Source: a virus (taxonomy: Duplodnaviria; Caudoviricetes). From it: 53,641 nucleotides of DNA. Below are positions 1 to 53,641 of this stretch, one piece after another. The first letter of the stretch is position 1, and the number at the start of each line of letters is the position of its first letter. A program made the position numbers and the translations under genes. The notes below the pieces were generated by a model that worked only from the letters and a program-made list of their open reading frames with translations, searched no databases and had not been told where the DNA came from. The stretch lies in the IMG/VR virus record IMGVR_UViG_3300025103_000001, positions 1-53,641 of that record. The stretch is one strand, 5' to 3'.

Positions 1-58
1 TTACCATACCTCATTGCATACTTCATTATGTTTCCTATACAAAAGGCTTCTCCGTATC
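1..58. repeat. Terminal overlap, identical to 53584-53641 (circular contig)
   Basis: Exact 58-nt match TTACCATACC...TCCGTATC at both ends. One ORF reads continuously across the join. Confidence 0.95.
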
Positions 59-191
59 CTGCATCTATTATCATATCCGTTGCTTGATACTTTCCGTAGC
101 CATAATGTTTTTCATAAGTCTTATCAACATATCTTTTTATTTGTTCGATTGTATGGTGTTCATTGAACTTATATTCTTTTTCTACTTTCAT
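1..191 (-). CDS. 5' part of a junction-spanning 103-aa DUF3310 / T7 gp1.7-like protein (continues at 53583-53463)
   Basis: Not in the ORF track. The ATG at 191 overlaps the upstream TGA (ATGA). Translation MKVEKEYKFNEHHTIEQIKRYVDKTYEKHY...GEAFCIGNIMKYAMRYGKK carries the F.GN..KY..R.GKK signature. Confidence 0.8.
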   Translation of the reverse strand, partial: MKVEKEYKFNEHHTIEQIKRYVDKTYEKHYGYGKYQATDMIIDAGYGEAFCIGNIMKYAMRYG

Positions 192-613
192 TCCTCTCTC
201 CATTTCTTAGGTAAATTATCTTTGTCAAACCATCTGAAGTTATTTTTCTCTGCCCATTCAGCATGGCTTCGTTTAGTTCCATCTTTTCTTTTCTTAGCAG
301 CAGGCATAGGTGCATAAGGATCTGAGAATAAAAACACTAACTCACAATCCTCAGGTAAATATTCTCTAACCCATTTGTATTTACTGTACTCAGCATAATC
401 CCAAAACCTACCCTTTGCTTCAAGGTATATTATCTTATCATTAATTACTTTTATAAAGTCAGGGTGATACACATGAGGGATTGAGTATTCAATCAATCCT
501 CTATGGTGTTCCCAATTTTTTAATTCGTTTTGGTGTAGTTCATACTCCCATTTAGAATCATATCCTTTAGGCAGTCCTTTAGCTTTAGGTCTAATTTTTC
601 TAGGCTTTCTCAT
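188..613 (-). CDS. T7 endonuclease I-like Holliday junction resolvase
   Basis: YDSKWE, YHPDF, LEAKGRF and WAEKNNFRW motifs; located in the replication module. Confidence 0.8.
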   Translation of the reverse strand: MRKPRKIRPKAKGLPKGYDSKWEYELHQNELKNWEHHRGLIEYSIPHVYHPDFIKVINDKIIYLEAKGRFWDYAEYSKYKWVREYLPEDCELVFLFSDPYAPMPAAKKRKDGTKRSHAEWAEKNNFRWFDKDNLPKKWREE

Positions 614-831
614 TAGTGTATCTCTTTACTTATATTAGAATAGATCATCCCGCTTTCTCTTATTATTAATTCTGCTTTAATTAATTCTTCTAAACGATTT
701 AATAGTTCATCGCTTATCTCAGATAAATCATAGCCTGCAAATAAAGTACTACCGAGTGCTACAATTAATTCATCTAAATTAATATTATCAATATCTAATT
801 CTGTCACGCTTTCAAAAGTTTTACTGTCCAT
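613..831 (-). CDS. Hypothetical acidic protein
   Basis: 72-aa ORF coupled to both neighbours. Confidence 0.65.
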   Translation of the reverse strand: MDSKTFESVTELDIDNINLDELIVALGSTLFAGYDLSEISDELLNRLEELIKAELIIRESGMIYSNISKEIH

Positions 832-1072
832 GTTTATACATTAACTCCTTTAATGATACTTGTGAGTTTCTTTTTAATTGTTTTTCAATCCACTTATCTG
901 ACATGAAAGAAAGATAAAGAGTTCTTTCATTCATATAATATTTCTGATCAGGCATTGCCTCAGGTAGTGTCTCTAGTGTAACATATTCTCCATCAGGAAG
1001 CAAGGTATTAATCCAATCAACTTGTAGTTGTCTTGCTTTCTTTCTTAGTTGTTTGCTTTTTCTAGCATTCAT
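821..1072 (-). CDS. Hypothetical protein
   Basis: 83-aa ORF with basic N-terminus MNARKSKQLRKKA; coupled to its neighbours. Confidence 0.7.
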   Translation of the reverse strand: MNARKSKQLRKKARQLQVDWINTLLPDGEYVTLETLPEAMPDQKYYMNERTLYLSFMSDKWIEKQLKRNSQVSLKELMYKHGQ

Positions 1073-1881
1073 TATAGTGTTTCCTGACTAGAGTCGTAGT
1101 TCTTTTCAAGTTTCCAGTAATCTAAAATACTATTGAACATTGCTAAGTGTTTAGCATGAGATTCTTTATCCCAAATATAACAGGAAATAAATCCAGTATC
1201 TTTTCTATCTACAAAGATAGATACTCTTTGGGGATCATCAAACTCACAGCCTTGTGCATACGCTGAGAGTTGCATACCATGACTGTCATATACTAATCGT
1301 TTAGGTTCTTTACCTTCTAGATTATCTTTGGTTTTAAAGTCTACAAAGATTCCTGATTTAGAATATAGATCTATCATACCACCGTAGCCTTGTTTAGCGC
1401 AGAAGGAATCTTCCGCTATCCATTCTTCATTAGGATAGTGTTCGTCTAGATATTTCTTTACTGCTTTGTATGGTTTGTTTGTAGAGATTCCAAGAAATCC
1501 TTTCTCAATCATTGCGTGGATTTTAGTACCTCTTTCAGCAGCTTCTTTACCAATCTTCTGTGAGTCTTGTCTGCATCTATAACTGAAAGACTGTAGAGAT
1601 TCTCCCTCATATCTTTCTAATGTTAAGGCAGAATTTAAAACTTGATTCATCTTCCAGTTTTCTAAAGAAGGCTTAGCAATCATATTCATTACAGTTGTGA
1701 CTGAAGGAACTAAACTAAGCTGTCTTGCATCTCTTAGGTTTGTCTTTCTTTCTTTTCCATTAGCACCTATGATAGTATACTTTGGCTTACCTTCTTTAGT
1801 ATACCAATGTCCTGACTCAGAAGTGAATTTATTATGGGGTTGACTTTGAGAACTGTCAAGTGTTTCTTCTTTCGTAGTCAT
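1072..1881 (-). CDS. PD-(D/E)XK exonuclease (phage Cas4/YqaJ-like)
   Basis: PSVTT, RGTKIH, GMIDL, VDFKT and QLSAY motifs. Confidence 0.8.
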   Translation of the reverse strand: MTTKEETLDSSQSQPHNKFTSESGHWYTKEGKPKYTIIGANGKERKTNLRDARQLSLVPSVTTVMNMIAKPSLENWKMNQVLNSALTLERYEGESLQSFSYRCRQDSQKIGKEAAERGTKIHAMIEKGFLGISTNKPYKAVKKYLDEHYPNEEWIAEDSFCAKQGYGGMIDLYSKSGIFVDFKTKDNLEGKEPKRLVYDSHGMQLSAYAQGCEFDDPQRVSIFVDRKDTGFISCYIWDKESHAKHLAMFNSILDYWKLEKNYDSSQETL

Positions 1882-2438
1882 ATGCTTTCTATTACCTCTT
1901 TGACTTTGTTAATATTAGTGTAAAACCATTCACCTGCAAAGTCTTTACATATTCTTTTTAATCTTCTATGTGCTGTACTTTCTGCGCTTCTTCTATCTTT
2001 AAATTCTTTGCGATATTCTATTTTATAATCTCTTAAGGGACTGCTTGTTTGATATCCTCTACACCTATCCTCTGAATCAATAGCCATCCCAACTTTAAAC
2101 CATCCTTTCCATGCAGGGTTTGTCAAGATATAAACTTCTCCTTCTGTAGAAGACTCGTACTTTTCAAAAGAAGAAAAGGCAGCACCTTCAAAAGTTTTAT
2201 AATTTCCTGCTCTATATAGGGGATGTTTTCTTGAAACATACTTACCATTTACATACATATTTTTAGGATTATGTATGGGATTGGTTATGTGGTTTGTTTC
2301 TGCATTTAATTTTTTATTGCGTTTTTGCTGACACTCGATACATCTCCCATCCTTGCCATCTTTAGTATTTTTATTATTATAAAAGCTAGTAGCTTCTTTA
2401 TCTGTCTTACATTCTGAACATGTTTTAATGTGTTTCAC
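1878..2438 (-). CDS. Zn-finger plus GIY-YIG-like (T5orf172-type) protein, possible homing endonuclease
   Basis: N-terminal CSEC...CIEC; C-terminal GEVYILTNPAWKGWFKVGMA, YQTSSP and GEWF. Confidence 0.7.
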   Translation of the reverse strand: MKHIKTCSECKTDKEATSFYNNKNTKDGKDGRCIECQQKRNKKLNAETNHITNPIHNPKNMYVNGKYVSRKHPLYRAGNYKTFEGAAFSSFEKYESSTEGEVYILTNPAWKGWFKVGMAIDSEDRCRGYQTSSPLRDYKIEYRKEFKDRRSAESTAHRRLKRICKDFAGEWFYTNINKVKEVIESI

Positions 2439-4167
2439 TCCAATCCTCCCCTATTTTAAATTCACCATCTAAAGGACAGCGCATATTAAAATGCTGACCT
2501 GCTTCTTTAATAGCTTCGATACCAAACTTTCCAAATTGTTCTGCTTGATTTTCTTTAACTTCTACTTGCCATTCATCGTGTATGTTAGCAACAAATTTAT
2601 AATCTATATTGTTTTGTTTTGCTTTATCATTCAGAAGGACAAGCGCTTTTTTCATAACAATCGCACCACCACCCTGTAATAGAGAGTTTAAAGCAGCGTG
2701 TTTGTTTCGTATAAATATTTTCCTACCATCTAATCCTTTAAGATAACCTCTATTAGCAGCTTGCTCTACCTTATCTTTAAGAATTTTAAAAGATGGTTGG
2801 TTATCAAAGAAATGTTTTCTAACTTTTGTACCTGCAGTTTTATTACCGCCAATAACTTGACCAAGTTTAGCATCACCCGCTCCATACATCAATGCATATA
2901 TAAAGGTTTTAGAATTTTCTCTTGTTTTTAAACCTGCTGTCTTTTGGTTCTTAGTATGTATATCTCCATGAATTATTTCATTCGTGTATTCAGAATCATT
3001 CATATAATGAGCAAGCATTCTTAATTCTAAACCACTTGCATCTATGCCCACTAACTTATAATCTTTAGGTACAATCCAACAAGACCGACACTCTGTACCA
3101 TACTCACTTCGTATGTTTGGTACTTGTCCTGTGTTAGGACTTCTATGTGCCATACGACCTGTTATAGTTCCATTACTTATAACAAAGCCATGTATTCGGC
3201 TGTCCTTTTCAACAGCGTTAATCCAAGATTCTATTTGAGCTATTCTTTTTTGTAATAATAAAAACTCTGCGATAAGTTTTGCTTCAGGGATATGTTTAAC
3301 TTTTGATAAAGATGATTCATTAACTATTGGTTGACCTGTAGGTGTAAATTTGTTAGGTTTCCAACCAAAGTCTTGTAGATACTCACCTATTTGTTTACGC
3401 GATCCAAGATTAAACTCTTGTAGTTTCTGTCGCATGAAAGGTTTGTAATCTTTAGACTCTAAAAGTCTTTCATATTCTCCGCCTTTACCTGTGGTTAATC
3501 CTGACTTAGATAACTCTCCATCCTTTTTAAATTTAGGTTTTACTAATTTCACATCAACCCACTTAGGTTCAAAAGTAGCGCGTACTTCTTTCTGAACAAT
3601 AGTCATTCTTTCTTTAAGTTCTGCACATAAGATAGACGCTTTCTTGATATCAAATAAGAACCCATCATCTTCTTGTTGTTTCATAATTTTAAATACATCA
3701 TGTTCTAATACCATAGATTCTTCAGAGAATTTTTCTCCTTCTGAATTAAGATAGTGAAATATTTTTTCATTTAAAACAACATCCTGTTTACAATAAGTAA
3801 GCATATCTTCTGTAAATATTTCCCAATCATCAGGCTCTTGTCCTTTTGGACAACGAACAATATAACCCCAATTATTTAAACTATGACCACCATCACGAAC
3901 GGGATTAAATAATCTAGACATTACTAAGGTATCTATAACTACTGTATTTTTAAATAAGTCTACATTATATAGTTTATTTATAACAGGAATATCAAACCCT
4001 ATTATGTTATGCCCTATTAAAGCATCTGCTTGTTGTAAAAACTTAATACCCTGTTCTATCTCGTGCGGTCTAAAAGTTTTTATTTCTTGTCCTAAAGGCT
4101 TTGCAACAAGACAATGTATTTTGTCAGGCTTAAGTCCGTTAGTTTCTATATCAAATATTATATCCAT
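2425..4167 (-). CDS. Family A DNA polymerase, T7 gp5-like, with 3'-5' exonuclease
   Basis: Exonuclease motifs FDIETNG, GHNIIGFD and YCKQDV; polymerase motifs DASGLELR, KTFIYALMYG and IHDEWQ. Confidence 0.97.
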   Translation of the reverse strand: MDIIFDIETNGLKPDKIHCLVAKPLGQEIKTFRPHEIEQGIKFLQQADALIGHNIIGFDIPVINKLYNVDLFKNTVVIDTLVMSRLFNPVRDGGHSLNNWGYIVRCPKGQEPDDWEIFTEDMLTYCKQDVVLNEKIFHYLNSEGEKFSEESMVLEHDVFKIMKQQEDDGFLFDIKKASILCAELKERMTIVQKEVRATFEPKWVDVKLVKPKFKKDGELSKSGLTTGKGGEYERLLESKDYKPFMRQKLQEFNLGSRKQIGEYLQDFGWKPNKFTPTGQPIVNESSLSKVKHIPEAKLIAEFLLLQKRIAQIESWINAVEKDSRIHGFVISNGTITGRMAHRSPNTGQVPNIRSEYGTECRSCWIVPKDYKLVGIDASGLELRMLAHYMNDSEYTNEIIHGDIHTKNQKTAGLKTRENSKTFIYALMYGAGDAKLGQVIGGNKTAGTKVRKHFFDNQPSFKILKDKVEQAANRGYLKGLDGRKIFIRNKHAALNSLLQGGGAIVMKKALVLLNDKAKQNNIDYKFVANIHDEWQVEVKENQAEQFGKFGIEAIKEAGQHFNMRCPLDGEFKIGEDWSETH

Positions 4168-4176
4168 AATTACCTC

Positions 4177-5835
4177 TTAAAAATCTATATCATCAAATGT
4201 TTCTTCACCAGTTACTTCGTGCATACGACCTGTATCAAGATTGTATTTTAAACTACAAGCCAAGCCGGTATCTCCTGTATACCTAGATTTTAAAACTCTA
4301 ACTCTAGTGGTGTTAGCTTCGTCAGGATCTTCTGCTTGTTGATTTCTTTCAAGCGCTATTACTGAATCAGATAACTGTGAAATACCTTGTGAACCTTTGA
4401 GATGAGAGAGTGAGACTGTAATACCTTGTTCATGTCCTCTATCACCTGCGGCTCTACGAAGATGTGCAACCAAGAACATACCAACTCCTGTTTCTTCTAC
4501 TAAAGAACGAAGCCTATTCATTAACTGATCAATGCCTCGCCTTTCGTCAGACTCGGTTAAACAATTAACAAGCATATGTAAGTGATCTATAATTACCCAT
4601 TCGCATTGGCAACCAATAATCATATACCTTAACTTAGAAAATATTTCATCTATGTTAGTTGCACCTAAATGTGAATGTATGAAGACTCTATTTTTTTCTA
4701 TGACTCTATCAAACAGTTCTTGTAATTCTTCGTTAGTATATTTTTCTCGTTTCTCTGTTAAATATAAACGATCATTAGCCTCAATAGATATAATACCATC
4801 TGCAGTCTTTAACCAATTTTCTTCAAGAGCAATGATACCTACATTATCTTTAGTATTTTTAATAAGATAATGACTAAGCTCTCTTGTGAAGGAGCTTTTA
4901 CCAAGTCCTGTACCGCCTGATATACAGACTAACTCAGCCTTACGCATACCATATAGCTTTTTATTTAAACCTTTGTAAGGATAAGCTATACTTTCTTTTA
5001 CTTCTCTGTGAATCCAATCGTGTTTCTGACTAGACAGTTCCATAATGCCTGAAGGTGTATACTTTTTAGATTCCCACCAACACTTAGTAAATTCACTATA
5101 CTTGTTTTGTTGTAGCATAGCGTTAGGATCTTTAAAGCCTGTAGGTAAAGTCATTATCTTAACCTTACCCGGTTTTATAATGTTGGCTACATCTCTAGCA
5201 GACTTTCTACCTGCTTCATCATTATCAAAGCAAAGAATAACTGACTCAAAAGACTCAACAAATTCTATACTATCTCTAATGTCTCTGACAGCAGACTGCG
5301 CACCTCGTTTAATAGATACAGCTGCCCACTTATTATCCATCATTTCATGACAAGCCATAGCATCACATTCGCCTTCTACTATAGTAAGATACTTACCACC
5401 TGTATTTCTAAACAACTGCTCACCAAACAATCCTGTGTTTTCATACGTGCCTTTGAATCTAAAGTCTTTGTCTTCAACAAGCCTAGTCTTTACACCTACA
5501 ATTTCATTGCCGTTATAAAAAGGATAGATATGCTTTGCAACCTTTCCATTATTATCATATACAATACGAACACCATATTTCTTAGCAGTCTTTTCACTGA
5601 TGCCACGATCAGTAAGGTCTGCAAAAATTCCTGTGTAGGAGTTTAAAAATGTAGTTTCTTTTGGTTTGTGGTCTGTAATTTGTGTGACGCCTTTTGGATT
5701 TTTATAATCTTTAAAGAAAGTTCCGCAACTAAAACATTTTGCAGAACCATTCTCATTCATTGCGACAGGATCTGATCCTCCGCACTTAGGACAGGGTAAT
5801 TTATACGCTGACCAATTACTTTCTTGTAAATTCAT
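4177..5835 (-). CDS. DNA primase-helicase, T7 gp4-like
   Basis: Zn ribbon CPKC...CFSC, TOPRIM EGECD and FDNDEAG, Walker A GGTGLGKS, DHLH, LKSRYTG. Start moved to MNLQES at 5835, which follows an AGGAG Shine-Dalgarno. Confidence 0.95.
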   Translation of the reverse strand: MNLQESNWSAYKLPCPKCGGSDPVAMNENGSAKCFSCGTFFKDYKNPKGVTQITDHKPKETTFLNSYTGIFADLTDRGISEKTAKKYGVRIVYDNNGKVAKHIYPFYNGNEIVGVKTRLVEDKDFRFKGTYENTGLFGEQLFRNTGGKYLTIVEGECDAMACHEMMDNKWAAVSIKRGAQSAVRDIRDSIEFVESFESVILCFDNDEAGRKSARDVANIIKPGKVKIMTLPTGFKDPNAMLQQNKYSEFTKCWWESKKYTPSGIMELSSQKHDWIHREVKESIAYPYKGLNKKLYGMRKAELVCISGGTGLGKSSFTRELSHYLIKNTKDNVGIIALEENWLKTADGIISIEANDRLYLTEKREKYTNEELQELFDRVIEKNRVFIHSHLGATNIDEIFSKLRYMIIGCQCEWVIIDHLHMLVNCLTESDERRGIDQLMNRLRSLVEETGVGMFLVAHLRRAAGDRGHEQGITVSLSHLKGSQGISQLSDSVIALERNQQAEDPDEANTTRVRVLKSRYTGDTGLACSLKYNLDTGRMHEVTGEETFDDIDF

Positions 5836-5849
5836 AGGCACTCTCCTAT

Positions 5850-5888
5850 AAAAAGGGGACAAGTAATCCAAGACTAATTCCTGTCCCC
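5850..5888 (-). terminator. Intrinsic terminator-like hairpin between the ssb operon and primase
   Basis: Minus strand GGGGACAG...TTGTCCCC followed by TTTTT, ending just before the primase Shine-Dalgarno. Confidence 0.7.
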
Positions 5889-5895
5889 AATTATG

Positions 5896-6174
5896 TTAAG
5901 AATCAGAATCGTTTTGATCTGATTCCTCCGCGACTTCTATATTACTATCCACAGTATCGTTTGTTGTTGTACTTTCGTAATCAGCAATCAATAGATTTTC
6001 AAAGTGTAAAATAGAACCAATGATTTCTTCTATGTCTGCAACTGCTGTTGCTTTCTTAGAATTTAATCGTTGTAGCCGAGCTAATAGAACTTTTCCTGTA
6101 GGGGAAAGATCCTCTGCATAAACCTGTATGCCATCAATAGTGACAAAAGGTTTCTCTGTATTAGAATTTTCCAT
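5896..6174 (-). CDS. Hypothetical protein with acidic tail
   Basis: 92-aa ORF coupled to ssb. Confidence 0.7.
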   Translation of the reverse strand: MENSNTEKPFVTIDGIQVYAEDLSPTGKVLLARLQRLNSKKATAVADIEEIIGSILHFENLLIADYESTTTNDTVDSNIEVAEESDQNDSDS

Positions 6175-6587
6175 TAGAACTCTTCTCCGTCTAAAAGTTC
6201 AGCACCATCTTCTGATCTATACTCGACAAGATCAAGAACCTGCACAGCTTGTAAGTCCAAGCCTGTGTAAGGTCCAAATTTATTCTCGCCTTCGTATTCA
6301 GAATACTGTACTTTAATTTTAGAACCATTACCAACCGCATAGTTTACTTCTTGTTTGTTAGCATCTAACAGACGAGGTGCAGGTCTAACCATTCCATTAG
6401 GACCATTAACTTTACGCTTGATTATTATTGATGGACCTTCTTCCATCTGTTTAAGCCTGTGTCCACGACTTGCAAATTCATTTGCAGTCTCATCATCAAC
6501 AACTAAGTTGACTGAGTAAACAGGTTCAAACCTTGTGTTAGGCTGTTTTATGCTTGCCCAATAAGCAGTTCCTTCGACAATTGCCAT
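6174..6587 (-). CDS. Single-stranded DNA-binding protein, T7 gp2.5-like
   Basis: VGNGSKIKV and LQAVQVLDLVEY motifs; acidic C-terminus ending in F (DGEEF). Start moved to MAIVEG after GGAGG. Confidence 0.85.
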   Translation of the reverse strand: MAIVEGTAYWASIKQPNTRFEPVYSVNLVVDDETANEFASRGHRLKQMEEGPSIIIKRKVNGPNGMVRPAPRLLDANKQEVNYAVGNGSKIKVQYSEYEGENKFGPYTGLDLQAVQVLDLVEYRSEDGAELLDGEEF

Positions 6588-6768
6588 AGTAATATACCTC
6601 CATAGCATTATTATTATAATTCACTACCACGCAGAACAAAGCGGAGGAAGTGAGCCAATGAACCCCATCATCTTGATATGACACCAAGTTAGGTACATAC
6701 TGAATGATGGAGAGTGAGGGCATCATACATACCTAATGGCTCTTTTACTTTGCTTTCGCAATAGAACA
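6588..6768 (-). promoter_or_regulatory. Structured 5' leader of ssb
   Basis: Several complementary pairs, a 9-bp pseudoknot and an anti-SD CCUCC (see findings). Confidence 0.6.
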
Positions 6769-6774
6769 GTAGGT

Positions 6775-6803
6775 AGTATAACATAAATGATACCCTAAGT
6801 CAA
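6775..6803 (-). promoter_or_regulatory. sigma70 promoter
   Basis: TTGACT-17 bp-TATACT with TGn extended -10. Confidence 0.85.
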
Positions 6804-6809
6804 GCAGAA

Positions 6810-7088
6810 TTAATTTTTATTTGAGTAGTGATATTTTGCTAACTCCTTATATTTCTGCTGTTTATGTTTTGAGTTTCTCCATAACATGAAGAAAGTTAAT
6901 GTAATAAGTGGGTGAAGGACAACAAATATTAATAAGTTCATTAACTCATATCCTATTCCCGTAGCTTCTCCAAGTAAATAAATAATCCCACAGCAAATAT
7001 TAAATAACAGCGTGACTATTCCCTCAAAAGTTAATTCAATATCTGGAATTGGTATTTTTGTTGCTATATTATAAATCAAATCAATCAT
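6810..7088 (-). CDS. Small membrane protein with two hydrophobic segments
   Basis: TLLFNICCGIIYLLG and LMNLLIFVVLHPLITLTFFMLW, followed by a basic tail. Confidence 0.65.
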   Translation of the reverse strand: MIDLIYNIATKIPIPDIELTFEGIVTLLFNICCGIIYLLGEATGIGYELMNLLIFVVLHPLITLTFFMLWRNSKHKQQKYKELAKYHYSNKN

Positions 7089-7091
7089 ATT

Positions 7092-7343
7092 TTAATCCTC
7101 GTTTTTAAATAAATTTTGTATAAGGGTTTCATCATTAATAGATTCCCTCATTTCTCTTAATGGTGTTATTGATTGTCCAAGTTTCCATGTATAACCATCA
7201 TCTACACGAGTAATAGTTTTAATAGCCTCAATATTATTAAAGGCTACCATACTATCAATAACTTGCATAATATTATAAGCAAAAGTCTTAAGCTCTAAGA
7301 CTTCTCCTTCTAAATCTTTTACTTCTAAAATATATTCTTTCAT
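7092..7343 (-). CDS. Hypothetical protein
   Basis: 83-aa ORF with an AGGA Shine-Dalgarno, directly below a promoter. Confidence 0.7.
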   Translation of the reverse strand: MKEYILEVKDLEGEVLELKTFAYNIMQVIDSMVAFNNIEAIKTITRVDDGYTWKLGQSITPLREMRESINDETLIQNLFKNED

Positions 7344-7377
7344 AAGTTGTTGTCCTAATTTTTAAAGTCTATGTAGG

Positions 7378-7406
7378 AGTATACCACATAGTGCGCTACA
7401 TTGCAA
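7378..7406 (-). promoter_or_regulatory. sigma70 promoter
   Basis: TTGCAA-17 bp-TATACT with TGn extended -10. Confidence 0.75.
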
Positions 7407-7419
7407 ATTTATTTTCATC

Positions 7420-8154
7420 TCAATATCTCCATACATAGTCTAGATATATTTTCTCAGTCATTATAACAAAACCTTTGTCTTCTTTTTTAGCAGGTCCTTT
7501 AGCTACCAAGCCAATAACTCGTTTAGCTTTATCCAAGAATCTCATGTCGTGTTCATCACCATCTATAACTCTAAGTCCTTTAAAAGTTTTAGGAAGTTTA
7601 TCTTTAAAGACTACCGCAATATTATATTTAAGTTTAACTTCATCAAACAACTGCGCATATTTAGAATCAGCTTCGCTGTATGACCATGTTAAATGATAGT
7701 TAGGTATATGATCTACCTTTCTTGTAGGTATTTTAGTATAGTCATACCATTGTACTTGCGGAAACATCTCAAAAATGTTTTGTCCACCCTCAACTATAAT
7801 CTTTTCCCATTGTATATCACTTGTACCATTCAATCTAATAGCAGGCTTCTTACCTTTGCGACCACAAGCACCGATAAATTTTATAACATCAAGAACTAAC
7901 TGAGTCATAAACTCATCACGATTATTTAAAAACAAATCTGTCTTGCGCTGTCTAGCATCTTGAACACTAGGGAATACACCACCCATACCTGCTGTATTTA
8001 AACAGGCTTCTTTACAACCTGCTTGTATTTGATACGGACAGATACGAGTACTAATAGGTCGTAGATGTAGTATGCATGACCAATACTTCTCTGATAATTT
8101 ATTACTCTTTTTAATTTTTGGATTGCTGTTTACTGATAATAGTTTATAGCTCAT
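7420..8154 (-). CDS. Phage Gp88-like protein with radical-SAM-like Cys cluster
   Basis: CPYQIQAGCKEACL, IRLNGTSDI.WE, YDYTK and DGDEHDMRFLD motifs. Start moved to MSYKLL after GGAGG. Confidence 0.7.
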   Translation of the reverse strand: MSYKLLSVNSNPKIKKSNKLSEKYWSCILHLRPISTRICPYQIQAGCKEACLNTAGMGGVFPSVQDARQRKTDLFLNNRDEFMTQLVLDVIKFIGACGRKGKKPAIRLNGTSDIQWEKIIVEGGQNIFEMFPQVQWYDYTKIPTRKVDHIPNYHLTWSYSEADSKYAQLFDEVKLKYNIAVVFKDKLPKTFKGLRVIDGDEHDMRFLDKAKRVIGLVAKGPAKKEDKGFVIMTEKIYLDYVWRY

Positions 8155-8311
8155 CAGACACCTCCTCTGTTGTATATTCAACTTCGATATGGAAAGCATA
8201 AGACAAAGGCTCAATCCCTTCTTCATTAAGCTCCCAATCTATGATGTTGCTTAAAGTTTCAGTAGTTTGTTTATCGAAATCTCCAAACATAATTGTTTTT
8301 GTTTTACTCAT
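8144..8311 (-). CDS. Small acidic hypothetical protein, 55 aa (not in ORF track)
   Basis: MSKTKTIMFGDFDKQ...EVSDEL*; fills the gap and overlaps both neighbours. Confidence 0.6.
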   Translation of the reverse strand: MSKTKTIMFGDFDKQTTETLSNIIDWELNEEGIEPLSYAFHIEVEYTTEEVSDEL

Positions 8312-8498
8312 CACACACCGCCTTCGGATCTAAATACTGTTCCATAATTGTTATTTTATTTTGAATATGTTCTATATCTTCTTGTAATTTAAAAGATATA
8401 AGGTAATCATCATCACCTCTAATATCATCTAATAAACAAGCAATAGATATACTTGCTTCCCTCAATGCTCTTAATACTTTTGTGCAATTAACCCTCAT
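8304..8498 (-). CDS. Hypothetical protein
   Basis: Start moved to MRVNCT after GGAG. Confidence 0.55.
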   Translation of the reverse strand: MRVNCTKVLRALREASISIACLLDDIRGDDDYLISFKLQEDIEHIQNKITIMEQYLDPKAVCDE

Positions 8499-8781
8499 AA
8501 CTACCACTCCTACGAATTTCTTCATCATCATAGAAGTCTTCGTTATCTTTGTCGTACATATAAGCTACTTGCATTATGAAAGGATTGTTAGCTTCAGGTG
8601 CGCCTTGTTCAATCAATATATCTAATACCATTTGTGAAAACCTATTTGATCTACTTTGTATTTTTATATTAGGAAAGCTATCAAATAATAACTGTTGTCT
8701 TTCTAATCTTTTGAAAGCCTCATCAGCTACTTCTCTAACTGCGTGTTGCGCATCTATCATTGCTTCATTAGTCTTGCTCAT
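8488..8781 (-). CDS. Hypothetical protein
   Basis: 97-aa ORF with GGAG Shine-Dalgarno; coupled. Confidence 0.65.
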   Translation of the reverse strand: MSKTNEAMIDAQHAVREVADEAFKRLERQQLLFDSFPNIKIQSRSNRFSQMVLDILIEQGAPEANNPFIMQVAYMYDKDNEDFYDDEEIRRSGSYEG

Positions 8782-8963
8782 TTATAATCTCCCATTAAAT
8801 GATCTACTCGTTGCTGTATATAATACATACGAGCATCTGTTTGTGTTAAATTTTTATCATCAGCTTCTTTACTAGCTTGAGATACAGCTTTACTGTACCT
8901 CTCACTTTGTGTAGTAATGAAATTAATAATGTTATCTGTGTAGTTAGTTTCAATACTCATCAT
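8778..8963 (-). CDS. Hypothetical protein
   Basis: 61-aa ORF with ATGA-type overlaps. Confidence 0.6.
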   Translation of the reverse strand: MMSIETNYTDNIINFITTQSERYSKAVSQASKEADDKNLTQTDARMYYIQQRVDHLMGDYK

Positions 8964-9922
8964 GCCACCAACCTTAATGCAGGAAGCATCTTATCATTCA
9001 AAGTCTTTCTAACTCTGTCGAGTCTATCCATCTTAACAGATGCAATATTCTTTTGTGATAATCTTCTTGAAGGAATAGAATGTGTTGCCCACTCAGTCAT
9101 AGAATTATATAAAGACCACGCTGTACTTCCTAGTTCTCCACGATTACAGTTCCAGTAGTACCATAGATCACCAAGCGTTTTGTTTCTCTTAACATCAGGT
9201 TTATTCAATATAATTTCATGGTCAAATCCACTTGCTATATGACTGTCAACTGTTTTAGCTTGAGCCAAATGAGCCATAATAGACATAGCATCAGTATTAT
9301 CTATGCTAGTATCAACCATCTCTTGCCATAAATCTGTTTCATCATTATAGAATCTAACAGACTCCGATAACTTATCAGCAATTTGATTTAAGTTTAGACC
9401 TTTAGTGTGTTTAGATTTGTGGATTCCAAAGTTATTAGCAAACACCTGCATATTTAAACAGATGAATCTTTTACCACCAACCTCAACTACAAACGACCAT
9501 GAACCATCAAAACTATTTCGTGCTGATATAGTTAATGCTACTTGATCTCCAGTACCTTCACCGATACTAACTGTATGAGCAGGTAAAGTATAGATACTGT
9601 ATGCTCTAGCACCATCATGTGAACAGGCTGTTTCTCTTTCAATACCTGTGACATCTAAATCTGATAGCTTAATAACATTCTCTGCTGTTTTAAATGCGTC
9701 AACATGATTGACAGGTTTATAGCCTTTACCAACCACACTCAATACTTTATTAGTATCTTCACGCACCAATGCAACATGAGAATTTATATCAGTAAAGTCT
9801 GTATAAGCACCATCAATTGGACTTATCCCATGTCTCAGACTAAGTAATGGTTCTCTGCGTACTGAAAAATCAGCACTACCATAATCGCCTAGATTTGCTA
9901 GGACTTCTGCTCTATTATTCAT
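8960..9922 (-). CDS. DUF932-family phage/plasmid protein
   Basis: ALVREDT..VL..VG..Y, NSFDGS, RFICLN and STAWSLYNSMTEW motifs. Confidence 0.8.
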   Translation of the reverse strand: MNNRAEVLANLGDYGSADFSVRREPLLSLRHGISPIDGAYTDFTDINSHVALVREDTNKVLSVVGKGYKPVNHVDAFKTAENVIKLSDLDVTGIERETACSHDGARAYSIYTLPAHTVSIGEGTGDQVALTISARNSFDGSWSFVVEVGGKRFICLNMQVFANNFGIHKSKHTKGLNLNQIADKLSESVRFYNDETDLWQEMVDTSIDNTDAMSIMAHLAQAKTVDSHIASGFDHEIILNKPDVKRNKTLGDLWYYWNCNRGELGSTAWSLYNSMTEWATHSIPSRRLSQKNIASVKMDRLDRVRKTLNDKMLPALRLVA

Positions 9923-10110
9923 AGATCCCCCTTGTTAATTAATTTAAAATTGTCCTTGTCTTTTATAAAACAAGCAACAGTTAAGTCCGTTCCGTTTTCT
10001 TTTCTAAAAACAAACTTCTTAACTGCGGTTGGTTTGGAACTATCTTCATATAGATCCCTTGTGTCAGAAGTAATAACTTCTTTGACATAGAATAGACTTA
10101 ATCCGTCCAT
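9919..10110 (-). CDS. Hypothetical early protein
   Basis: 63-aa ORF with GAGGG Shine-Dalgarno, preceded by pseudoknot copy 1. Confidence 0.65.
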   Translation of the reverse strand: MDGLSLFYVKEVITSDTRDLYEDSSKPTAVKKFVFRKENGTDLTVACFIKDKDNFKLINKGDL

Positions 10111-10131
10111 AATTATACCCTCTCTAATGGT

Positions 10132-10165
10132 AGCAATATTATAAAGGCAATCGCTGTGAGCCTAT
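10132..10165 (-). promoter_or_regulatory. H-type pseudoknot, copy 1
   Basis: S1 AUAGGC/GCCUUU; S2 AGCGAU/AUUGCU. Confidence 0.6.
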
Positions 10166-10174
10166 AGAAACTGT

Positions 10175-10600
10175 AGTAGTTAGTGGGCAGTTGGATTAAC
10201 ATTTAAGGATAGTTCATTAACTGCTAATTTCCCTATCAATCCTCGCACTAGCTACTGGTAGTTTTGTAGTTCCGAAGATAACTACCAACTCCTCCAACAG
10301 CAACATAACCATCGGTCTTTACCCTGTCTGTCTACAGCAGTATGTGCGCTTTTATAGTCATCTAACAACCCATACATCTCATTGTTAGGAAGACTTAAGG
10401 CTTTGATTGCTACGCCATCAATGATGGTAAATACTTCTACAATCACCTTATACTAGTTTGATTTGTTTACCCACAGCTTAAATTACTAGCAAAGTCTGTG
10501 CGCTTGTAAGGAACTGTTTATAACTCGTTTAGCACCTCATGGGTAGAGTGGCAGGAATGAATTTATGTTGGCTTCCTTTTCTTACCAAACCCTTACTATT
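10175..10600 (-). ncRNA. Candidate large structured non-coding RNA
   Basis: A gap of about 490 bp in an otherwise packed region, filled with consecutive long imperfect hairpins and loop-loop complementarity. Confidence 0.55.
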
Positions 10601-10605
10601 ATTGT

Positions 10606-11058
10606 TTAGCTGTTTTCTAAATATTCAGAAGCTATATCTGTTTTGATTTGTTCAAGATTCTCTGTAGCATCTTTAGGTAGTAAAGCAAAAGCTACTTTAC
10701 TAAAGACATCTTCATAGGCTGAGTGATAACCATTAAGATTAAGCTTAATAAGAGGCATAGTTGTTCGACTATTTCTATAGCTATAAGAATTATATTGCTC
10801 TAATTGAAAAGCCTTACTGCATATTTCTCTATTAAAAGAATCTATACTATGAGAAATCTCTTTAGTAAGATCATCTAAAAGATTTTGCGCTTCATCAACT
10901 TTATCTTTCAAGATTATAGCTCGTTGAACATTAGAATCAATACTTTTATATTCTATTGTTTCATATAGAATAGCTTTCGTATCTTCTGAACCACTAATTA
11001 TTTTAGTACAAATAGCGTCAACGATTGAATCTATTTCAAATTTTCTAAGCTGTGGCAT
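10606..11058 (-). CDS. Hypothetical early protein
   Basis: 150-aa ORF with a central helical or coiled segment. Confidence 0.7.
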   Translation of the reverse strand: MPQLRKFEIDSIVDAICTKIISGSEDTKAILYETIEYKSIDSNVQRAIILKDKVDEAQNLLDDLTKEISHSIDSFNREICSKAFQLEQYNSYSYRNSRTTMPLIKLNLNGYHSAYEDVFSKVAFALLPKDATENLEQIKTDIASEYLENS

Positions 11059-11059
11059 A

Positions 11060-11410
11060 TTACACCAACCTTGCAGGAATACGAATCATCTGCATAGTAG
11101 TGTTAGTATGACTTACAGGTGTGATTTGATATTCACCTTCGACATTGGTTCTTTTATACCATATGTCTCTGAGTGGATTATCATTTCGTCTATAAGCAAC
11201 CCATTTGCCAAAGTTAAAAGCGGTGTAAGTAGTACCTTTGTTGATACTATAACCTCTGCTCTTTTTAGCATTGCGCTTGATTTGATTAAAACCAACTGTA
11301 TTTCCGATTGCCCACAATGTTCTAACAAACAATGGTGCGGAAGCGATTGGTTTAGTTAAGTCTACATCATCTTTGATGTTTCCTTTCTTTGTATAAGTAA
11401 TTCTACTCAT
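11060..11410 (-). CDS. Hypothetical basic early protein
   Basis: 116-aa ORF preceded by pseudoknot copy 2. Confidence 0.7.
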   Translation of the reverse strand: MSRITYTKKGNIKDDVDLTKPIASAPLFVRTLWAIGNTVGFNQIKRNAKKSRGYSINKGTTYTAFNFGKWVAYRRNDNPLRDIWYKRTNVEGEYQITPVSHTNTTMQMIRIPARLV

Positions 11411-11433
11411 AGTTTTTCTCTCTCTTTAATTTT

Positions 11434-11469
11434 GAACAGTATATTAAAGGCAACTGTTCTTAAGCCTAT
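11434..11469 (-). promoter_or_regulatory. H-type pseudoknot, copy 2
   Basis: S1 AUAGGC/GCCUUU; S2 GAACAGU/ACUGUUC. Confidence 0.65.
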
Positions 11470-11673
11470 CGAAATTTTAACTAGGTGCAGTACCTTTAAC
11501 TCCGCTGTATCTGCCTTGTCTGTTATAGTATTTCAACTGAAGTACCTAGTTATTTTTTGCCCACCACCAACCCGATATAAAAAAGATACATCTTAGTTTT
11601 ATATCTCTACATATTCTTTAACTTAACATTAAAGGAAAATTTAAAATAATCATGTTTTCTTTGCCGTCCCGTA

Positions 11674-11702
11674 AGTATAGCAAATCCACCGAAAAAAGTC
11701 AA
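11674..11702 (-). promoter_or_regulatory. sigma70 early promoter
   Basis: TTGACT-17 bp-TATACT with TGn. Confidence 0.85.
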
Positions 11703-11789
11703 TGGGTTTAAAACTCTATACGAACAATATATAGTAATAAACCCAACATAACTTAAATAGTATTATTAATACTTTTTGCGCAGGTCTAC

Positions 11790-12002
11790 TTACCACGATC
11801 TTATAACCCATTCTGCACCGATATATTGTGTGTATCTAACAGTTAAAACTTTAGATCGTCTACCTTTTGTATAGATAGACATTTTATCTTCTTTGATAGA
11901 GAAGGATTGTTTATACCTAAACCCTTGTTTTCTAAGGGAATTTAATGCTTGTTGATAACTATTAAACAGTTGTTCGCTGTCTTGTTCTTTAACAGATCTC
12001 AT
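11790..12002 (-). CDS. Hypothetical early protein
   Basis: 70-aa ORF with ATGA overlap. Confidence 0.6.
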   Translation of the reverse strand: MRSVKEQDSEQLFNSYQQALNSLRKQGFRYKQSFSIKEDKMSIYTKGRRSKVLTVRYTQYIGAEWVIRSW

Positions 12003-12217
12003 GATGATTCCCCATAATTAATATCACAATTTTGACAGTAAGCTGTATAGATTGTGGTAGGAGTTATAAATTCGATAAGGTCTGAATCACATTCGCTACA
12101 TGATTGCGGTGTTTCAGCACCAAAATCTAAAGAGTTATCATTCTTTGCATAGCCTTCTTCATAAGTCTTACCATTTTTTGAAATGTGTATATGTCCACCG
12201 ACAATATCTATATCCAC
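11999..12217 (-). CDS. Small Zn-ribbon protein
   Basis: CSEC...CQNC. Confidence 0.6.
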   Translation of the reverse strand: MDIDIVGGHIHISKNGKTYEEGYAKNDNSLDFGAETPQSCSECDSDLIEFITPTTIYTAYCQNCDINYGESS

Positions 12218-12426
12218 TATTTTACCTCTGCAATTAAGTCATCTTTCATAGTTATTTTAGCAAAAAATTCTCTACCACCGCCTAATAGATGTGGTATTCT
12301 TGCTCCTACAAATGAACCTGTTGATTTATATTCAGCACCAAAGACTGAAGTTTCTAAAAATTGTAAAGGTTTACCAATACATTTTTTAAGTTCTTTTTTA
12401 CTAGCGTAGCCTGTTAATAACATCAT
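12217..12426 (-). CDS. Hypothetical early protein
   Basis: GAGG Shine-Dalgarno directly below a promoter. YASKKELK...ETSVFGAEY...REFFA resembles a small family seen in phages. Confidence 0.75.
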   Translation of the reverse strand: MMLLTGYASKKELKKCIGKPLQFLETSVFGAEYKSTGSFVGARIPHLLGGGREFFAKITMKDDLIAEVK

Positions 12427-12481
12427 AATATTTCCTCGTTTGTTAAGTTTTTATGGTTCGGTTTGTTGCCGAAGCCTCACA

Positions 12482-12510
12482 AGTCTAACCGCTCGGTCAA
12501 AAAAAGTCAA
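12482..12510 (-). promoter_or_regulatory. sigma70 early promoter
   Basis: TTGACT-17 bp-TAGACT. Confidence 0.8.
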
Positions 12511-12662
12511 GGGGTTTAAAACTTAGTAAGAACAATATATACAAAAAAGATCAGTCCAACTCTAATAGATGTATATATACATTTTGCGCAACCTCTTAAA
12601 AGATTATTTAACTATGTAGGTTTGTATCTATACTTTTTACATATTCTTTTTGGTTATATACC

Positions 12663-12714
12663 TGTGGATAAACTGTTTATAAGTCTGTATAAGCTGTGAA
12701 TATACTGTGAATAT
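12663..12714. repeat. Array of five DnaA-box-like 9-mers
   Basis: TGTGGATAA (perfect), TGTTTATAA, TCTGTATAA, TGTGAATAT and TGTGAATAT, starting at 12663, 12674, 12684, 12695 and 12706. Confidence 0.65.
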
Positions 12715-12928
12715 AACTTATAGTTATATAGAGATGCCCTCAATAATACGCGCCATCTTTTGAAAATTTGAGATTCTAAATTGACAGCTCAAGTTCGAGT
12801 CTTCGAGTTTTAAATAGTCTATCAATTTCGAATCTAAATTTTTGGGGGGTTTTCAAAGCCTGCTAAATAAAATTGAAGCGCTTCTTAGCGCATAATTTGA
12901 GGGTGGTTGACGAAGAGATCTGTAGCAT

Positions 12929-12963
12929 AAGAGAAGGGGAGAATCTCAATGTCATCCCCCCTA
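12929..12963 (-). terminator. Putative intrinsic terminator
   Basis: GGGGGGAT...ATTCTCCCC followed by TTCTCTT, just after the stop at 12979. Confidence 0.5.
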
Positions 12964-12978
12964 ACTCGGTGATCCTAT

Positions 12979-13257
12979 CTAGTTCTGGTCTTGTTGAGCC
13001 ACATAGTCTTGGATCGAATTGCGATACTTAGCCGGTAAAGTCTTCTTAGAGAATAGCGTATGAGCTTGGCTGTAAGTTAGTCTGCCTTCTTTTTTCTCAT
13101 TATAGAGACAGCCTTGTATCTGTTTAGCTTCTCGGTAGTTAGTGTTGCCGTTTGTCTTGCTTGCAAATTTGAAACTCAATCCTCTGATTTGATTCCAAGT
13201 TGCCGGACCTTTACGGGTTGCTTCGGGTACTTTTTTGATGTCGAATGTTGTAGCCAT
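12979..13257 (-). CDS. Isolated basic early protein, 92 aa
   Basis: Start moved to MATTFDIKK; the upstream extension in the ORF track looks non-coding. Confidence 0.65.
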   Translation of the reverse strand: MATTFDIKKVPEATRKGPATWNQIRGLSFKFASKTNGNTNYREAKQIQGCLYNEKKEGRLTYSQAHTLFSKKTLPAKYRNSIQDYVAQQDQN

Positions 13258-13899
13258 GTGTTTTCTGCCTTTATTTGTTAAGTTTATGAGTTTGGAAGAT
13301 TTTTCCGCTCTCACCCTAAGGGGAGTGGGAAAATCTTTGGCTTTCTTCTCATAAACCTGAATAAAGGAACACATGTATAGCGACACCATATCGACATAAG
13401 TAGCCGAAGTGAGCTGTAAAGGTCCTTCTTGGCAACTTAGGAGTCTAAGCAGATTGGTTGAGTTTATATAAATTTGCAGGCAAAGCAAACGGTGAGACTA
13501 AATGCCGTTAGAAGATGCAATAGATACAAGGCTACCTAGTATATGAGGAAATAAGATGTAGACTAACGAACCTTTACAAGCTTATGCGCTATTCTCTTAG
13601 AAGTACTAAGCGGTTAAGTGTTGTGATTCGATCTGTAGTCTATTGAGCTTGACAAGTCTCGACTAGAATAGGGCATTGTGGGAGGGGGGTTATATTTATA
13701 GAGATTCTCCACTTGTCAGACGCGGAAGATCTTGTAGTCAACCACCCCATGCAGGATGCCATACCCCCCACCTACCGTATATATGTAGTGCTTGAATGTA
13801 ATTATGAAAATAAGGTGTAAACCAGTTTCCCCGAACTTAATAGACTAATAGACCACCATGACTGGTAGGCACTATCAACCTTGGGGGGGGACAAGGTTC

Positions 13900-13928
13900 A
13901 TTGTACAGTCAATAATCAATTCTGTCAA
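13900..13928 (-). promoter_or_regulatory. Leftward sigma70 promoter
   Basis: TTGACA-17 bp-TACAAT. Confidence 0.7.
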
Positions 13929-13943
13929 TAGTTAATTTATTAC

Positions 13944-13971
13944 TTGACAAAACAACAGATAGCTGTAAACT
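13944..13971 (+). promoter_or_regulatory. Rightward sigma70 promoter for the packaging/structural arm
   Basis: TTGACA-16 bp-TAAACT, ending 6 nt before the ATG at 13978. Confidence 0.7.
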
Positions 13972-13977
13972 AGATCT

Positions 13978-14403
13978 ATGACTGGTTTACTAAACTCCCT
14001 CAACAAAAAGAAAGAATTAACTCCTAAACAACAGAGTTTCTTAGATAATCTAGTAACTACTGGAGGAGATTCAAGGAAGTCTGCTGAGTTAGCAGGCTAT
14101 GCAGGCAATCATTATCAAGTCTTAAAAGCTTTAAAAGATGAAGTATTAGACCTTACAACGAATGTTCTTGCGCAAGCTGCGCCACAAGCAGCCTTTAAAC
14201 TATTAGATATAATGAATGCTGATGCGCCTATTCCGCAAGCAACAAATAAATTACAAGCAGCGCAAACAATATTAGATCGTGTAGGTATTGCCAAGACTGA
14301 AAAGTTAGACATTAACCATAAAGTAGCAGGCGGGATATTTATCATGCCAGAGAAAGAAGCAATAGTTATAGATGCAGAGGTAGTAGATGTCGAATCAGAA
14401 TAG
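13978..14403 (+). CDS. terS: Terminase small subunit (putative)
   Basis: LTPKQQSFLD...SAELAGY helix-turn-helix and AAQTILDRVG; first gene of the late arm. Confidence 0.75.
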   Translation: MTGLLNSLNKKKELTPKQQSFLDNLVTTGGDSRKSAELAGYAGNHYQVLKALKDEVLDLTTNVLAQAAPQAAFKLLDIMNADAPIPQATNKLQAAQTILDRVGIAKTEKLDINHKVAGGIFIMPEKEAIVIDAEVVDVESE

Positions 14404-14566
14404 TGAAGAGTTTCTAAGTTATTGTATGAGACTATATGATTCCAACTGCCATGAGAGAAAAGAACATGGACAAGAACCTTTTGAAACTTTTGAAGATTAC
14501 TATAATACATACACAAGGTGGTTAAAAAATAAATATGCTGAACTGGAAACATCTACAAGAAGTTGA
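14387..14566 (+). CDS. Small hypothetical protein, 59 aa (not in ORF track)
   Basis: MSNQNSEEFLSYCMRLYDSNCHERKEHGQEPF...; GAGG Shine-Dalgarno; fills the gap. Confidence 0.65.
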   Translation: MSNQNSEEFLSYCMRLYDSNCHERKEHGQEPFETFEDYYNTYTRWLKNKYAELETSTRS

Positions 14567-14786
14567 TGAGACTTACTTTGAGCATATGGCTTATGCTTTT
14601 AAAATAATCTATAAGTTTATAAGACTCATAGGTTGTATGACTACCCACGCTATCTTTCCTTTTATATTCTGTAATGCTCTAGAGCCTACAATGCGTAAAG
14701 TACAACAACAAACAAACGAAAGAAAGATAACTAAGATTGAACATTGTGATTCTTGTGGTAGAAGACCTTGTATTTGTTTTGACTGA
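14535..14786 (+). CDS. DUF6356-like small protein with Cys-rich tail
   Basis: HL..V.ETYFEH and HAIFPF motifs; tail CDSCGRRPCIC. Confidence 0.6.
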   Translation: MLNWKHLQEVDETYFEHMAYAFKIIYKFIRLIGCMTTHAIFPFIFCNALEPTMRKVQQQTNERKITKIEHCDSCGRRPCICFD

Positions 14787-14788
14787 TA

Positions 14789-14989
14789 ATGCCAACCAAA
14801 TTTAAACCTAACGAAAAGAAATATAACAGGCATACAGGTAAAGTCACAACAGCACGTTATTATATGAAAGCAATGCCCAAGAAAGAATTAATAGATTACT
14901 TAAACGGGAGCAACTCTACTTCTAAGAAAAAGCATAAAGTCTTAAAAGAACTAGAACGTAGAGGAATTAAACTGGTATGGAAACAATGA
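14789..14989 (+). CDS. Small basic hypothetical protein
   Basis: 66-aa ORF ending KVLKELERRG. Confidence 0.65.
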   Translation: MPTKFKPNEKKYNRHTGKVTTARYYMKAMPKKELIDYLNGSNSTSKKKHKVLKELERRGIKLVWKQ

Positions 14990-15138
14990 CAAAGATTTGG
15001 CGAAAAAAAGAATGGGAAAGTCTAGTCATACAACGTGATCCTACAACAAGAATCAATCAAGGTTTAATAAATTACTTAAACGAACAAGAACAAATAAATA
15101 AAAAAATAATGGCAAATAAAAATGTTAAGCGCTCCTGA
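14986..15138 (+). CDS. Small hypothetical protein, 50 aa (not in ORF track)
   Basis: MTKIWRKKEWESL...NVKRS*; ATGA overlap. Confidence 0.5.
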   Translation: MTKIWRKKEWESLVIQRDPTTRINQGLINYLNEQEQINKKIMANKNVKRS

Positions 15139-15415
15139 AGGATATATACGTAGAAAAAGTTCTACTATTCCTTTTGGTTATGAAGTAGACGAAGAAACCA
15201 AAGGATTTTTAAAACCTGTAGATATTCAAATAAAAGCTTTAGATACTATAACAGAACTGGTACATAATAAATCTATTAGTCTAGCAGAAGGAACAGAGCT
15301 TTTAGAATTTCAAACAAACAGAACCCTATCTCGTATGGGATTAAAGAAACTTGTAGATAAAAAATATGAAGAACGATTGGGAAATAAATCCAAATCTTTA
15401 CTTGACAGATCCTGA
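15122..15415 (+). CDS. Small putative DNA-binding protein (PFGY plus HTH-like)
   Basis: TIPFGY and SLAE...LSRMGLKK; overlaps the TerL start. Confidence 0.7.
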   Translation: MLSAPEGYIRRKSSTIPFGYEVDEETKGFLKPVDIQIKALDTITELVHNKSISLAEGTELLEFQTNRTLSRMGLKKLVDKKYEERLGNKSKSLLDRS

Positions 15416-17051
15416 AGGAAGCTTTATACTAAAGAAAGACGGAACTCCAAGAAAGAAAGTAGGAAGACCAAAAGGAAGCAAAAGTAATTATGCTTTTCAC
15501 AGTTCTACAAAAGCTAAACAACAAGCTACAAGATCGTTAAAGAATAAACAAAAGACGATTAAAAAATTAGAGACTAAGCTTAGTAATAAAAAAGAACACT
15601 TAAAAAGAACTGAAGAAACATTAAAGAAAGTTAGTGGATTAGATAATAGTAGTATTGTTTCAGAAAAAGATTTAACAACACTTCCTAATATTATACAGAA
15701 GCACATAGATGAAACAGGTGATTCTATTTCTTTCATGGCTAATGAAGGTCCACAAACAGATTTCTTAGCAGCAGGTGAAAAGGATGTACTCTACGGAGGT
15801 GCTGCAGGTGGTGGAAAAAGTTTTGCCATGTTAATAGATCCTTTAAGGTATTGTCATGTTAAAGAACACAGAGCTTTAATTTTAAGAAGAACAATGCCGG
15901 AACTACGAGAGCTTATTGATAAAGCTCGTGAGATTTATCCTAAAGCCTTTAAAGGTGCTAGGTTTAAAGAAGTAGAAAAAGTATGGTACTTTCCAAGTGG
16001 AGCAAAGATAGAGTTTGGATTTTTAGAAAAAGATGCAGATGTATATCGTTATCAAGGACAAGCATACAGTTGGATAGGCTTTGATGAGATTACACATTTA
16101 CCGACAGAGTTTGGTTGGAATTATTTAGCATCAAGATTAAGAACTACAAATCCTGCTATAAAAACATATTTAAGATGTACGGCTAATCCGGGTGGAGTAG
16201 GCGCACACTGGGTAAAGAAAAGATACGTAGAGCCTACTGAACCTAATAAAAGTTTTGAAGGTTCTGATGGTTTAACAAGAAAGTTTATACCTGCTAGGTT
16301 AGTGGATAATCCATACTTAGCACAAGATGGTGAATATGAGCGAATGCTTATGTCATTACCTCCCATTCAAAGAAGACAACTGTTAGAAGGGAATTGGGAA
16401 GTGAACGAAGGTGCAGCCTTTGTCGAATTTAATTCGGACCACCATATTATTCCTCCCTTTCAGATTCCGATCCATTGGGAAAGAGTAAAAGGAATTGATT
16501 ACGGATATGCAGCCGAGAGCTGTTGCCTTTGGGCAGCCGTTGATCCTCAGGACAAGACCATCATTATATATAAAGAATTATACAAAAAAGGTCTTACGGG
16601 GGAGGCTCTCGGTCAGACATTAACAGAAATGGAAATGACTGAAGCTAGATCTATTATGGGAGTATTAGATACCGCTGCGTGGGCAAGAACAGGTTATACA
16701 GGTCCTACAATAGGTGAAATGTTATTAAAGGCAGGACACAAGCTTAGACGAGCAGATAAGAATAGAGTAGCAGGTAAAGTACAAATACATGAACATTTAA
16801 AACGTAGGAATCAAACAGGCAGACCTAGATTACAAATATTTAATACTTGCGTTAATGTTATAAAAGAACTTCAAGGGATTCCTCTTTCTAAAAAGAATCC
16901 TGAGGATGTTGATACAAACGCACCCGACCATGCTTATGATGCATTAAGGTACTTAATAATGAGTAGACCAAGATTAGAAGATCCGTTTGACTCATTCTTA
17001 CGAATTAAAAGACAAGCATATAACCCTTCTGATACAGAATTTGGATATTAA
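15366..17051 (+). CDS. terL: Terminase large subunit
   Basis: Walker A GGAAGGGKS, Walker B IGFDE, TANPGG, nuclease motifs GIDYG and DHAYDALRY. Confidence 0.97.
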   Translation: MKNDWEINPNLYLTDPEGSFILKKDGTPRKKVGRPKGSKSNYAFHSSTKAKQQATRSLKNKQKTIKKLETKLSNKKEHLKRTEETLKKVSGLDNSSIVSEKDLTTLPNIIQKHIDETGDSISFMANEGPQTDFLAAGEKDVLYGGAAGGGKSFAMLIDPLRYCHVKEHRALILRRTMPELRELIDKAREIYPKAFKGARFKEVEKVWYFPSGAKIEFGFLEKDADVYRYQGQAYSWIGFDEITHLPTEFGWNYLASRLRTTNPAIKTYLRCTANPGGVGAHWVKKRYVEPTEPNKSFEGSDGLTRKFIPARLVDNPYLAQDGEYERMLMSLPPIQRRQLLEGNWEVNEGAAFVEFNSDHHIIPPFQIPIHWERVKGIDYGYAAESCCLWAAVDPQDKTIIIYKELYKKGLTGEALGQTLTEMEMTEARSIMGVLDTAAWARTGYTGPTIGEMLLKAGHKLRRADKNRVAGKVQIHEHLKRRNQTGRPRLQIFNTCVNVIKELQGIPLSKKNPEDVDTNAPDHAYDALRYLIMSRPRLEDPFDSFLRIKRQAYNPSDTEFGY

Positions 17052-17054
17052 TAA

Positions 17055-19280
17055 ATGGCAGAAAAAGAAAACAAACAAAATACTTTTTTAGATGCGGATA
17101 GCATTTATGAAGATGTTGAAAACGAACACGGTAAGACATTAAAGCTTGAATATGAGCAGTCTAAAAATCTAGTAGGTTTAATTAAATCTCGTTTTTCTTC
17201 TTGTGAAACTTCTAGGAAACCTGATGAAAGTCGTTGGTTAACATCCTATCAAAACTTTAGAGGCTTATATGGTAAAAGAGTTAGGTTTAGAGAAAGTGAA
17301 AAATCTAGAGTTTTTATAAAAGTAACTAAGACTAAAACAATTGCCGCTTATGGTCAATTAGTAGATGTCTTATTTGGCTCTGGGCAATTTCCGTTATCCG
17401 TAAAGGAAACTAAATTACCTGAAGGTATATCGAAAAATGCTCGTGTAGCAATGAACAATTCTCCTGTTAACATCGAAGCACCACAAGAAATGGGAGATGG
17501 CGAGCTAGAACAAAACGCTGTATCAAAAACTAACCTTTTCGATGTCGGTTATAAAGGCGATGGAAATGTTCTAATGCCCGGAGCAACCTTTAAAGAAGGT
17601 GAAAACTTTTTAAGTTCTTTAGAAGATAACTATACTAATGCAGAAGGAAGAGTTGTTCTTGAAGCAGGTTTATCCGCAATTCCTCAAGTTCCTGAAATTA
17701 GTCCTGCAGCCAAAGCAGCACGCAACATGGAAAAATTAATTCACGATCAATTAGAAGAATCTAATGGGGTGTCTGAATTAAGAAATGCTTTATTTGAATC
17801 AGCGATGCTTGGTACAGGAATTATAAAAGGACCATTTAGTTTTAATAAAACTTTACACCGTTGGGATAAAAACGGAGAAACAAGAGAATATAAACCTGTA
17901 CAAGTACGAGTACCACGCGTAGAGTTTGTTAGTTGTTGGGATTTTTATCCTGATCCAAATGCTACATCTATTGATGAGTGTGACTTTATTATACACAGAC
18001 ATAAGTTTAATAGAAGTCAATTAAGAGGATTAAGAAATCTTCCGTACTTTGATAAAGATGCAATTAGAAATACATTAAGTGAAGGTCCTAACTACGAAGA
18101 AAAGTATTTTGAAAATCAACTTAATGAAGATAATAACGCAGAAGATTATAATACAGACCGCTATGAAGTATTAGAATATTGGGGAATGATGGATGCAGAC
18201 TTTGCAAGAGAAGCCGGTATTGATCTTCCTGCATCAATAGATGATCTAGATGAAGTGCAGATAAATGCATGGACTTGTGGTGGTATGTTATTAAGAGCAG
18301 TTGTAAATCCTTTTACTCCTCCAACTATTCCCTATCATGCATTTCCTTATGAACGTAATCCTTATAGTTTCTTTGGTATAGGTGTACCTGAGAATATGTC
18401 AGACTCACAAACTATTATGAACGGACACGCTAGAATGGCAGTAGATAATCTAGCACTAGCAGGTTCATTAGTCTTTGATATAGATGATTCTGCTTTAGTA
18501 GGTGGACAGTCAATGGAAATATATCCCGGAAAGATATTCCGCAGACAGGCAGGAATGCCCGGACAGGCAGTACATGGAATGAAGTTCCCTAACACCGCAC
18601 CTGAAAATATGATGATGTTTGACAAGTTTAGACAACTTGCAGACGAACAAACAGGTATACCTAGCTATTCACACGGACAGACAGGTGTGCAAAGTATGAC
18701 AAGAACAGCTTCAGGTATGTCGATGTTATTAGGTGCATCCAGTTTAAATATTAAAACAGTTGTAAAAAATATAGATGATTTCTTACTTAAGCCTTTAGGC
18801 GAAGCATACTTCCATTGGAATATGCAGTTTATAGAAGAAGATATAGATACTGTTGGAGATTTAGAAATTAACGCAATGGGAACTAGTAGTTTAATGCAAA
18901 AAGAAGTAAGGAGTCAACGATTGACTATGTTCTTACAAACTGCACAGAATCCTTCTATTGCACCATTTATTAAAATATCAAAAATAATTAGCGAACTAGC
19001 TTACACTTTAGATCTTGATCCTGATGAAATACTCAACGATCCTGAAGAAGCTGCTATCGCTGCACAAATAATAGGAATGCAAAATGCTCAACAAGAACCT
19101 AGCGCGGAAGCTCAAGCCAATAACCCACAACAAGCTGCTATGGGAGGCGCTCAAGGAATACCTGAAGGACCTGCAGACGTTGGAGTTACAGGTACTGGTG
19201 GTGGCAACATCGGAACAGGAAATGTACCGCAGTCAGGGGAAGATCAATTCTCTGGCACGCTTAGAGCAGCTCAAGGATGA
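17055..19280 (+). CDS. Portal protein
   Basis: Follows TerL; LGTGIIK, FYPDP, FFGIG and TASGMSML motifs; 741 aa. Confidence 0.9.
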   Translation: MAEKENKQNTFLDADSIYEDVENEHGKTLKLEYEQSKNLVGLIKSRFSSCETSRKPDESRWLTSYQNFRGLYGKRVRFRESEKSRVFIKVTKTKTIAAYGQLVDVLFGSGQFPLSVKETKLPEGISKNARVAMNNSPVNIEAPQEMGDGELEQNAVSKTNLFDVGYKGDGNVLMPGATFKEGENFLSSLEDNYTNAEGRVVLEAGLSAIPQVPEISPAAKAARNMEKLIHDQLEESNGVSELRNALFESAMLGTGIIKGPFSFNKTLHRWDKNGETREYKPVQVRVPRVEFVSCWDFYPDPNATSIDECDFIIHRHKFNRSQLRGLRNLPYFDKDAIRNTLSEGPNYEEKYFENQLNEDNNAEDYNTDRYEVLEYWGMMDADFAREAGIDLPASIDDLDEVQINAWTCGGMLLRAVVNPFTPPTIPYHAFPYERNPYSFFGIGVPENMSDSQTIMNGHARMAVDNLALAGSLVFDIDDSALVGGQSMEIYPGKIFRRQAGMPGQAVHGMKFPNTAPENMMMFDKFRQLADEQTGIPSYSHGQTGVQSMTRTASGMSMLLGASSLNIKTVVKNIDDFLLKPLGEAYFHWNMQFIEEDIDTVGDLEINAMGTSSLMQKEVRSQRLTMFLQTAQNPSIAPFIKISKIISELAYTLDLDPDEILNDPEEAAIAAQIIGMQNAQQEPSAEAQANNPQQAAMGGAQGIPEGPADVGVTGTGGGNIGTGNVPQSGEDQFSGTLRAAQG

Positions 19281-19317
19281 AGTTGAAATTACAATAAAAG
19301 AGGGAACAGATGTTTAA
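19084..19317 (+). CDS. Small helical head-module protein overlapping the portal 3' end
   Basis: AGGA Shine-Dalgarno; MYRSQGKINSL pattern; stop overlaps the next start. Confidence 0.7.
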   Translation: MLNKNLARKLKPITHNKLLWEALKEYLKDLQTLELQVLVVATSEQEMYRSQGKINSLARLEQLKDEVEITIKEGTDV

Positions 19318-20509
19318 AAGAAAACAATATTATGATGCAGGAGCTATTTATTCTCCGGCAGAAAAGTCCGTAAGTGGAACTAACCCTGCAGTTAGTGCAG
19401 GTGGAAACTTAAGATCTGCTGTGGGTTCTTTACTAGATGCGGCTGTAAATAGTGATGCTATGCAGAATGTTGCTCAAGGTTTTATGACTGCAGCCGGTGG
19501 ACCAAGTCAATTACAACTAGATCAGTTTGGATATCAAGTAGGTGAAAATAAAAAAGCAAGAGAGGCAGGCATCGCAGAACCTTTCCCAACTTCTGCCTCA
19601 GATGTTTTAGGACACGGAGGAAAAGGACAAACAGGACCTACTGCAATGCAGCGTTGGGCAGAAAGAACTAGACAGCCTAATCAATCTGTAGCTCAGAGTT
19701 TACAAAGAATAGCAAGTGGTGTAGGCGCTCATCCGGGTTATAAAGGTTCAGGTAAAGGCGCAGGCGGTTCATTAGGACAAGAAGCAAGAGCAGCAAGGAA
19801 AGCTAAAAGAAAAGCTAAAAGAACTATCGAAAGCGGTGAAGGTGGATACGAAGGCGGAAGAGTTGAAAAAGCAATAGGCGGAGAACTAGACGCACAAATG
19901 TCAGGAATGATGGAAGAAGAAATGCCAACACACATAATGCCTGACGGAACAGAAATGCCGGGAGCAACTCATGGTGAGTATGAGCAGGGATTAGCAGAAG
20001 GACAAGCCGAAGATATGGCACAAGAAGGAATGGTTCCCGATGAACAAATGGAAGAAGATTACGTAGACTATATTGTCCAATCGTCTGAGTTAGCTTCCGA
20101 AGACATAAATTATTTAGAAGAAGCACTAGCTGCTGATGATCGTTTAAGTATGATATTCGATCAGATAGTAGAAACTGCTTCAGAATTTTCCGGATCAGGT
20201 CCTATAGATGGACCGGGTTCAGAAGTCTCTGATTCGATACCTGCAAGGTTATCGGACGGAGAGTTTGTTATAACATCTAAAGCTGCGGAGGAAATCGGTC
20301 CTGATAACCTACAAAGTATGATGGAAGAAGCTGAAGTAGCCTCAGATGCTAGACAAACAGCAGCCTATGGTGGTATGATAACTGGAGAAGAAGATAGCGC
20401 AGACGCAAGTTCTTTTATGACACAAACTGTAGATCCTACAGAGCGTGAAATGAAGAAACTTCAACTTGCCGCAAATCCTCGTAGCCAATATCGTCCCATT
20501 TATGGCTGA
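19310..20509 (+). CDS. Putative internal virion/head protein
   Basis: Lies between portal and scaffold; GPGSEVSDSIPARLSDGEFVI motif; xxGG repeats. Confidence 0.7.
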   Translation: MFKRKQYYDAGAIYSPAEKSVSGTNPAVSAGGNLRSAVGSLLDAAVNSDAMQNVAQGFMTAAGGPSQLQLDQFGYQVGENKKAREAGIAEPFPTSASDVLGHGGKGQTGPTAMQRWAERTRQPNQSVAQSLQRIASGVGAHPGYKGSGKGAGGSLGQEARAARKAKRKAKRTIESGEGGYEGGRVEKAIGGELDAQMSGMMEEEMPTHIMPDGTEMPGATHGEYEQGLAEGQAEDMAQEGMVPDEQMEEDYVDYIVQSSELASEDINYLEEALAADDRLSMIFDQIVETASEFSGSGPIDGPGSEVSDSIPARLSDGEFVITSKAAEEIGPDNLQSMMEEAEVASDARQTAAYGGMITGEEDSADASSFMTQTVDPTEREMKKLQLAANPRSQYRPIYG

Positions 20510-20513
20510 TAAC

Positions 20514-20645
20514 CGGTAGAGTTACTTACTTATTGTAACCCTCTATCAAACTATAACCTTTAGCTACTTTGCAAGTCAAACCCTTATTCAAAAGACGTTT
20601 TTGTAATAAGCCACTTTGAAGATAGCGCAAACCCTAAAAGGAGAA
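20514..20645 (+). promoter_or_regulatory. Structured leader of the scaffold gene
   Basis: Two hairpins. The long one has two CYAC/CC internal loops and covers part of the Shine-Dalgarno. Confidence 0.6.
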
Positions 20646-20649
20646 AACG

Positions 20650-21513
20650 ATGGCAGAAGTTGAAAACATACAGGAAACTGTAGAAGAACCGAAACCTAAT
20701 CCGTACAACCAAAAGAAATCTTGGCAAACGGATGATGTAATGCCTAAAGAAGGTAAAACTGCTACCAGTTTATTTGTCGCACCTCAAACTGAGACAGTTG
20801 TTTCAGAAGAAGAGAAGCCGCAAGAAACTGTACATACAGACAAACCTTATCAGAAGGCTGATTATAAAAAAAGATACGATGACCTAAAAAGGCATTATGA
20901 TACAAAATTAAATGAGTTCAGAACTAGAGAACAAGAGTTAGCAGGTAAAGTGCAACAAGCGCAACCCGTGTACGAAGCTCCTAAATCACTAGAAGAATTA
21001 GAACACTTTAAAAATCAATATCCTGATGTTTATGAAGTTGTCGAAAGTGTTGCTCACTTACAGAGTGAAGATAAAATGAAAAGCATAACCGATAAGGTTG
21101 CAATCATTGAAGCTCGTGAACAAGAAGTTATGAGGCGTGAAGCTGAAAAAGACTTGATGGATAAACATCCTGACTATTCAGACTTACGTAATAATGATGA
21201 CTTCCATGTTTGGGCAGAAACTCAACCTGAAGAGATACAAGATTGGATTTATAATAATCCTAACAATGCATCTCTAGCGAGTAAGGCTATTGATCTTTAT
21301 AAAATGGAATCAAGTTCTTTAAAACAACAAAAGCCGAGTCCACGTAATCAGGCAAAAGCGTCTGAAATGGTGTCTACTAAAACGACATCTGTTGAAGCGA
21401 AAGAGCCTAAAATCTGGACTCAAGAAGAAATCTCTGATTTATCTATGGATGAGTTTGATAAATATGAAAAAGATATTGATCAAGCAATTCTTGAAGGTAG
21501 AGTAAGAGGATAA
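20650..21513 (+). CDS. Capsid scaffolding protein
   Basis: Acidic coiled coil, YKKRYDDLKRHYD, C-terminal AILEGRV; directly before the capsid gene. Confidence 0.85.
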   Translation: MAEVENIQETVEEPKPNPYNQKKSWQTDDVMPKEGKTATSLFVAPQTETVVSEEEKPQETVHTDKPYQKADYKKRYDDLKRHYDTKLNEFRTREQELAGKVQQAQPVYEAPKSLEELEHFKNQYPDVYEVVESVAHLQSEDKMKSITDKVAIIEAREQEVMRREAEKDLMDKHPDYSDLRNNDDFHVWAETQPEEIQDWIYNNPNNASLASKAIDLYKMESSSLKQQKPSPRNQAKASEMVSTKTTSVEAKEPKIWTQEEISDLSMDEFDKYEKDIDQAILEGRVRG

Positions 21514-21542
21514 TATTAACCCTTTAATACAAGGAAACTAAA

Positions 21543-22532
21543 ATGGCTTATAATCAATCTGATGCTTTATTCGAGCAATCAACTGATACTAATGGCAACT
21601 TTGGTAACTCCGTATCAGGGCAGAATAATAGCTTCTTCATGCCGAAGGTTTATTCCAAGAAGGTACTTAACTTTTTTAGAAAATCTTCAGTAGTTGAAGC
21701 AATTACAAACACCGATTATACCGGTGAAATCTCTGCCTTCGGAGATACCGTCCGTATTATTAAAGAACCCACGATTACTGTTTATCAGTATGAAAGAGGC
21801 GCTGACGTAACGCAAAGTAAATTAACAGACCAAGAGCTTACTCTTACTGTTGATATAGCTAACGCATTTAAATTCATCGTTGACGATATTGAGAAATCAA
21901 TGTCTCATGTGAACTTTAAAGAAGTAGCTAGTTCGTCTGCTGCTTATGCATTGAAAGATGCATTTGATGCAGGTGTGATTGCAGAAATGTTTGCAGGCGC
22001 TTCTACATCTTCCCCTGACCATGTTATCGGTTCTGACAGCGCAACTGCTGACACAACTATGACTCATGCAACCAACTCTGTTGATTTGCTTGGTTCAGAC
22101 GGAACAGGTGTAGACGCTTTAGACCTTATGGCTAGAATGGCAAGATTGCTAGACGACCAAGACATCCCCGAAGATGGTCGTTGGTTTGTAGCACCTCCTT
22201 CGTTTTACGAAGAGTTGTCAGGATCTAGTTCTAAACTACTTTCAGTAGATTACAACGCAGGTCAAGGTTCTTTAAGAAATGGTTTGGTGTCAAGCGGAAA
22301 GCTTCGTGGTTTTGATATGTACAAGTCTAATAACATTGCAGCAGTTTCTAACTGCACAGGCAAAGTTTTAGCAGGACACATTAGTTCTACGGCTACTGCT
22401 CAAGCTATAACATCAACAGAGGTCATCCGTGATCCTGATTCATTTGGTGATATAGTAAGAGGTCTTCATGTTTATGGTGCTAACGTACTACAAGATGAAG
22501 CTTTAGTATCTGCTTTCTATCTAGTTGACTAA
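21543..22532 (+). CDS. Major capsid protein (HK97 fold)
   Basis: VYSKKVL, NTDYTGEI...GDTVRI and FGDIVRGLHVYG motifs; position and size. Confidence 0.92.
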   Translation: MAYNQSDALFEQSTDTNGNFGNSVSGQNNSFFMPKVYSKKVLNFFRKSSVVEAITNTDYTGEISAFGDTVRIIKEPTITVYQYERGADVTQSKLTDQELTLTVDIANAFKFIVDDIEKSMSHVNFKEVASSSAAYALKDAFDAGVIAEMFAGASTSSPDHVIGSDSATADTTMTHATNSVDLLGSDGTGVDALDLMARMARLLDDQDIPEDGRWFVAPPSFYEELSGSSSKLLSVDYNAGQGSLRNGLVSSGKLRGFDMYKSNNIAAVSNCTGKVLAGHISSTATAQAITSTEVIRDPDSFGDIVRGLHVYGANVLQDEALVSAFYLVD

Positions 22533-22556
22533 TCGTTAATTAAGAAGCAAAAAATG

Positions 22557-22597
22557 GTATGTGGGAAGAGAATTTTATGTTCATCTTCCCCATACTT
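22557..22597 (+). terminator. Hairpin after the capsid gene (terminator or stabiliser)
   Basis: GTATG.GGGAAGA...TCTTCCC.CATAC with only a short U tract. Confidence 0.55.
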
Positions 22598-22614
22598 AAA
22601 TAACAGGAAAAGAT

Positions 22615-22773
22615 ATGCCACAATTAGGAAATGAACGAAATCCTTTGATTATGAAAAATCCAAAAAAGGGGAACAGAAAATTAGTTCGAGCAGGAAGTAA
22701 AGCAACTGCTGAAGAACGACAAAGATATAAAGATAATTGGGAAGTTATCTTCGGAAAGTCTAAAAAAGGTTAA
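22615..22773 (+). CDS. Small basic protein, 52 aa (not in ORF track)
   Basis: AGGA Shine-Dalgarno; MPQLGNERNP...YKDNWEVIFGKSKKG*. Confidence 0.65.
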   Translation: MPQLGNERNPLIMKNPKKGNRKLVRAGSKATAEERQRYKDNWEVIFGKSKKG

Positions 22774-22803
22774 AAATAACTGCCTTTATAAAAAATAGTT
22801 ATT
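22765..22803 (+). promoter_or_regulatory. H-type pseudoknot, copy 3
   Basis: S1 AAAGGU/GCCUUU; S2 AAUAACU/AGUUAUU. Confidence 0.55.
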
Positions 22804-22827
22804 ATAATAAAATATTGAGGATTTATA

Positions 22828-23046
22828 GTGAAAATTAAAATGCTATCTTTAATTGCTTTTTTATTAACATTTACTGGTTGTTCTGTTGTTGAAGAAACAA
22901 TAGACGCAGGTAAAAATATCTCGTCTGCTATTGTAGATGAAAGTATTGAGTTAGGTCAAACTGCAATTTCTATACCTGTACAAGCAGTAGGTACAGTTGT
23001 TGATAAATTAGAAGAAGAAACAATAGACGAAGAAACACAAGAGTAA
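22828..23046 (+). CDS. Lipoprotein (paralog of 50506-50889)
   Basis: Signal peptide ending FTG-C; amphipathic mature part with 11-residue periodicity. Confidence 0.75.
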   Translation: MKIKMLSLIAFLLTFTGCSVVEETIDAGKNISSAIVDESIELGQTAISIPVQAVGTVVDKLEEETIDEETQE

Positions 23047-23052
23047 AAGTAA

Positions 23053-23814
23053 GTGGCTACAACGTATTTAACTTTAACAAACGAACTCTTGCGAGAATCA
23101 AACGAAGTTGCTTTAACTTCTGCAAACTTTGCAAGCGCAATAGGTATTCAACAATTTGCAAAAGATTGTGTAAACAGATCTTATAACGATATTGTAAGCG
23201 CAGAACCTAGATGGTCTTTTTTAGCTACAGGAGAAAGCGGAGCTACAGATCCTATGTATGGTAATGTTTATGTTGAAACAACCGCAGGAACACGTTGGTA
23301 TGAATTAAAAGCAGCATCAAGTTCTTTAACAACAGACTATGGTGCAATAGATTGGAAAGATTTCTATCTTACAACAATAGGAGTAAGTGGAGAATCAGCA
23401 CCTTATACAAGTAAAAATTTATCTTTTATGACTTTAGAAGAGTGGAAAGATCATTACAGAGAATCAGAAAATTCAGACGATGCTGATGCACAAACATGGG
23501 GAGAACCTAGATTTGTTATTAGAAGTCCTGATGCAAGAAAATTTGGAATAAGTCCAATACCTGATCAAGTTTATAGAGTATGGTTTTATGCTTGGGATCT
23601 ACCTACAGCATTAGATGCACACGGAGATGCAATAGTATTTCCAGATATGTATAGTTCAGTATTAATGGCTAGAGCTAGATATTACATGGCACAGTTTAAA
23701 GAAAATGCACAGCACGCTGCTTTTGCTTTAGATGATTATAAAAGAGGATTAAGATTAATGAGATCTAATTTAGCAGATCCTACTCCTCGCTATATGTCTA
23801 CGGATATGCTCTAA
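23053..23814 (+). CDS. Head-tail adaptor / tail tubular protein A-like
   Basis: TYLTLTNELL N-terminus, P.PD..Y motif; position after the capsid gene. Confidence 0.75.
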   Translation: MATTYLTLTNELLRESNEVALTSANFASAIGIQQFAKDCVNRSYNDIVSAEPRWSFLATGESGATDPMYGNVYVETTAGTRWYELKAASSSLTTDYGAIDWKDFYLTTIGVSGESAPYTSKNLSFMTLEEWKDHYRESENSDDADAQTWGEPRFVIRSPDARKFGISPIPDQVYRVWFYAWDLPTALDAHGDAIVFPDMYSSVLMARARYYMAQFKENAQHAAFALDDYKRGLRLMRSNLADPTPRYMSTDML

Positions 23815-25451
23815 TGCCTTCGCAACCTTTTGCATTAGCGTGTGAAGGAGGACTTGATAAATCTTCAAGTTCTTTTGAAATGCTACGAAGACCGGGAGCA
23901 GCTACACTTTTAGAAAATTTTGAAGTTGATATTGCCGGTGGCTATAGAAGAATAAATGGTTATTCAGCCTTTGGAGGATCAAGCGCAGCTAATCCTAGTA
24001 GTGAAGATGCTATACTAGGTCTTCATGTTTATGCAGATGGAGTTATCGCTTGCTCAAACACTAATATATATTTTAGCTTAGATGGTGAAAGTTGGTTACA
24101 ATTAAATAAAGCAAGTGTTGCAGGCGGTGGAGATAACTACACAGCCTTTACAGGTCGTAGTGCTGCAGCTAGAACCTCACAAGGGTTAGCACACTTTACA
24201 ACTTACGAAGGTGATACAACTTACGGAGAAGTTATCATTACAGATGAAGGATCAGGTGTAAAACCTTTTTACTTTAAAATGACAGGTAGTGGAGCTTTAA
24301 GCGGAAGAACTTATTATGCAAAAGAAATAACAGTAAGTGGAACACACTATCCTAAATTTTGTACGATACATGATAAACATTTAGTAGTTGCAGGTGCAAC
24401 AACAGCTCCAAATACTATATTTTATAGTGGAACAAGCGACATAGATGATTTTACAACGACAGGTTCAGGAAGTATAGTATTAGATGATCAAGTAGTTGGC
24501 TTAAGATCTTTTCGTAATGATCTAATTATATTTTGTAAAAATAGTATTTATAAATTGACAAATATAAATTCTTCCTCTACAATAGCAGTACAACCTATTA
24601 CACAAAACATTGGTTGTTTAGACGGTAAAAGCATTCAAGAGGTTGGTGGTGACTTAGTATTTTTAGCACCTGATGGTATAAGAACACTAGCCGGTACAGT
24701 AAGAATTGGTGACGTTGAGTTAGGAACAGTCAGCCGTTCTATACAGCCTGTAATGAAATTTATTGCAGATAACATTGGAAGTTATAATATAAGCAGCCTT
24801 GTTATCAGAGACAAAGCACAGTATCGTTTATATTATGGTAGTGATTCGACAGGTGGTTCTTCTAAAGGAATTATAGGAACTTTAAAAACTAACGATCAAG
24901 GATTTACAAATTTTCAATGGTCTGAAACAACCGGTATAGATGCAAGTTCAGCAGCAGCTTCGGGTTTTAATTATGACGGAGTTGAAAGATATTATCATGG
25001 AGATTATATTGGTAAGGTATATAATCATGATACAGGAGATAATTTTTTATCTACAGGCGGAACAGCTACTAATATTATAGCTAAATACCAAACTCCGGAT
25101 TTAGATTATGGAGATTTAGGAACTTTAAAAACTCTTAAGTATGTAAAAGTATCAATAACTCCTGAAGGAGAAGTAGATACAAGCTTAAGAATTAGATATA
25201 ATTTTGATGATCTAGATAGTCCACAACCTACAGATTATTCATTGTCAGTACCGAAGCCTTCGTTGTTCGGCACAGCTTTATTTGGAGCAACCGCTGCTTA
25301 TAAATTTGGAGCAGCAACAGATCCGATTACAAAACAAACAGTAGAAGGTAGTGGAAAAAGTAATTATTTTAGAATATTTAGCGATAATCAAAATTCACCA
25401 TATACTGTAAATGGAATATACATAGATTACGTACCTTCAGGGAGAGAATAA
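23814..25451 (+). CDS. Tail nozzle / tail tubular protein B-like
   Basis: GGYRRING, GCLDGKSIQEVGGDLVFLAPDG; beta-rich, 545 aa. Confidence 0.75.
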   Translation: MPSQPFALACEGGLDKSSSSFEMLRRPGAATLLENFEVDIAGGYRRINGYSAFGGSSAANPSSEDAILGLHVYADGVIACSNTNIYFSLDGESWLQLNKASVAGGGDNYTAFTGRSAAARTSQGLAHFTTYEGDTTYGEVIITDEGSGVKPFYFKMTGSGALSGRTYYAKEITVSGTHYPKFCTIHDKHLVVAGATTAPNTIFYSGTSDIDDFTTTGSGSIVLDDQVVGLRSFRNDLIIFCKNSIYKLTNINSSSTIAVQPITQNIGCLDGKSIQEVGGDLVFLAPDGIRTLAGTVRIGDVELGTVSRSIQPVMKFIADNIGSYNISSLVIRDKAQYRLYYGSDSTGGSSKGIIGTLKTNDQGFTNFQWSETTGIDASSAAASGFNYDGVERYYHGDYIGKVYNHDTGDNFLSTGGTATNIIAKYQTPDLDYGDLGTLKTLKYVKVSITPEGEVDTSLRIRYNFDDLDSPQPTDYSLSVPKPSLFGTALFGATAAYKFGAATDPITKQTVEGSGKSNYFRIFSDNQNSPYTVNGIYIDYVPSGRE

Positions 25452-25454
25452 AAG

Positions 25455-28400
25455 ATGGCACAAACATATACAAGACAAAGCAGCTTTAGTGATGGAGATA
25501 CTATTACATCTGCATTGTTCAACAACGAATACGATCAATTAGTAAATGTATTTGCATATTCATCTAGTTCTGCAAGTTCTACTGGACATAGACATGATGG
25601 TACAGCAGGACAAGGCGGTAATATACATACTATAGGTGACTTAGACTTTTTAAATAAAATAGTAGCAGACAGTACTAATAATCGTTGGGGAGTATTTGTA
25701 GAAGTTTCTAGTGCTGCAGTTGAGCAGATTAGAATACAAGACGGAGCTATTGTTCCAGTAACAGATAATGATATTGATTTAGGAACAAGCTCATTAGAAT
25801 TTAAAGATGCATACTTTGACGGTACAATAACTACAGATTTATTAACAGTTTCAGGAACAACTAATCTTGATGGTGCTATTCAAGTAGATAATACTATAAC
25901 TGTTGGTGTTGATGATACAGGCTATGATGTTAAATTCTTCGGAGATACTGCAAGTGCTTATATGTTATGGGATACATCTACTGATGATTTAGTCTTAGCA
26001 GGCGCTGCAGGAATTGATCTTGCAGGAGATATAGATGTTGATGGAACTGCAAACTTAGACAACACAGATATAGATGGAACACTCGCAGTAGACGGCACAA
26101 CTATTTCACTAGATGCAACAACATCCTTAAACATAGACAACTCTAACACATCTAATGGTATTACTATTGGTACTGCGACTTCAGGTGTTCCGATCTCAAT
26201 AGGTCATACAACTTCCGAAGTAACAGTCAATGATAATCTTACAGTTACAGGTACGCTTACACTTGGTTCAGGCGCTGAATTAACAGAAGCCGAACTAGAG
26301 TTCCTAGATGGAATTACAGCAGGAACTATTGCTGCTTCTAAAGCAGTAGTCGTAGATTCAAATAAAGATGCAGCTTCTTTTAGAAACATTACACTTACAG
26401 GCGAGCTTGATGCAGCTACACTAGATATAAGTGGTGATGCTGATATTGATGGTACAACTAACCTAGATGTAGTAGATATAGACGGTGCAGTTGACATGGC
26501 TACTACACTTACTGTAGCAGGTAATGTAGACTTTAATGGTGATTTAGATGTTGATGGAACTACTAATTTAGATGTTGTAGACATTGATGGTGCAGTTGAT
26601 ATGGCTTCTACACTAGCAGTTGCAGGTGTTTTAACAGGAGCCTCTTTAGATATTAGTGGCGATATAGACATAGACGGTACTTCAAACTTAGACATAGTTG
26701 ATATTGATGGTGCTGTTGACATGGCTACAACTCTTACAGTCGGTGGTGAAATAACAGCAGCTAGTCTAGATATATCAGGAAATGTAGATATAGACGGTAC
26801 TCTTGAAACAGATGCAATATCTTTAAATGGTACAACAATTACAGCTACTGCTGCAGACATTAATCTTATAGATGGTATAACTAACGGAACAGTAATAGCC
26901 AGTAAAGCTATTATAACAGATTCAAACAAAGACATTACTGGTGGTAGAAACATAACCATTAGTGGTGAACTGGATGCAGCTACACTTGATATTAGTGGTG
27001 ATGCAGATATAGATGGAACACTGGAAGCCGATGCAATTACTATCGGTGGCACTACACTCGCAGAAACAATTAGTGATACAGTCGGTGCAATGGTTGGAAG
27101 TAATACTGAAACTAATATTACAGTTACTTACGAAGACAGCGACAACACATTAGACTTTGTAATCGGTACACTTAACCAAGACACTACAGGTACTGCAGCT
27201 TTAGCAACAACCATTACAGCTTCAGCTAATAACTCTACAGACGAAACAGTTTATCCAACCTTTGTAGATGGTGCTACAGGCACACAAGGAATAGAAACAG
27301 ACACTGGATTTACATATAATCCTTCTAGTGGATTACTTACAATAAGTGGAGAGCTAGACGCAGGAAGTTTAGATATTTCAGGAAACGCCGACATTGATGG
27401 AACTTTAGAAACAGACAATTTAACAGTCGGTGGCGCACAAGGTACTGACGGACAAGTACTAACTTCAACAGGAAGTGGAGTAGGTTGGGAAGACGCAGGA
27501 ACTGGTGCAACAACAATAGATGGTTTGTCAGATGCTAAATCAGGCGGAACAGATTTCACAGGATCACTTATTATAGGACATCAGAGTACAGGAACTTTAG
27601 ATGCAGCTACTTATAATACAGCACTTGGTTATCAAACTCTAACCGCTTTAACAAGTGGCGATGATAATGTTGCAGTTGGCGGCACAGCATTACAAGATAA
27701 TACAACAGGCGGACAAAATGTAGCCGTTGGTAGATATGCTTTAAAAGACAATACTACAGCTTCTTTTAATGTAGGAGTTGGTTATGAAGCTATGTCTGTG
27801 AACACCACAGGTGCAGGTAATGTTGCTATTGGTGCTTATGCACTAGACGCTAATACAACAGCAGATAGTAATGTTGGGATAGGAAAGAATGCCTTAACAG
27901 CAAACACCACAGGTGCTAGTAATGTAGCGGTAGGCTATCAAGCACTAGATGCTAATACCACAGCAGATAACAATACCGCAGTCGGAACAAGTGCTTTAAC
28001 AGCAAACACCACAGGTTCTGCTAATATAGCTATTGGAAATCTAGCATTAGGAGCTAACACTACTGGTAATAGTAATGTAGCCATTGGTAGATATGCTTTA
28101 GATGCAAATACAACTGCGTCAGAAAACACAGCCGTTGGATATTATTCTTTATCTGCAAATACCACTGGAACATCTAATGTTGCTGTTGGTAAGAGTGCTT
28201 TATTAGCAAACACCACAGCTTCTCGCAACACAGGAATTGGTAAAGAGGCTTTAAAAGACAACACCACAGGAGCAGAAAATACGGGTTTAGGTTATCGGGC
28301 ATTACTAGCAAACACCACAGGCAACAGAAACGTCGCAATAGGTGATGTTTCATTGGATGCAAACACGACAGGTTCAGACAACGTAGCTGTAGGGCAACAG

Positions 28401-30236
28401 GCTTTAGGAGCAAACACTACAGGTGGAAACAACACAGCTATAGGTTATGCGGCTTTAGACTCAAACACTACAGGTGATACAAACGTAGCGATTGGTAAGG
28501 CTTTAGATGCTAATACAACGGGTGGGAATAATATAGGCATCGGCTATGCAGCATTAAATGCTAATACCACAGCAAATAACAATATTGGAATTGGTCGTGA
28601 TGCTCTTAATGATAACACCACAGGTACACCAAACACAGCAGTAGGCTCTTATACTTTAGCAGCAAATACAACAGGCGGAGAAAATACCGCATTGGGTTAT
28701 GGCGCTTTGTATACAAGCACCACAGCTTCTAACAACACAGCGATGGGTAGTGGCGCTTTAGGAGACAATACTACAGGAGCAGACAATACAGGAATCGGTA
28801 GAAGCACTTTAAACAAAAACACCACAGGTGCTTCAAATGTTGGATTAGGTGCTTATGCTTTAGATGCTAATACCACAGCTAGTAATAATGTAGGAGTAGG
28901 TGTTCACGCTTTAGGACAAACAACCACAGGAGCAAGTAATACTTCGGTAGGTACTGCTTCTATGAATGATAATACCACAGGTGGAAATAATACAGCGGTG
29001 GGCATGAACGCTCTAAACGCTAATACCACAGGCGAAGAGAATGTAGCTATTGGTTATGCTGCAGCAGTGGCAAATACAACGGGAAGTCAGAATGTAGCTA
29101 TAGGCGATCAAGTCTTTTTAGCTAATACAACAGGATCAAGGAACACAGCAATAGGTAGAGAAGCTCTATTAACGAACAGCACAGCAAATAACAACACAGC
29201 CGTTGGTTATAAATGTTTAGAATATAACACCACAGGTGCTGACAACACGGCAGTTGGTTATCAGGCATTAGACGCGAATACGACAGGTGCTAATAATACA
29301 GCTATGGGAGTAAACGCTCTTGGAGCAAATACAACTGCATCACAATGTGTTGCTTTTGGCGACCAAGCATTAGATGCAAACACAACAGGGGATTACAACA
29401 CCGCATTAGGTAGAAATGCTTTAACAACAAGTACCACAGGACACTCGAACACAGCAGTTGGGCATGATGCTTTAAACGCAGCTACAACAGCGAACTTTAA
29501 CACAGCAATTGGTAAAAATGCTTTATTAGCAAGCACTACAGGACACCAAAACACAGCAGTTGGTTACGGAGCAGGCGATTCTACAACCACAGCCGATTCT
29601 AATGTTTATGTAGGAAGAGATGCAGGAACAGCAACTACTTCAGGTGGAGAAAATACTTTTATAGGTAAAAGTTCAGGCGGTCAAAACACAACATCAGCTA
29701 GAAATGTTTGTGTAGGTACAGCAGCAAACACAGCTACTGATAGTGGTTATGAAAATGTGTTTGGTTGGAATGTAACAAGTGCAGGCGCTGATAGAACAAC
29801 AGTAGGTTCAGGCGGTTCAGATTCAGTATTGGTAGATGGTGGAACAACTTGGGCAGCCGTTTCCGACATAAGAACTAAAAAAGATATTGTAAGTTCTACA
29901 ATAGGACTTAGCTTTATTAATGATTTAAGGTCTGTAACATTTGACTACAGAACATTAGGAGAACTTCCTGAAAATCATAAACACTATGAAGAAGGATCAG
30001 AAGAAATTTATAAAAGAAGACCTGAAAGACAGCTTGGTTTTATAGCACAAGAAGTTAAAGAAGCTATAGATACGCATGGTGTTCCTGATGGTTCAGATTT
30101 ATGGAACGAAGACGAGGGTGGTTGGCAAAGAATAGGAGAAGGCTCAATAGTTCCTATGTTAGTCAATGCCGTACAAGAACTCTCAGCACAAGTTGAGGAA
30201 TTAAAACAACAAGCACATGAAAAATGTGACAAATAA
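25455..30236 (+). CDS. Long tail fibre with C-terminal intramolecular chaperone (peptidase S74-like)
   Basis: Anchor motif GHRHDG, LDISGDADIDG repeats, 14-aa N.A.G..AL..NTT repeats, SDIRTKKDI cleavage motif, GFIAQEV and terminal coiled coil. Confidence 0.9.
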   Translation: MAQTYTRQSSFSDGDTITSALFNNEYDQLVNVFAYSSSSASSTGHRHDGTAGQGGNIHTIGDLDFLNKIVADSTNNRWGVFVEVSSAAVEQIRIQDGAIVPVTDNDIDLGTSSLEFKDAYFDGTITTDLLTVSGTTNLDGAIQVDNTITVGVDDTGYDVKFFGDTASAYMLWDTSTDDLVLAGAAGIDLAGDIDVDGTANLDNTDIDGTLAVDGTTISLDATTSLNIDNSNTSNGITIGTATSGVPISIGHTTSEVTVNDNLTVTGTLTLGSGAELTEAELEFLDGITAGTIAASKAVVVDSNKDAASFRNITLTGELDAATLDISGDADIDGTTNLDVVDIDGAVDMATTLTVAGNVDFNGDLDVDGTTNLDVVDIDGAVDMASTLAVAGVLTGASLDISGDIDIDGTSNLDIVDIDGAVDMATTLTVGGEITAASLDISGNVDIDGTLETDAISLNGTTITATAADINLIDGITNGTVIASKAIITDSNKDITGGRNITISGELDAATLDISGDADIDGTLEADAITIGGTTLAETISDTVGAMVGSNTETNITVTYEDSDNTLDFVIGTLNQDTTGTAALATTITASANNSTDETVYPTFVDGATGTQGIETDTGFTYNPSSGLLTISGELDAGSLDISGNADIDGTLETDNLTVGGAQGTDGQVLTSTGSGVGWEDAGTGATTIDGLSDAKSGGTDFTGSLIIGHQSTGTLDAATYNTALGYQTLTALTSGDDNVAVGGTALQDNTTGGQNVAVGRYALKDNTTASFNVGVGYEAMSVNTTGAGNVAIGAYALDANTTADSNVGIGKNALTANTTGASNVAVGYQALDANTTADNNTAVGTSALTANTTGSANIAIGNLALGANTTGNSNVAIGRYALDANTTASENTAVGYYSLSANTTGTSNVAVGKSALLANTTASRNTGIGKEALKDNTTGAENTGLGYRALLANTTGNRNVAIGDVSLDANTTGSDNVAVGQQALGANTTGGNNTAIGYAALDSNTTGDTNVAIGKALDANTTGGNNIGIGYAALNANTTANNNIGIGRDALNDNTTGTPNTAVGSYTLAANTTGGENTALGYGALYTSTTASNNTAMGSGALGDNTTGADNTGIGRSTLNKNTTGASNVGLGAYALDANTTASNNVGVGVHALGQTTTGASNTSVGTASMNDNTTGGNNTAVGMNALNANTTGEENVAIGYAAAVANTTGSQNVAIGDQVFLANTTGSRNTAIGREALLTNSTANNNTAVGYKCLEYNTTGADNTAVGYQALDANTTGANNTAMGVNALGANTTASQCVAFGDQALDANTTGDYNTALGRNALTTSTTGHSNTAVGHDALNAATTANFNTAIGKNALLASTTGHQNTAVGYGAGDSTTTADSNVYVGRDAGTATTSGGENTFIGKSSGGQNTTSARNVCVGTAANTATDSGYENVFGWNVTSAGADRTTVGSGGSDSVLVDGGTTWAAVSDIRTKKDIVSSTIGLSFINDLRSVTFDYRTLGELPENHKHYEEGSEEIYKRRPERQLGFIAQEVKEAIDTHGVPDGSDLWNEDEGGWQRIGEGSIVPMLVNAVQELSAQVEELKQQAHEKCDK

Positions 30237-30255
30237 TAATAACGGAGAATAAAAA

Positions 30256-30576
30256 ATGGCAATAACTAAAACATTAACTAAAGCTATACCAAGCGAAAAG
30301 TCTAGTAAGGCTCAAGAATGGAATTTAGAAATGACTTATGAGAACGACAGCAAAGGCGATGCAACTTATTATAAGTCTGCATTTAGTTATACAGCAAAGG
30401 CAGCCGATGGTGATTTTACAGCAGCAGCTAAAGGTACTTTTAACCTTGCAGCTTTGACAGCATTATGTCCTGTATCACAGTGGGATGATGTATTTGCAAG
30501 TCAAGTGGATAGTGTTATAACGAATCCTATAGTACCACCTGTACCTGATACAGATTTTGAAGTACCTAGTTCGTAG
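30256..30576 (+). CDS. Tail-fibre-associated small protein
   Basis: GGAG Shine-Dalgarno; directly after the fibre. Confidence 0.65.
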   Translation: MAITKTLTKAIPSEKSSKAQEWNLEMTYENDSKGDATYYKSAFSYTAKAADGDFTAAAKGTFNLAALTALCPVSQWDDVFASQVDSVITNPIVPPVPDTDFEVPSS

Positions 30577-30584
30577 AAAGAACT

Positions 30585-30830
30585 ATGGAGCTTTCAAGCT
30601 ACATAATTTGGAATGTGGTGTTGACTCTTGTAGTCGCACCTGTGCTGTATGCTATACGCAATAATGCTACAGAGCTTAAAAGGCTTGACATCCTTATCAA
30701 CAAAACTCGTGAAGAGATGGCTAAAGAATATGTGTCAAGAGATACATTTGAATATGACATGGGAAAGGTTATGAAAGTATTGGAAAAATTAGAAGTAAAA
30801 CTAGATAGGCTTTTTGAACAAGAGAAATAA
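30585..30830 (+). CDS. Small membrane protein (N-terminal TMD plus coiled coil)
   Basis: IIWNVVLTLVVAPVLYAI followed by LNKTREEMAKEYV and LEKLEVKLDRL. Confidence 0.7.
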   Translation: MELSSYIIWNVVLTLVVAPVLYAIRNNATELKRLDILINKTREEMAKEYVSRDTFEYDMGKVMKVLEKLEVKLDRLFEQEK

Positions 30831-30832
30831 TA

Positions 30833-33571
30833 ATGACAGCAAGAAAAAGAAATAATAAGAAACGACAAGACTATAGAAAAGGTGGTCGTGTGGCTTTGGC
30901 TAGTGGTAATCAACCTAATAAAATTAAAGAGCCTAGAGGTAAACCAAATTTACCCTATACTCCTGCGCCAGTAATACCTAAACAAGACAATCCTTTAACT
31001 ATAAAAAAAGATCCTGCGCCTATTCCAAGAAAAGATAGACCATTTGTTCATCCGTCAGAAACACCTCCTTCTAATTTAACGCCTATAGCACAGCCTATAG
31101 CACAGCCTACAACACAGCCTACAGCACAGCCTACACCTAAGCCTTTTTCAAAAACACCTATACTAAAACAATTATTAAAAGATCCTGCACCTGCTCCTGA
31201 AAAGGAAAGACCACAGACTACTTATACCACAGCTAAAACTCCTACTACTTCCTCTTCTTATATACCTCCTGATGAAAAAGCTACGCAGACACAGGGTTTT
31301 GTTCCGGAATATATAGAAAGCATAGGAGCAGGACTACCACAATTTCCAGAAGGTGCTACCGAAGGAACTACATATACTTGGACAAACCCTGCAGGCGAAG
31401 TAATGAACTTCGTATATACTAATGGTTCTTGGGGATTAGCAGGAACAGATACTGGTGGTGGTGATGGCAGTGGTGATGGTGATGGTGATGGTGATGGTGA
31501 TGGTGAGACAGCTCCTGTTTCTCCGCAATACGGAATAGGCACAGCCAACGTACCAACATCTTTTGGCGGAACAGGCGGAAGAACTCCTGCACAACAACAA
31601 GCTGCAAGAGATATGATTGATGCGGCAGCACGCGGAGAGCTGACAGGAGATACAAGAATAAAAGATCCTGCACAAATTAATTATCAAAGAGATGCAACAG
31701 GTAATTTAATATTAGATGACAGCGGACAGCCGATTCCTCTAGCCGATTCAGAAACTATGCAAATGGATCGAACAAAAGGAGTAGATGAACAAACTGTTTT
31801 AAAAGACGGACAGCGTATAGGCTATGATGCTAGTACAGGTGACGCAATTACTGCAGCAGGTATTTTACCCGGAGGCTATAGTTTTACTCCACCAGAAGGT
31901 GTTCAATATCCAATGAATATGCCACCAGAAGGACAAAGATGGTCATATGGTCCAAACGGTGAAAGGATTGCAGTAGATGCTAATACTAGAGAAGGCGCTG
32001 CTGCTGCTACATATGGAGCAGATACTATTGATCAAGCACCAATTGTTAATCCACAAACAGGCGAGTGGAGCGATAAAGGAATTGCAGATATGCAAAGCCA
32101 AGCACTAACAAAAGCAGCACAAGGTATTGACTTCACAGACGAACAGAAATCAAGAGGCATAACAGAAAGAGTTGTTGGACCGATGGATCCTCAAGCCAAG
32201 ATGGACGCGGTTAAAGTTGCAGGCACAGATCTACCAAGAGTCTTAAGAGCTAAGAAACAATTAAGACGAGCAGGACTAACAGAAGAACAAATTAATTTAA
32301 TAGGTAATGATCCATCACTTCTAGAAGATGAACTTATGGAGTATACTGAAGAACAACGCGGCATGATCGCAGGTCTTCCAGATGAAGCATTAGTTTCTAC
32401 ACAGATGAATGCACTTTTAGATGGTATGGAATCAGGAGAGATTCCTGCATTTGCTAGACCGGCTGTTGCAGCAGTTAATGAGATATTAGCACAACGAGGT
32501 TTAGATGTTTCAACAGTAGGAAGAGATGCATTATTTAACGCAGTAATTCAAAGTGCTATGCCATTAGCACAAAGTAATGCACAATCAATAAAAGAAAGTG
32601 TATTTTCACAAAGAGGAATAGAAGCTCAAGCAGAGCAAATGAATGCTCAGATGGCACAACAAAGAGCCACGACAAATTCTGAAAGAGTCTTTAATTTAAA
32701 CATGGCACAGTTTAGTGCTGATCAACAAAGAGCATTATCTAATAGTAAGTTCTTACAGACTACAAGCTTAACAGAAGTTGGTAATGATCAACAAGCAGGA
32801 ATACAAGAAGCTGTATCGTTAGCTCAATTAGATTTAGCAACACTTGATTCTAATACAAAACTTGCAGCACAGAATGCACAAACTATGCTACAAAGAGATG
32901 TAACAGATCTTGGTAATAGGCAACAAGCTGAAGTATTAACTAAGCAACTAGAGCAACAAACAATGTTAAGTAATCAAGCAGCACAAAATGCTGCTCAACA
33001 ATTCAATGCTACAAGTGAAAATCAAACAAATCAATTCATGTCAAGCATGGCAGCTAACATGACACAGTTTAATAAAACACAACAGAATGCTATGACACAG
33101 TTTAATAAGACACAAGAAAATCAAGCGAAAGCTTTAGAAGAACAAGCAGAACTAGACGTTGCTAAGTATGACGCACAACTGTCTACACAGATTGATCAGT
33201 TTAATTCACAACAAGAATTTGCACGAGAACAATTTAACACACAAAATGCACAGGCTGTAGAGCAATCTAATGTGGCATGGCGAAGACAAGCCAATACAGT
33301 TAATACAGCAGCTATTAATGCGGTTAATCAACAAAACGCACAGAATGCTTTTGGATTAAGTACACAGTCTATGTCTTTTCTGTGGCAAGAACTGAGAGAT
33401 CAAATGGATTATTCTTTCAAAGCTTGGGATAATGATCAACAGCGTAAAGCTTCATTGATGGTAGCAGCCTTAGGAAACGAAGGTGCATCATATGAAGGTA
33501 AAAACTGGCAAAGTAATTTAACAGGGATGACAAATATAATGAATACATTCCTCAATCCGGGAGGCAACTAG
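30833..33571 (+). CDS. Internal virion / ejection protein
   Basis: Pro-rich N-terminus and long Q/N/A-rich QFN repeats; located after the tail genes. Confidence 0.7.
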   Translation: MTARKRNNKKRQDYRKGGRVALASGNQPNKIKEPRGKPNLPYTPAPVIPKQDNPLTIKKDPAPIPRKDRPFVHPSETPPSNLTPIAQPIAQPTTQPTAQPTPKPFSKTPILKQLLKDPAPAPEKERPQTTYTTAKTPTTSSSYIPPDEKATQTQGFVPEYIESIGAGLPQFPEGATEGTTYTWTNPAGEVMNFVYTNGSWGLAGTDTGGGDGSGDGDGDGDGDGETAPVSPQYGIGTANVPTSFGGTGGRTPAQQQAARDMIDAAARGELTGDTRIKDPAQINYQRDATGNLILDDSGQPIPLADSETMQMDRTKGVDEQTVLKDGQRIGYDASTGDAITAAGILPGGYSFTPPEGVQYPMNMPPEGQRWSYGPNGERIAVDANTREGAAAATYGADTIDQAPIVNPQTGEWSDKGIADMQSQALTKAAQGIDFTDEQKSRGITERVVGPMDPQAKMDAVKVAGTDLPRVLRAKKQLRRAGLTEEQINLIGNDPSLLEDELMEYTEEQRGMIAGLPDEALVSTQMNALLDGMESGEIPAFARPAVAAVNEILAQRGLDVSTVGRDALFNAVIQSAMPLAQSNAQSIKESVFSQRGIEAQAEQMNAQMAQQRATTNSERVFNLNMAQFSADQQRALSNSKFLQTTSLTEVGNDQQAGIQEAVSLAQLDLATLDSNTKLAAQNAQTMLQRDVTDLGNRQQAEVLTKQLEQQTMLSNQAAQNAAQQFNATSENQTNQFMSSMAANMTQFNKTQQNAMTQFNKTQENQAKALEEQAELDVAKYDAQLSTQIDQFNSQQEFAREQFNTQNAQAVEQSNVAWRRQANTVNTAAINAVNQQNAQNAFGLSTQSMSFLWQELRDQMDYSFKAWDNDQQRKASLMVAALGNEGASYEGKNWQSNLTGMTNIMNTFLNPGGN
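31081..31144 (+). repeat. 12-bp tandem repeat, about 5 copies (PIAQ/PTTQ/PTAQ)
   Basis: GCCTATAGCACA x2, GCCTACAACACA, GCCTACAGCACA, GCCTACACCTAA. Confidence 0.85.
31460..31507 (+). repeat. (GGTGAT)n microsatellite encoding Gly-Asp
   Basis: Five perfect copies at 31472-31501 plus flanking variants. Confidence 0.9.
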
Positions 33572-33572
33572 C

Positions 33573-34676
33573 ATGGGATTTTTAAGTAAAGTATTTAAAC
33601 CTTTTAAAAAGATTATAAGAAAAGTAGGTGGTGCAATTAAAAGTGTAGCAAAAATAATTGCTAAACCTTTTAAAATGATAATGAAACCAATTGGTAAACT
33701 TTTTGGAAAGTTAGGACCAATAGGATCAATAGCTTTAGGATTTTTATTGCCCGGCATGGGTACTGTAATAAGCTCGTGGTTTAAAGGAGCAGGACATTTA
33801 TTTCAAGGAGTGTTTAAAGGAATGCCAAAAATATTTAATGCTATAAGTAAAGTTGGAAAAGCTATAGAAACAGCCGCTACATGGGGTGGTGAAATATACG
33901 GTAAAACTGTTGGTAAAGTTTTTGAAAGTGTAACAGGAGCAATTAAAGGCGGTATTGATGCGTTAACAGGAGGAAAAGCAACTCAGTTTGGTAATTGGTT
34001 AGGTGAATTTACAAGTAATATAGGTGATAAATTAACTTATAAAGGCGAAGGTATCTTAGATCCTATAAGTATAGCAGATCCAACAGCTATTGCGGATGCT
34101 TCAGCAGCAGCTACAAAAAGTATCGGTGAGAGATTTAAAGACTTTACTAGTAGAGTAGGAGATCAATGGGAAGAAAGTTTTAAAGCAGGTACAGATTTAG
34201 AAATGCCTGAACCACTCATAGAAGAAATTACAACAACTGCCGCTGGTGTTCCTTTTGAAGATGCATTTAGAAAAGATGATAGAAGTATTTTTGAAAAAGG
34301 AGTAGATGCTGCAGAGGCTTTAAGAGATAAAATAACAGAGAGTACTGCATTTAGAGGTTATAATATGTATAATAAAGTAAGTAGTTATTTTGCAGACGAT
34401 CCTAGAATGAGAATGCCCGGCACACAAGGCGCAAGTGCATTTAGTATGCTTGGTAATATGCCGGGTAATTTTGGTTCTGCTGATAATTTTATAACGATGG
34501 ACACATCACAATTTAATAATGCTCCTAATTTTTTAGATCTATTAACTAAATATGCAAGCGGATTTGATGCAACAATGTCTTCACAATTTAATCCTACAGA
34601 TGCTTTTAATTTTGCTGATGGGTTAGGTGGTTATGGTTTTAATGTAAGAAAGGCAATCATTGGAGGAGATGAATAG
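33573..34676 (+). CDS. Putative ejection protein with cationic amphipathic N-terminus
   Basis: MGFLSKVFKPFKKIIRKVGGAIKSVAKIIAKPFK... Confidence 0.65.
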   Translation: MGFLSKVFKPFKKIIRKVGGAIKSVAKIIAKPFKMIMKPIGKLFGKLGPIGSIALGFLLPGMGTVISSWFKGAGHLFQGVFKGMPKIFNAISKVGKAIETAATWGGEIYGKTVGKVFESVTGAIKGGIDALTGGKATQFGNWLGEFTSNIGDKLTYKGEGILDPISIADPTAIADASAAATKSIGERFKDFTSRVGDQWEESFKAGTDLEMPEPLIEEITTTAAGVPFEDAFRKDDRSIFEKGVDAAEALRDKITESTAFRGYNMYNKVSSYFADDPRMRMPGTQGASAFSMLGNMPGNFGSADNFITMDTSQFNNAPNFLDLLTKYASGFDATMSSQFNPTDAFNFADGLGGYGFNVRKAIIGGDE

Positions 34677-35305
34677 TGTTAAACCAAGAAGCATTAGAAA
34701 CTATGCGTCCTTTTGATGGACCTATTGCAGGTCAATCATTAACGAATAGTCCTGAAAGTCAACAGCCTTATGAAGGATCACCTGAGTATACTAATGTAAG
34801 AGAAGCAACACAAGCTATATTCCTGAGTTTACTTGAAGAAGAAATGTTAATATCAGTTACTCGTATGATGTCTGATGGAACACCGATAGGTGATATAACT
34901 AAAATGCTTCTTGTTTCAGGATTAGCACAAGGAAAATTTAATGCTGATTTAATGTTACTTCTTGTAGAGCCTGTTATGTATATGCTGTTAGCTATTGCAG
35001 AAAAAGTAGGAATTACAGATGTTATTATAAATAGAGGCGATAGTCCTGAAGAAGATATTGATGGACCTGAAACAGAAGAAGAAAGACAAGCAGACGCAGA
35101 ACAAGGCGAAGAAATGCAGAGGATGTTAATAGGACAAGAACCACAAAGATTTTCAGACTTGAAAGTTAATGTTGCTCCTGACCAATTAGATCAAGACCTA
35201 ATTAATCAATTAGATAATATAGACGTATCTAAAATTAAAGAAAGTTTAATGTCTAAACCGCAACCTGCAGAAGTTGATGAAGAAAGTTTAATGGCAAGGA
35301 GATAA
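34676..35305 (+). CDS. Putative virion protein
   Basis: PIAGQSLT...PYE..PEY and G.FNADLMLLLVEP motifs. Confidence 0.7.
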   Translation: MLNQEALETMRPFDGPIAGQSLTNSPESQQPYEGSPEYTNVREATQAIFLSLLEEEMLISVTRMMSDGTPIGDITKMLLVSGLAQGKFNADLMLLLVEPVMYMLLAIAEKVGITDVIINRGDSPEEDIDGPETEEERQADAEQGEEMQRMLIGQEPQRFSDLKVNVAPDQLDQDLINQLDNIDVSKIKESLMSKPQPAEVDEESLMARR

Positions 35306-35306
35306 G

Positions 35307-37478
35307 ATGGCTGACGAAAACACAAGCTTAGAAAATATAATGGCTGATTGGGACAGTATGGATATTGGCGAACTCGGTACATCCTTACTGGCACGTAAAG
35401 CAACAATGGACAAGGCTTCCGCAAAAAGAGCTAGAAAACAAGAAAAGCGTGAAATGGCGATGGGTGTTCTTATGGCAGGACAAGCTTTGTTTGCCAACGG
35501 AGCTAATAAAAGAATTGCAGAAAGAACAGCAGCAGGACAGTTGGATCAACAAAATTCTCCTGAACAAATTACAGATTTAAAAATAACAGGAAATGTATAT
35601 ACTATTTTAGATGAAATGGAAAATGCTTGGAATTTAAAAAATCCTAAGAGTCAAGGATTTTTAAATGCTGATGGTACTTTATCAACACAGTTTATGTCAC
35701 TAGGAGGCTTGAAGAATGCGACAATAGAAGCTCCTACATGGGAAGCTTTTGTAGATGAAAATCCACAATATAAAAATAGACTTCAGCAAGCAATCGAACC
35801 ACAACTTTTAGTTTCAATGAAAGAGTTAGGGTTATCAAACTTAGCTCAAGACGCAACATATCCTGAGTTAAAAGATAATTTAACAACTAATCTTGTAGGT
35901 AATTTTATAATAAATAGAGAAATGTTTACGAGAGAAGCAAGAACATTATTAGAAATGGGACCTGAATCAGACGATAAACAACTTTTTAAAAGGCTTGGAG
36001 GATTAAACTTATCAAGACTTAATCAACTTAAAATTAGAAGAATGAATAAAGACATTGAAGCTTTTAGAAGAAGCGGTAATCTTTTTAATAAGAATGGATA
36101 CCTTAGTGCTTTGTCTAGAATAAATTTAGCAGAAGAACCTGAGAATGGTATTTTTAATGCGGTTCAAGATTACCAAGATACAGGAATTGACATACCTTTA
36201 CAAGCTCTTAATATAAAAAATGGAGTAAGTGAATTTTTTAATCTAGAACGAAATAGTCCTAGAGGAAGAAACTATCGAGGAAGAGCTTTGTCTGACGAGG
36301 CTCAAGTAACGCGAGATGTAATTTCAGAGATACTAACAACTGGTCTTGTGGATATGACATCCAATAAAAAAATAAATACAGGTATTCAACGTAGAAGATG
36401 GAAAAGAACATCCGGTTTAAACAAAGCTATTATTGGATCTGTTATACCTGCAGGTAAGGCATATAAAGATAGAAATTATCCTTCTACACCTCCTGTACAA
36501 GGTCCTAAAACACCTCCTGAACTAGATCAACCTTATCAGAAAAAAGAATATATCAAGCGTTTAAAAGGTTTTGGTAAAAGAATACTAGGAAAAGCAGCTC
36601 CTGTTACGAATGCTATAGGAAAAGAAGTAGCAAAGACTGGAATAAAAAGTGTTATAGCAAGAGGAGCAGTACAGACTGTAATAAAAAATCCTTATGTAGC
36701 AATCGGAGCAGGAGTAACAGCAGCGTCTGCACCTATTTTTATGAAGTCTCATTTAAAAATATTACAAGACGAGCTTGGTAAAGATAAACAAGCGTTAGAA
36801 GCAGTGACAACAAGTGCTACAGGTATATATTTAAGATTAAAAGATTATAAACAAGATCCTGAATTTAATAAATCTTTTTTCTTTGATCCTGATAATCCAA
36901 ACGCTAAACCAATTACAGACGATGCTACTCTTATGAATGCTGCTATTTCTTATACACTAGCTAACAGTGTTAGTGATATAAGAACTATGACTAACCTTAG
37001 TGGAGATAAACAAACAGGTGGATTGTTCGGAGCATCAAAACGTGGCGGACTGTTTTCAGACGTAAACAATTTTGTAATCAATACTGAAAAAGTAAACAAT
37101 TTACTTGAAGAGAAGTTTAGTATACAAGACGGTCAGTTTATAGCTGAACAAGCTTATACAAGATTGAAAGATCCTTTAAGTAAAGTAGACGCAATAGAGT
37201 TAGAATTTAAACACATTGTAGAACAAGCTAAAAAAGGAGGCTTGTCTGAAGATGATGCAAATATATTATTAAAAAGATTTACATATGATATAGATGCAGC
37301 AGCAGTCTATAATGAAACTTTAGATTTTAGTACAGAATTTACAAACGCAGAAATTATAAATATACTTAAAGACTTAGACGCATCTGGATATAAATCAGTA
37401 TATGAGTTTATGGAAGATTTTAGTGAAACAGATGTAGACAAAAGACGATATAAAAGATTTGATGATTTTACACCTTAA
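35307..37478 (+). CDS. Putative internal virion protein
   Basis: 723-aa ORF in the ejection-protein position. Confidence 0.65.
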   Translation: MADENTSLENIMADWDSMDIGELGTSLLARKATMDKASAKRARKQEKREMAMGVLMAGQALFANGANKRIAERTAAGQLDQQNSPEQITDLKITGNVYTILDEMENAWNLKNPKSQGFLNADGTLSTQFMSLGGLKNATIEAPTWEAFVDENPQYKNRLQQAIEPQLLVSMKELGLSNLAQDATYPELKDNLTTNLVGNFIINREMFTREARTLLEMGPESDDKQLFKRLGGLNLSRLNQLKIRRMNKDIEAFRRSGNLFNKNGYLSALSRINLAEEPENGIFNAVQDYQDTGIDIPLQALNIKNGVSEFFNLERNSPRGRNYRGRALSDEAQVTRDVISEILTTGLVDMTSNKKINTGIQRRRWKRTSGLNKAIIGSVIPAGKAYKDRNYPSTPPVQGPKTPPELDQPYQKKEYIKRLKGFGKRILGKAAPVTNAIGKEVAKTGIKSVIARGAVQTVIKNPYVAIGAGVTAASAPIFMKSHLKILQDELGKDKQALEAVTTSATGIYLRLKDYKQDPEFNKSFFFDPDNPNAKPITDDATLMNAAISYTLANSVSDIRTMTNLSGDKQTGGLFGASKRGGLFSDVNNFVINTEKVNNLLEEKFSIQDGQFIAEQAYTRLKDPLSKVDAIELEFKHIVEQAKKGGLSEDDANILLKRFTYDIDAAAVYNETLDFSTEFTNAEIINILKDLDASGYKSVYEFMEDFSETDVDKRRYKRFDDFTP

Positions 37479-37489
37479 TAGGAAAAGAT

Positions 37490-40400
37490 ATGAGCAACGA
37501 AACTATTGCACTACAAAATTATCTTGATCTAACTCAACAAAAAGACTTAGAAGAAGAATTAGAAGATGAAGGTCTTCCGCCTCTTCCTGCAGAATTACAA
37601 GAGAAATACCTTTCTTCTTTTAGTCCTGTATCTGAAGAAGCAGATGTGGGTAGAATCCCTGTAAATCTACAAAAATCTTATGCGAAAGATTTTGCAGGAC
37701 AAACCACACTCTTAAAATCACAGCTACCATCAAAATATTCATTATCAGATCTTGAAAAAGATCCTGAGTTCATTATACGTGCCGAACGATTCATGGAAGA
37801 AATCGGCAGCAAAGAAGATATTTTTGAATACTTAAGAGATCCACAATTCAGTATATCATCTGCTGTGCAAAGATCAGTACAAATTGGTAATTGGTCAGAC
37901 CAAGCAAAAGAAGATTATGCTTGGCTAGATAATACTTTTGCCAACGCAGACTTAGAAGGCTTTAAAGAAACAATGGGAATGATTAAAGATCTTTCAATAG
38001 ATTTAGTATTTGATCCTGTCAATTGGTTAGCTGCTTTGTTTGCTGCTCCGTCTGCAGGATTATCTTTATCGGCACGAGCTGCTTTAAACAAAGCTACAAA
38101 AGAAGGCTTAAGAAGAATAAGTAAAGCTTCTCTTGGTCGTGTAAAAGGTGTTGCACAAGGTAGAGCATTAGAAGCCGGTAGAAAAACAGGACAGTATGGT
38201 ATGGCAGAAGGCGCAGTATACGGAGGCGCACACGATTTCTTTTTACAAAACTCTGAAAAAGAATTAGGCTTAAGAGAAAACATAGACCTAACACAGACTG
38301 CTTTAGTAGGTAGTATTGGCGCAGGTTTAGGTGGTATTCTTGGAGGATCAATAGGTGCTTATACCGCTTATTCACCTATGTTAAAAACAAAAGCATGGAA
38401 CTATGCAAACGCAACAGGTATTGATAAGTCTACAAGAGGAACAACAAAATCTCCTATTAAACCTGATGAACTAAGAACTGCTAAATATAACGAGTGGGCA
38501 GACGAAGAGTTAATACAACATGGTAATATATTAGAAGGTTTAGCAGATAAAGGTTTAATTAATTTACAGAAACTATTTCCTGAAGGAAAATTAGGACCTG
38601 CTCCTAAAGTTGTATTAACAAGGAAAACTCCTAAAGGATTAGCGTGGGCAAGATATAAGAGGAAAAATAATACCATTACTATAAACATGGTAGAGTTAGA
38701 AAAAAGATACGCTGCTAAAGCTTGGACTGATCCAAAAGTTAAAGGAGTAAATCCTCTTCCTGAAGATAGTTTTAAAACACTAGAAGAATTTAGAGACTTT
38801 ATTTTATACCACGAAGCATCTCATTCTTATATGAAAAAAGGAGCAAAAGAAAGTAAAGCTGCTTATGAGAATAGAACAAATAGTTATGCTTTAAAGATGT
38901 TAGGAAGAGAAACTCCTGATACTGTCGAAGAAAAGCTTAGTACAATTATAGTAGAAAACACTAGAGATCCACTTACTAAAACTAAAAAAGAATTAGACAC
39001 AGCAAGGAAAGGCGGAGAGCTTACTGGTGGACAGTACTGGCTTAAACGAGCATTGCTTGGTTATTATGGTAAATCAACTTCTATACTTGCAGGCGCGGCA
39101 CAAGATTCTGTAGCTCTACAAGGTTTTCTAGGAAGACTAAGATACGACTGGAATCATACTTTAGCAAAAGGTGTGGATAAAGTTCAAGGATATACATATG
39201 AAGAAGGAGTAAGTAGACTATCAAGCAAATGGAAAGTAGGTTTAGAAGCAGCTATTAAACCTTTATTAAGAGCAACTTTTAAAGACGGAGATACATTAGG
39301 TAGTAGATTTAGTAATGTATTTAATGATGTTCTTAAACACGATGAGAACGAACAACTACTTCGTCTTTTATGGGAACCCAACGCTCCTAGTGTAAGATAT
39401 AAAGATATTAATGGGAAACTTAAAACCGTATATATTAAAGGGAAAAACGAAATAGCAGATCCTGCTAAAGAATATGTTAATAGTAATGTTTTAATAGCCG
39501 CACGAAATATAAAAGGTGTTACAAATAAAATTGCAGACGAAGCAATTGCTGTCGGATTAATTACAAGATTGCAAGTTATAAAAAATTACTTTCCAAGACA
39601 GTTTCAACACGATAAAATTGTAGCAAACAAAGGTAAGTTTATTAGTATTATTGCAAACTCTAAGCACGCAAATCCTGCTAATGCTTATGCCTCTAATAAA
39701 TATGCACTAGTTTCAGAAGCTCTAGATAAGAACGGACGTTTGAAATTTAAACTAAGAAAAGAATTAGAAGAAGCAGGATATAAATCTACGCGTGCAAAGG
39801 GTTCGTGGAATAATGTTAATGAAAAGAATATTAACTTAAAAGAACTTGAAGAATTATATGCTTACTCTACACAACAAAATAGAGTAGTAACTAGGCTTGG
39901 AAAAAAATATGGTGGACATTGGGTAGATGCAGATTATTTTGAAGGACGAGACTTCCTCAGAGAATCAATGGATAGCTTTAAAATTACTAAAGAACTTTCA
40001 AGCGATGAGATACTTGGAAATCAAATAAGCGGTAATGCGCTAATGAATTTACTTGGTAAGGATTATGATAAAGTTTTTGTAAAAGCTAGACAACTTAAAG
40101 CAGAAGCCATTGTAGAGAATATGCTTAAACGAAGAGAAATGGAGTTTATGGACGGTGCGTATATAGAAGCAATGAACTTTCACAAAGCACGTACACAGGG
40201 TAGTTTTAAAAATAGAGTATTCCATGAAATTCCTGATCAACACGTTTATGATGCAGATGGAAAATTATGGATTGAAGGTTTTGAAGACTTTGTAGATAGA
40301 GATGTTAATAGAGTTCTATCTAATTATACAATGAGTTCAGCGCGAACAATAGAAAGAGCAAGACAATTTGGTAAAAGTGAAAGTGTTTTTCAAAATAAGT

Positions 40401-43400
40401 TTATTGCTCCTATAAGAGAAGAACTTGATAATGCAAAATATTCTGAGCAAGAAAGAAAAGAAATAATAGACAGGGTTAAATTACTTTATAAAAGAAGCAC
40501 AGGATTAGATGTCCCAACATGGGAGAATATACTTAATGATGAAAGGCTAGGACAAAAAGTAACTACAATTACAGACTGGGCAAAAACAAGTCAGCAGCTT
40601 GCGCATTTACCATTAGCTACTTTATCAAGTTTAACTGAACCTCTTATTCTTTTAAGTCGTATTGATAATCCAAATATATTAAGTCGTGAAGGTTATGAAA
40701 CAGGACAAGTAATTGTAAAATCAATTGTAAAAGGAATTAGAAAAGATTTAGACAGGACAACAAGAGCCATTGGAAAATTTAAAGGTAAGAAAACTTATGG
40801 CATGAAAGATATAGATGATGAAGCGTGGAGAGAAATCTATGAAACTGGTCTTGCTTTAGAACAAGCTACAATGCAGAGACTAGAAGGTTTATATGGGGAA
40901 GCTCCAAGAAATGCAATTCATAGAGGTGTTCAAAATGCATTCTTCCATGCTAATCTTTTAACACAATGGACAGGTGCTGTTCAACTTGCTGCTTTTACAA
41001 CAGGTAAAAGATTAATAAAACAAAATACTGAAAAGCTCTATAAAAACAAACAAGGTTTAATTAAATTAACAGATCAAGAAAAGAAAAGAGCTACAGATAG
41101 GTTGTGGGAAGCAGGTATTAATGATAAGGAAGCAATACTTTGGTATAAAAGCTCTTTAAATAAAGCAGGAGATTTTGATCCTTCTCTAGCACAAGGACTT
41201 CAAGGTTCTAAAAAATTAAGAGAAAAGCAATTAGCATTCCATGAAAATTATTATCAAAGAGGCGCGGCACGTTTTGCTAAAGAAATTATTCTTGTACCTA
41301 CTACGGCTGCAGCCAACAGACCATTATGGCACTCACATCCTGCAGGTCAGTTGTTAGCTCAGTTTGCAGGATATCCTACTGCATTTAATAATACTATTCT
41401 AAAAAGATTTGCAAGAGAAGTATATACTGATCCAATACACGCAACACCAAAAATTATAGGAACAACAGTTCTAATGACAAGCGTGGCAACACTAATGAAT
41501 GCTATTAGAAGTCAAGGCGATAGTTTGGCAGATAAAAGCGCAGGAGAGATTGTTGGAAAAAGTATTCAGCGTTGGGGTGGTATGGGTCCATTAGAAGTAG
41601 CTTATCGTTATAAAATTAATGCAGGTTTCGGAAGTGGACAGTTGGGATCTTTACTTAAAGCTCCTGCAGGACCATTAGGACAAGACGTTTTAGATATGAT
41701 TTTATATCGTAAAGGATTAGGTGAGTTTGCACTTTCTAACCTACCCGGAAGTGCAGCTTTTCAAATGATAGGTGGAGATGCTTATAAATCTTATTTAACT
41801 CAAGCAGGTAGAAAGTTTGATAAAGGTACTTGGGGTAAAGCTTTTGGACCTGCTAAGAAAGGAGGTAAAGCTCCAAAGTCTAGATCATATTATAGCTTTG
41901 CAACCGGTGGAGTAGTTGATATACCTAATGCTATAAATGAACCCGATGAGAAAAAAGATCCTATTACAGGACTTCCATACAACCAACAAGCAGGAATCTT
42001 AGGACAAGACGAAGAAGAAAGGTTTGGATTTGTTATAGGTGGTATTGCGCGTAGAGTATATCACGGATCACCTTATAGATTTAATAAATTCCTACTGGAA
42101 CATTTAAGTACAGGCGAGGGTAATCAAGCATTTGGTAAAGGATTTTATTTTGCTGAAGATAAAGCGCTTGCAGAGCATTATGCACAAAGACTTTATAAAG
42201 CTAAAACACAAGCTCTTGATGAATTACACACTAGAGCGGATAGGGGTTATACTGGAAAAGAATTATATGATTATCAAAATTATCAAGTTGGTGATGAAAC
42301 TGTATTGCCTATAGATGACTATCCTAAACAAGTGATTACTTTTGAAAATGATCCGGAAACTTTTATAGACATATCAAGAAGTCAAATTGATCATAAAGGT
42401 GATGATAGTGCTGCTTTTATAATGGCGCTAGATCAATACATTATGCCGCGCCTTGCACACGCAAGTAAAAATAGTCGTGTAAGTTTAAAAGGAATTTTAG
42501 ACAGTAAAGGATTTAAAAAAGAAATAGAAAACATACAAGAAAGTTTATATGAAATTGATATAAATGTAAAGGACTCACAAATAATAGATTGGGATAAAGA
42601 CATCCTCGCTCAAGATAAAATTGTAATAAATAAAGCAAGGGGAGCGTTGGCTAATAAACTTCATAGTGAAAATAGACTTAATGATATGACGGCTGATTTT
42701 AAAGAGGCTATAGAGACTGCGAATAAAATAATTAATCAAGACGGATATAAAGGAGAAGACTTGCTTGAGGAACTTATACATCATAAAGTACCTCTTGCTG
42801 AAGGAATAGAAAGACAAGATCCAGTTGCGCTTTCTTTAGGTAGGAAAAGATTTCAACAAGAAGGCACAACTGTTGAGATTCGCGATGTTGAGCGTCAGAA
42901 TAATTGGTTAGTAAACGCAGGTATTAAAGCTATTAAATTTCTTGATGGAAACTCTAGAGCAGAAGGTAAAGGTTTTAGTAATTGGGTAGTTAATGATCCA
43001 AGATTAATTGAAATTTCAAAAGTATATGGTGTGAGTATTCCGGCAGCAGCTACTATTTTATATGGATTATCTCAAGGACAAAGTGCTGAATCATTTAATA
43101 GACAAGGCTTTGCAGAAGGCGGTGTCGTTGGAGATGATACAGAAACAATGTCTTACTTAACAAGAGATACAAGAAAGGCTGCACCATATTTAGATAATAA
43201 AGAATTAATAACTATTACTCCTACAAGAAACCTCAAAGATTTTTCAAAAGGAATAACTCAAACAGTTTATCGGCATTTAAAAGAAGGAACAGAAATTGAA
43301 AACCTTGAAGATTTTGATCTCTCAACACAAGTAGGAGTTCCTGTACACACTAAAAATGACGGACATCAAGCAGGTAAAGTAAGACTTTATAATCCATTGG

Positions 43401-44683
43401 ATTTAAGACAAAGAAAGATAAAAGATTTTCAAGGCTATAAGTTTGTAGATCAGTTAATAAGACATAAAACAATTCGTCAGATTATTGCTAATAATTCTAA
43501 GCTGCCTAAAGCAGAAGCACATGAAAGACTAAAAGATCTTATTGGACAATATCGCTCTGATGTTATACTGGTAAACAAACAACAGTTTTCTGATCCTCAA
43601 AAAATTGAATACGCTTTAAATGTTAAAGTAGCTAGAGATGCTAAAAATATACTAAGTGAACTAGGTTATGACAGTATTCTTTATAACAAAGACGGAGAGA
43701 CAGCCGCTATGTTATTTGAACCCGGACAGTTTAGAGCTATTAAAGGCTCTGCACCTATACAATCAGAAACAGATGAACAGATGGAGTCTCTTGGTTTTCA
43801 ACGAAGGCAATACAGTTTAGGCGGTTCAATAAGTAGACTTTTAGATAAAGTAATTAACACCAAAGCTGAACGAATCAGAAAAGGACCTGCTCCTCTTGCC
43901 TTTAGACAAATGTTTCATGATCTTGCAGGTGGAACAGATGAACTTACAGAGGCTGATTTAAGAAAAGATGAGATAAAAGGTTTTAAAAAAATTATACGAG
44001 AAGGTATGAAAGATGGGACAATTAAAAAAGTAGGTCGTAATAAATGGAATATAAGTTATGATGCTTATAAAACTCATGACAAATCTAAAGGTGAAACTAT
44101 GTATGCTGATATAAATTTTAAAACTGGAATACATAAAATTATACCAAAGCTCAACAATCTTAATTTTAATTTTAAAACTACGGTTGGTCAAGGTACACTT
44201 ATTAAAGATAAAAATGGAAACTTTATTGTAAAAGATCAATATAATTTTAATGATTCTCCGGGCTTAAAACTTCAACAATACTTTACAACTCCTGAAGGAA
44301 GAGAAACTTTAGGTTCTTATTTAAAAGGTATGCGATATGATCTAACAAGAAATTTAGAGAGTAGTGGATTAAGACCTCAAGATCAAGTAAAAGAAGGAGA
44401 GTCTCGTTTATATCCTGAAACATGGAAATCTGATACTTATGGAGAAGTTGTAGGAACAGGACCATTAGGCTTTAAACCTTTATACGGACAAGTCAGAAAC
44501 TTTATGGGACATTTTGGAAGCGGTACTGGACAAGGCAGTATGATTAATATTAATCTAGGAAATCTACAAACAGAGCCTACAGATTTTATAAAGCCTGTAT
44601 TAACTCCTCAACCTACTAAGTCTAACATAACAGAAAATCAAAATGTTGCGGTAGATATGATGAGCCAATATTATAAAAAATAA
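37490..44683 (+). CDS. Giant internal virion (polyvalent-like) protein with HExxH and ADP-ribosyltransferase-like domains
   Basis: 2397 aa; HEASH at 38810-38824; VYHGS...GEG.QAFGKGFYFAE at about 42055-42160; second degenerate ART-like block at about 43260-43740. Confidence 0.75.
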   Translation: MSNETIALQNYLDLTQQKDLEEELEDEGLPPLPAELQEKYLSSFSPVSEEADVGRIPVNLQKSYAKDFAGQTTLLKSQLPSKYSLSDLEKDPEFIIRAERFMEEIGSKEDIFEYLRDPQFSISSAVQRSVQIGNWSDQAKEDYAWLDNTFANADLEGFKETMGMIKDLSIDLVFDPVNWLAALFAAPSAGLSLSARAALNKATKEGLRRISKASLGRVKGVAQGRALEAGRKTGQYGMAEGAVYGGAHDFFLQNSEKELGLRENIDLTQTALVGSIGAGLGGILGGSIGAYTAYSPMLKTKAWNYANATGIDKSTRGTTKSPIKPDELRTAKYNEWADEELIQHGNILEGLADKGLINLQKLFPEGKLGPAPKVVLTRKTPKGLAWARYKRKNNTITINMVELEKRYAAKAWTDPKVKGVNPLPEDSFKTLEEFRDFILYHEASHSYMKKGAKESKAAYENRTNSYALKMLGRETPDTVEEKLSTIIVENTRDPLTKTKKELDTARKGGELTGGQYWLKRALLGYYGKSTSILAGAAQDSVALQGFLGRLRYDWNHTLAKGVDKVQGYTYEEGVSRLSSKWKVGLEAAIKPLLRATFKDGDTLGSRFSNVFNDVLKHDENEQLLRLLWEPNAPSVRYKDINGKLKTVYIKGKNEIADPAKEYVNSNVLIAARNIKGVTNKIADEAIAVGLITRLQVIKNYFPRQFQHDKIVANKGKFISIIANSKHANPANAYASNKYALVSEALDKNGRLKFKLRKELEEAGYKSTRAKGSWNNVNEKNINLKELEELYAYSTQQNRVVTRLGKKYGGHWVDADYFEGRDFLRESMDSFKITKELSSDEILGNQISGNALMNLLGKDYDKVFVKARQLKAEAIVENMLKRREMEFMDGAYIEAMNFHKARTQGSFKNRVFHEIPDQHVYDADGKLWIEGFEDFVDRDVNRVLSNYTMSSARTIERARQFGKSESVFQNKFIAPIREELDNAKYSEQERKEIIDRVKLLYKRSTGLDVPTWENILNDERLGQKVTTITDWAKTSQQLAHLPLATLSSLTEPLILLSRIDNPNILSREGYETGQVIVKSIVKGIRKDLDRTTRAIGKFKGKKTYGMKDIDDEAWREIYETGLALEQATMQRLEGLYGEAPRNAIHRGVQNAFFHANLLTQWTGAVQLAAFTTGKRLIKQNTEKLYKNKQGLIKLTDQEKKRATDRLWEAGINDKEAILWYKSSLNKAGDFDPSLAQGLQGSKKLREKQLAFHENYYQRGAARFAKEIILVPTTAAANRPLWHSHPAGQLLAQFAGYPTAFNNTILKRFAREVYTDPIHATPKIIGTTVLMTSVATLMNAIRSQGDSLADKSAGEIVGKSIQRWGGMGPLEVAYRYKINAGFGSGQLGSLLKAPAGPLGQDVLDMILYRKGLGEFALSNLPGSAAFQMIGGDAYKSYLTQAGRKFDKGTWGKAFGPAKKGGKAPKSRSYYSFATGGVVDIPNAINEPDEKKDPITGLPYNQQAGILGQDEEERFGFVIGGIARRVYHGSPYRFNKFLLEHLSTGEGNQAFGKGFYFAEDKALAEHYAQRLYKAKTQALDELHTRADRGYTGKELYDYQNYQVGDETVLPIDDYPKQVITFENDPETFIDISRSQIDHKGDDSAAFIMALDQYIMPRLAHASKNSRVSLKGILDSKGFKKEIENIQESLYEIDINVKDSQIIDWDKDILAQDKIVINKARGALANKLHSENRLNDMTADFKEAIETANKIINQDGYKGEDLLEELIHHKVPLAEGIERQDPVALSLGRKRFQQEGTTVEIRDVERQNNWLVNAGIKAIKFLDGNSRAEGKGFSNWVVNDPRLIEISKVYGVSIPAAATILYGLSQGQSAESFNRQGFAEGGVVGDDTETMSYLTRDTRKAAPYLDNKELITITPTRNLKDFSKGITQTVYRHLKEGTEIENLEDFDLSTQVGVPVHTKNDGHQAGKVRLYNPLDLRQRKIKDFQGYKFVDQLIRHKTIRQIIANNSKLPKAEAHERLKDLIGQYRSDVILVNKQQFSDPQKIEYALNVKVARDAKNILSELGYDSILYNKDGETAAMLFEPGQFRAIKGSAPIQSETDEQMESLGFQRRQYSLGGSISRLLDKVINTKAERIRKGPAPLAFRQMFHDLAGGTDELTEADLRKDEIKGFKKIIREGMKDGTIKKVGRNKWNISYDAYKTHDKSKGETMYADINFKTGIHKIIPKLNNLNFNFKTTVGQGTLIKDKNGNFIVKDQYNFNDSPGLKLQQYFTTPEGRETLGSYLKGMRYDLTRNLESSGLRPQDQVKEGESRLYPETWKSDTYGEVVGTGPLGFKPLYGQVRNFMGHFGSGTGQGSMININLGNLQTEPTDFIKPVLTPQPTKSNITENQNVAVDMMSQYYKK

Positions 44684-44684
44684 C

Positions 44685-44713
44685 TTGACGGATTTTTAAT
44701 ACGATGCTATTAT
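44685..44713 (+). promoter_or_regulatory. sigma70 promoter for the accessory/lysis block
   Basis: TTGACG-17 bp-TATTAT with TGn. Confidence 0.75.
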
Positions 44714-44839
44714 ATACAGAAGAACAACTTGAAGCCTCTTATAAAATATATAGGCTTCACCAAATAAAACAAGATCTTTCTTGTATGACTTTAAATAATT
44801 TTAGAAAGCTCTACGAAGAACTAGCAGAGGAGATAATGC

Positions 44840-45280
44840 ATGGGATTCCCCTTTGAAATAATTACAATGCTAGGATCTACATTGCTTAGTAGTCTTCTAA
44901 GTATATGGTCACAAAGTAGAAAAGCTAAAGAAGAACAACAGAAGCTTCTTATTACAAGAGGCGAGTTTGAGATGAAAGCTAAGAAGCAATCTCTTGATCA
45001 CGGCTTAAAGGATCAAGGCTTTGCTTGGACACGAAGAATAATTGCTTTAGTTTCTGTACTTGCTATAGTAGTACTACCAAAAATAGTAGCGGTTTATTAT
45101 CCTGATGTTGCTGTGACTGTTGGTTATACGAATTGGAATCCTGGCTTTTGGTTCTTCCGTGAAGGAAGAGAAGTTTTTGAATGGATCACTTTTCAAGGTT
45201 TGGTAATTACGCAGTTAGATACTAATTTAGTATCAGCTATTATCGGAATGTATTTCGGTGGCAGCTTAGTTAAAAAATAA
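44840..45280 (+). CDS. Holin-like membrane protein
   Basis: Two to three hydrophobic segments, WTRRIIAL, C-terminal IIGMYFGGSLVKK; GAGGAG Shine-Dalgarno. Confidence 0.55.
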   Translation: MGFPFEIITMLGSTLLSSLLSIWSQSRKAKEEQQKLLITRGEFEMKAKKQSLDHGLKDQGFAWTRRIIALVSVLAIVVLPKIVAVYYPDVAVTVGYTNWNPGFWFFREGREVFEWITFQGLVITQLDTNLVSAIIGMYFGGSLVKK

Positions 45281-45291
45281 AGGTAAAACAA

Positions 45292-45414
45292 ATGAAAAAA
45301 TTTAAAATAATTTGTAAGAAAATTTACAATAAAACAAAAGAAATTATTAAAAAATGTATAGAATATGTCCTAAAAGGAATAGGCTATATAAAGGATTTAC
45401 TTAGTAATAGATAG
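45292..45414 (+). CDS. 40-aa cationic amphipathic peptide (not in ORF track)
   Basis: MKKFKIICKKIYNKTKEIIKKCIEYVLKGIGYIKDLLSNR*; AAGG Shine-Dalgarno. Confidence 0.55.
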   Translation: MKKFKIICKKIYNKTKEIIKKCIEYVLKGIGYIKDLLSNR

Positions 45415-45438
45415 TAATACCATTACTAGGTAGGTAAA

Positions 45439-45541
45439 GTCTTCTTAGAACGCTCATACGGAGGTCTAAGAGGCATTAACGAAGCATACTCTAAGTAGTA
45501 TGTTTTACAATATTAATCTTGCTTATAATAAGGAGAATAAA
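45439..45541 (+). promoter_or_regulatory. ROSE-like RNA thermometer leader of hsp20
   Basis: UCUUGCUUA-UAA-UAAGGAGA pairs the Shine-Dalgarno with a bulged G; two upstream hairpins. Confidence 0.6.
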
Positions 45542-45973
45542 ATGGTCAATAAATATGGCTTAGTGGATTTTAAAGATCCAATCTTTTCATCGTTGTTTGT
45601 GGGATTTGATAATCTTTTTGAGAACATGACACAACTGTCACAAGGTTCTAAAAGCTTACCAAGTTATCCACCTTACAATGTGATACAAAACGGAGATGAT
45701 TTCGTAATTGAAATTGCTCTAGCAGGAATCGACAAGAAAGATTTGAATGTCGAAATACAAGAGAATACTTTAACAGTTTCTTATGACTCTTCTAAAACAG
45801 AAGAAGACAAGAAGCTCTACAAAGGAATTGCTCAACGCTCTTTTAAAAGACAGTTTAACTTGTCTGAAGATATAGAGATTGAAGGTGCAAACTTTGTAAA
45901 TGGTATGCTCAATATCTTTCTTGAAAGAGTTATTCCTGAGGAGAAGAAACCTAAAACAATTAAAATTAAATAA
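45542..45973 (+). CDS. hsp20: Small heat-shock protein (Hsp20, IbpA-like)
   Basis: YPPYNV, IEIALAG, KGIAQRSF, NGML.I.L...IPEEKKP..I.I. Start moved to MVNKYG after AAGGAG. Confidence 0.95.
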   Translation: MVNKYGLVDFKDPIFSSLFVGFDNLFENMTQLSQGSKSLPSYPPYNVIQNGDDFVIEIALAGIDKKDLNVEIQENTLTVSYDSSKTEEDKKLYKGIAQRSFKRQFNLSEDIEIEGANFVNGMLNIFLERVIPEEKKPKTIKIK

Positions 45974-45985
45974 TAGATATATGAA

Positions 45986-46138
45986 GTGGAAACAAAACGA
46001 CAAGAAAGGTGGGTAAGAATTGATAAAAGACAACTGTCAGAAATGACAGAGGATTTTAAACGCTATCAATTAATGTTTCGTATATTATTTGCTTATTTAA
46101 TTCTAGATGTTTTAATACACTTCGATCTATTAACTTAA
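45986..46138 (+). CDS. Small protein with C-terminal hydrophobic helix, 50 aa (not in ORF track)
   Basis: GTG start; METKRQERWVRIDK...LMFRILFAYLILDVLIHFDLLT*. Confidence 0.5.
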   Translation: METKRQERWVRIDKRQLSEMTEDFKRYQLMFRILFAYLILDVLIHFDLLT

Positions 46139-46167
46139 TTTTTTTTTGCTAAAGAGGGGAGCAAGAT

Positions 46168-47394
46168 ATGAAACAAAACAAACTTTTAATAGGAGCTTTG
46201 CTTTTATCTTCTGCTCTTTTCTTTAGTAATAATACAAAGGCTGATCCTACAGGTGACTGTACGACAGGTGAGTATTGTGAACAAAGTTCTTTAGCGACAA
46301 CAAACACTACAACCACAACTAATACCAACACCAATAGTAATACAAATAACAATACTAATAGCAATACAAATAATAATACTAATAGTAATACAAATGTAAA
46401 TACTTCAACAAACACAAACACAAGCACAGCTACTAATACTAATACCAATAATAATGTTAACTCTAATACATCGAACAATACAAACAGTAATACGAGTACT
46501 TCGACCTCGACAGCGACTAACTCGAATACCTCTAACAACACGAACACATCGACATCTTCGAATACTAATAACAGTACTAGTACAGCTACTAATACCAATA
46601 ATAATAACAACACTTCTACTTCAAACGTTACTTCAAATGTAAGTACAAGTAATACTAATAATAATACAAGTAGTTCTACATCTAACAATACCAACAATAA
46701 TAATTCAACAAGTACAAGTAATAATACAAACACTAATAATAATAATTCTACAAGTACTTCAAGCAATACAAACACTAATAACAATAATTCTACAAGCACT
46801 TCAAACAATTCAAACACGAATGTTAATAAGAATACATCTGATTCAAATGTAAAAAGCAATAACACTAACACAAATAATAATAACTCTAAGTCTGATAACA
46901 CGAATAGAAACATAAACGAATCTAAATCAGAGCAAGTTATTACACAGAATATCAATCAGAAAGCACCGCCTGCTTCTGCAATCGCACCATCAATCATGAG
47001 CTACAGCCAAGACCTATGTACTGTAGGAAGATCAGGCGCTTTTCAAGGACAAGTCTTTGGAATCTCTACAGGTGCTACAGTTCGTGATGAGAATTGTGAA
47101 CGCTTAAAACTTTCTAAGTATCTATACGATACAGGTATGAAAGTTGCAGCAGTTGCTATACTTTGTCAAGATATACGAGTTCATAAAGCGATGGCTATGG
47201 CAGGAACTCCTTGTCCATATGAAGGTAAGATAGGTGACGAAGCTAAAGCAGCTTGGAGTAAAAATCCTCAAGACAGACCTGATTACGAAGAAGCAAAAGA
47301 TACTTATGTGTCGAGATGTTGGGGAACTTTAAACTCAGCAGGCGTTAAGAAATCTAGAAGAACTTGTAAGCGTGAATTTAAAACGAAAGGTTAG
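46168..47394 (+). CDS. Secreted Asn/Thr/Ser-rich repeat protein with Cys-rich C-terminal domain
   Basis: Signal peptide, about 210 aa almost entirely N/T/S, then PPASAIAP...DLC...DENCERLKLSK...LCQD...AGTPCP. Confidence 0.85.
   Translation: MKQNKLLIGALLLSSALFFSNNTKADPTGDCTTGEYCEQSSLATTNTTTTTNTNTNSNTNNNTNSNTNNNTNSNTNVNTSTNTNTSTATNTNTNNNVNSNTSNNTNSNTSTSTSTATNSNTSNNTNTSTSSNTNNSTSTATNTNNNNNTSTSNVTSNVSTSNTNNNTSSSTSNNTNNNNSTSTSNNTNTNNNNSTSTSSNTNTNNNNSTSTSNNSNTNVNKNTSDSNVKSNNTNTNNNNSKSDNTNRNINESKSEQVITQNINQKAPPASAIAPSIMSYSQDLCTVGRSGAFQGQVFGISTGATVRDENCERLKLSKYLYDTGMKVAAVAILCQDIRVHKAMAMAGTPCPYEGKIGDEAKAAWSKNPQDRPDYEEAKDTYVSRCWGTLNSAGVKKSRRTCKREFKTKG
46696..46821 (+). repeat. 42-bp tandem repeat x3 (NNNSTSTSxNTNTN)
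   Basis: Units start at 46696, 46738 and 46780. Confidence 0.85.
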
Positions 47395-49810
47395 TACATT
47401 TTTATGTACGCTTTTACTTGCTCTTCCTGTTAGCGCCTCTTATATATATGAAGCAAACCAAAATCTATTTAATTTAGTTAACGAACAAAACACAACCAAC
47501 ATGGCAGTAGGTGACGATTCAGTCTCTGCTGCTTTTGATTTAGGATTTACATTTACTTTTTATGGTCAAGATTTTACCTCCGCACGAATGGCTACTAACG
47601 GCTGCTTACATTTTAAGACGACAGGATCTTATTGTAATGATTATACACCTGATCCGCTACCTGAGATTACATATACCCTTTATCCCTTTTGGACTGATTT
47701 AATACGAGATAATAATTCTAAGGTACTCGCTAAAAACTTTAGTGATAAGACTGTGTTTGGTTGGTATGACCTAAGAGAGTATAATCGTAGTGGTTCTGAT
47801 AATAGTTTTGAAGTAATCCTTTGGAACTCTAACGATTCTTTTGAGTTTAGATATGGTGCATTGGATATTATTAATCACGATGTACTGATAGGTGAACAAG
47901 GAAGTGCAAGTGAACTCTATACTTATTTATTTCACGATGAATGTAGTACAGGCACTACTAATGTAGTAGGTACTTGTGTTAATACCAATTGGAATAGTAC
48001 TTCGTTTAATACACTCTTAGAAAATGGAGGTAGTCTTTATGGTTTAGGTACAGGTAATGCTATTGATTGTAGTAATCCGCTAAATGATTCTTCGTGTAGT
48101 GGTTATGATGCAGCTTACTTGTCTCAGCAATGCGGTATAGACTCTTTATATGCAACTACTTGTCCTTTATATTGGCAAGCTTATGACGACCTACAATGTG
48201 ATTTAGATTCTCAATACGCTCCTTTTTGTGCAGGATATAGCCAAGAAGAATCCGTAGCTTATTATGTAGAAGATGAATTTGATTATGGCTACACACAAGA
48301 CGATATGTGGTATGACGAAGAATACGATGAATGGTTAGATCCAAACGATCCTTGTTATGAAAATGCTTGTGCAGATTTTACAGACCAAGACTGGTATGAG
48401 TTGGATGTAGAACAGTTTGGACAAGAGCAGGTCGATGAATGGTTTGGTACTGAAGTAGAGTTTAGTTCCGATGGAACAGTAGAATGGGAAACAACGAATA
48501 TGGATTCTTATGAGGATGTTGATGTATTAATGGATGAATACGATACAGCGCAAGAAGAAATACGAATACAAGAGGAACTTTATTATGAAGAAGAATACAT
48601 TTTTGAAGAAGAATATTTTCAGATGGAAGATGAATATCTTGATGCTTTTGTCGTAGACTATGAGTTAGAAACTTATGCTTCTGTCTTACCACACGAAGAT
48701 ACTTTATTATACGAGGAGTTTGAAAGACAAGAAATAATAGAAGAATATTTTGAAGAAGAAATAAACGAAGAAGAATTTTTAGAATTTGAAACTATTGAAG
48801 AACTAGATGAATGGTTTGAAGAGGAAGAAAATGAAGAAACAATTGAAGAGTTTGCTGAGACTATTGAAGAAGAAGGTGGAGACTTGGAGGATGCAGAGAC
48901 AATTGAAGAAGAGATACAAGACCGAGAAGAAGATCGCGATGTTGTTGTTGCAGAGAATGAAGACAAGAAACAAGATAAAAAAGCAAGACAATTAAATGTT
49001 GTTGCGGATTCAATACAAGCTGCTTCTAATAGCATGAGTGGAACAACAGCAGGTAATTCTATACACTCTACAGGCAATACAGTATCAGCAGGCGGTGCAA
49101 GTACAGCAACAAGTAGTGCTGTGACATCTTCATCATCAGGACAAAGTATGTCAAGTTCTCCGAGTATTTCAGAACAGGTATCTAGTGCAGCAATGCAAAC
49201 ACAACAGGTACTTAATATGAGCGTAGGAACAGAGATGACAGGCAGCTCATCAATAGGTGACAATAATGTAGCAGTAGGAAATAACATAAGTGTGGGTAAT
49301 ACAACAACGGAGAATACCAACAGCAGTAGTAATGTAGCTGTAGGATCAGACACCACGACTACCTCTGAAACTACCACCAATACTAGTGTTGCAAGCAATA
49401 CAAGTGGTGACAATAATGCAGCAGTAGGAAATACCAACAGCAGTAGTAATGTAGCAGTAGGAAATACGGGTGGTGATAATAATGCAGCAGTTGGCAATGT
49501 AGAAAATACCAACAACACAGCAGAACAAGTTGTTGCACAGAATATAAAACAACAACAAGAAGAATTAGAACAAGAACAACAAGAGACAGGTGAGTATGCA
49601 GACTCAACAGAACTTGTTGCTTATATGGGATATGTGGCAGGCTTTGATGCTTACAAACAAGTAGCGTTGCCACAGGCTAGTGATTGGTACGAGCCTAAAG
49701 CAATATATGTAAACGCATCTATACCTGATAATAATGCAGGGTTTTACAACCTTTATGCTACAAGTTTAACAGGATTAAATGAGATGATAAAACAACAACC
49801 AAATTTATAA
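47372..49810 (+). CDS. Secreted protein with nidogen(NIDO)-like N-domain, Cys-rich repeats and a very acidic region
   Basis: Signal peptide ending VSA; GDD..S..FDLGFTFTFYG...TNG...PFWTDL...NSFEVIL pattern; E/D-rich then S/T-rich tracts. Confidence 0.8.
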   Translation: MNLKRKVSTFLCTLLLALPVSASYIYEANQNLFNLVNEQNTTNMAVGDDSVSAAFDLGFTFTFYGQDFTSARMATNGCLHFKTTGSYCNDYTPDPLPEITYTLYPFWTDLIRDNNSKVLAKNFSDKTVFGWYDLREYNRSGSDNSFEVILWNSNDSFEFRYGALDIINHDVLIGEQGSASELYTYLFHDECSTGTTNVVGTCVNTNWNSTSFNTLLENGGSLYGLGTGNAIDCSNPLNDSSCSGYDAAYLSQQCGIDSLYATTCPLYWQAYDDLQCDLDSQYAPFCAGYSQEESVAYYVEDEFDYGYTQDDMWYDEEYDEWLDPNDPCYENACADFTDQDWYELDVEQFGQEQVDEWFGTEVEFSSDGTVEWETTNMDSYEDVDVLMDEYDTAQEEIRIQEELYYEEEYIFEEEYFQMEDEYLDAFVVDYELETYASVLPHEDTLLYEEFERQEIIEEYFEEEINEEEFLEFETIEELDEWFEEEENEETIEEFAETIEEEGGDLEDAETIEEEIQDREEDRDVVVAENEDKKQDKKARQLNVVADSIQAASNSMSGTTAGNSIHSTGNTVSAGGASTATSSAVTSSSSGQSMSSSPSISEQVSSAAMQTQQVLNMSVGTEMTGSSSIGDNNVAVGNNISVGNTTTENTNSSSNVAVGSDTTTTSETTTNTSVASNTSGDNNAAVGNTNSSSNVAVGNTGGDNNAAVGNVENTNNTAEQVVAQNIKQQQEELEQEQQETGEYADSTELVAYMGYVAGFDAYKQVALPQASDWYEPKAIYVNASIPDNNAGFYNLYATSLTGLNEMIKQQPNL

Positions 49811-49826
49811 AAACAAGGAGAACAAT

Positions 49827-50195
49827 ATGGATTGGTTTCAATCAAAAGCAGCACAGATCATAGGCTTGGTTTCTATTATAGGAACATTAGCAGGCTTTGG
49901 TTATACAGGTGCTACCTATGTTAATAGGATAGAAAACTTAGAAAATAAAATAGGTCGTATAGAAGGTACAGAAGACGCTCAACAAGAAATTGAAGAACGC
50001 TTTAGTTCTATAGAAACTTCTGTGACTTACATTAATAAATCAATTGATGATAGTATCATGCCTGAAATTAAAGAGAACAGCAACATGATTAAAACTATAG
50101 ATGTAGATATATCTACTGCAACAACACAGATAAATGCAATAGAAAATAGGGTTAAAAGAATCGAAGATAAAGACGATAACCCATTGGCGAACTGA
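49827..50195 (+). CDS. Membrane-anchored coiled-coil protein
   Basis: N-terminal TMD, heptad repeats, C-terminal NPLAN; AAGGAG Shine-Dalgarno. Confidence 0.75.
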   Translation: MDWFQSKAAQIIGLVSIIGTLAGFGYTGATYVNRIENLENKIGRIEGTEDAQQEIEERFSSIETSVTYINKSIDDSIMPEIKENSNMIKTIDVDISTATTQINAIENRVKRIEDKDDNPLAN

Positions 50196-50196
50196 T

Positions 50197-50574
50197 ATGG
50201 GTGACGATCAACATTATCCTAGCGGAAGATTTGGTGGAGACATGTCTCGCAATGAAGTAGAGATGGACTTATCTAAGTTCATGGAAATGCTTCAAGAGAA
50301 CTCTGCACTTAAAGATAAAATAAGAACCTTAGAAGATAAAAAGAATGACAACCCTTATCAAAAGTTTATATTTGTAGCACAAGCAATAGATGCTTGGAGA
50401 ATTATACCAAGAGCTTTTCTTGCTGTATATATGTATCTATTATATTTTACAACCTTTTGGTTTATGGATCTAGCTGAACCTAGTTTTGAGCAATCTGGTT
50501 TGATTTCAATTGTTGTTGGTGCGGGTGCTGCGTGGTTTGGACTTTATACCAACAGCCATAAAGATAAAAAGTAA
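50197..50574 (+). CDS. Two-TMD membrane protein, possibly holin-like
   Basis: DAWRIIPRAFLAVYMYLLY and GLISIVVGAGAAWFGLY. Confidence 0.7.
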   Translation: MGDDQHYPSGRFGGDMSRNEVEMDLSKFMEMLQENSALKDKIRTLEDKKNDNPYQKFIFVAQAIDAWRIIPRAFLAVYMYLLYFTTFWFMDLAEPSFEQSGLISIVVGAGAAWFGLYTNSHKDKK

Positions 50575-50889
50575 TAGTATTGCAATAAATAAAGCTGCAG
50601 CTAACCCATATAAAGAAGCATAAATACTTTTATCTTCTTCTACTGTTGTTTGTTGTATTATATTTTTTTCTTGTGGCGCAGGTATAGTATCAGATTCGTT
50701 TAGTTCTTCATCAATCTTATCAACAATTGTTTTGGTTGCGTCAACAGGGATAGAGATAATCGTTTTACTTAATTCAACTGTTTCATCTATAACAGCGTTG
50801 CTTATTTTTTTTGTGGATTCAACTGTTGTTTCTATGATAGTGCAAGAAACTATTAAAAGAATTAGAATTAAAAATTTACTCCACTTAAT
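50506..50889 (-). CDS. 127-aa lipoprotein with C-terminal TMD and non-canonical ATT start (not in ORF track)
   Basis: AAGGAG-8 nt-ATT; lipobox IVS-C; 24/47 ungapped identity to 22828-23046; C-terminal TMD followed by KSKPRSTR. Confidence 0.75.
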   Translation of the reverse strand: MKWSKFLILILLIVSCTIIETTVESTKKISNAVIDETVELSKTIISIPVDATKTIVDKIDEELNESDTIPAPQEKNIIQQTTVEEDKSIYASLYGLAAALFIAILLLFIFMAVGIKSKPRSTRTNNN

Positions 50890-51106
50890 CTTTATAACTC
50901 CTTGCGTCTAGTTCTGTTTCAATTTTAGAATGTACTTGGTGTAGTTCAGCTTTAGCTACGCGTACAATAGTTTCAAGTGTTGAGTAAGTGATTGGATTAA
51001 GTTTATTTTTAATCTCAGATATTTCAGCAATCTTTTGTTCAGTAATTACATTGCCTTTCTTATCCACGAGTACAGCGAAACTAATTATGTTTGCTTCATT
51101 TTTCAT
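50885..51106 (-). CDS. Hypothetical protein
   Basis: 73-aa ORF coupled to the reductase gene. Confidence 0.7.
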   Translation of the reverse strand: MKNEANIISFAVLVDKKGNVITEQKIAEISEIKNKLNPITYSTLETIVRVAKAELHQVHSKIETELDARSYKD

Positions 51107-53028
51107 AATATCTCACACGCACCTGCTGTACAAGCAAGCTCCTTAGTATTCTCAGTCATGTCTTCCTTTTCATAATCTTTTATTAGATCCCAATCAATAT
51201 TACTTGTTGTTTTCTTTTGCCATTCTTTATATTCTTTTGCTGTTATCTCTTGGTAAGGTGCTTGTTGATAGGAGTGATCAGCATAAGGTAAGAATGAAAC
51301 ACCTGATATATCATCAAAGTTATTCCATACCCACGAGCCTACATCCAACCATTCATGTTCTTTAATAGAGATAGTAGCCGATGGTTTATGTTCACACCAA
51401 TGGTTTTGATAAGTCTTCCATATTTCTAAATGCTCTAAGGCTGTCAAGTCTTTTCTTGTTAAAGAACCTTTAGGAGATTTAATAGGAAAGTAGAACACTA
51501 AAGTATGTTCAGGCTTAGTAATATCATCTTCGTGATAGACTCCTTGATCTACCATCAACTGTGCAATAGGATCTTTCTTATCTGCTCTTACAGTTCTTAT
51601 ATAGTACTCGCTGTGTCTTGTATGAATACCTGATGCACTATCCACTAACTGACTGACAGTACCGCTTGGTTTAACACAAGTAATAGCAACTGATTGTTTT
51701 ATTCCTAAATTAGCAGACCAACCTTCGTTTATAACAACTGCTTTGTTCTTTAAAGTTTCTAAGTTAGTGGAAAGTAATGTAGAAGTACTCAGTAATTTAT
51801 TATCCATGATACCTGTAAGTGACACACCAAGTAATGCTTCTTCTTCTGTGTTATCTTTCCAAGCCTTTGTCAAGTATCTAAAGTTAGTTAAAGTTGCTTG
51901 GAAAGTTCCTAAGATTGTAGCAAGCTCTACCTTATCTGAAAGCGTAGACCAATTATCATCAGCACGAACAACCACTTCAGTTAGATTACAGAATTGTTTA
52001 TTGCGCAATATGATTTCACTACAAGGATTACAACCAAAGTCTTTATAATCTTCTCGTCTTCCATTCTTAGCCGCTTGTTTCTCAGCAGCTTGGCGATTAA
52101 AGATACCACGCTCACCGCTTTTAGAATCATATAATGATAACCATTCGCGCATGAATGCTCCCATCTCTGCTGAATCTGTATAAGCTACAGAGTTATTAGA
52201 CAATGCTCTGTGTTGGCTATGCTCCCACCAAGAACCTGACTTAGCATTACGCATACGCTCATCTGAGAGGTTGCTAAGAGAGATTAAAGCACTTCGCCTT
52301 ACACCACCTACTACAACAACTTCTGCGATCTTACACATCAAATCATGGCAATCAATTGATACTAATTTCTTTTGTCCTTTAGCTACTGCATCAAAAAATA
52401 TATTAGCAGTGAATTGAAAAAGATCAGCCAATGGTGCAGGACCACTAGCACGACCACCAAAAGTTTTAAGTCTAGCACCGTGTGGTCTAATGTTAGATAG
52501 ATCCCATTGTGGTATCTGTCCTGAATAAAGAAGAGACATAAACTCTTTGTAAGCTTTTGCCCAACCAATCTTTGAGTCAGCAACTTTGATAACAGTATCA
52601 GTGTAGTGTATTTCTTCAGGAAGATCAGGAAGTTTATTAATATACTGTCGTTCTACACTGAATCCAACACCTGTACCACACATAAGTATATAAAGTGTCT
52701 CATCGAATGCTCTAGGTGTATCGACAGCAACATAACTGCAGTTAAACCCTGCTACGTTATCTCGTTCTAAAGCTGCACCTGCTGACATTAAAGCTCTCAT
52801 GCTTGGCATAATGTCTAAGTTAAGTACAGCTTGTTCTAGCTGTGGTCTAATGTCTGATATATCAGTATCGTTATTCTTCTTTAAATGCTCCTGCATAAAG
52901 TCAAAGTATCTTGCAACTGTCTGTTGCCAAGTCTCGCGTCTTCCTGTATCTTCGTTCCATCTTGCGTATCTGCTAAGATGTATGAACTCTTGATAGCTTG
53001 TGGGTAGTTTAGTTTGTTCCATTTTCAA
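51103..53028 (-). CDS. nrdJ: Class II (adenosylcobalamin-dependent) ribonucleotide reductase
   Basis: PSMR, FNCSY, GGVRRSA, NPCSEI, CNLTE, KPSGTVS and C-terminal CTAGACEI; no small-subunit gene nearby. Confidence 0.93.
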   Translation of the reverse strand: MKMEQTKLPTSYQEFIHLSRYARWNEDTGRRETWQQTVARYFDFMQEHLKKNNDTDISDIRPQLEQAVLNLDIMPSMRALMSAGAALERDNVAGFNCSYVAVDTPRAFDETLYILMCGTGVGFSVERQYINKLPDLPEEIHYTDTVIKVADSKIGWAKAYKEFMSLLYSGQIPQWDLSNIRPHGARLKTFGGRASGPAPLADLFQFTANIFFDAVAKGQKKLVSIDCHDLMCKIAEVVVVGGVRRSALISLSNLSDERMRNAKSGSWWEHSQHRALSNNSVAYTDSAEMGAFMREWLSLYDSKSGERGIFNRQAAEKQAAKNGRREDYKDFGCNPCSEIILRNKQFCNLTEVVVRADDNWSTLSDKVELATILGTFQATLTNFRYLTKAWKDNTEEEALLGVSLTGIMDNKLLSTSTLLSTNLETLKNKAVVINEGWSANLGIKQSVAITCVKPSGTVSQLVDSASGIHTRHSEYYIRTVRADKKDPIAQLMVDQGVYHEDDITKPEHTLVFYFPIKSPKGSLTRKDLTALEHLEIWKTYQNHWCEHKPSATISIKEHEWLDVGSWVWNNFDDISGVSFLPYADHSYQQAPYQEITAKEYKEWQKKTTSNIDWDLIKDYEKEDMTENTKELACTAGACEIL

Positions 53029-53476
53029 TAGCCTCTATTTTAAAACAGTATTTTTTAAATGTTTCTATAGGAATTAAGCAGGCAATTTTTGATGTTGTAT
53101 CTCCTTGTCCTGTTAAAGTTCTCGAAGAAATATTATTAGTTATAATACACTCAATTATTTTTAATGGAGTAATCCACAAACATTTCTCACCTGTAAAAAT
53201 AACCCAATAATCTGCTGTTGTTGTTAGTAAGGCAGAAGGTTTATTAAACATCATTAATTCAATTATAATATTACCTGTTTCACAGCTTCTATAATCACCT
53301 TTTATTTCTATTTTTTTATCCTTTTCAGGAATAAATAAATCATAATCTTTAAACTTACCATCTATAAGAACAGAACAAGGATATTTTTTTTGTAGTCTTT
53401 TTAATATATACTCTTCAATTTTTCTACCGCGTTGTAAATCTTTATGAAAATTCTGTGTTGTATTAATTTGTTCCAC
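53009..53476 (-). CDS. PD-(D/E)XK-like nuclease-fold protein
   Basis: YDLFI...IEIKGD...TGNIIIE...TTADYW. Confidence 0.65.
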   Translation of the reverse strand: MEQINTTQNFHKDLQRGRKIEEYILKRLQKKYPCSVLIDGKFKDYDLFIPEKDKKIEIKGDYRSCETGNIIIELMMFNKPSALLTTTADYWVIFTGEKCLWITPLKIIECIITNNISSRTLTGQGDTTSKIACLIPIETFKKYCFKIEAIENGTN

Positions 53477-53583
53477 TTTTTGTTTTCTCCTCTGTCCATA
53501 AGTGTATTGCTATAATAGCATAATGAATAATCTTTAATAAGTCTCCTTGATTCTTGTACTCTCCTGTGACAGGATCAGGTTTC
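53463..53583 (-). CDS. 3' part of the junction-spanning DUF3310-like protein
   Basis: Same frame continues ...KPDPVTGEYKNQGDLLKIIHYAIIAIHLWTEEKTKSGTN*. DL.K..HY is typical of the family. Total 312 nt. Confidence 0.8.
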
Positions 53584-53641
53584 TTACCATACCTCATTGC
53601 ATACTTCATTATGTTTCCTATACAAAAGGCTTCTCCGTATC
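53584..53641. repeat. Terminal overlap, identical to 1-58
   Basis: Exact 58-nt match with the window start. Confidence 0.95.

Follow-up and report, generated by a model that had tools for sequence, protein, structure and literature searches.

A small conserved stem-loop element, possibly a leader pseudoknot, directly ahead of three genes of a marine podovirus

The leader of gene 32 in phages T4, T2 and RB69 places an H-type pseudoknot 5' of an unstructured, A+U-rich stretch, which carries UUAA(A)-like repeats and runs into the ribosome-binding site of an early/middle gene (PMC3014915). T4-type phages also carry PeSL and PmSL elements: PeSLs are described as sigma-70-like promoters with a stem-loop, associated with ORFan insertions and deletions (PMC2839356), and PmSLs are reported to combine a Mot box with a -10 of TATTAT (PMC4122927). 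Compact folds of this kind are also found in the preQ1-I, preQ1-II, SAM-II and SAM-V riboswitches. SAM-V has been found in SAR11, which we take to be the likely host clade of the phage studied here.

We analysed a window of 53,641 nucleotides, the whole stretch of DNA at hand, which represents a podovirus of about 54 kb related to HTVC103P-type pelagiphages, a marine phage of the SAR11 type. An element of 35-40 bases lies just 5' of three gene starts, each time on the strand of the gene, and its pattern, AGGY-N2-4-[6-7 nt]-(U)GCCU-loop-[complement], occurs in exactly three copies in the window. The sequence-only reading had given these copies with their sequences and positions, and with 21, 23 and 24 nt between the end of stem 2 and the start codon (copies 1, 2 and 3), all of which we confirm:

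10132..10163, minus strand: copy 1 core; stem 1 AGGC (10163-10160), loop 1 UCAC, stem 2 AGCGAU (10155-10150), loop 2 U, stem 1 GCCU (10148-10145), loop 3 UUAUAAU, stem 2 AUUGCU (10137-10132); then an A/U-rich linker, the Shine-Dalgarno (SD) sequence AGAGAGGG (about 10125-10118) and ATG 10110 of a 63-aa ORF, followed by a DUF932 gene (8960-9922, Pfam)
11434..11467, minus strand: copy 2 core; stem 1 AGGC (11467-11464), loop 1 UUAA, stem 2 GAACAGU (11459-11453), loop 2 U, stem 1 GCCU (11451-11448), loop 3 UUAAUAU, stem 2 ACUGUUC (11440-11434); then an SD-like GAGAGAG and ATG 11410 of a 116-aa gene (MSRITYTKKG family)
22767..22803, plus strand: copy 3 core; stem 1 AGGU (22767-22770, extendable to AAAGGU, 22765-22770), loop 1 UAAA, containing the stop codon (22771-22773) of a small upstream ORF, stem 2 AAUAACU (22775-22781), stem 1 GCCU (22782-22785), loop 3 (22786-22796), stem 2 AGUUAUU (22797-22803); then the SD GAGGA and GTG 22828
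22828..23046, plus strand: 72-aa predicted lipoprotein gene after copy 3, with a signal peptide and an ...LTFTGC lipobox read by eye

The likeness to gene 32 lies in a candidate H-type pseudoknot placed 5' of an unstructured A+U-rich stretch. However, in T4 some 67 nt separate the pseudoknot from the start codon downstream, and the element ends 16-24 nt before its own, and, unlike the T4 operator, the element is present one to three times per genome. The T4 operator is bound by the product of the gene under its control, the ssDNA-binding protein, whereas here the Gp2.5-like SSB gene (6174-6608) has no copy, and the genes that follow the element are the 116-aa gene of unknown function, the 63-aa ORF with DUF932, and the lipoprotein gene. 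With PeSLs and PmSLs (PMC2839356, PMC4122927) the element shares a short intergenic cassette in which a -10-like box and an overlapping stem-loop with G·T pairs are followed by SD and start codon, and, at copy 3, the tie to ORFan insertion or replacement. It differs from them in copy number (those elements number in the dozens), in having no recognised -35 or UP element, and in a stem that is not of the G-run/C-run type and lacks a U tail; its second, interleaved complementarity, AGGY/GCCU, is not described for PeSLs.

The element is real and is conserved in related phages. The pattern AGGY-N9-14-GCCTTT matches the window exactly three times, only at the three element sites. Against these three, 300 dinucleotide shuffles gave a mean of 1.03 matches, or of 0.05 (maximum 1) when an interleaved helix (6 bp or longer) was also required, and none had two or more such sites (0/300), so the pattern does not reflect chance. 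A covariance model run with filters off scored 57.9, 50.8 and 41.3 bits at copies 2, 1 and 3; its next match reached 11.6 bits (E about 4), and it found no copy before the structural operon or in the other right-arm gaps of the window. No Rfam family matched the element, even with E up to 5 over 9800-14100, which bears out the suggestion that it is not a described motif. Homologues beyond the window were found: every one of 39 metagenomic homologues of the 116-aa gene (39/39) is preceded by the element, which ends 16-24 nt from the start codon. Stem 1 stays invariant, apart from C/U opposite G, over protein identities from 100 % down to 43 %.

Portability is seen at copy 3. The relative L008 has a tail protein of 99 % identity but lacks both copy 3 and the lipoprotein gene, which form a joint, lineage-specific insertion, an ORFan or moron gene within the late operon. 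Since it came with the inserted gene, the element is portable; it is also located in cis, and both had been proposed. The accompanying idea of a regulon across both genome arms is weaker than claimed, copy 3 being confined to its lineage and many relatives carrying a single copy. In L315 the element precedes yet another gene, and relatives express the DUF932 gene without it, so it is dispensable for that gene. The genes downstream of the copies are mutually unrelated and not metabolic.

Stem 2 is a real, selected helix. Five of its six scored pairs show compensatory changes on both sides; in alignment A4, 94.8 % of stem 2 cells pair and the observed covariation score was reached in 0/500 shuffles, and in alignment A6 (27 distinct rows) 96.9 % pair. 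When the 3' partner is slid by 1-3 columns, pairing of the whole structure (both stems) falls from 96.5-97.9 % to 34-61 %. The 36 variants contain 13 distinct stem 2 helices, seven with one G·U pair, as in copy 1, and none with any other mismatch; because these pairs would be C·A mismatches in the antisense, the helix belongs to the sense strand. For copy 3, relative L336 has AGUAACU/AGUUACU where the window has AAUAACU/AGUUAUU, a compensatory change from A-U to G-C; as a plain hairpin, stem 2 of window copy 3 is weak (-1.4 kcal/mol). The covariation that the sequence-only reading saw within one genome thus holds, but its statement that stem 2 "differs completely" from copy to copy needs correction: these are related, GARYART-like variants of a helix, distinguished by compensated positions.

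The case for stem 1 is of another kind. What all copies share is AGGY/GCCU, 4 bp, its only change being C to U opposite G, which keeps a U·G pair (AGGC and AGGU forms). In copies 1 and 2, the 6-bp form given for stem 1 by the sequence-only reading includes a mismatched U·U. None of its three scored pairs varies in alignments A4 and A6, so that stem 1 shows no covariation and the pseudoknot itself is unproven, even if an H-type fold is sterically possible in all 36 variants. Loop lengths among these variants are 2-4 nt for loop 1 (the constant 4 nt once claimed holds in the three window copies and not in relatives), 0-1 nt for loop 2 and 4-11 nt for loop 3. With lengths floating and both complementarities kept, a pseudoknot is what one would expect, and not promoter boxes at fixed spacing. 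A rough Dirks-Pierce-type estimate places the pseudoknot below either single hairpin in 36/36 variants (mean -10.0, against -6.1 and -4.0 kcal/mol for the hairpins). On the other side, the leaders around the element have minimum-free-energy folds no stabler than those of shuffles (z = 0.37, 0.97). The pseudoknot is geometrically and energetically plausible; the case for it is the complementarity of two invariant 4-mers together with geometry.

The surroundings of copies 1 and 2 contain further features:

11674..11702, minus strand: sigma-70-like promoter TTGACT-17-TATACT from a consensus scan, about 200 nt upstream of copy 2
11478..11553, minus strand: leader domain, conserved and structured, some 72 nt long, in the interval from this promoter to copy 2
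10176..10252, minus strand: hairpin domain (module D) directly upstream of copy 1, with the closing helix AGTAGCTAGTG / CACTAACTACT

TTGACT-17-TATACT is the form of the evident promoters of this phage, and the consensus scan of the gene strand found no promoter-like site at copies 1 and 2. Copy 2 is probably transcribed as part of a leader, and use of the promoter at 11674..11702 would make that leader roughly 250 nt long. The leader domain next to it has 17 predicted pairs, four of them changed on both sides. The closing helix of module D comprises 11 bp with one mismatch and is followed by ACAGTTTC and then by the element; the domain is 92-94 % identical in L004/L005, and its equivalents in relatives are closed by GTGTGGCTAA / TTAGCCACAC.

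With moderate confidence, we favour a hairpin or pseudoknot in the mRNA 5' leader, lying 5' of an A/U-rich ribosome-binding site and acting in cis on translation or mRNA stability, probably via a trans-acting factor. Stem 2, a hairpin of 6-8 bp, would present the invariant loop segment (U)GCCU(U), with which the invariant AGGY, 2-4 nt upstream of the hairpin, would pair in a pseudoknot of compact H-type form. Only 6-12 nt lie between the end of the structure and the unstructured, A/U-rich Shine-Dalgarno region, its 3' flank being AAAUUAAAG or AAAUUAAAUAGAGGG, and from there it would most likely set the translation initiation rate of the downstream cistron, its stability, or both. While stem 2 drifts under compensation, the nucleotides of stem 1 and of the loop-closing U-A pair stay frozen, from which we infer that they are read in a sequence-specific manner. 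The reader may be a trans-acting protein; no RNA-binding protein for the element was identified, and a candidate for autoregulation is the basic 116-aa protein, whose gene always comes directly after the element. Alternatively, loop-helix triples inside the pseudoknot could account for the frozen positions.

The same frozen nucleotides could be explained without any pseudoknot, AGGCU and the loop UUGCCUU being two single-stranded boxes recognised by a protein whose complex would act in antitermination, processing or translation; AGGY and GCCU would then be complementary only incidentally. The lambdoid nut boxA with boxB and the hairpin operators of T4 gp43 and of RNA-phage coat proteins provide models. 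A covarying stem 2 beside a stem 1 that stays invariant down to 43 % protein identity is the pattern of nucleotides read by protein, and a conserved linear box a few nucleotides 5' of a conserved-loop hairpin, downstream of an early-type promoter, fits as well. We nevertheless consider this improbable. The chance that two independently conserved 4-mers match exactly as reverse complements is 1 in 256, pairing survives the C/U variation, and some lineages have 5-6 complementary base pairs, the fifth being either A-U or C-G. A nut-type site would also make little sense at copy 3, which lies after the terminator-like hairpin of the capsid gene and not before it. A riboswitch of the preQ1-I, SAM-II or SAM-V class, gating the adjacent ribosome-binding site, would match the element in size (about 35-40 nt; preQ1-II is alike too), compact H-type topology, A/U-rich third loop, leader position and invariant nucleotides in stem 1 and the junctions. 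But the Rfam result, the unrelated and non-metabolic genes downstream and an SD outside the fold make it highly improbable, and no evidence was found for the ligand sensor that had been suggested. Complementarity between loop and SD is no better than at the phage's other genes (the three genes rank 7th, 24th and 39th of 53), and a flank-to-SD helix is unsupported (permutation test, 684 of 5000).

A serious rival at the DNA level comes from the -10-like TAnnAT in the loop, which the sequence-only reading had overlooked together with the promoter/stem-loop cassettes of T4-type phages. The element would then be a composite transcriptional cassette of the PeSL/PmSL kind: TAnnAT would be the -10 box, AGGCT, centred near -30, would be bound by a middle-mode factor directed by the phage, the stem-loop, which overlaps the -10 box, would attenuate upstream transcription, and the unit, ending with SD and start codon, would let recombination shuffle ORFans. 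A loop hexamer whose second letter is A and whose sixth is T (TATAAT, TAATAT, TATGAT, TAAGAT and so on) is found in 34/36 variants, directly next to the 3' arm or separated from it by 1-2 nt. Copy 1 of L234 (TAACTA) is an exception, and the L004/L005/L006 type fits only after a shift of 1-2 nt. In the three window copies, 27-35 nt separate the hexamer from the start codon, a distance like that of short-leader phage promoters. The insertion of an ORFan in the late operon at copy 3 is just what such cassettes do, and there a promoter of its own would benefit the embedded gene; the element of L315 fronts another gene. Against this, there is no -35 hexamer: at a spacer of 16-17 nt the position holds ATAGGC or AAAGGC instead of the TTGACT of the phage's promoters. 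Spacing varies from 12 to 19-20 nt between AGGY and hexamer and from 0 to 6 nt between GCCU and hexamer. The tract after the hairpin is A-rich, not U-rich, so that the hairpin is no intrinsic terminator, and the scan lists none at the sites. Copies are few and absent before the structural operon, and copy 2 already has its sigma-70-like promoter upstream, with conserved RNA-like structure in between. We regard the cassette as the main rival, though unlikely.

A second intergenic element, a long hairpin in unrelated phage contigs that we call family 2, has a nearly identical 33-nt core: AGGCU-AU-GAGCAGU-U-GCCUU-GUAAAU-ACUGCUC(A), where pelagiphage relatives have AGGCU-AAA-GAGCAGU-U-GCCUU-UAUAAU-ACUGCUC. 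As far as could be seen, this long hairpin is undescribed. There the core makes up the 5' arm of a longer hairpin, about 95 nt in all, with a 19-bp main stem and a covarying outer stem. The five whole records searched (40-208 kb) contain this hairpin once each, between small genes without an SD. In the one variant, L319, the long stem is kept by compensation and the local stem 2 is broken. Copies related to family 2 also occur in four MAG contigs of a genome collection, two from Bacteroidota, one from Peribacteria and one from Methanolobus.

The element that recurs three times in the window (AGGY, a short loop, one strand of a variable helix, GCCU, a further loop and the complementary strand) is a real, conserved and portable cis-element with one proven helix. 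Its copies are the following.

Copies of the element in the window
10132-10163, minus strand: copy 1, before a 63-aa ORF that is followed by a DUF932 gene
11434-11467, minus strand: copy 2, before a gene for a 116-aa protein
22767-22803, plus strand: copy 3, before a gene for a 72-aa predicted lipoprotein

The sequences of all three are as the sequence-only reading gave them, and stem 2 ends 21, 23 and 24 nt before the start codon in copies 1 to 3, again as in that reading. In the 107 kb of two-strand sequence the pattern AGGY-N9-14-GCCTTT matches three times, at the element sites only, and all three sites are intergenic and on the same strand as the next gene. Across 300 dinucleotide-preserving shuffles the pattern occurred 1.03 times on average and, accompanied by an interleaved helix of 6 bp or more, 0.05 times (maximum 1); a covariance model run on the window with filters off scored the three sites at 41-58 bits and everything else at 11.6 bits or less; and the whole window gave no Rfam match at gathering scores. 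Relaxing the threshold to E up to 5 over 9800-14100 produced no match at the element sites, only chance-level snoRNA and intron matches (E at least 2.7), and 17 loci of our IMG/VR census returned a single sub-threshold match, to mir-250 (24.9 bits, where the gathering score is 58). Searches of the literature on HTVC103P and on pelagiphage promoters found no description of the motif.

We parsed 40 candidate instances and kept 36, dropping two reverse-strand readings of copy 1 (in the window and in the relative L002) as well as the loci L029 and L248, which lack the conserved context, lie within coding-like sequence and were considered chance matches. All 36 kept variants and all three window copies contain the interleaved complementarities, in the order first strand of stem 1, first strand of stem 2, second strand of stem 1, second strand of stem 2. 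Stem 2 comes as 13 distinct helices, or 14 counting the locus L336 (for instance GAACAGU/ACUGUUC, GAGCAGU/ACUGCUC, GAGUAAUU/AAUUACUC, GAGCAAU/AUUGCUC, CAGCAGUA/UAUUGCUG, AGCGAU/AUCGCU and AAUAACU/AGUUAUU); seven helices have one G·U pair and none has a mismatch of another kind. A G·U pair on the sense strand is a C·A on the opposite one, and stem 2 is therefore selected on the mRNA-sense strand. The covariation that had been noticed among the three copies extends to the relatives, with changes on both sides in 5 of 6 scored pairs and 94.8-96.9 % of cells paired, bearing in mind that A6, one of the element alignments, is fitted to the model and so biased towards it. None of 500 shuffles reached the covariation score, and sliding the partner lowered pairing across the whole scored structure from 96.5-97.9 % to 34-61 %.

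The two helices of the proposed H-type pseudoknot differ in covariation: stem 2 is compensated in five of six pairs, and stem 1 is without covariation, AGG and CCU being invariant. The sole variation in stem 1 is C or U opposite G; its three scored pairs never vary, and a possible fifth pair occurs as A-U or C-G. This invariance is neutral on pairing, apart from the complementarity of the two invariant 4-mers. The fourth pair (Y-G) cannot be scored by pair counting because the MAFFT alignments A3 and A4 misplace the loop-1 gap, and it was read from our own parse instead. Loop 1 measures 2-4 nt over a stem 2 of 6-8 bp, loop 2 measures 0-1 nt, and loop 3 measures 4-11 nt over a stem 1 of 4-6 bp, lengths that by general pseudoknot geometry are adequate to span the helices. 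That they float while both complementarities hold is compatible with H-type geometry. By a crude energy sum of the Dirks-Pierce type, the pseudoknot comes out ahead of both single hairpins in all 36 variants; the plain minimum-free-energy folds of the leaders are unexceptional. The pseudoknot fold of the element is plausible but unproven.

At 53.6 kb and about 35 % G+C, the window represents all or nearly all of a podovirus-like phage genome. Genes for replication and other early functions (DNA polymerase, primase-helicase, Gp2.5-like SSB, DUF932, ribonucleotide reductase) lie on its leftward arm, and structural ones (terminase, portal, capsid, tail, very large virion proteins) on its rightward arm. 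In a 2397-aa virion-type protein (37490-44683, plus strand), residues 1521-1571 weakly match the ART-PolyVal ADP-ribosyltransferase domain (E = 2e-6, a sub-threshold 29.1 bits against a cut-off of 31.2). The capsid region has 64-66 % DNA identity to the Pelagibacter phages HTVC103P, 104P and 115P; for the early region, 9800-12000, there was no match in deposited phages. In ocean viromes, few viral groups are reported to be as abundant as the HTVC103P-type pelagiphages with their relatives, and the promoter and transcription passages of the same study contain nothing on control of gene expression in these phages (bioRxiv 10.1101/2019.12.14.876532).

We retrieved related loci with the DUF932, 116-aa and tail proteins as queries, and early-arm relatives among them also carry the element. 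Of 42 metagenomic loci encoding homologues of the 116-aa protein (43-96 % identity), three are cut off, and the element lies 16-24 nt before the start codon in 39 of the 39 uncut ones. A second copy, before DUF932 or the 63-aa ORF, is found only in the window and in L002, L004, L005, L006 and L234; at this site other relatives have conserved noncoding sequence and no element. In L315 the element stands in front of a different gene, of 121 aa. Five partial genomes of relatives hold one true copy each, and none was found in the isolates HTVC103P, 104P and 115P or in two near-complete contigs. A first pattern scan of IMG/VR was too unspecific, with at least 121 stretches, the true members among the matches listed being, on our own reading, L159, L189 and L190. 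A stricter one returned 39: 17 of the pelagiphage type, 20 of a second, long-hairpin family (family 2) and 2 chance matches.

Copy 3 is missing in 79 of 80 tail-region loci. In L008, whose tail protein is 99 % identical, a small conserved ORF is joined straight to the tail gene, and since this locus lacks both copy 3 and the 72-aa lipoprotein gene, the two together are an insertion. Setting aside L007 and L335, which match the window at 99 % identity or fully, one relative, L336, shares this insertion together with the element, and a more distant lipoprotein homologue, in L337, is without the element. The element travels with a moron gene, an example of how regulatory cassettes and ORFans move jointly. 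The surroundings have features of their own. After the capsid gene there is a terminator-like hairpin (22556-22596, plus strand) whose stem covaries across relatives (GGGAAGAG... against GGGAGGAUA...), then comes a conserved 52-aa basic ORF (22615-22773, plus strand), and in relatives various small genes are inserted between this ORF and the tail gene, an interval that is a hot spot for such insertions.

What the element does can be read in more than one way. The most likely reading, to which we give about an even chance, is that it acts in the mRNA leader. Its main rival, which we find rather unlikely, is a cassette of promoter plus stem-loop like the PeSL and PmSL elements of T4-type phages; two papers describe these as promoters whose -10 box overlaps a stem-loop with G-T pairs in its stem, with a Shine-Dalgarno (SD) sequence and a start codon behind it, and as mediators of ORFan shuffling (PMC2839356, PMC4122927). 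The likeness is close and fits copy 3: a stem-loop at or beside a -10-like box, then SD and start codon, and a link to ORFan indels. The end of the loop is nearly always a hexamer whose second base is A and whose sixth is T, TATAAT in copy 1. However, a -35 is absent, so that neither a sigma-70-like -35/-10 pair at about 17 bp nor a Mot box with -10 is present, and for copies 1 and 2 the promoter scan lists nothing promoter-like on the strand of the gene (copy 3 is overlapped by a weak site, TTTATA-17-TAAAAT, that scores 9 of 12). Spacing also floats, from 12 to 20 nt between AGGY and the hexamer and from 0 to 6 nt between GCCU and the hexamer; a U tail is missing behind the hairpin, and the few copies include none before the late operon.

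The leader reading has a known counterpart in the T4 gene 32 operator, where a pseudoknot lies 5' of an unstructured A+U-rich ribosome-binding region (PMC3014915); here too, the linkers after stem 2 are A/U-rich and end in the SD. In T4 the operator is bound by the product of the gene it controls, an ssDNA-binding protein (SSB); here no downstream gene encodes an SSB, and the Gp2.5-like SSB gene has no upstream copy. Several other candidates were examined. An intrinsic (Rho-independent) terminator finds no terminator-like site in the scan at the three copies, whose 3' flanks are A-rich; readings as sigma-54, sigma-32 or CtrA boxes were dropped after a by-eye comparison with the consensus sequences showed wrong spacing or absent boxes; and preQ1, SAM-II, SAM-V and other Rfam pseudoknot riboswitches gave no covariance-model match in the whole window or at the sites within 9800-14100. 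Mimicry of the anti-SD by the loop (GCCUUU to SD) would form loop-to-leader duplexes of -2.6 to -9.5 kcal/mol across variants, and was rejected because no special co-evolution was seen; by loop complementarity the three genes rank 7th, 24th and 39th of 53 in the window. A helix that would close the element by pairing the UUUC flank upstream with the SD or spacer looks good in some lineages (AAUUUC/GAAAUU, AGUUUC/GAAACU) and is unsupported overall, cognate pairs averaging -3.61 kcal/mol against -3.34 for non-cognate ones, with 684 of 5000 permutations as good. Being conserved, backed by covariation and placed beside ribosome-binding sites, the element offers a concrete way to test how SAR11 phages exert post-transcriptional or middle-mode control.

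The leaders around copies 1 and 2 contain further conserved pieces, listed here with the near-consensus sigma-70-like promoters of the early arm (TTGACT/TTGACA-17-TATACT/TACAAT).

Promoters and noncoding modules of the early arm
6727-6809, minus strand: sigma-70-like promoter
7344-7419, minus strand: sigma-70-like promoter
11674-11702, minus strand: sigma-70-like promoter
12482-12510, minus strand: sigma-70-like promoter
13900-13928, minus strand: sigma-70-like promoter
11478-11553, minus strand: conserved leader domain CUAGGUACUUCAG...CUGCACCUAG, about 72 nt, consensus fold of 17 predicted pairs, four with changes on both sides
10599-10502, minus strand: module A
10503-10453, minus strand: module B
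10400-10256, minus strand: module C, overlapping a mechanical ORF at 10282-10446
10248-10183, minus strand: module D

Copy 2 lies about 200 nt 3' of the promoter at 11702-11674, with the 72-nt domain between them. Copy 1 is preceded by a 495-nt noncoding gap (10111-10605, minus strand), a mosaic of modules that are each 92-100 % identical in different relatives, whose neighbouring DUF932 proteins share no more than 55-72 % identity with that of the window. Modules A to D match nothing in Rfam and could be novel ncRNAs or mobile RNA modules. Promoter, leader domain and conserved modules support a putative transcription of the region around copies 1 and 2 as long structured leaders. A mosaic of noncoding modules makes up the early-region leaders, and the conservation of these modules, higher than that of the neighbouring proteins, points to a regulatory layer unusually rich in RNA. 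Among the scanned ORFs of the window, none was recognised by PHROGs or Pfam as a phage RNA polymerase.

Other conserved sequences were noticed as well. Many relatives have the 72-nt domain ahead of the element, and in L315 it precedes the different gene. A hairpin, GAUAUAAAA...UUUUAUAUC, followed by GGG-N-GGUGGGCAAA, is present at 11574-11605 (minus strand) and in relatives, where its stem is compensated (GAUAGA/UCUAUC against GAUAUA/UAUAUC) and lies 13-30 nt upstream of the element. A repeated module, TATATTGTTC...GTTTTAAACCC, lies upstream of both the promoter near 11702 and the one near 12510. Another conserved hairpin, GUAAGGGU-N13-ACCCUUAC, precedes an SD and start codon in the relatives L004 (7316-7403), L006 (4687-4774) and L221 (3129-3216), and was not seen in the window.

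A bolder proposal, which we regard as unlikely, is that the element represents a new class of portable pseudoknot operator. The frozen AGGY/GCCU helix and its U-A closing pair would dock a small phage protein, the 116-aa protein being the first candidate, that would autoregulate its own gene and co-regulate any cistron behind a moved cassette; phages whose hosts belong to different phyla would also have swapped the core, which there would sit inside a long switchable hairpin. The 116-aa protein has no family in Pfam, PHROGs or NCBIfam and no usable match in the ESM Atlas, and its AlphaFold2 model (27-sequence alignment) is unusable, with a mean pLDDT of 44.7.

The long hairpin is that of family 2; it measures about 95 nt, has a near-identical 33-nt core as its 5' arm and lies between small genes that lack an SD.

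Members of family 2
L292-L294, L299-L301, L308, L310, L312-L314, L317-L321, L323-L325 and L329; also L344, L353, L361 and L370

It occurs once per record in five whole records searched (40-208 kb) and matches no Rfam family. Within 400 nt of the window copies there is no distal partner of the 5' arm as in family 2. Among 41 genome-collection stretches none has a copy of the pelagiphage type, and MAG contigs of that collection hold four family-2-like copies (two in Bacteroidota, one in Peribacteria and one in Methanolobus). The long stem of family 2 covaries, and L319 breaks the local stem 2.

Follow-up and report, generated by a model that had tools for sequence, protein, structure and literature searches.

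An early intergenic gap of a marine phage consists of some seven folded RNA modules, independent of one another, and is not one RNA of about 430 nt. This conclusion is well supported, as are the list of modules (D1, H2, D2, H3 together with a small GACAG-loop hairpin, PKv, an 80-nt pseudoknotted core and a leader hairpin) and the view that each is a member of a family, with related marine phages varying in number, order and intergenic site. The window, by which we mean the whole 53,641-nt stretch of DNA that was analysed, is with good support a complete 53.6-kb HMO-2011/pelagiphage-like podovirus of marine origin. Its replication genes are T7-like: DNA polymerase, primase-helicase and a gp2.5-like SSB (6174-6608). 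The gap measures 495 nt (10111-10605, minus strand) and lies between a 150-aa gene upstream, which ends at 10606, and a 63-aa gene downstream, which starts at 10110. Only a 54-aa GTG ORF and a 31-aa ORF lie inside it, and the evidence supports well that it is a non-coding, untranslated stretch of the early, leftward polycistronic transcript. Selected RNA structure is supported for its minus strand, the gene-sense strand: compensatory changes back the core, D1 and the pseudoknot cassette.

Composition of the gap

The earlier note had regarded nearly 500 bp with no credible ORF as anomalous. The length and the lack of a credible ORF stood, but the gap is not unique, since the early arm holds two further long gaps (11411-11789 and 12427-12978), which carry sigma-70-like promoters. 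The elements listed in that note are present on the minus strand (Table 1): the GUAAGG/CCUUAC domain with an inner UUGG/CCAA, the CUAGU/ACUAG hairpin, the UAAGG...CCUUA domain capped by CCAUC/GAUGG, the AGUC-CUAACAA/UUGUUAG-GACU hairpin, the helix UGGUAGUU/AACUACCA and the helix GUAGCUAGUG/CACUAACUAC, which closes the core with one C.A mismatch. So are the G/U-rich single strand (10313-10289) and the 13-nt linker, found twice with 88% likeness. Beyond that list, D1, the stretch 10256-10292 and the core each contain a pseudoknot.

Table 1. Modules and structural elements of the gap, with folding z-scores against shuffled sequences
Feature	Position	Strand	Description	Folding z
Module D1	10596-10506	minus	Domain closed by GUAAGG/CCUUAC, inner H-type pseudoknot	-0.26
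D1 pseudoknot	S1 10588-10585/10571-10568; S2 10577-10573/10557-10553	minus	S1 UUGG/CCAA; S2 AGGAA/UUCCU	
Module H2	10453-10505	minus	Linker AAGCGCACAGACU (10505-10493) and hairpin CUAGU...ACUAG (10489-10453), loop GUGGGUA	+0.51
Module D2	10396-10450	minus	UAAGG-UGAUUG...CAAUCA-CCUUA, cap CCAUC/GAUGG (plausible structure)	-2.22 (5/200 shuffles)
Module H3	10356-10395	minus	Hairpin AGUC-CUAACAA/UUGUUAG-GACU	-1.26
Linker, hairpin and G/U run	10289-10354	minus	Second linker (10351-10339); YWGACAGR-loop hairpin (10340-10324); AUGUUGCUGUUGGAGGAGUUGG run	
Stretch folded as one	10256-10354			-0.89
Module PKv	10256-10292	minus	Variant of the widespread cassette; S1 GGAG/CUUC, S2 UGGUAGU/ACUACCA	
Helix in PKv	within 10292-10256	minus	UGGUAGUU/AACUACCA	
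Core	10176-10255	minus	80 nt; P1 GUAGCUAGUG/CACUAACUAC, P2 GGAUU/AAUCC, P3 GAUAG/CUAUC	-1.97 (6/200 shuffles)
Core pseudoknot		minus	GCAGUU (P3 loop) with AACUGC (directly after P2)	
Leader cassette	10108-10175	minus	ACAGUUUCUAUAGG box (within 10175-10161); hairpin AGGC(N11)GCCU (10165-10141)	-0.28 (hairpin)

The support for structure comes from comparison with relatives and not from folding energy. The whole gap folded no better than shuffles, a check that the earlier note had proposed (z -0.08; 49 of 100 shuffles folded equally well), and the plus strand gave a z of +0.42. Rfam, also proposed there as a check, returned nothing: with a match defined as a covariance-model score at or above the family gathering threshold, the Rfam 15 models, including GOLLD, ROOL and known ribozymes and riboswitches, had no match in the whole window. 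Within 10050-10700 just two scores turned up, both below threshold: MIR2629 on the plus strand (18.1 bits, threshold 60) and ceN70 (15.1, threshold 65). Seven relatives' loci (31,016 nt) had no match at E<=0.1. A blastn search of 10050-10700 in distant mode against 50,697 phage records gave no match either, and ARAGORN found no tRNA or tmRNA gene in the window.

These results bear on the proposal of the earlier note that the gap encodes one multi-domain RNA of about 430 nt, of the GOLLD/ROOL kind, with tertiary contacts between its domains. There are indeed many helices in 430 nt, and two loops of this copy are complementary over 7 nt. However, the domains are independent and reordered, 372 nt are absent from the relative L004, whose flanking blocks are 93-96% identical, and both the Rfam result and the folding z speak against it. 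The suggested 7-bp kissing contact was not supported by comparison: the UACCCAU hairpin occurs without the GUGGGUA hairpin in L056, the reverse is true in L055, and the two hairpins belong to different units in L091. Both loops are invariant, so they show no covariation. A single large RNA is therefore largely refuted, and we regard it as highly improbable.

A small protein encoded by the 54-aa ORF (10282-10446) or the 31-aa ORF (10217-10312) is more improbable still, to the point of hardly deserving weight. The C-terminal 37 residues of the 54-aa ORF do recur in L086 and L134, but its start and N-terminus are absent or replaced there, and the shared part merely coincides with an RNA module. 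In the alignment, L143 has 3 synonymous against 8 non-synonymous changes, including a premature stop, L162 has a frameshifting 1-nt deletion, and the ORF has no family match. The non-coding claim of the earlier note thus held, as the 54-codon ORF is not conserved in homologs and the changes in the AGUC...GACU hairpin are compensatory.

Several motif-based ideas were also examined. Type III toxin-antitoxin RNAs (ToxI-like) are head-to-tail tandem repeats of about 34-45 nt beside an endoribonuclease toxin gene; this candidate was rejected, as TRF found no tandem repeat in 9900-10800 and no nuclease family was found among the neighbours. The exact 16-mer ATAGATCTTATAAACA occurred in 34 IMG/VR stretches, 4 of them true relatives and 30 chance matches. 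The 14-mer ACAGTTTYWAWAGG, with 2 mismatches allowed, was not enriched in the window (10 matches against 5.7 expected). A CsrA-sponge idea built on a GGA-motif count and promoter readings of TTGCCTTTA and TTGACAG were dropped, being by eye no better than chance.

Base pairing compared among relatives

For the core, we compared eight distinct sequences. Over its 26 pairs, 94.2% of cells were paired, against 25-41% with the partners slid, and nine pairs had changed on both sides (7 of 10 in P1 and 2 of 6 in the pseudoknot); none of 500 shuffles reached the covariation score. P1 exists in five unrelated sequence versions around a 66-nt interior that is almost invariant. The G.U pairs of the core lie on the sense strand and would be C.A on the opposite strand. 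A first pattern search for the core returned only 3 contigs, all known, and a looser one returned 10 stretches.

D1 starts 9 nt past the stop codon of the 150-aa gene. Its S1 reads UUGA/UCAA in L004, AUGC/GCAU in L055 and L005, AUGU/GCAU in L088, GUGC/GCAC in L011 and GUGC/GCAU in L065; S2 reads AGGAU/AUCCU or AGGAAA/UUUCCU in relatives, and the closing stem of L055, L084, L086, L094 and L096 is GAUAAAG/CUUUAUC. These variants were read directly from the sequences and carry no formal pair count, because MAFFT lost the helix register. On the 3' side of the pseudoknot comes a variable hairpin and then a conserved UAUAAACAG. Three regular expressions for D1 gave few matches, being too strict.

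The pseudoknot cassette was modelled as covariance model R1, which scored PKv, the single copy in the window, at 40.1 bits (E 2.9e-8). The cassette pattern was present in 37 IMG/VR stretches, whereas 596 Gb of prokaryote genomes yielded 4, which were dissimilar. S1 is most commonly GCAG/CUGC, and also occurs as ACAG/CUGU (L147), GCAG/CUGU (L150, L160) and CUGA with an upstream UCAG (L136); S2 is GGCAG/CUGCC in L096. An alternative proximal hairpin, GUAGUU/AACUAC, was rejected, since relatives read AACCAC, AAUCAC, AACUAA or AACUAG and do not keep it. Searches with R1 revealed no additional divergent S2 variants in 372 kb of loci. Applied to phage HMO-2011 and to the Pelagibacter phages HTVC115P and HTVC103P, the model detected no cassette (best E 0.16).

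The H3 helix is CCAACAG/CUGUUGG at the same place in L162, with two compensatory pairs, and is kept in L143 with changes in the loop. Across nine aligned sequences, the stem of the YWGACAGR-loop hairpin reads UAGUG/CACUA (L143, L089) or AGUG/CACU (L162, L139), and the nearly invariant AUGUUGCUGUUGGAGGAGUUGG run of the G/U-rich stretch is identical in 8, the exception being one G-to-A in L160; elsewhere the sequences are 81-99% alike. H2 recurs as a single unit at 98-100% identity in L049, L055, L058, L091 and L148, directly before the DUF932 start region in L055; its pairing has no comparative test because the copies lack variation. D2 has a homolog only in L160/L183, as part of a 203-nt match at 95.6%. 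By eye D2 and L160 differ at two places, one in a stretch left unpaired in the MFE fold, and the predicted D2 structure is plausible.

The leader cassette continues 3' into an AU-rich spacer, a Shine-Dalgarno sequence and the ATG of the 63-aa gene (10125-10108). A second copy stands before a 116-aa gene at about 11440-11478. Homologs precede genes in L004/L051 (96-99%), L054/L060 (80%), L096, L098, L005 and L011, and the hairpin of L011 is AAGGU/GCCUU with one G.U pair.

The lengths of these helices weigh on another suggestion of the earlier note, that several RNase III processing sites follow one another here. T7 has such sites as hairpins between the cistrons of its early transcript, which host RNA polymerase makes, and each of them needs a hairpin with roughly two turns of irregular duplex. 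The gap resembles this in its intercistronic position, its several hairpins in a row, its place in an early operon read by host RNA polymerase and the T7-like replication genes, and the position did stand. The anatomy did not: the helices supported by comparison span 4-10 bp, are interrupted and pseudoknotted, the 10-bp core P1 being the longest and the others 4-8 bp. Moreover, the module interiors show a sequence conservation that RNase III sites would not need, and the modules are dispensable and mobile. We therefore consider such a run very unlikely.

Exchange among related phages

Modules were found separately in relatives at 92-100% nucleotide identity, versus 72-77% for the adjacent DUF932 gene over aligned nucleotides. 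This likeness, far above that of the neighbouring genes, arises because the modules are exchanged by recombination. Compared with 79 metagenome loci and with viral loci by blastn, the gap broke into sharp-ended blocks (q1-163, q113-163, q216-360, q350-443 and q368-433). In L004, 54 nt replace the 372 nt mentioned above, and among relatives the shortest gap measures about 70 nt (L054) and the longest about 1 kb (L011). The modules occur singly and in other orders and places, and where related phages differ by indels or replacements, they sit at the borders. In a DNA sequencing run, one contig joins 10178 to 10616 with 188 other letters between, and the summed depth was 44-71 over 10176-10343 against about 5.6 beside it. 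In L178, L182 and L184, a core module separates a Shine-Dalgarno sequence from its ATG, and 21 nt of the junction are duplicated at its flanks.

Such mobility could mean that the modules persist because they recombine well and not because they serve phage gene expression, whether as passengers of a selfish or neutral kind or as features of the DNA itself (hot spots of recombination, hairpins of single-strand DNA, an origin). The sharp module borders of the indels, the insertion of the core with its duplication, the single locus per genome in the region of the replication genes and the relatives that manage without modules are all consistent with this. On the other hand, pairing that includes pseudoknots is kept by compensatory changes, with G.U pairs on the sense strand only, and an origin would not be dispensable. 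Variable closing stems around fixed interiors are also the reverse of transposon terminal repeats and integron attC sites. We judge passengers of this kind distinctly unlikely. MITE or transposon-like elements, which have conserved terminal inverted repeats, were rejected as a candidate for the core, its closing stem being five unrelated sequences and its interior fixed.

Possible roles and known systems

Where a gene follows the cassette, it lies on the same strand in all 46 of the R1 matches at E<=0.01 (among 56 listed). A start codon stands 20-36 nt past the cassette in 22 of 35 groups of downstream ORFs. The genes that follow are unrelated (DUF932, 69-aa, 43-50-aa, 75-aa and primase-helicase genes), no protein family common to all cassette neighbourhoods was found, and no cassette precedes the gp2.5-like SSB gene of the window. 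A U run often follows the cassette in relatives, where cassettes are spaced 100-250 nt apart. A scan for promoters and terminators found no such site on the minus strand within 10111-10605. The nearest upstream minus-strand promoter-like site with a near-consensus TTGAC first hexamer is TTGACT-17-TATACT (11702-11674), and two weaker-looking consensus matches (10940-10913 and 10911-10882) lie within the 150-aa gene.

We favour, at roughly even chances, the reading that the early transcript carries the modules as portable cis-acting RNA cassettes, leader or intercistronic, which recombination moves about. They would act in cis on the mRNA, with D1 as first module beginning directly past the upstream stop codon and the last module, a pseudoknot cassette or leader hairpin, probably ending 20-36 nt 5' of the downstream start codon. 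This distance leaves no room for a promoter, and the downstream gene must therefore be reached by read-through. Compact pseudoknots and hairpins at cistron borders may block exonucleases and define the products of RNase E-type processing. They may also set the translation initiation of the next cistron or permit its repression, as in the leader pseudoknot of T4 gene 32, and the middle modules could be additional insulators or stabilisers, or passengers on the same recombination.

Several observations sit uneasily with cis action. PKv lies 147 nt from the next ATG in the window, with the core in between and the leader hairpin in the ATG-proximal place, so the gene 32-like reading fits the relatives more than the window copy. 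Close relatives live without most modules, and any cis role must therefore be dispensable. Cassettes number only one in the window and one or two in each of five other viral records, unlike a general regulatory signal, and D2 and H2 bring no comparative support. Whole modules are nearly identical even in their loops; recent transfer would explain this, so that it says little on function. The thermodynamic z-scores are mostly unremarkable.

Alternatively, in line with the sRNA precursor or protein sponge suggested in the earlier note, processing of the early transcript may release the modules as stable small RNAs with a role in trans, either as RNA-based anti-defence or as a decoy or sponge that occupies an RNA-binding protein or nuclease of host or phage; the pseudoknot cassette and AU-rich boxes would then be processing punctuation. 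Their accessory, patchy and fast-exchanged distribution is typical of conflict genes. The almost invariant core interior inside a free closing stem is found in aptamer-like and protein-binding RNAs, three cassettes separate non-coding cargo in L091, and there are Shine-Dalgarno-like purine runs within D1 and the G/U stretch (GGAGGAG in the latter). One metatranscriptome contig, the only RNA evidence for the gap, lies entirely within it (270 nt, covering 10291-10576); this is a weak argument, as its depth is 2, its identity is below 90%, its strand and ends are not visible and it may be DNA carry-over. Contigs of two other metatranscriptomes cover part of the DUF932 gene and likewise reveal neither strand, ends nor level; parts left uncovered carry no information. 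Against trans action, the modules have no promoter or terminator of their own, the fixed 20-36 nt from terminal modules to start codons points to cis action, and no partner protein is common to all contexts. We hold trans action to be rather unlikely. It is quite unlikely, too, that the modules, chiefly the core, form a new class of portable RNAs (ligand- or protein-binding aptamers, decoys or ribozymes) that marine phages trade like 'genes' made of RNA in their conflicts with hosts or rival phages, or that their spread depends on the RNA or single-strand fold.

Among known systems, the PeSL (promoter-early stem-loop) of T4-type phages is described in the available portions of two papers (PMC2839356, PMC4122927) as a mobile cassette of a strong sigma-70 promoter and a terminator stem-loop, with many copies per genome. 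As far as these portions go, PeSLs and the gap modules are alike in being small structured non-coding cassettes of plastic early regions that mark where indels and replacements begin and end, with recombination between copies as their supposed means of movement. The gap modules differ in having no promoter, in their pseudoknots and conserved interiors, and in the one or two copies of the commonest cassette. Elsewhere in the window, 110-nt repeats with TTGACT promoters (11673-11782 and 12481-12590) are more PeSL-like than the gap.

The leader of T4 gene 32 has a 5' pseudoknot that functions in translational autoregulation and an RNase E cut at -71, according to the available part of PMC3014915. 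With the T4/T2 leader the cassette, as placed in many relatives, would share a compact H-type pseudoknot at the 5' edge of the translation initiation region, an AU-rich unstructured spacer next to it and a processed polycistronic phage mRNA; the S1 and S2 variants support this topology. By contrast, the cassette precedes many unrelated genes with no SSB gene among them, and there is no sequence similarity. Rfam has no gene 32 pseudoknot model, as stated in the accessible text of PMC10690425. In that text, the IMG/VR-wide csRNA screen of Fremin, Bhatt and Kyrpides (2023) lists 7 csRNAs with a DUF932 gene <=25 bp downstream, the all-marine ones among them being DNAVirus_1886 (52 nt), _3712 (68 nt) and _8685 (83 nt). 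Some of these DUF932-linked csRNAs, likened here by description only, may be the present cassettes. The accessible text of the screen takes each candidate by itself and does not discuss modular stacking, pseudoknots or exchange.

The gap holds at least three RNA families absent from Rfam, namely the core, D1 and the pseudoknot cassette, with pseudoknots backed by compensatory changes. Reading phage genomes by their genes is the usual practice; in this case, what abundant uncultured ocean phages exchange as a unit is a folded piece of RNA, 40-100 nt long, whose base pairing is under selection. For long 'structured' gaps of phages, a check for modularity should precede calling one large RNA. Should the modules govern mRNA survival or translation, streamlined marine phage-host systems would possess in them a compact regulatory toolkit that can be transplanted; should they act in trans, they would represent RNA accessory 'genes' of a new kind.

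Modules shared in blocks among relatives

Counterparts of the 495-nt gap between the 150-aa and 63-aa genes were gathered by anchoring on the flanking proteins, which gave 10 viral and 79 metagenome loci (L numbers). Blastn matched the gap to these loci in separate, sharp-ended blocks, which are listed below with the modules that we named within it (q is the position counted along the minus strand from 10615). The DUF932 genes beside shared blocks are 72-77% identical to that of the window over aligned nucleotides and 59-67% identical in protein. Locus L004 is 93-96% identical in both flanks, yet it has 54 nt where the window has 372 nt, and by eye its D1 passes directly into the leader cassette. 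Overall, gap lengths in relatives span about 70 nt (L054) to about 1 kb (L011), with L004, L008 and L056 at about 175 nt. The L011 stretch (135-1145), ahead of a DUF932 gene and without a credible ORF, carries three long hairpins whose stems read GUGUG.../...CACAC, with GACA(G/A)UUUUAA after each one, and a fourth ACAGUUUC box at the opening of the leader cassette. A contig from one DNA run links 10178 to 10616 via 188 other letters. Summed contig depth in that run was 44-71 across 10176-10343 and about 5.6 on either side, a difference that would be expected were those modules common to many genomes in the sample.

The earlier note had proposed a single multi-domain RNA with two kissing hairpin loops. 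The independent occurrence of the modules argues against one large RNA; the kissing contact is likewise unsupported, since L055 and L056 each carry one of its hairpins without the other.

Features of the gap and its surroundings, with blocks shared with relatives
Feature	Position	Strand	Remark
D1	10596-10506	minus	
H2	10505-10453	minus	candidate fold; sequence invariant in five other contexts
D2	10450-10396	minus	candidate fold; single homolog, 96% (L160)
H3	10395-10356	minus	
Small GACAG-loop hairpin and AUGUUGCUGUUGGAGGAGUUGG run	10354-10289	minus	
PKv (pseudoknot cassette)	10292-10256	minus	
Core	10255-10176	minus	
Leader cassette	10175-10108	minus	
150-aa gene	10606-11058		upstream border of gap
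63-aa gene	9919-10110		downstream border of gap; overlaps DUF932 gene
DUF932 gene	8960-9922		
Sigma-70-like promoter TTGACT-17-TATACT	11702-11674	minus	upstream of gap
Sigma-70-like promoter TTGACT-17-TAGACT	12510-12482	minus	upstream of gap
Block	q1-163		L049, 100% identity
Block	q75-163		L058, 100%
Block	q17-114		L056, L091, L135, about 92%
Block	q113-163		L055, L148, 98-100%
Block	q157-359		L160, 96%
Block	q216-360		L086, L132, L148, 98-99%
Block	q221-360		L143, 89%
Block	q249-360		L162, 81%
Block	q350-443		L153, 95%
Block	q368-433		L005, L010, L061, 92-94%
Block	q438-515		L004, L051, 96-99%

Helices, pseudoknots and covariation

All the helices proposed earlier can be read on the minus strand at the positions given for them, and the 13-nt linker does occur twice. 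A folding energy better than that of shuffles was not found for the whole gap (-116.7 kcal/mol vs -116.2 +/- 6.0, z -0.08; plus strand, z +0.42), MFE folding being blind to pseudoknots; among single modules, only D2 (z -2.22, 5/200 shuffles) and the core (z -1.97, 6/200) showed a mild excess. Rfam gave no match to a known RNA class in the window or in seven relatives' loci, and the gap at E<=10 gave two weak, irrelevant matches only. There were no tRNAs in the window and no tandem repeats at the gap region. The 54-codon ORF, whose conservation in homologs would speak against an RNA, is not conserved in L086, L134, L143 or L162. A protein-coding role is not supported: its start sits in D2, a module absent from L086 and L134, while L143 has a stop codon and mostly non-synonymous changes, and L162 a 1-nt deletion.

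D1 is closed by GUAAGG/CCUUAC in the window, L004, L008, L056 and L091, and the homologous domain by GAUAAAG/CUUUAUC in L055, L084, L086, L094 and L096. Its interior forms an H-type pseudoknot of helices S1 and S2; the earlier note had listed part of these helices without calling the pseudoknot. S1 is UUGG/CCAA in the window, UUGA/UCAA in L004, AUGC/GCAU in L055 and L005, AUGU/GCAU in L088, GUGC/GCAC in L011 and GUGC/GCAU in L065; S2 is AGGAA/UUCCU, with AGGAU/AUCCU and AGGAAA/UUUCCU in relatives. A variable hairpin, missing from the 64-66-nt minimal form in L084, is inserted 3' of S2, and UAUAAACAG or AUGAACAAC follows. The pairings come from direct inspection of the sequences; MAFFT lost the helix register, so pairs were not formally counted. 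In the loci read, D1 starts about 0-20 nt past the upstream stop codon, whatever the upstream gene. Further along, the H3 helix CUAACAA/UUGUUAG becomes CCAACAG/CUGUUGG in L162, and the AUGUUGCUGUUGGAGGAGUUGG run is the same in 8/9 sequences, with one G-to-A change in L160.

The core was compared in eight distinct sequences, which carry five unrelated versions of helix P1; one pair of P2 is either A-U or G.U, and P3 is invariant. Its pseudoknot GCAGUU/AACUGC becomes GUGGUG/AACCAC in L160, which amounts to two double changes, and L005 has GUAGUU, giving U.G. Over 26 pairs, 94.2% of cells were paired versus 25-41% when the partners were slid; nine pairs changed on both sides, and 0/500 shuffles reached the covariation score. 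In L178, L182 and L184 (about 575-735), an inserted core module and a small hairpin separate the Shine-Dalgarno of a 52-aa gene from its ATG; the gene junction is duplicated over 21 nt around the insert, and both neighbouring genes retain their signals.

PKv contains the proposed helix UGGUAGUU/AACUACCA as its S2. Relatives commonly have the form AGCAG-U(U)-GGUAGU-CUGCU-(7-9 nt, A-rich)-ACUACCA. S1 varies among GCAG/CUGC, ACAG/CUGU and GCAG/CUGU, with GGAG/CUUC in the window's type, and S2 is GGUAG/CUACC, or GGCAG/CUGCC in L096; a competing proximal hairpin is not conserved in relatives. The pattern occurred in 37 IMG/VR stretches, whereas 596 Gb of prokaryote genomes yielded 4, all dissimilar. 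A covariance model built from 40/42 distinct copies (two L151/L157 variants excluded) was run over 372 kb of loci and gave 46 matches at E<=0.01; it also found one copy in the window, 1-2 per viral record and none in three cultured relatives. As terminal module, the cassette lies 20-36 nt ahead of the next start codon in 22/35 downstream-ORF groups, whose genes are unrelated. In L185 (about 560-600), a cassette of the L096 type adjoins a core module between homologs of the 116-aa and 150-aa genes, a different gap from that in the window.

The leader cassette has a second copy ahead of the 116-aa gene and homologs ahead of genes in relatives. Directly before that copy lies a further hairpin module, CUAGGUAC...GCACCUAG (about 11478-11545, minus strand), near-identical in a different gap of L088 with a few single-base differences by eye; portable modules are therefore not limited to the gap studied.

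Genomic setting and possible roles

The 53,641-bp window carries direct terminal repeats and is a complete viral record. Its capsid protein is nearest to Pelagibacter phages HTVC115P (57%), HTVC103P and HTVC104P and to phage HMO-2011 (43%). Leftward genes in 1-13.5 kb encode DNA polymerase, primase-helicase, gp2.5-like SSB, exonuclease, GP88 and DUF932; the structural genes run rightward. A 186-aa ORF with HNH/endonuclease VII-like matches (1878-2438) lies between the polymerase and exonuclease genes. Where the two arms meet, a giant palindrome (12901-13747, centre near 13315) consists of nested imperfect inverted repeats I1-I5, whose five arms (28-57 nt each, 71-82% complementary) cover about 330 nt per side; a 169-aa ORF inside it (12979-13488) is without family match.

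Both tabulated promoters, near-consensus and on the minus strand, lie in copies of a 110-nt direct repeat (71%; 11673-11782 and 12481-12590), which resembles PeSL-type promoter cassettes more than the gap does. Upstream of the 12510 promoter, an iteron-like minus-strand array (12665-12711) has five ACAG motifs (TTCACAG, TTCACAG, ATACAG, AAACAG, CCACAG) spaced 11, 9, 12 and 11 nt, and contains a 15-nt match to UUAUAAACAGUU of D1. Because same-strand promoters lie upstream and a scan of the minus strand found no promoter-like or terminator-like site inside the gap, the gap would most simply be part of an early polycistronic transcript. RNA evidence is sparse: a single metatranscriptome contig of 270 nt falls entirely within 10291-10576, two others lie on the DUF932 gene, and none of the three shows strand or ends.

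Searches of the literature on pelagiphage/HMO-2011 intergenic or non-coding RNA, and on phage or metagenome structured RNA with covariation, found no description of the modules or their stacking. An IMG/VR-wide screen (PMC10690425) lists seven candidates without names that lie directly ahead of DUF932 genes and may include some of these modules.

The sequence comparisons support well that selection maintains the modules as RNA folds on the sense strand and that phages exchange them. For their mode of spread, PeSL cassettes of T4-type phages offer a precedent (PMC2839356 and PMC4122927). Two less likely readings, that the modules are trans-acting RNAs or selfish passengers, are kept as rivals because the modules are dispensable in close relatives, occupy one locus per genome and are near-identical as whole modules. 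In the main reading, the modules would act in cis at cistron borders, as exonuclease barriers, by defining RNase E-type products and by tuning translation initiation; the T4 gene 32 leader, which contains a pseudoknot and is cut by RNase E at -71 (PMC3014915), is a precedent for such a role.
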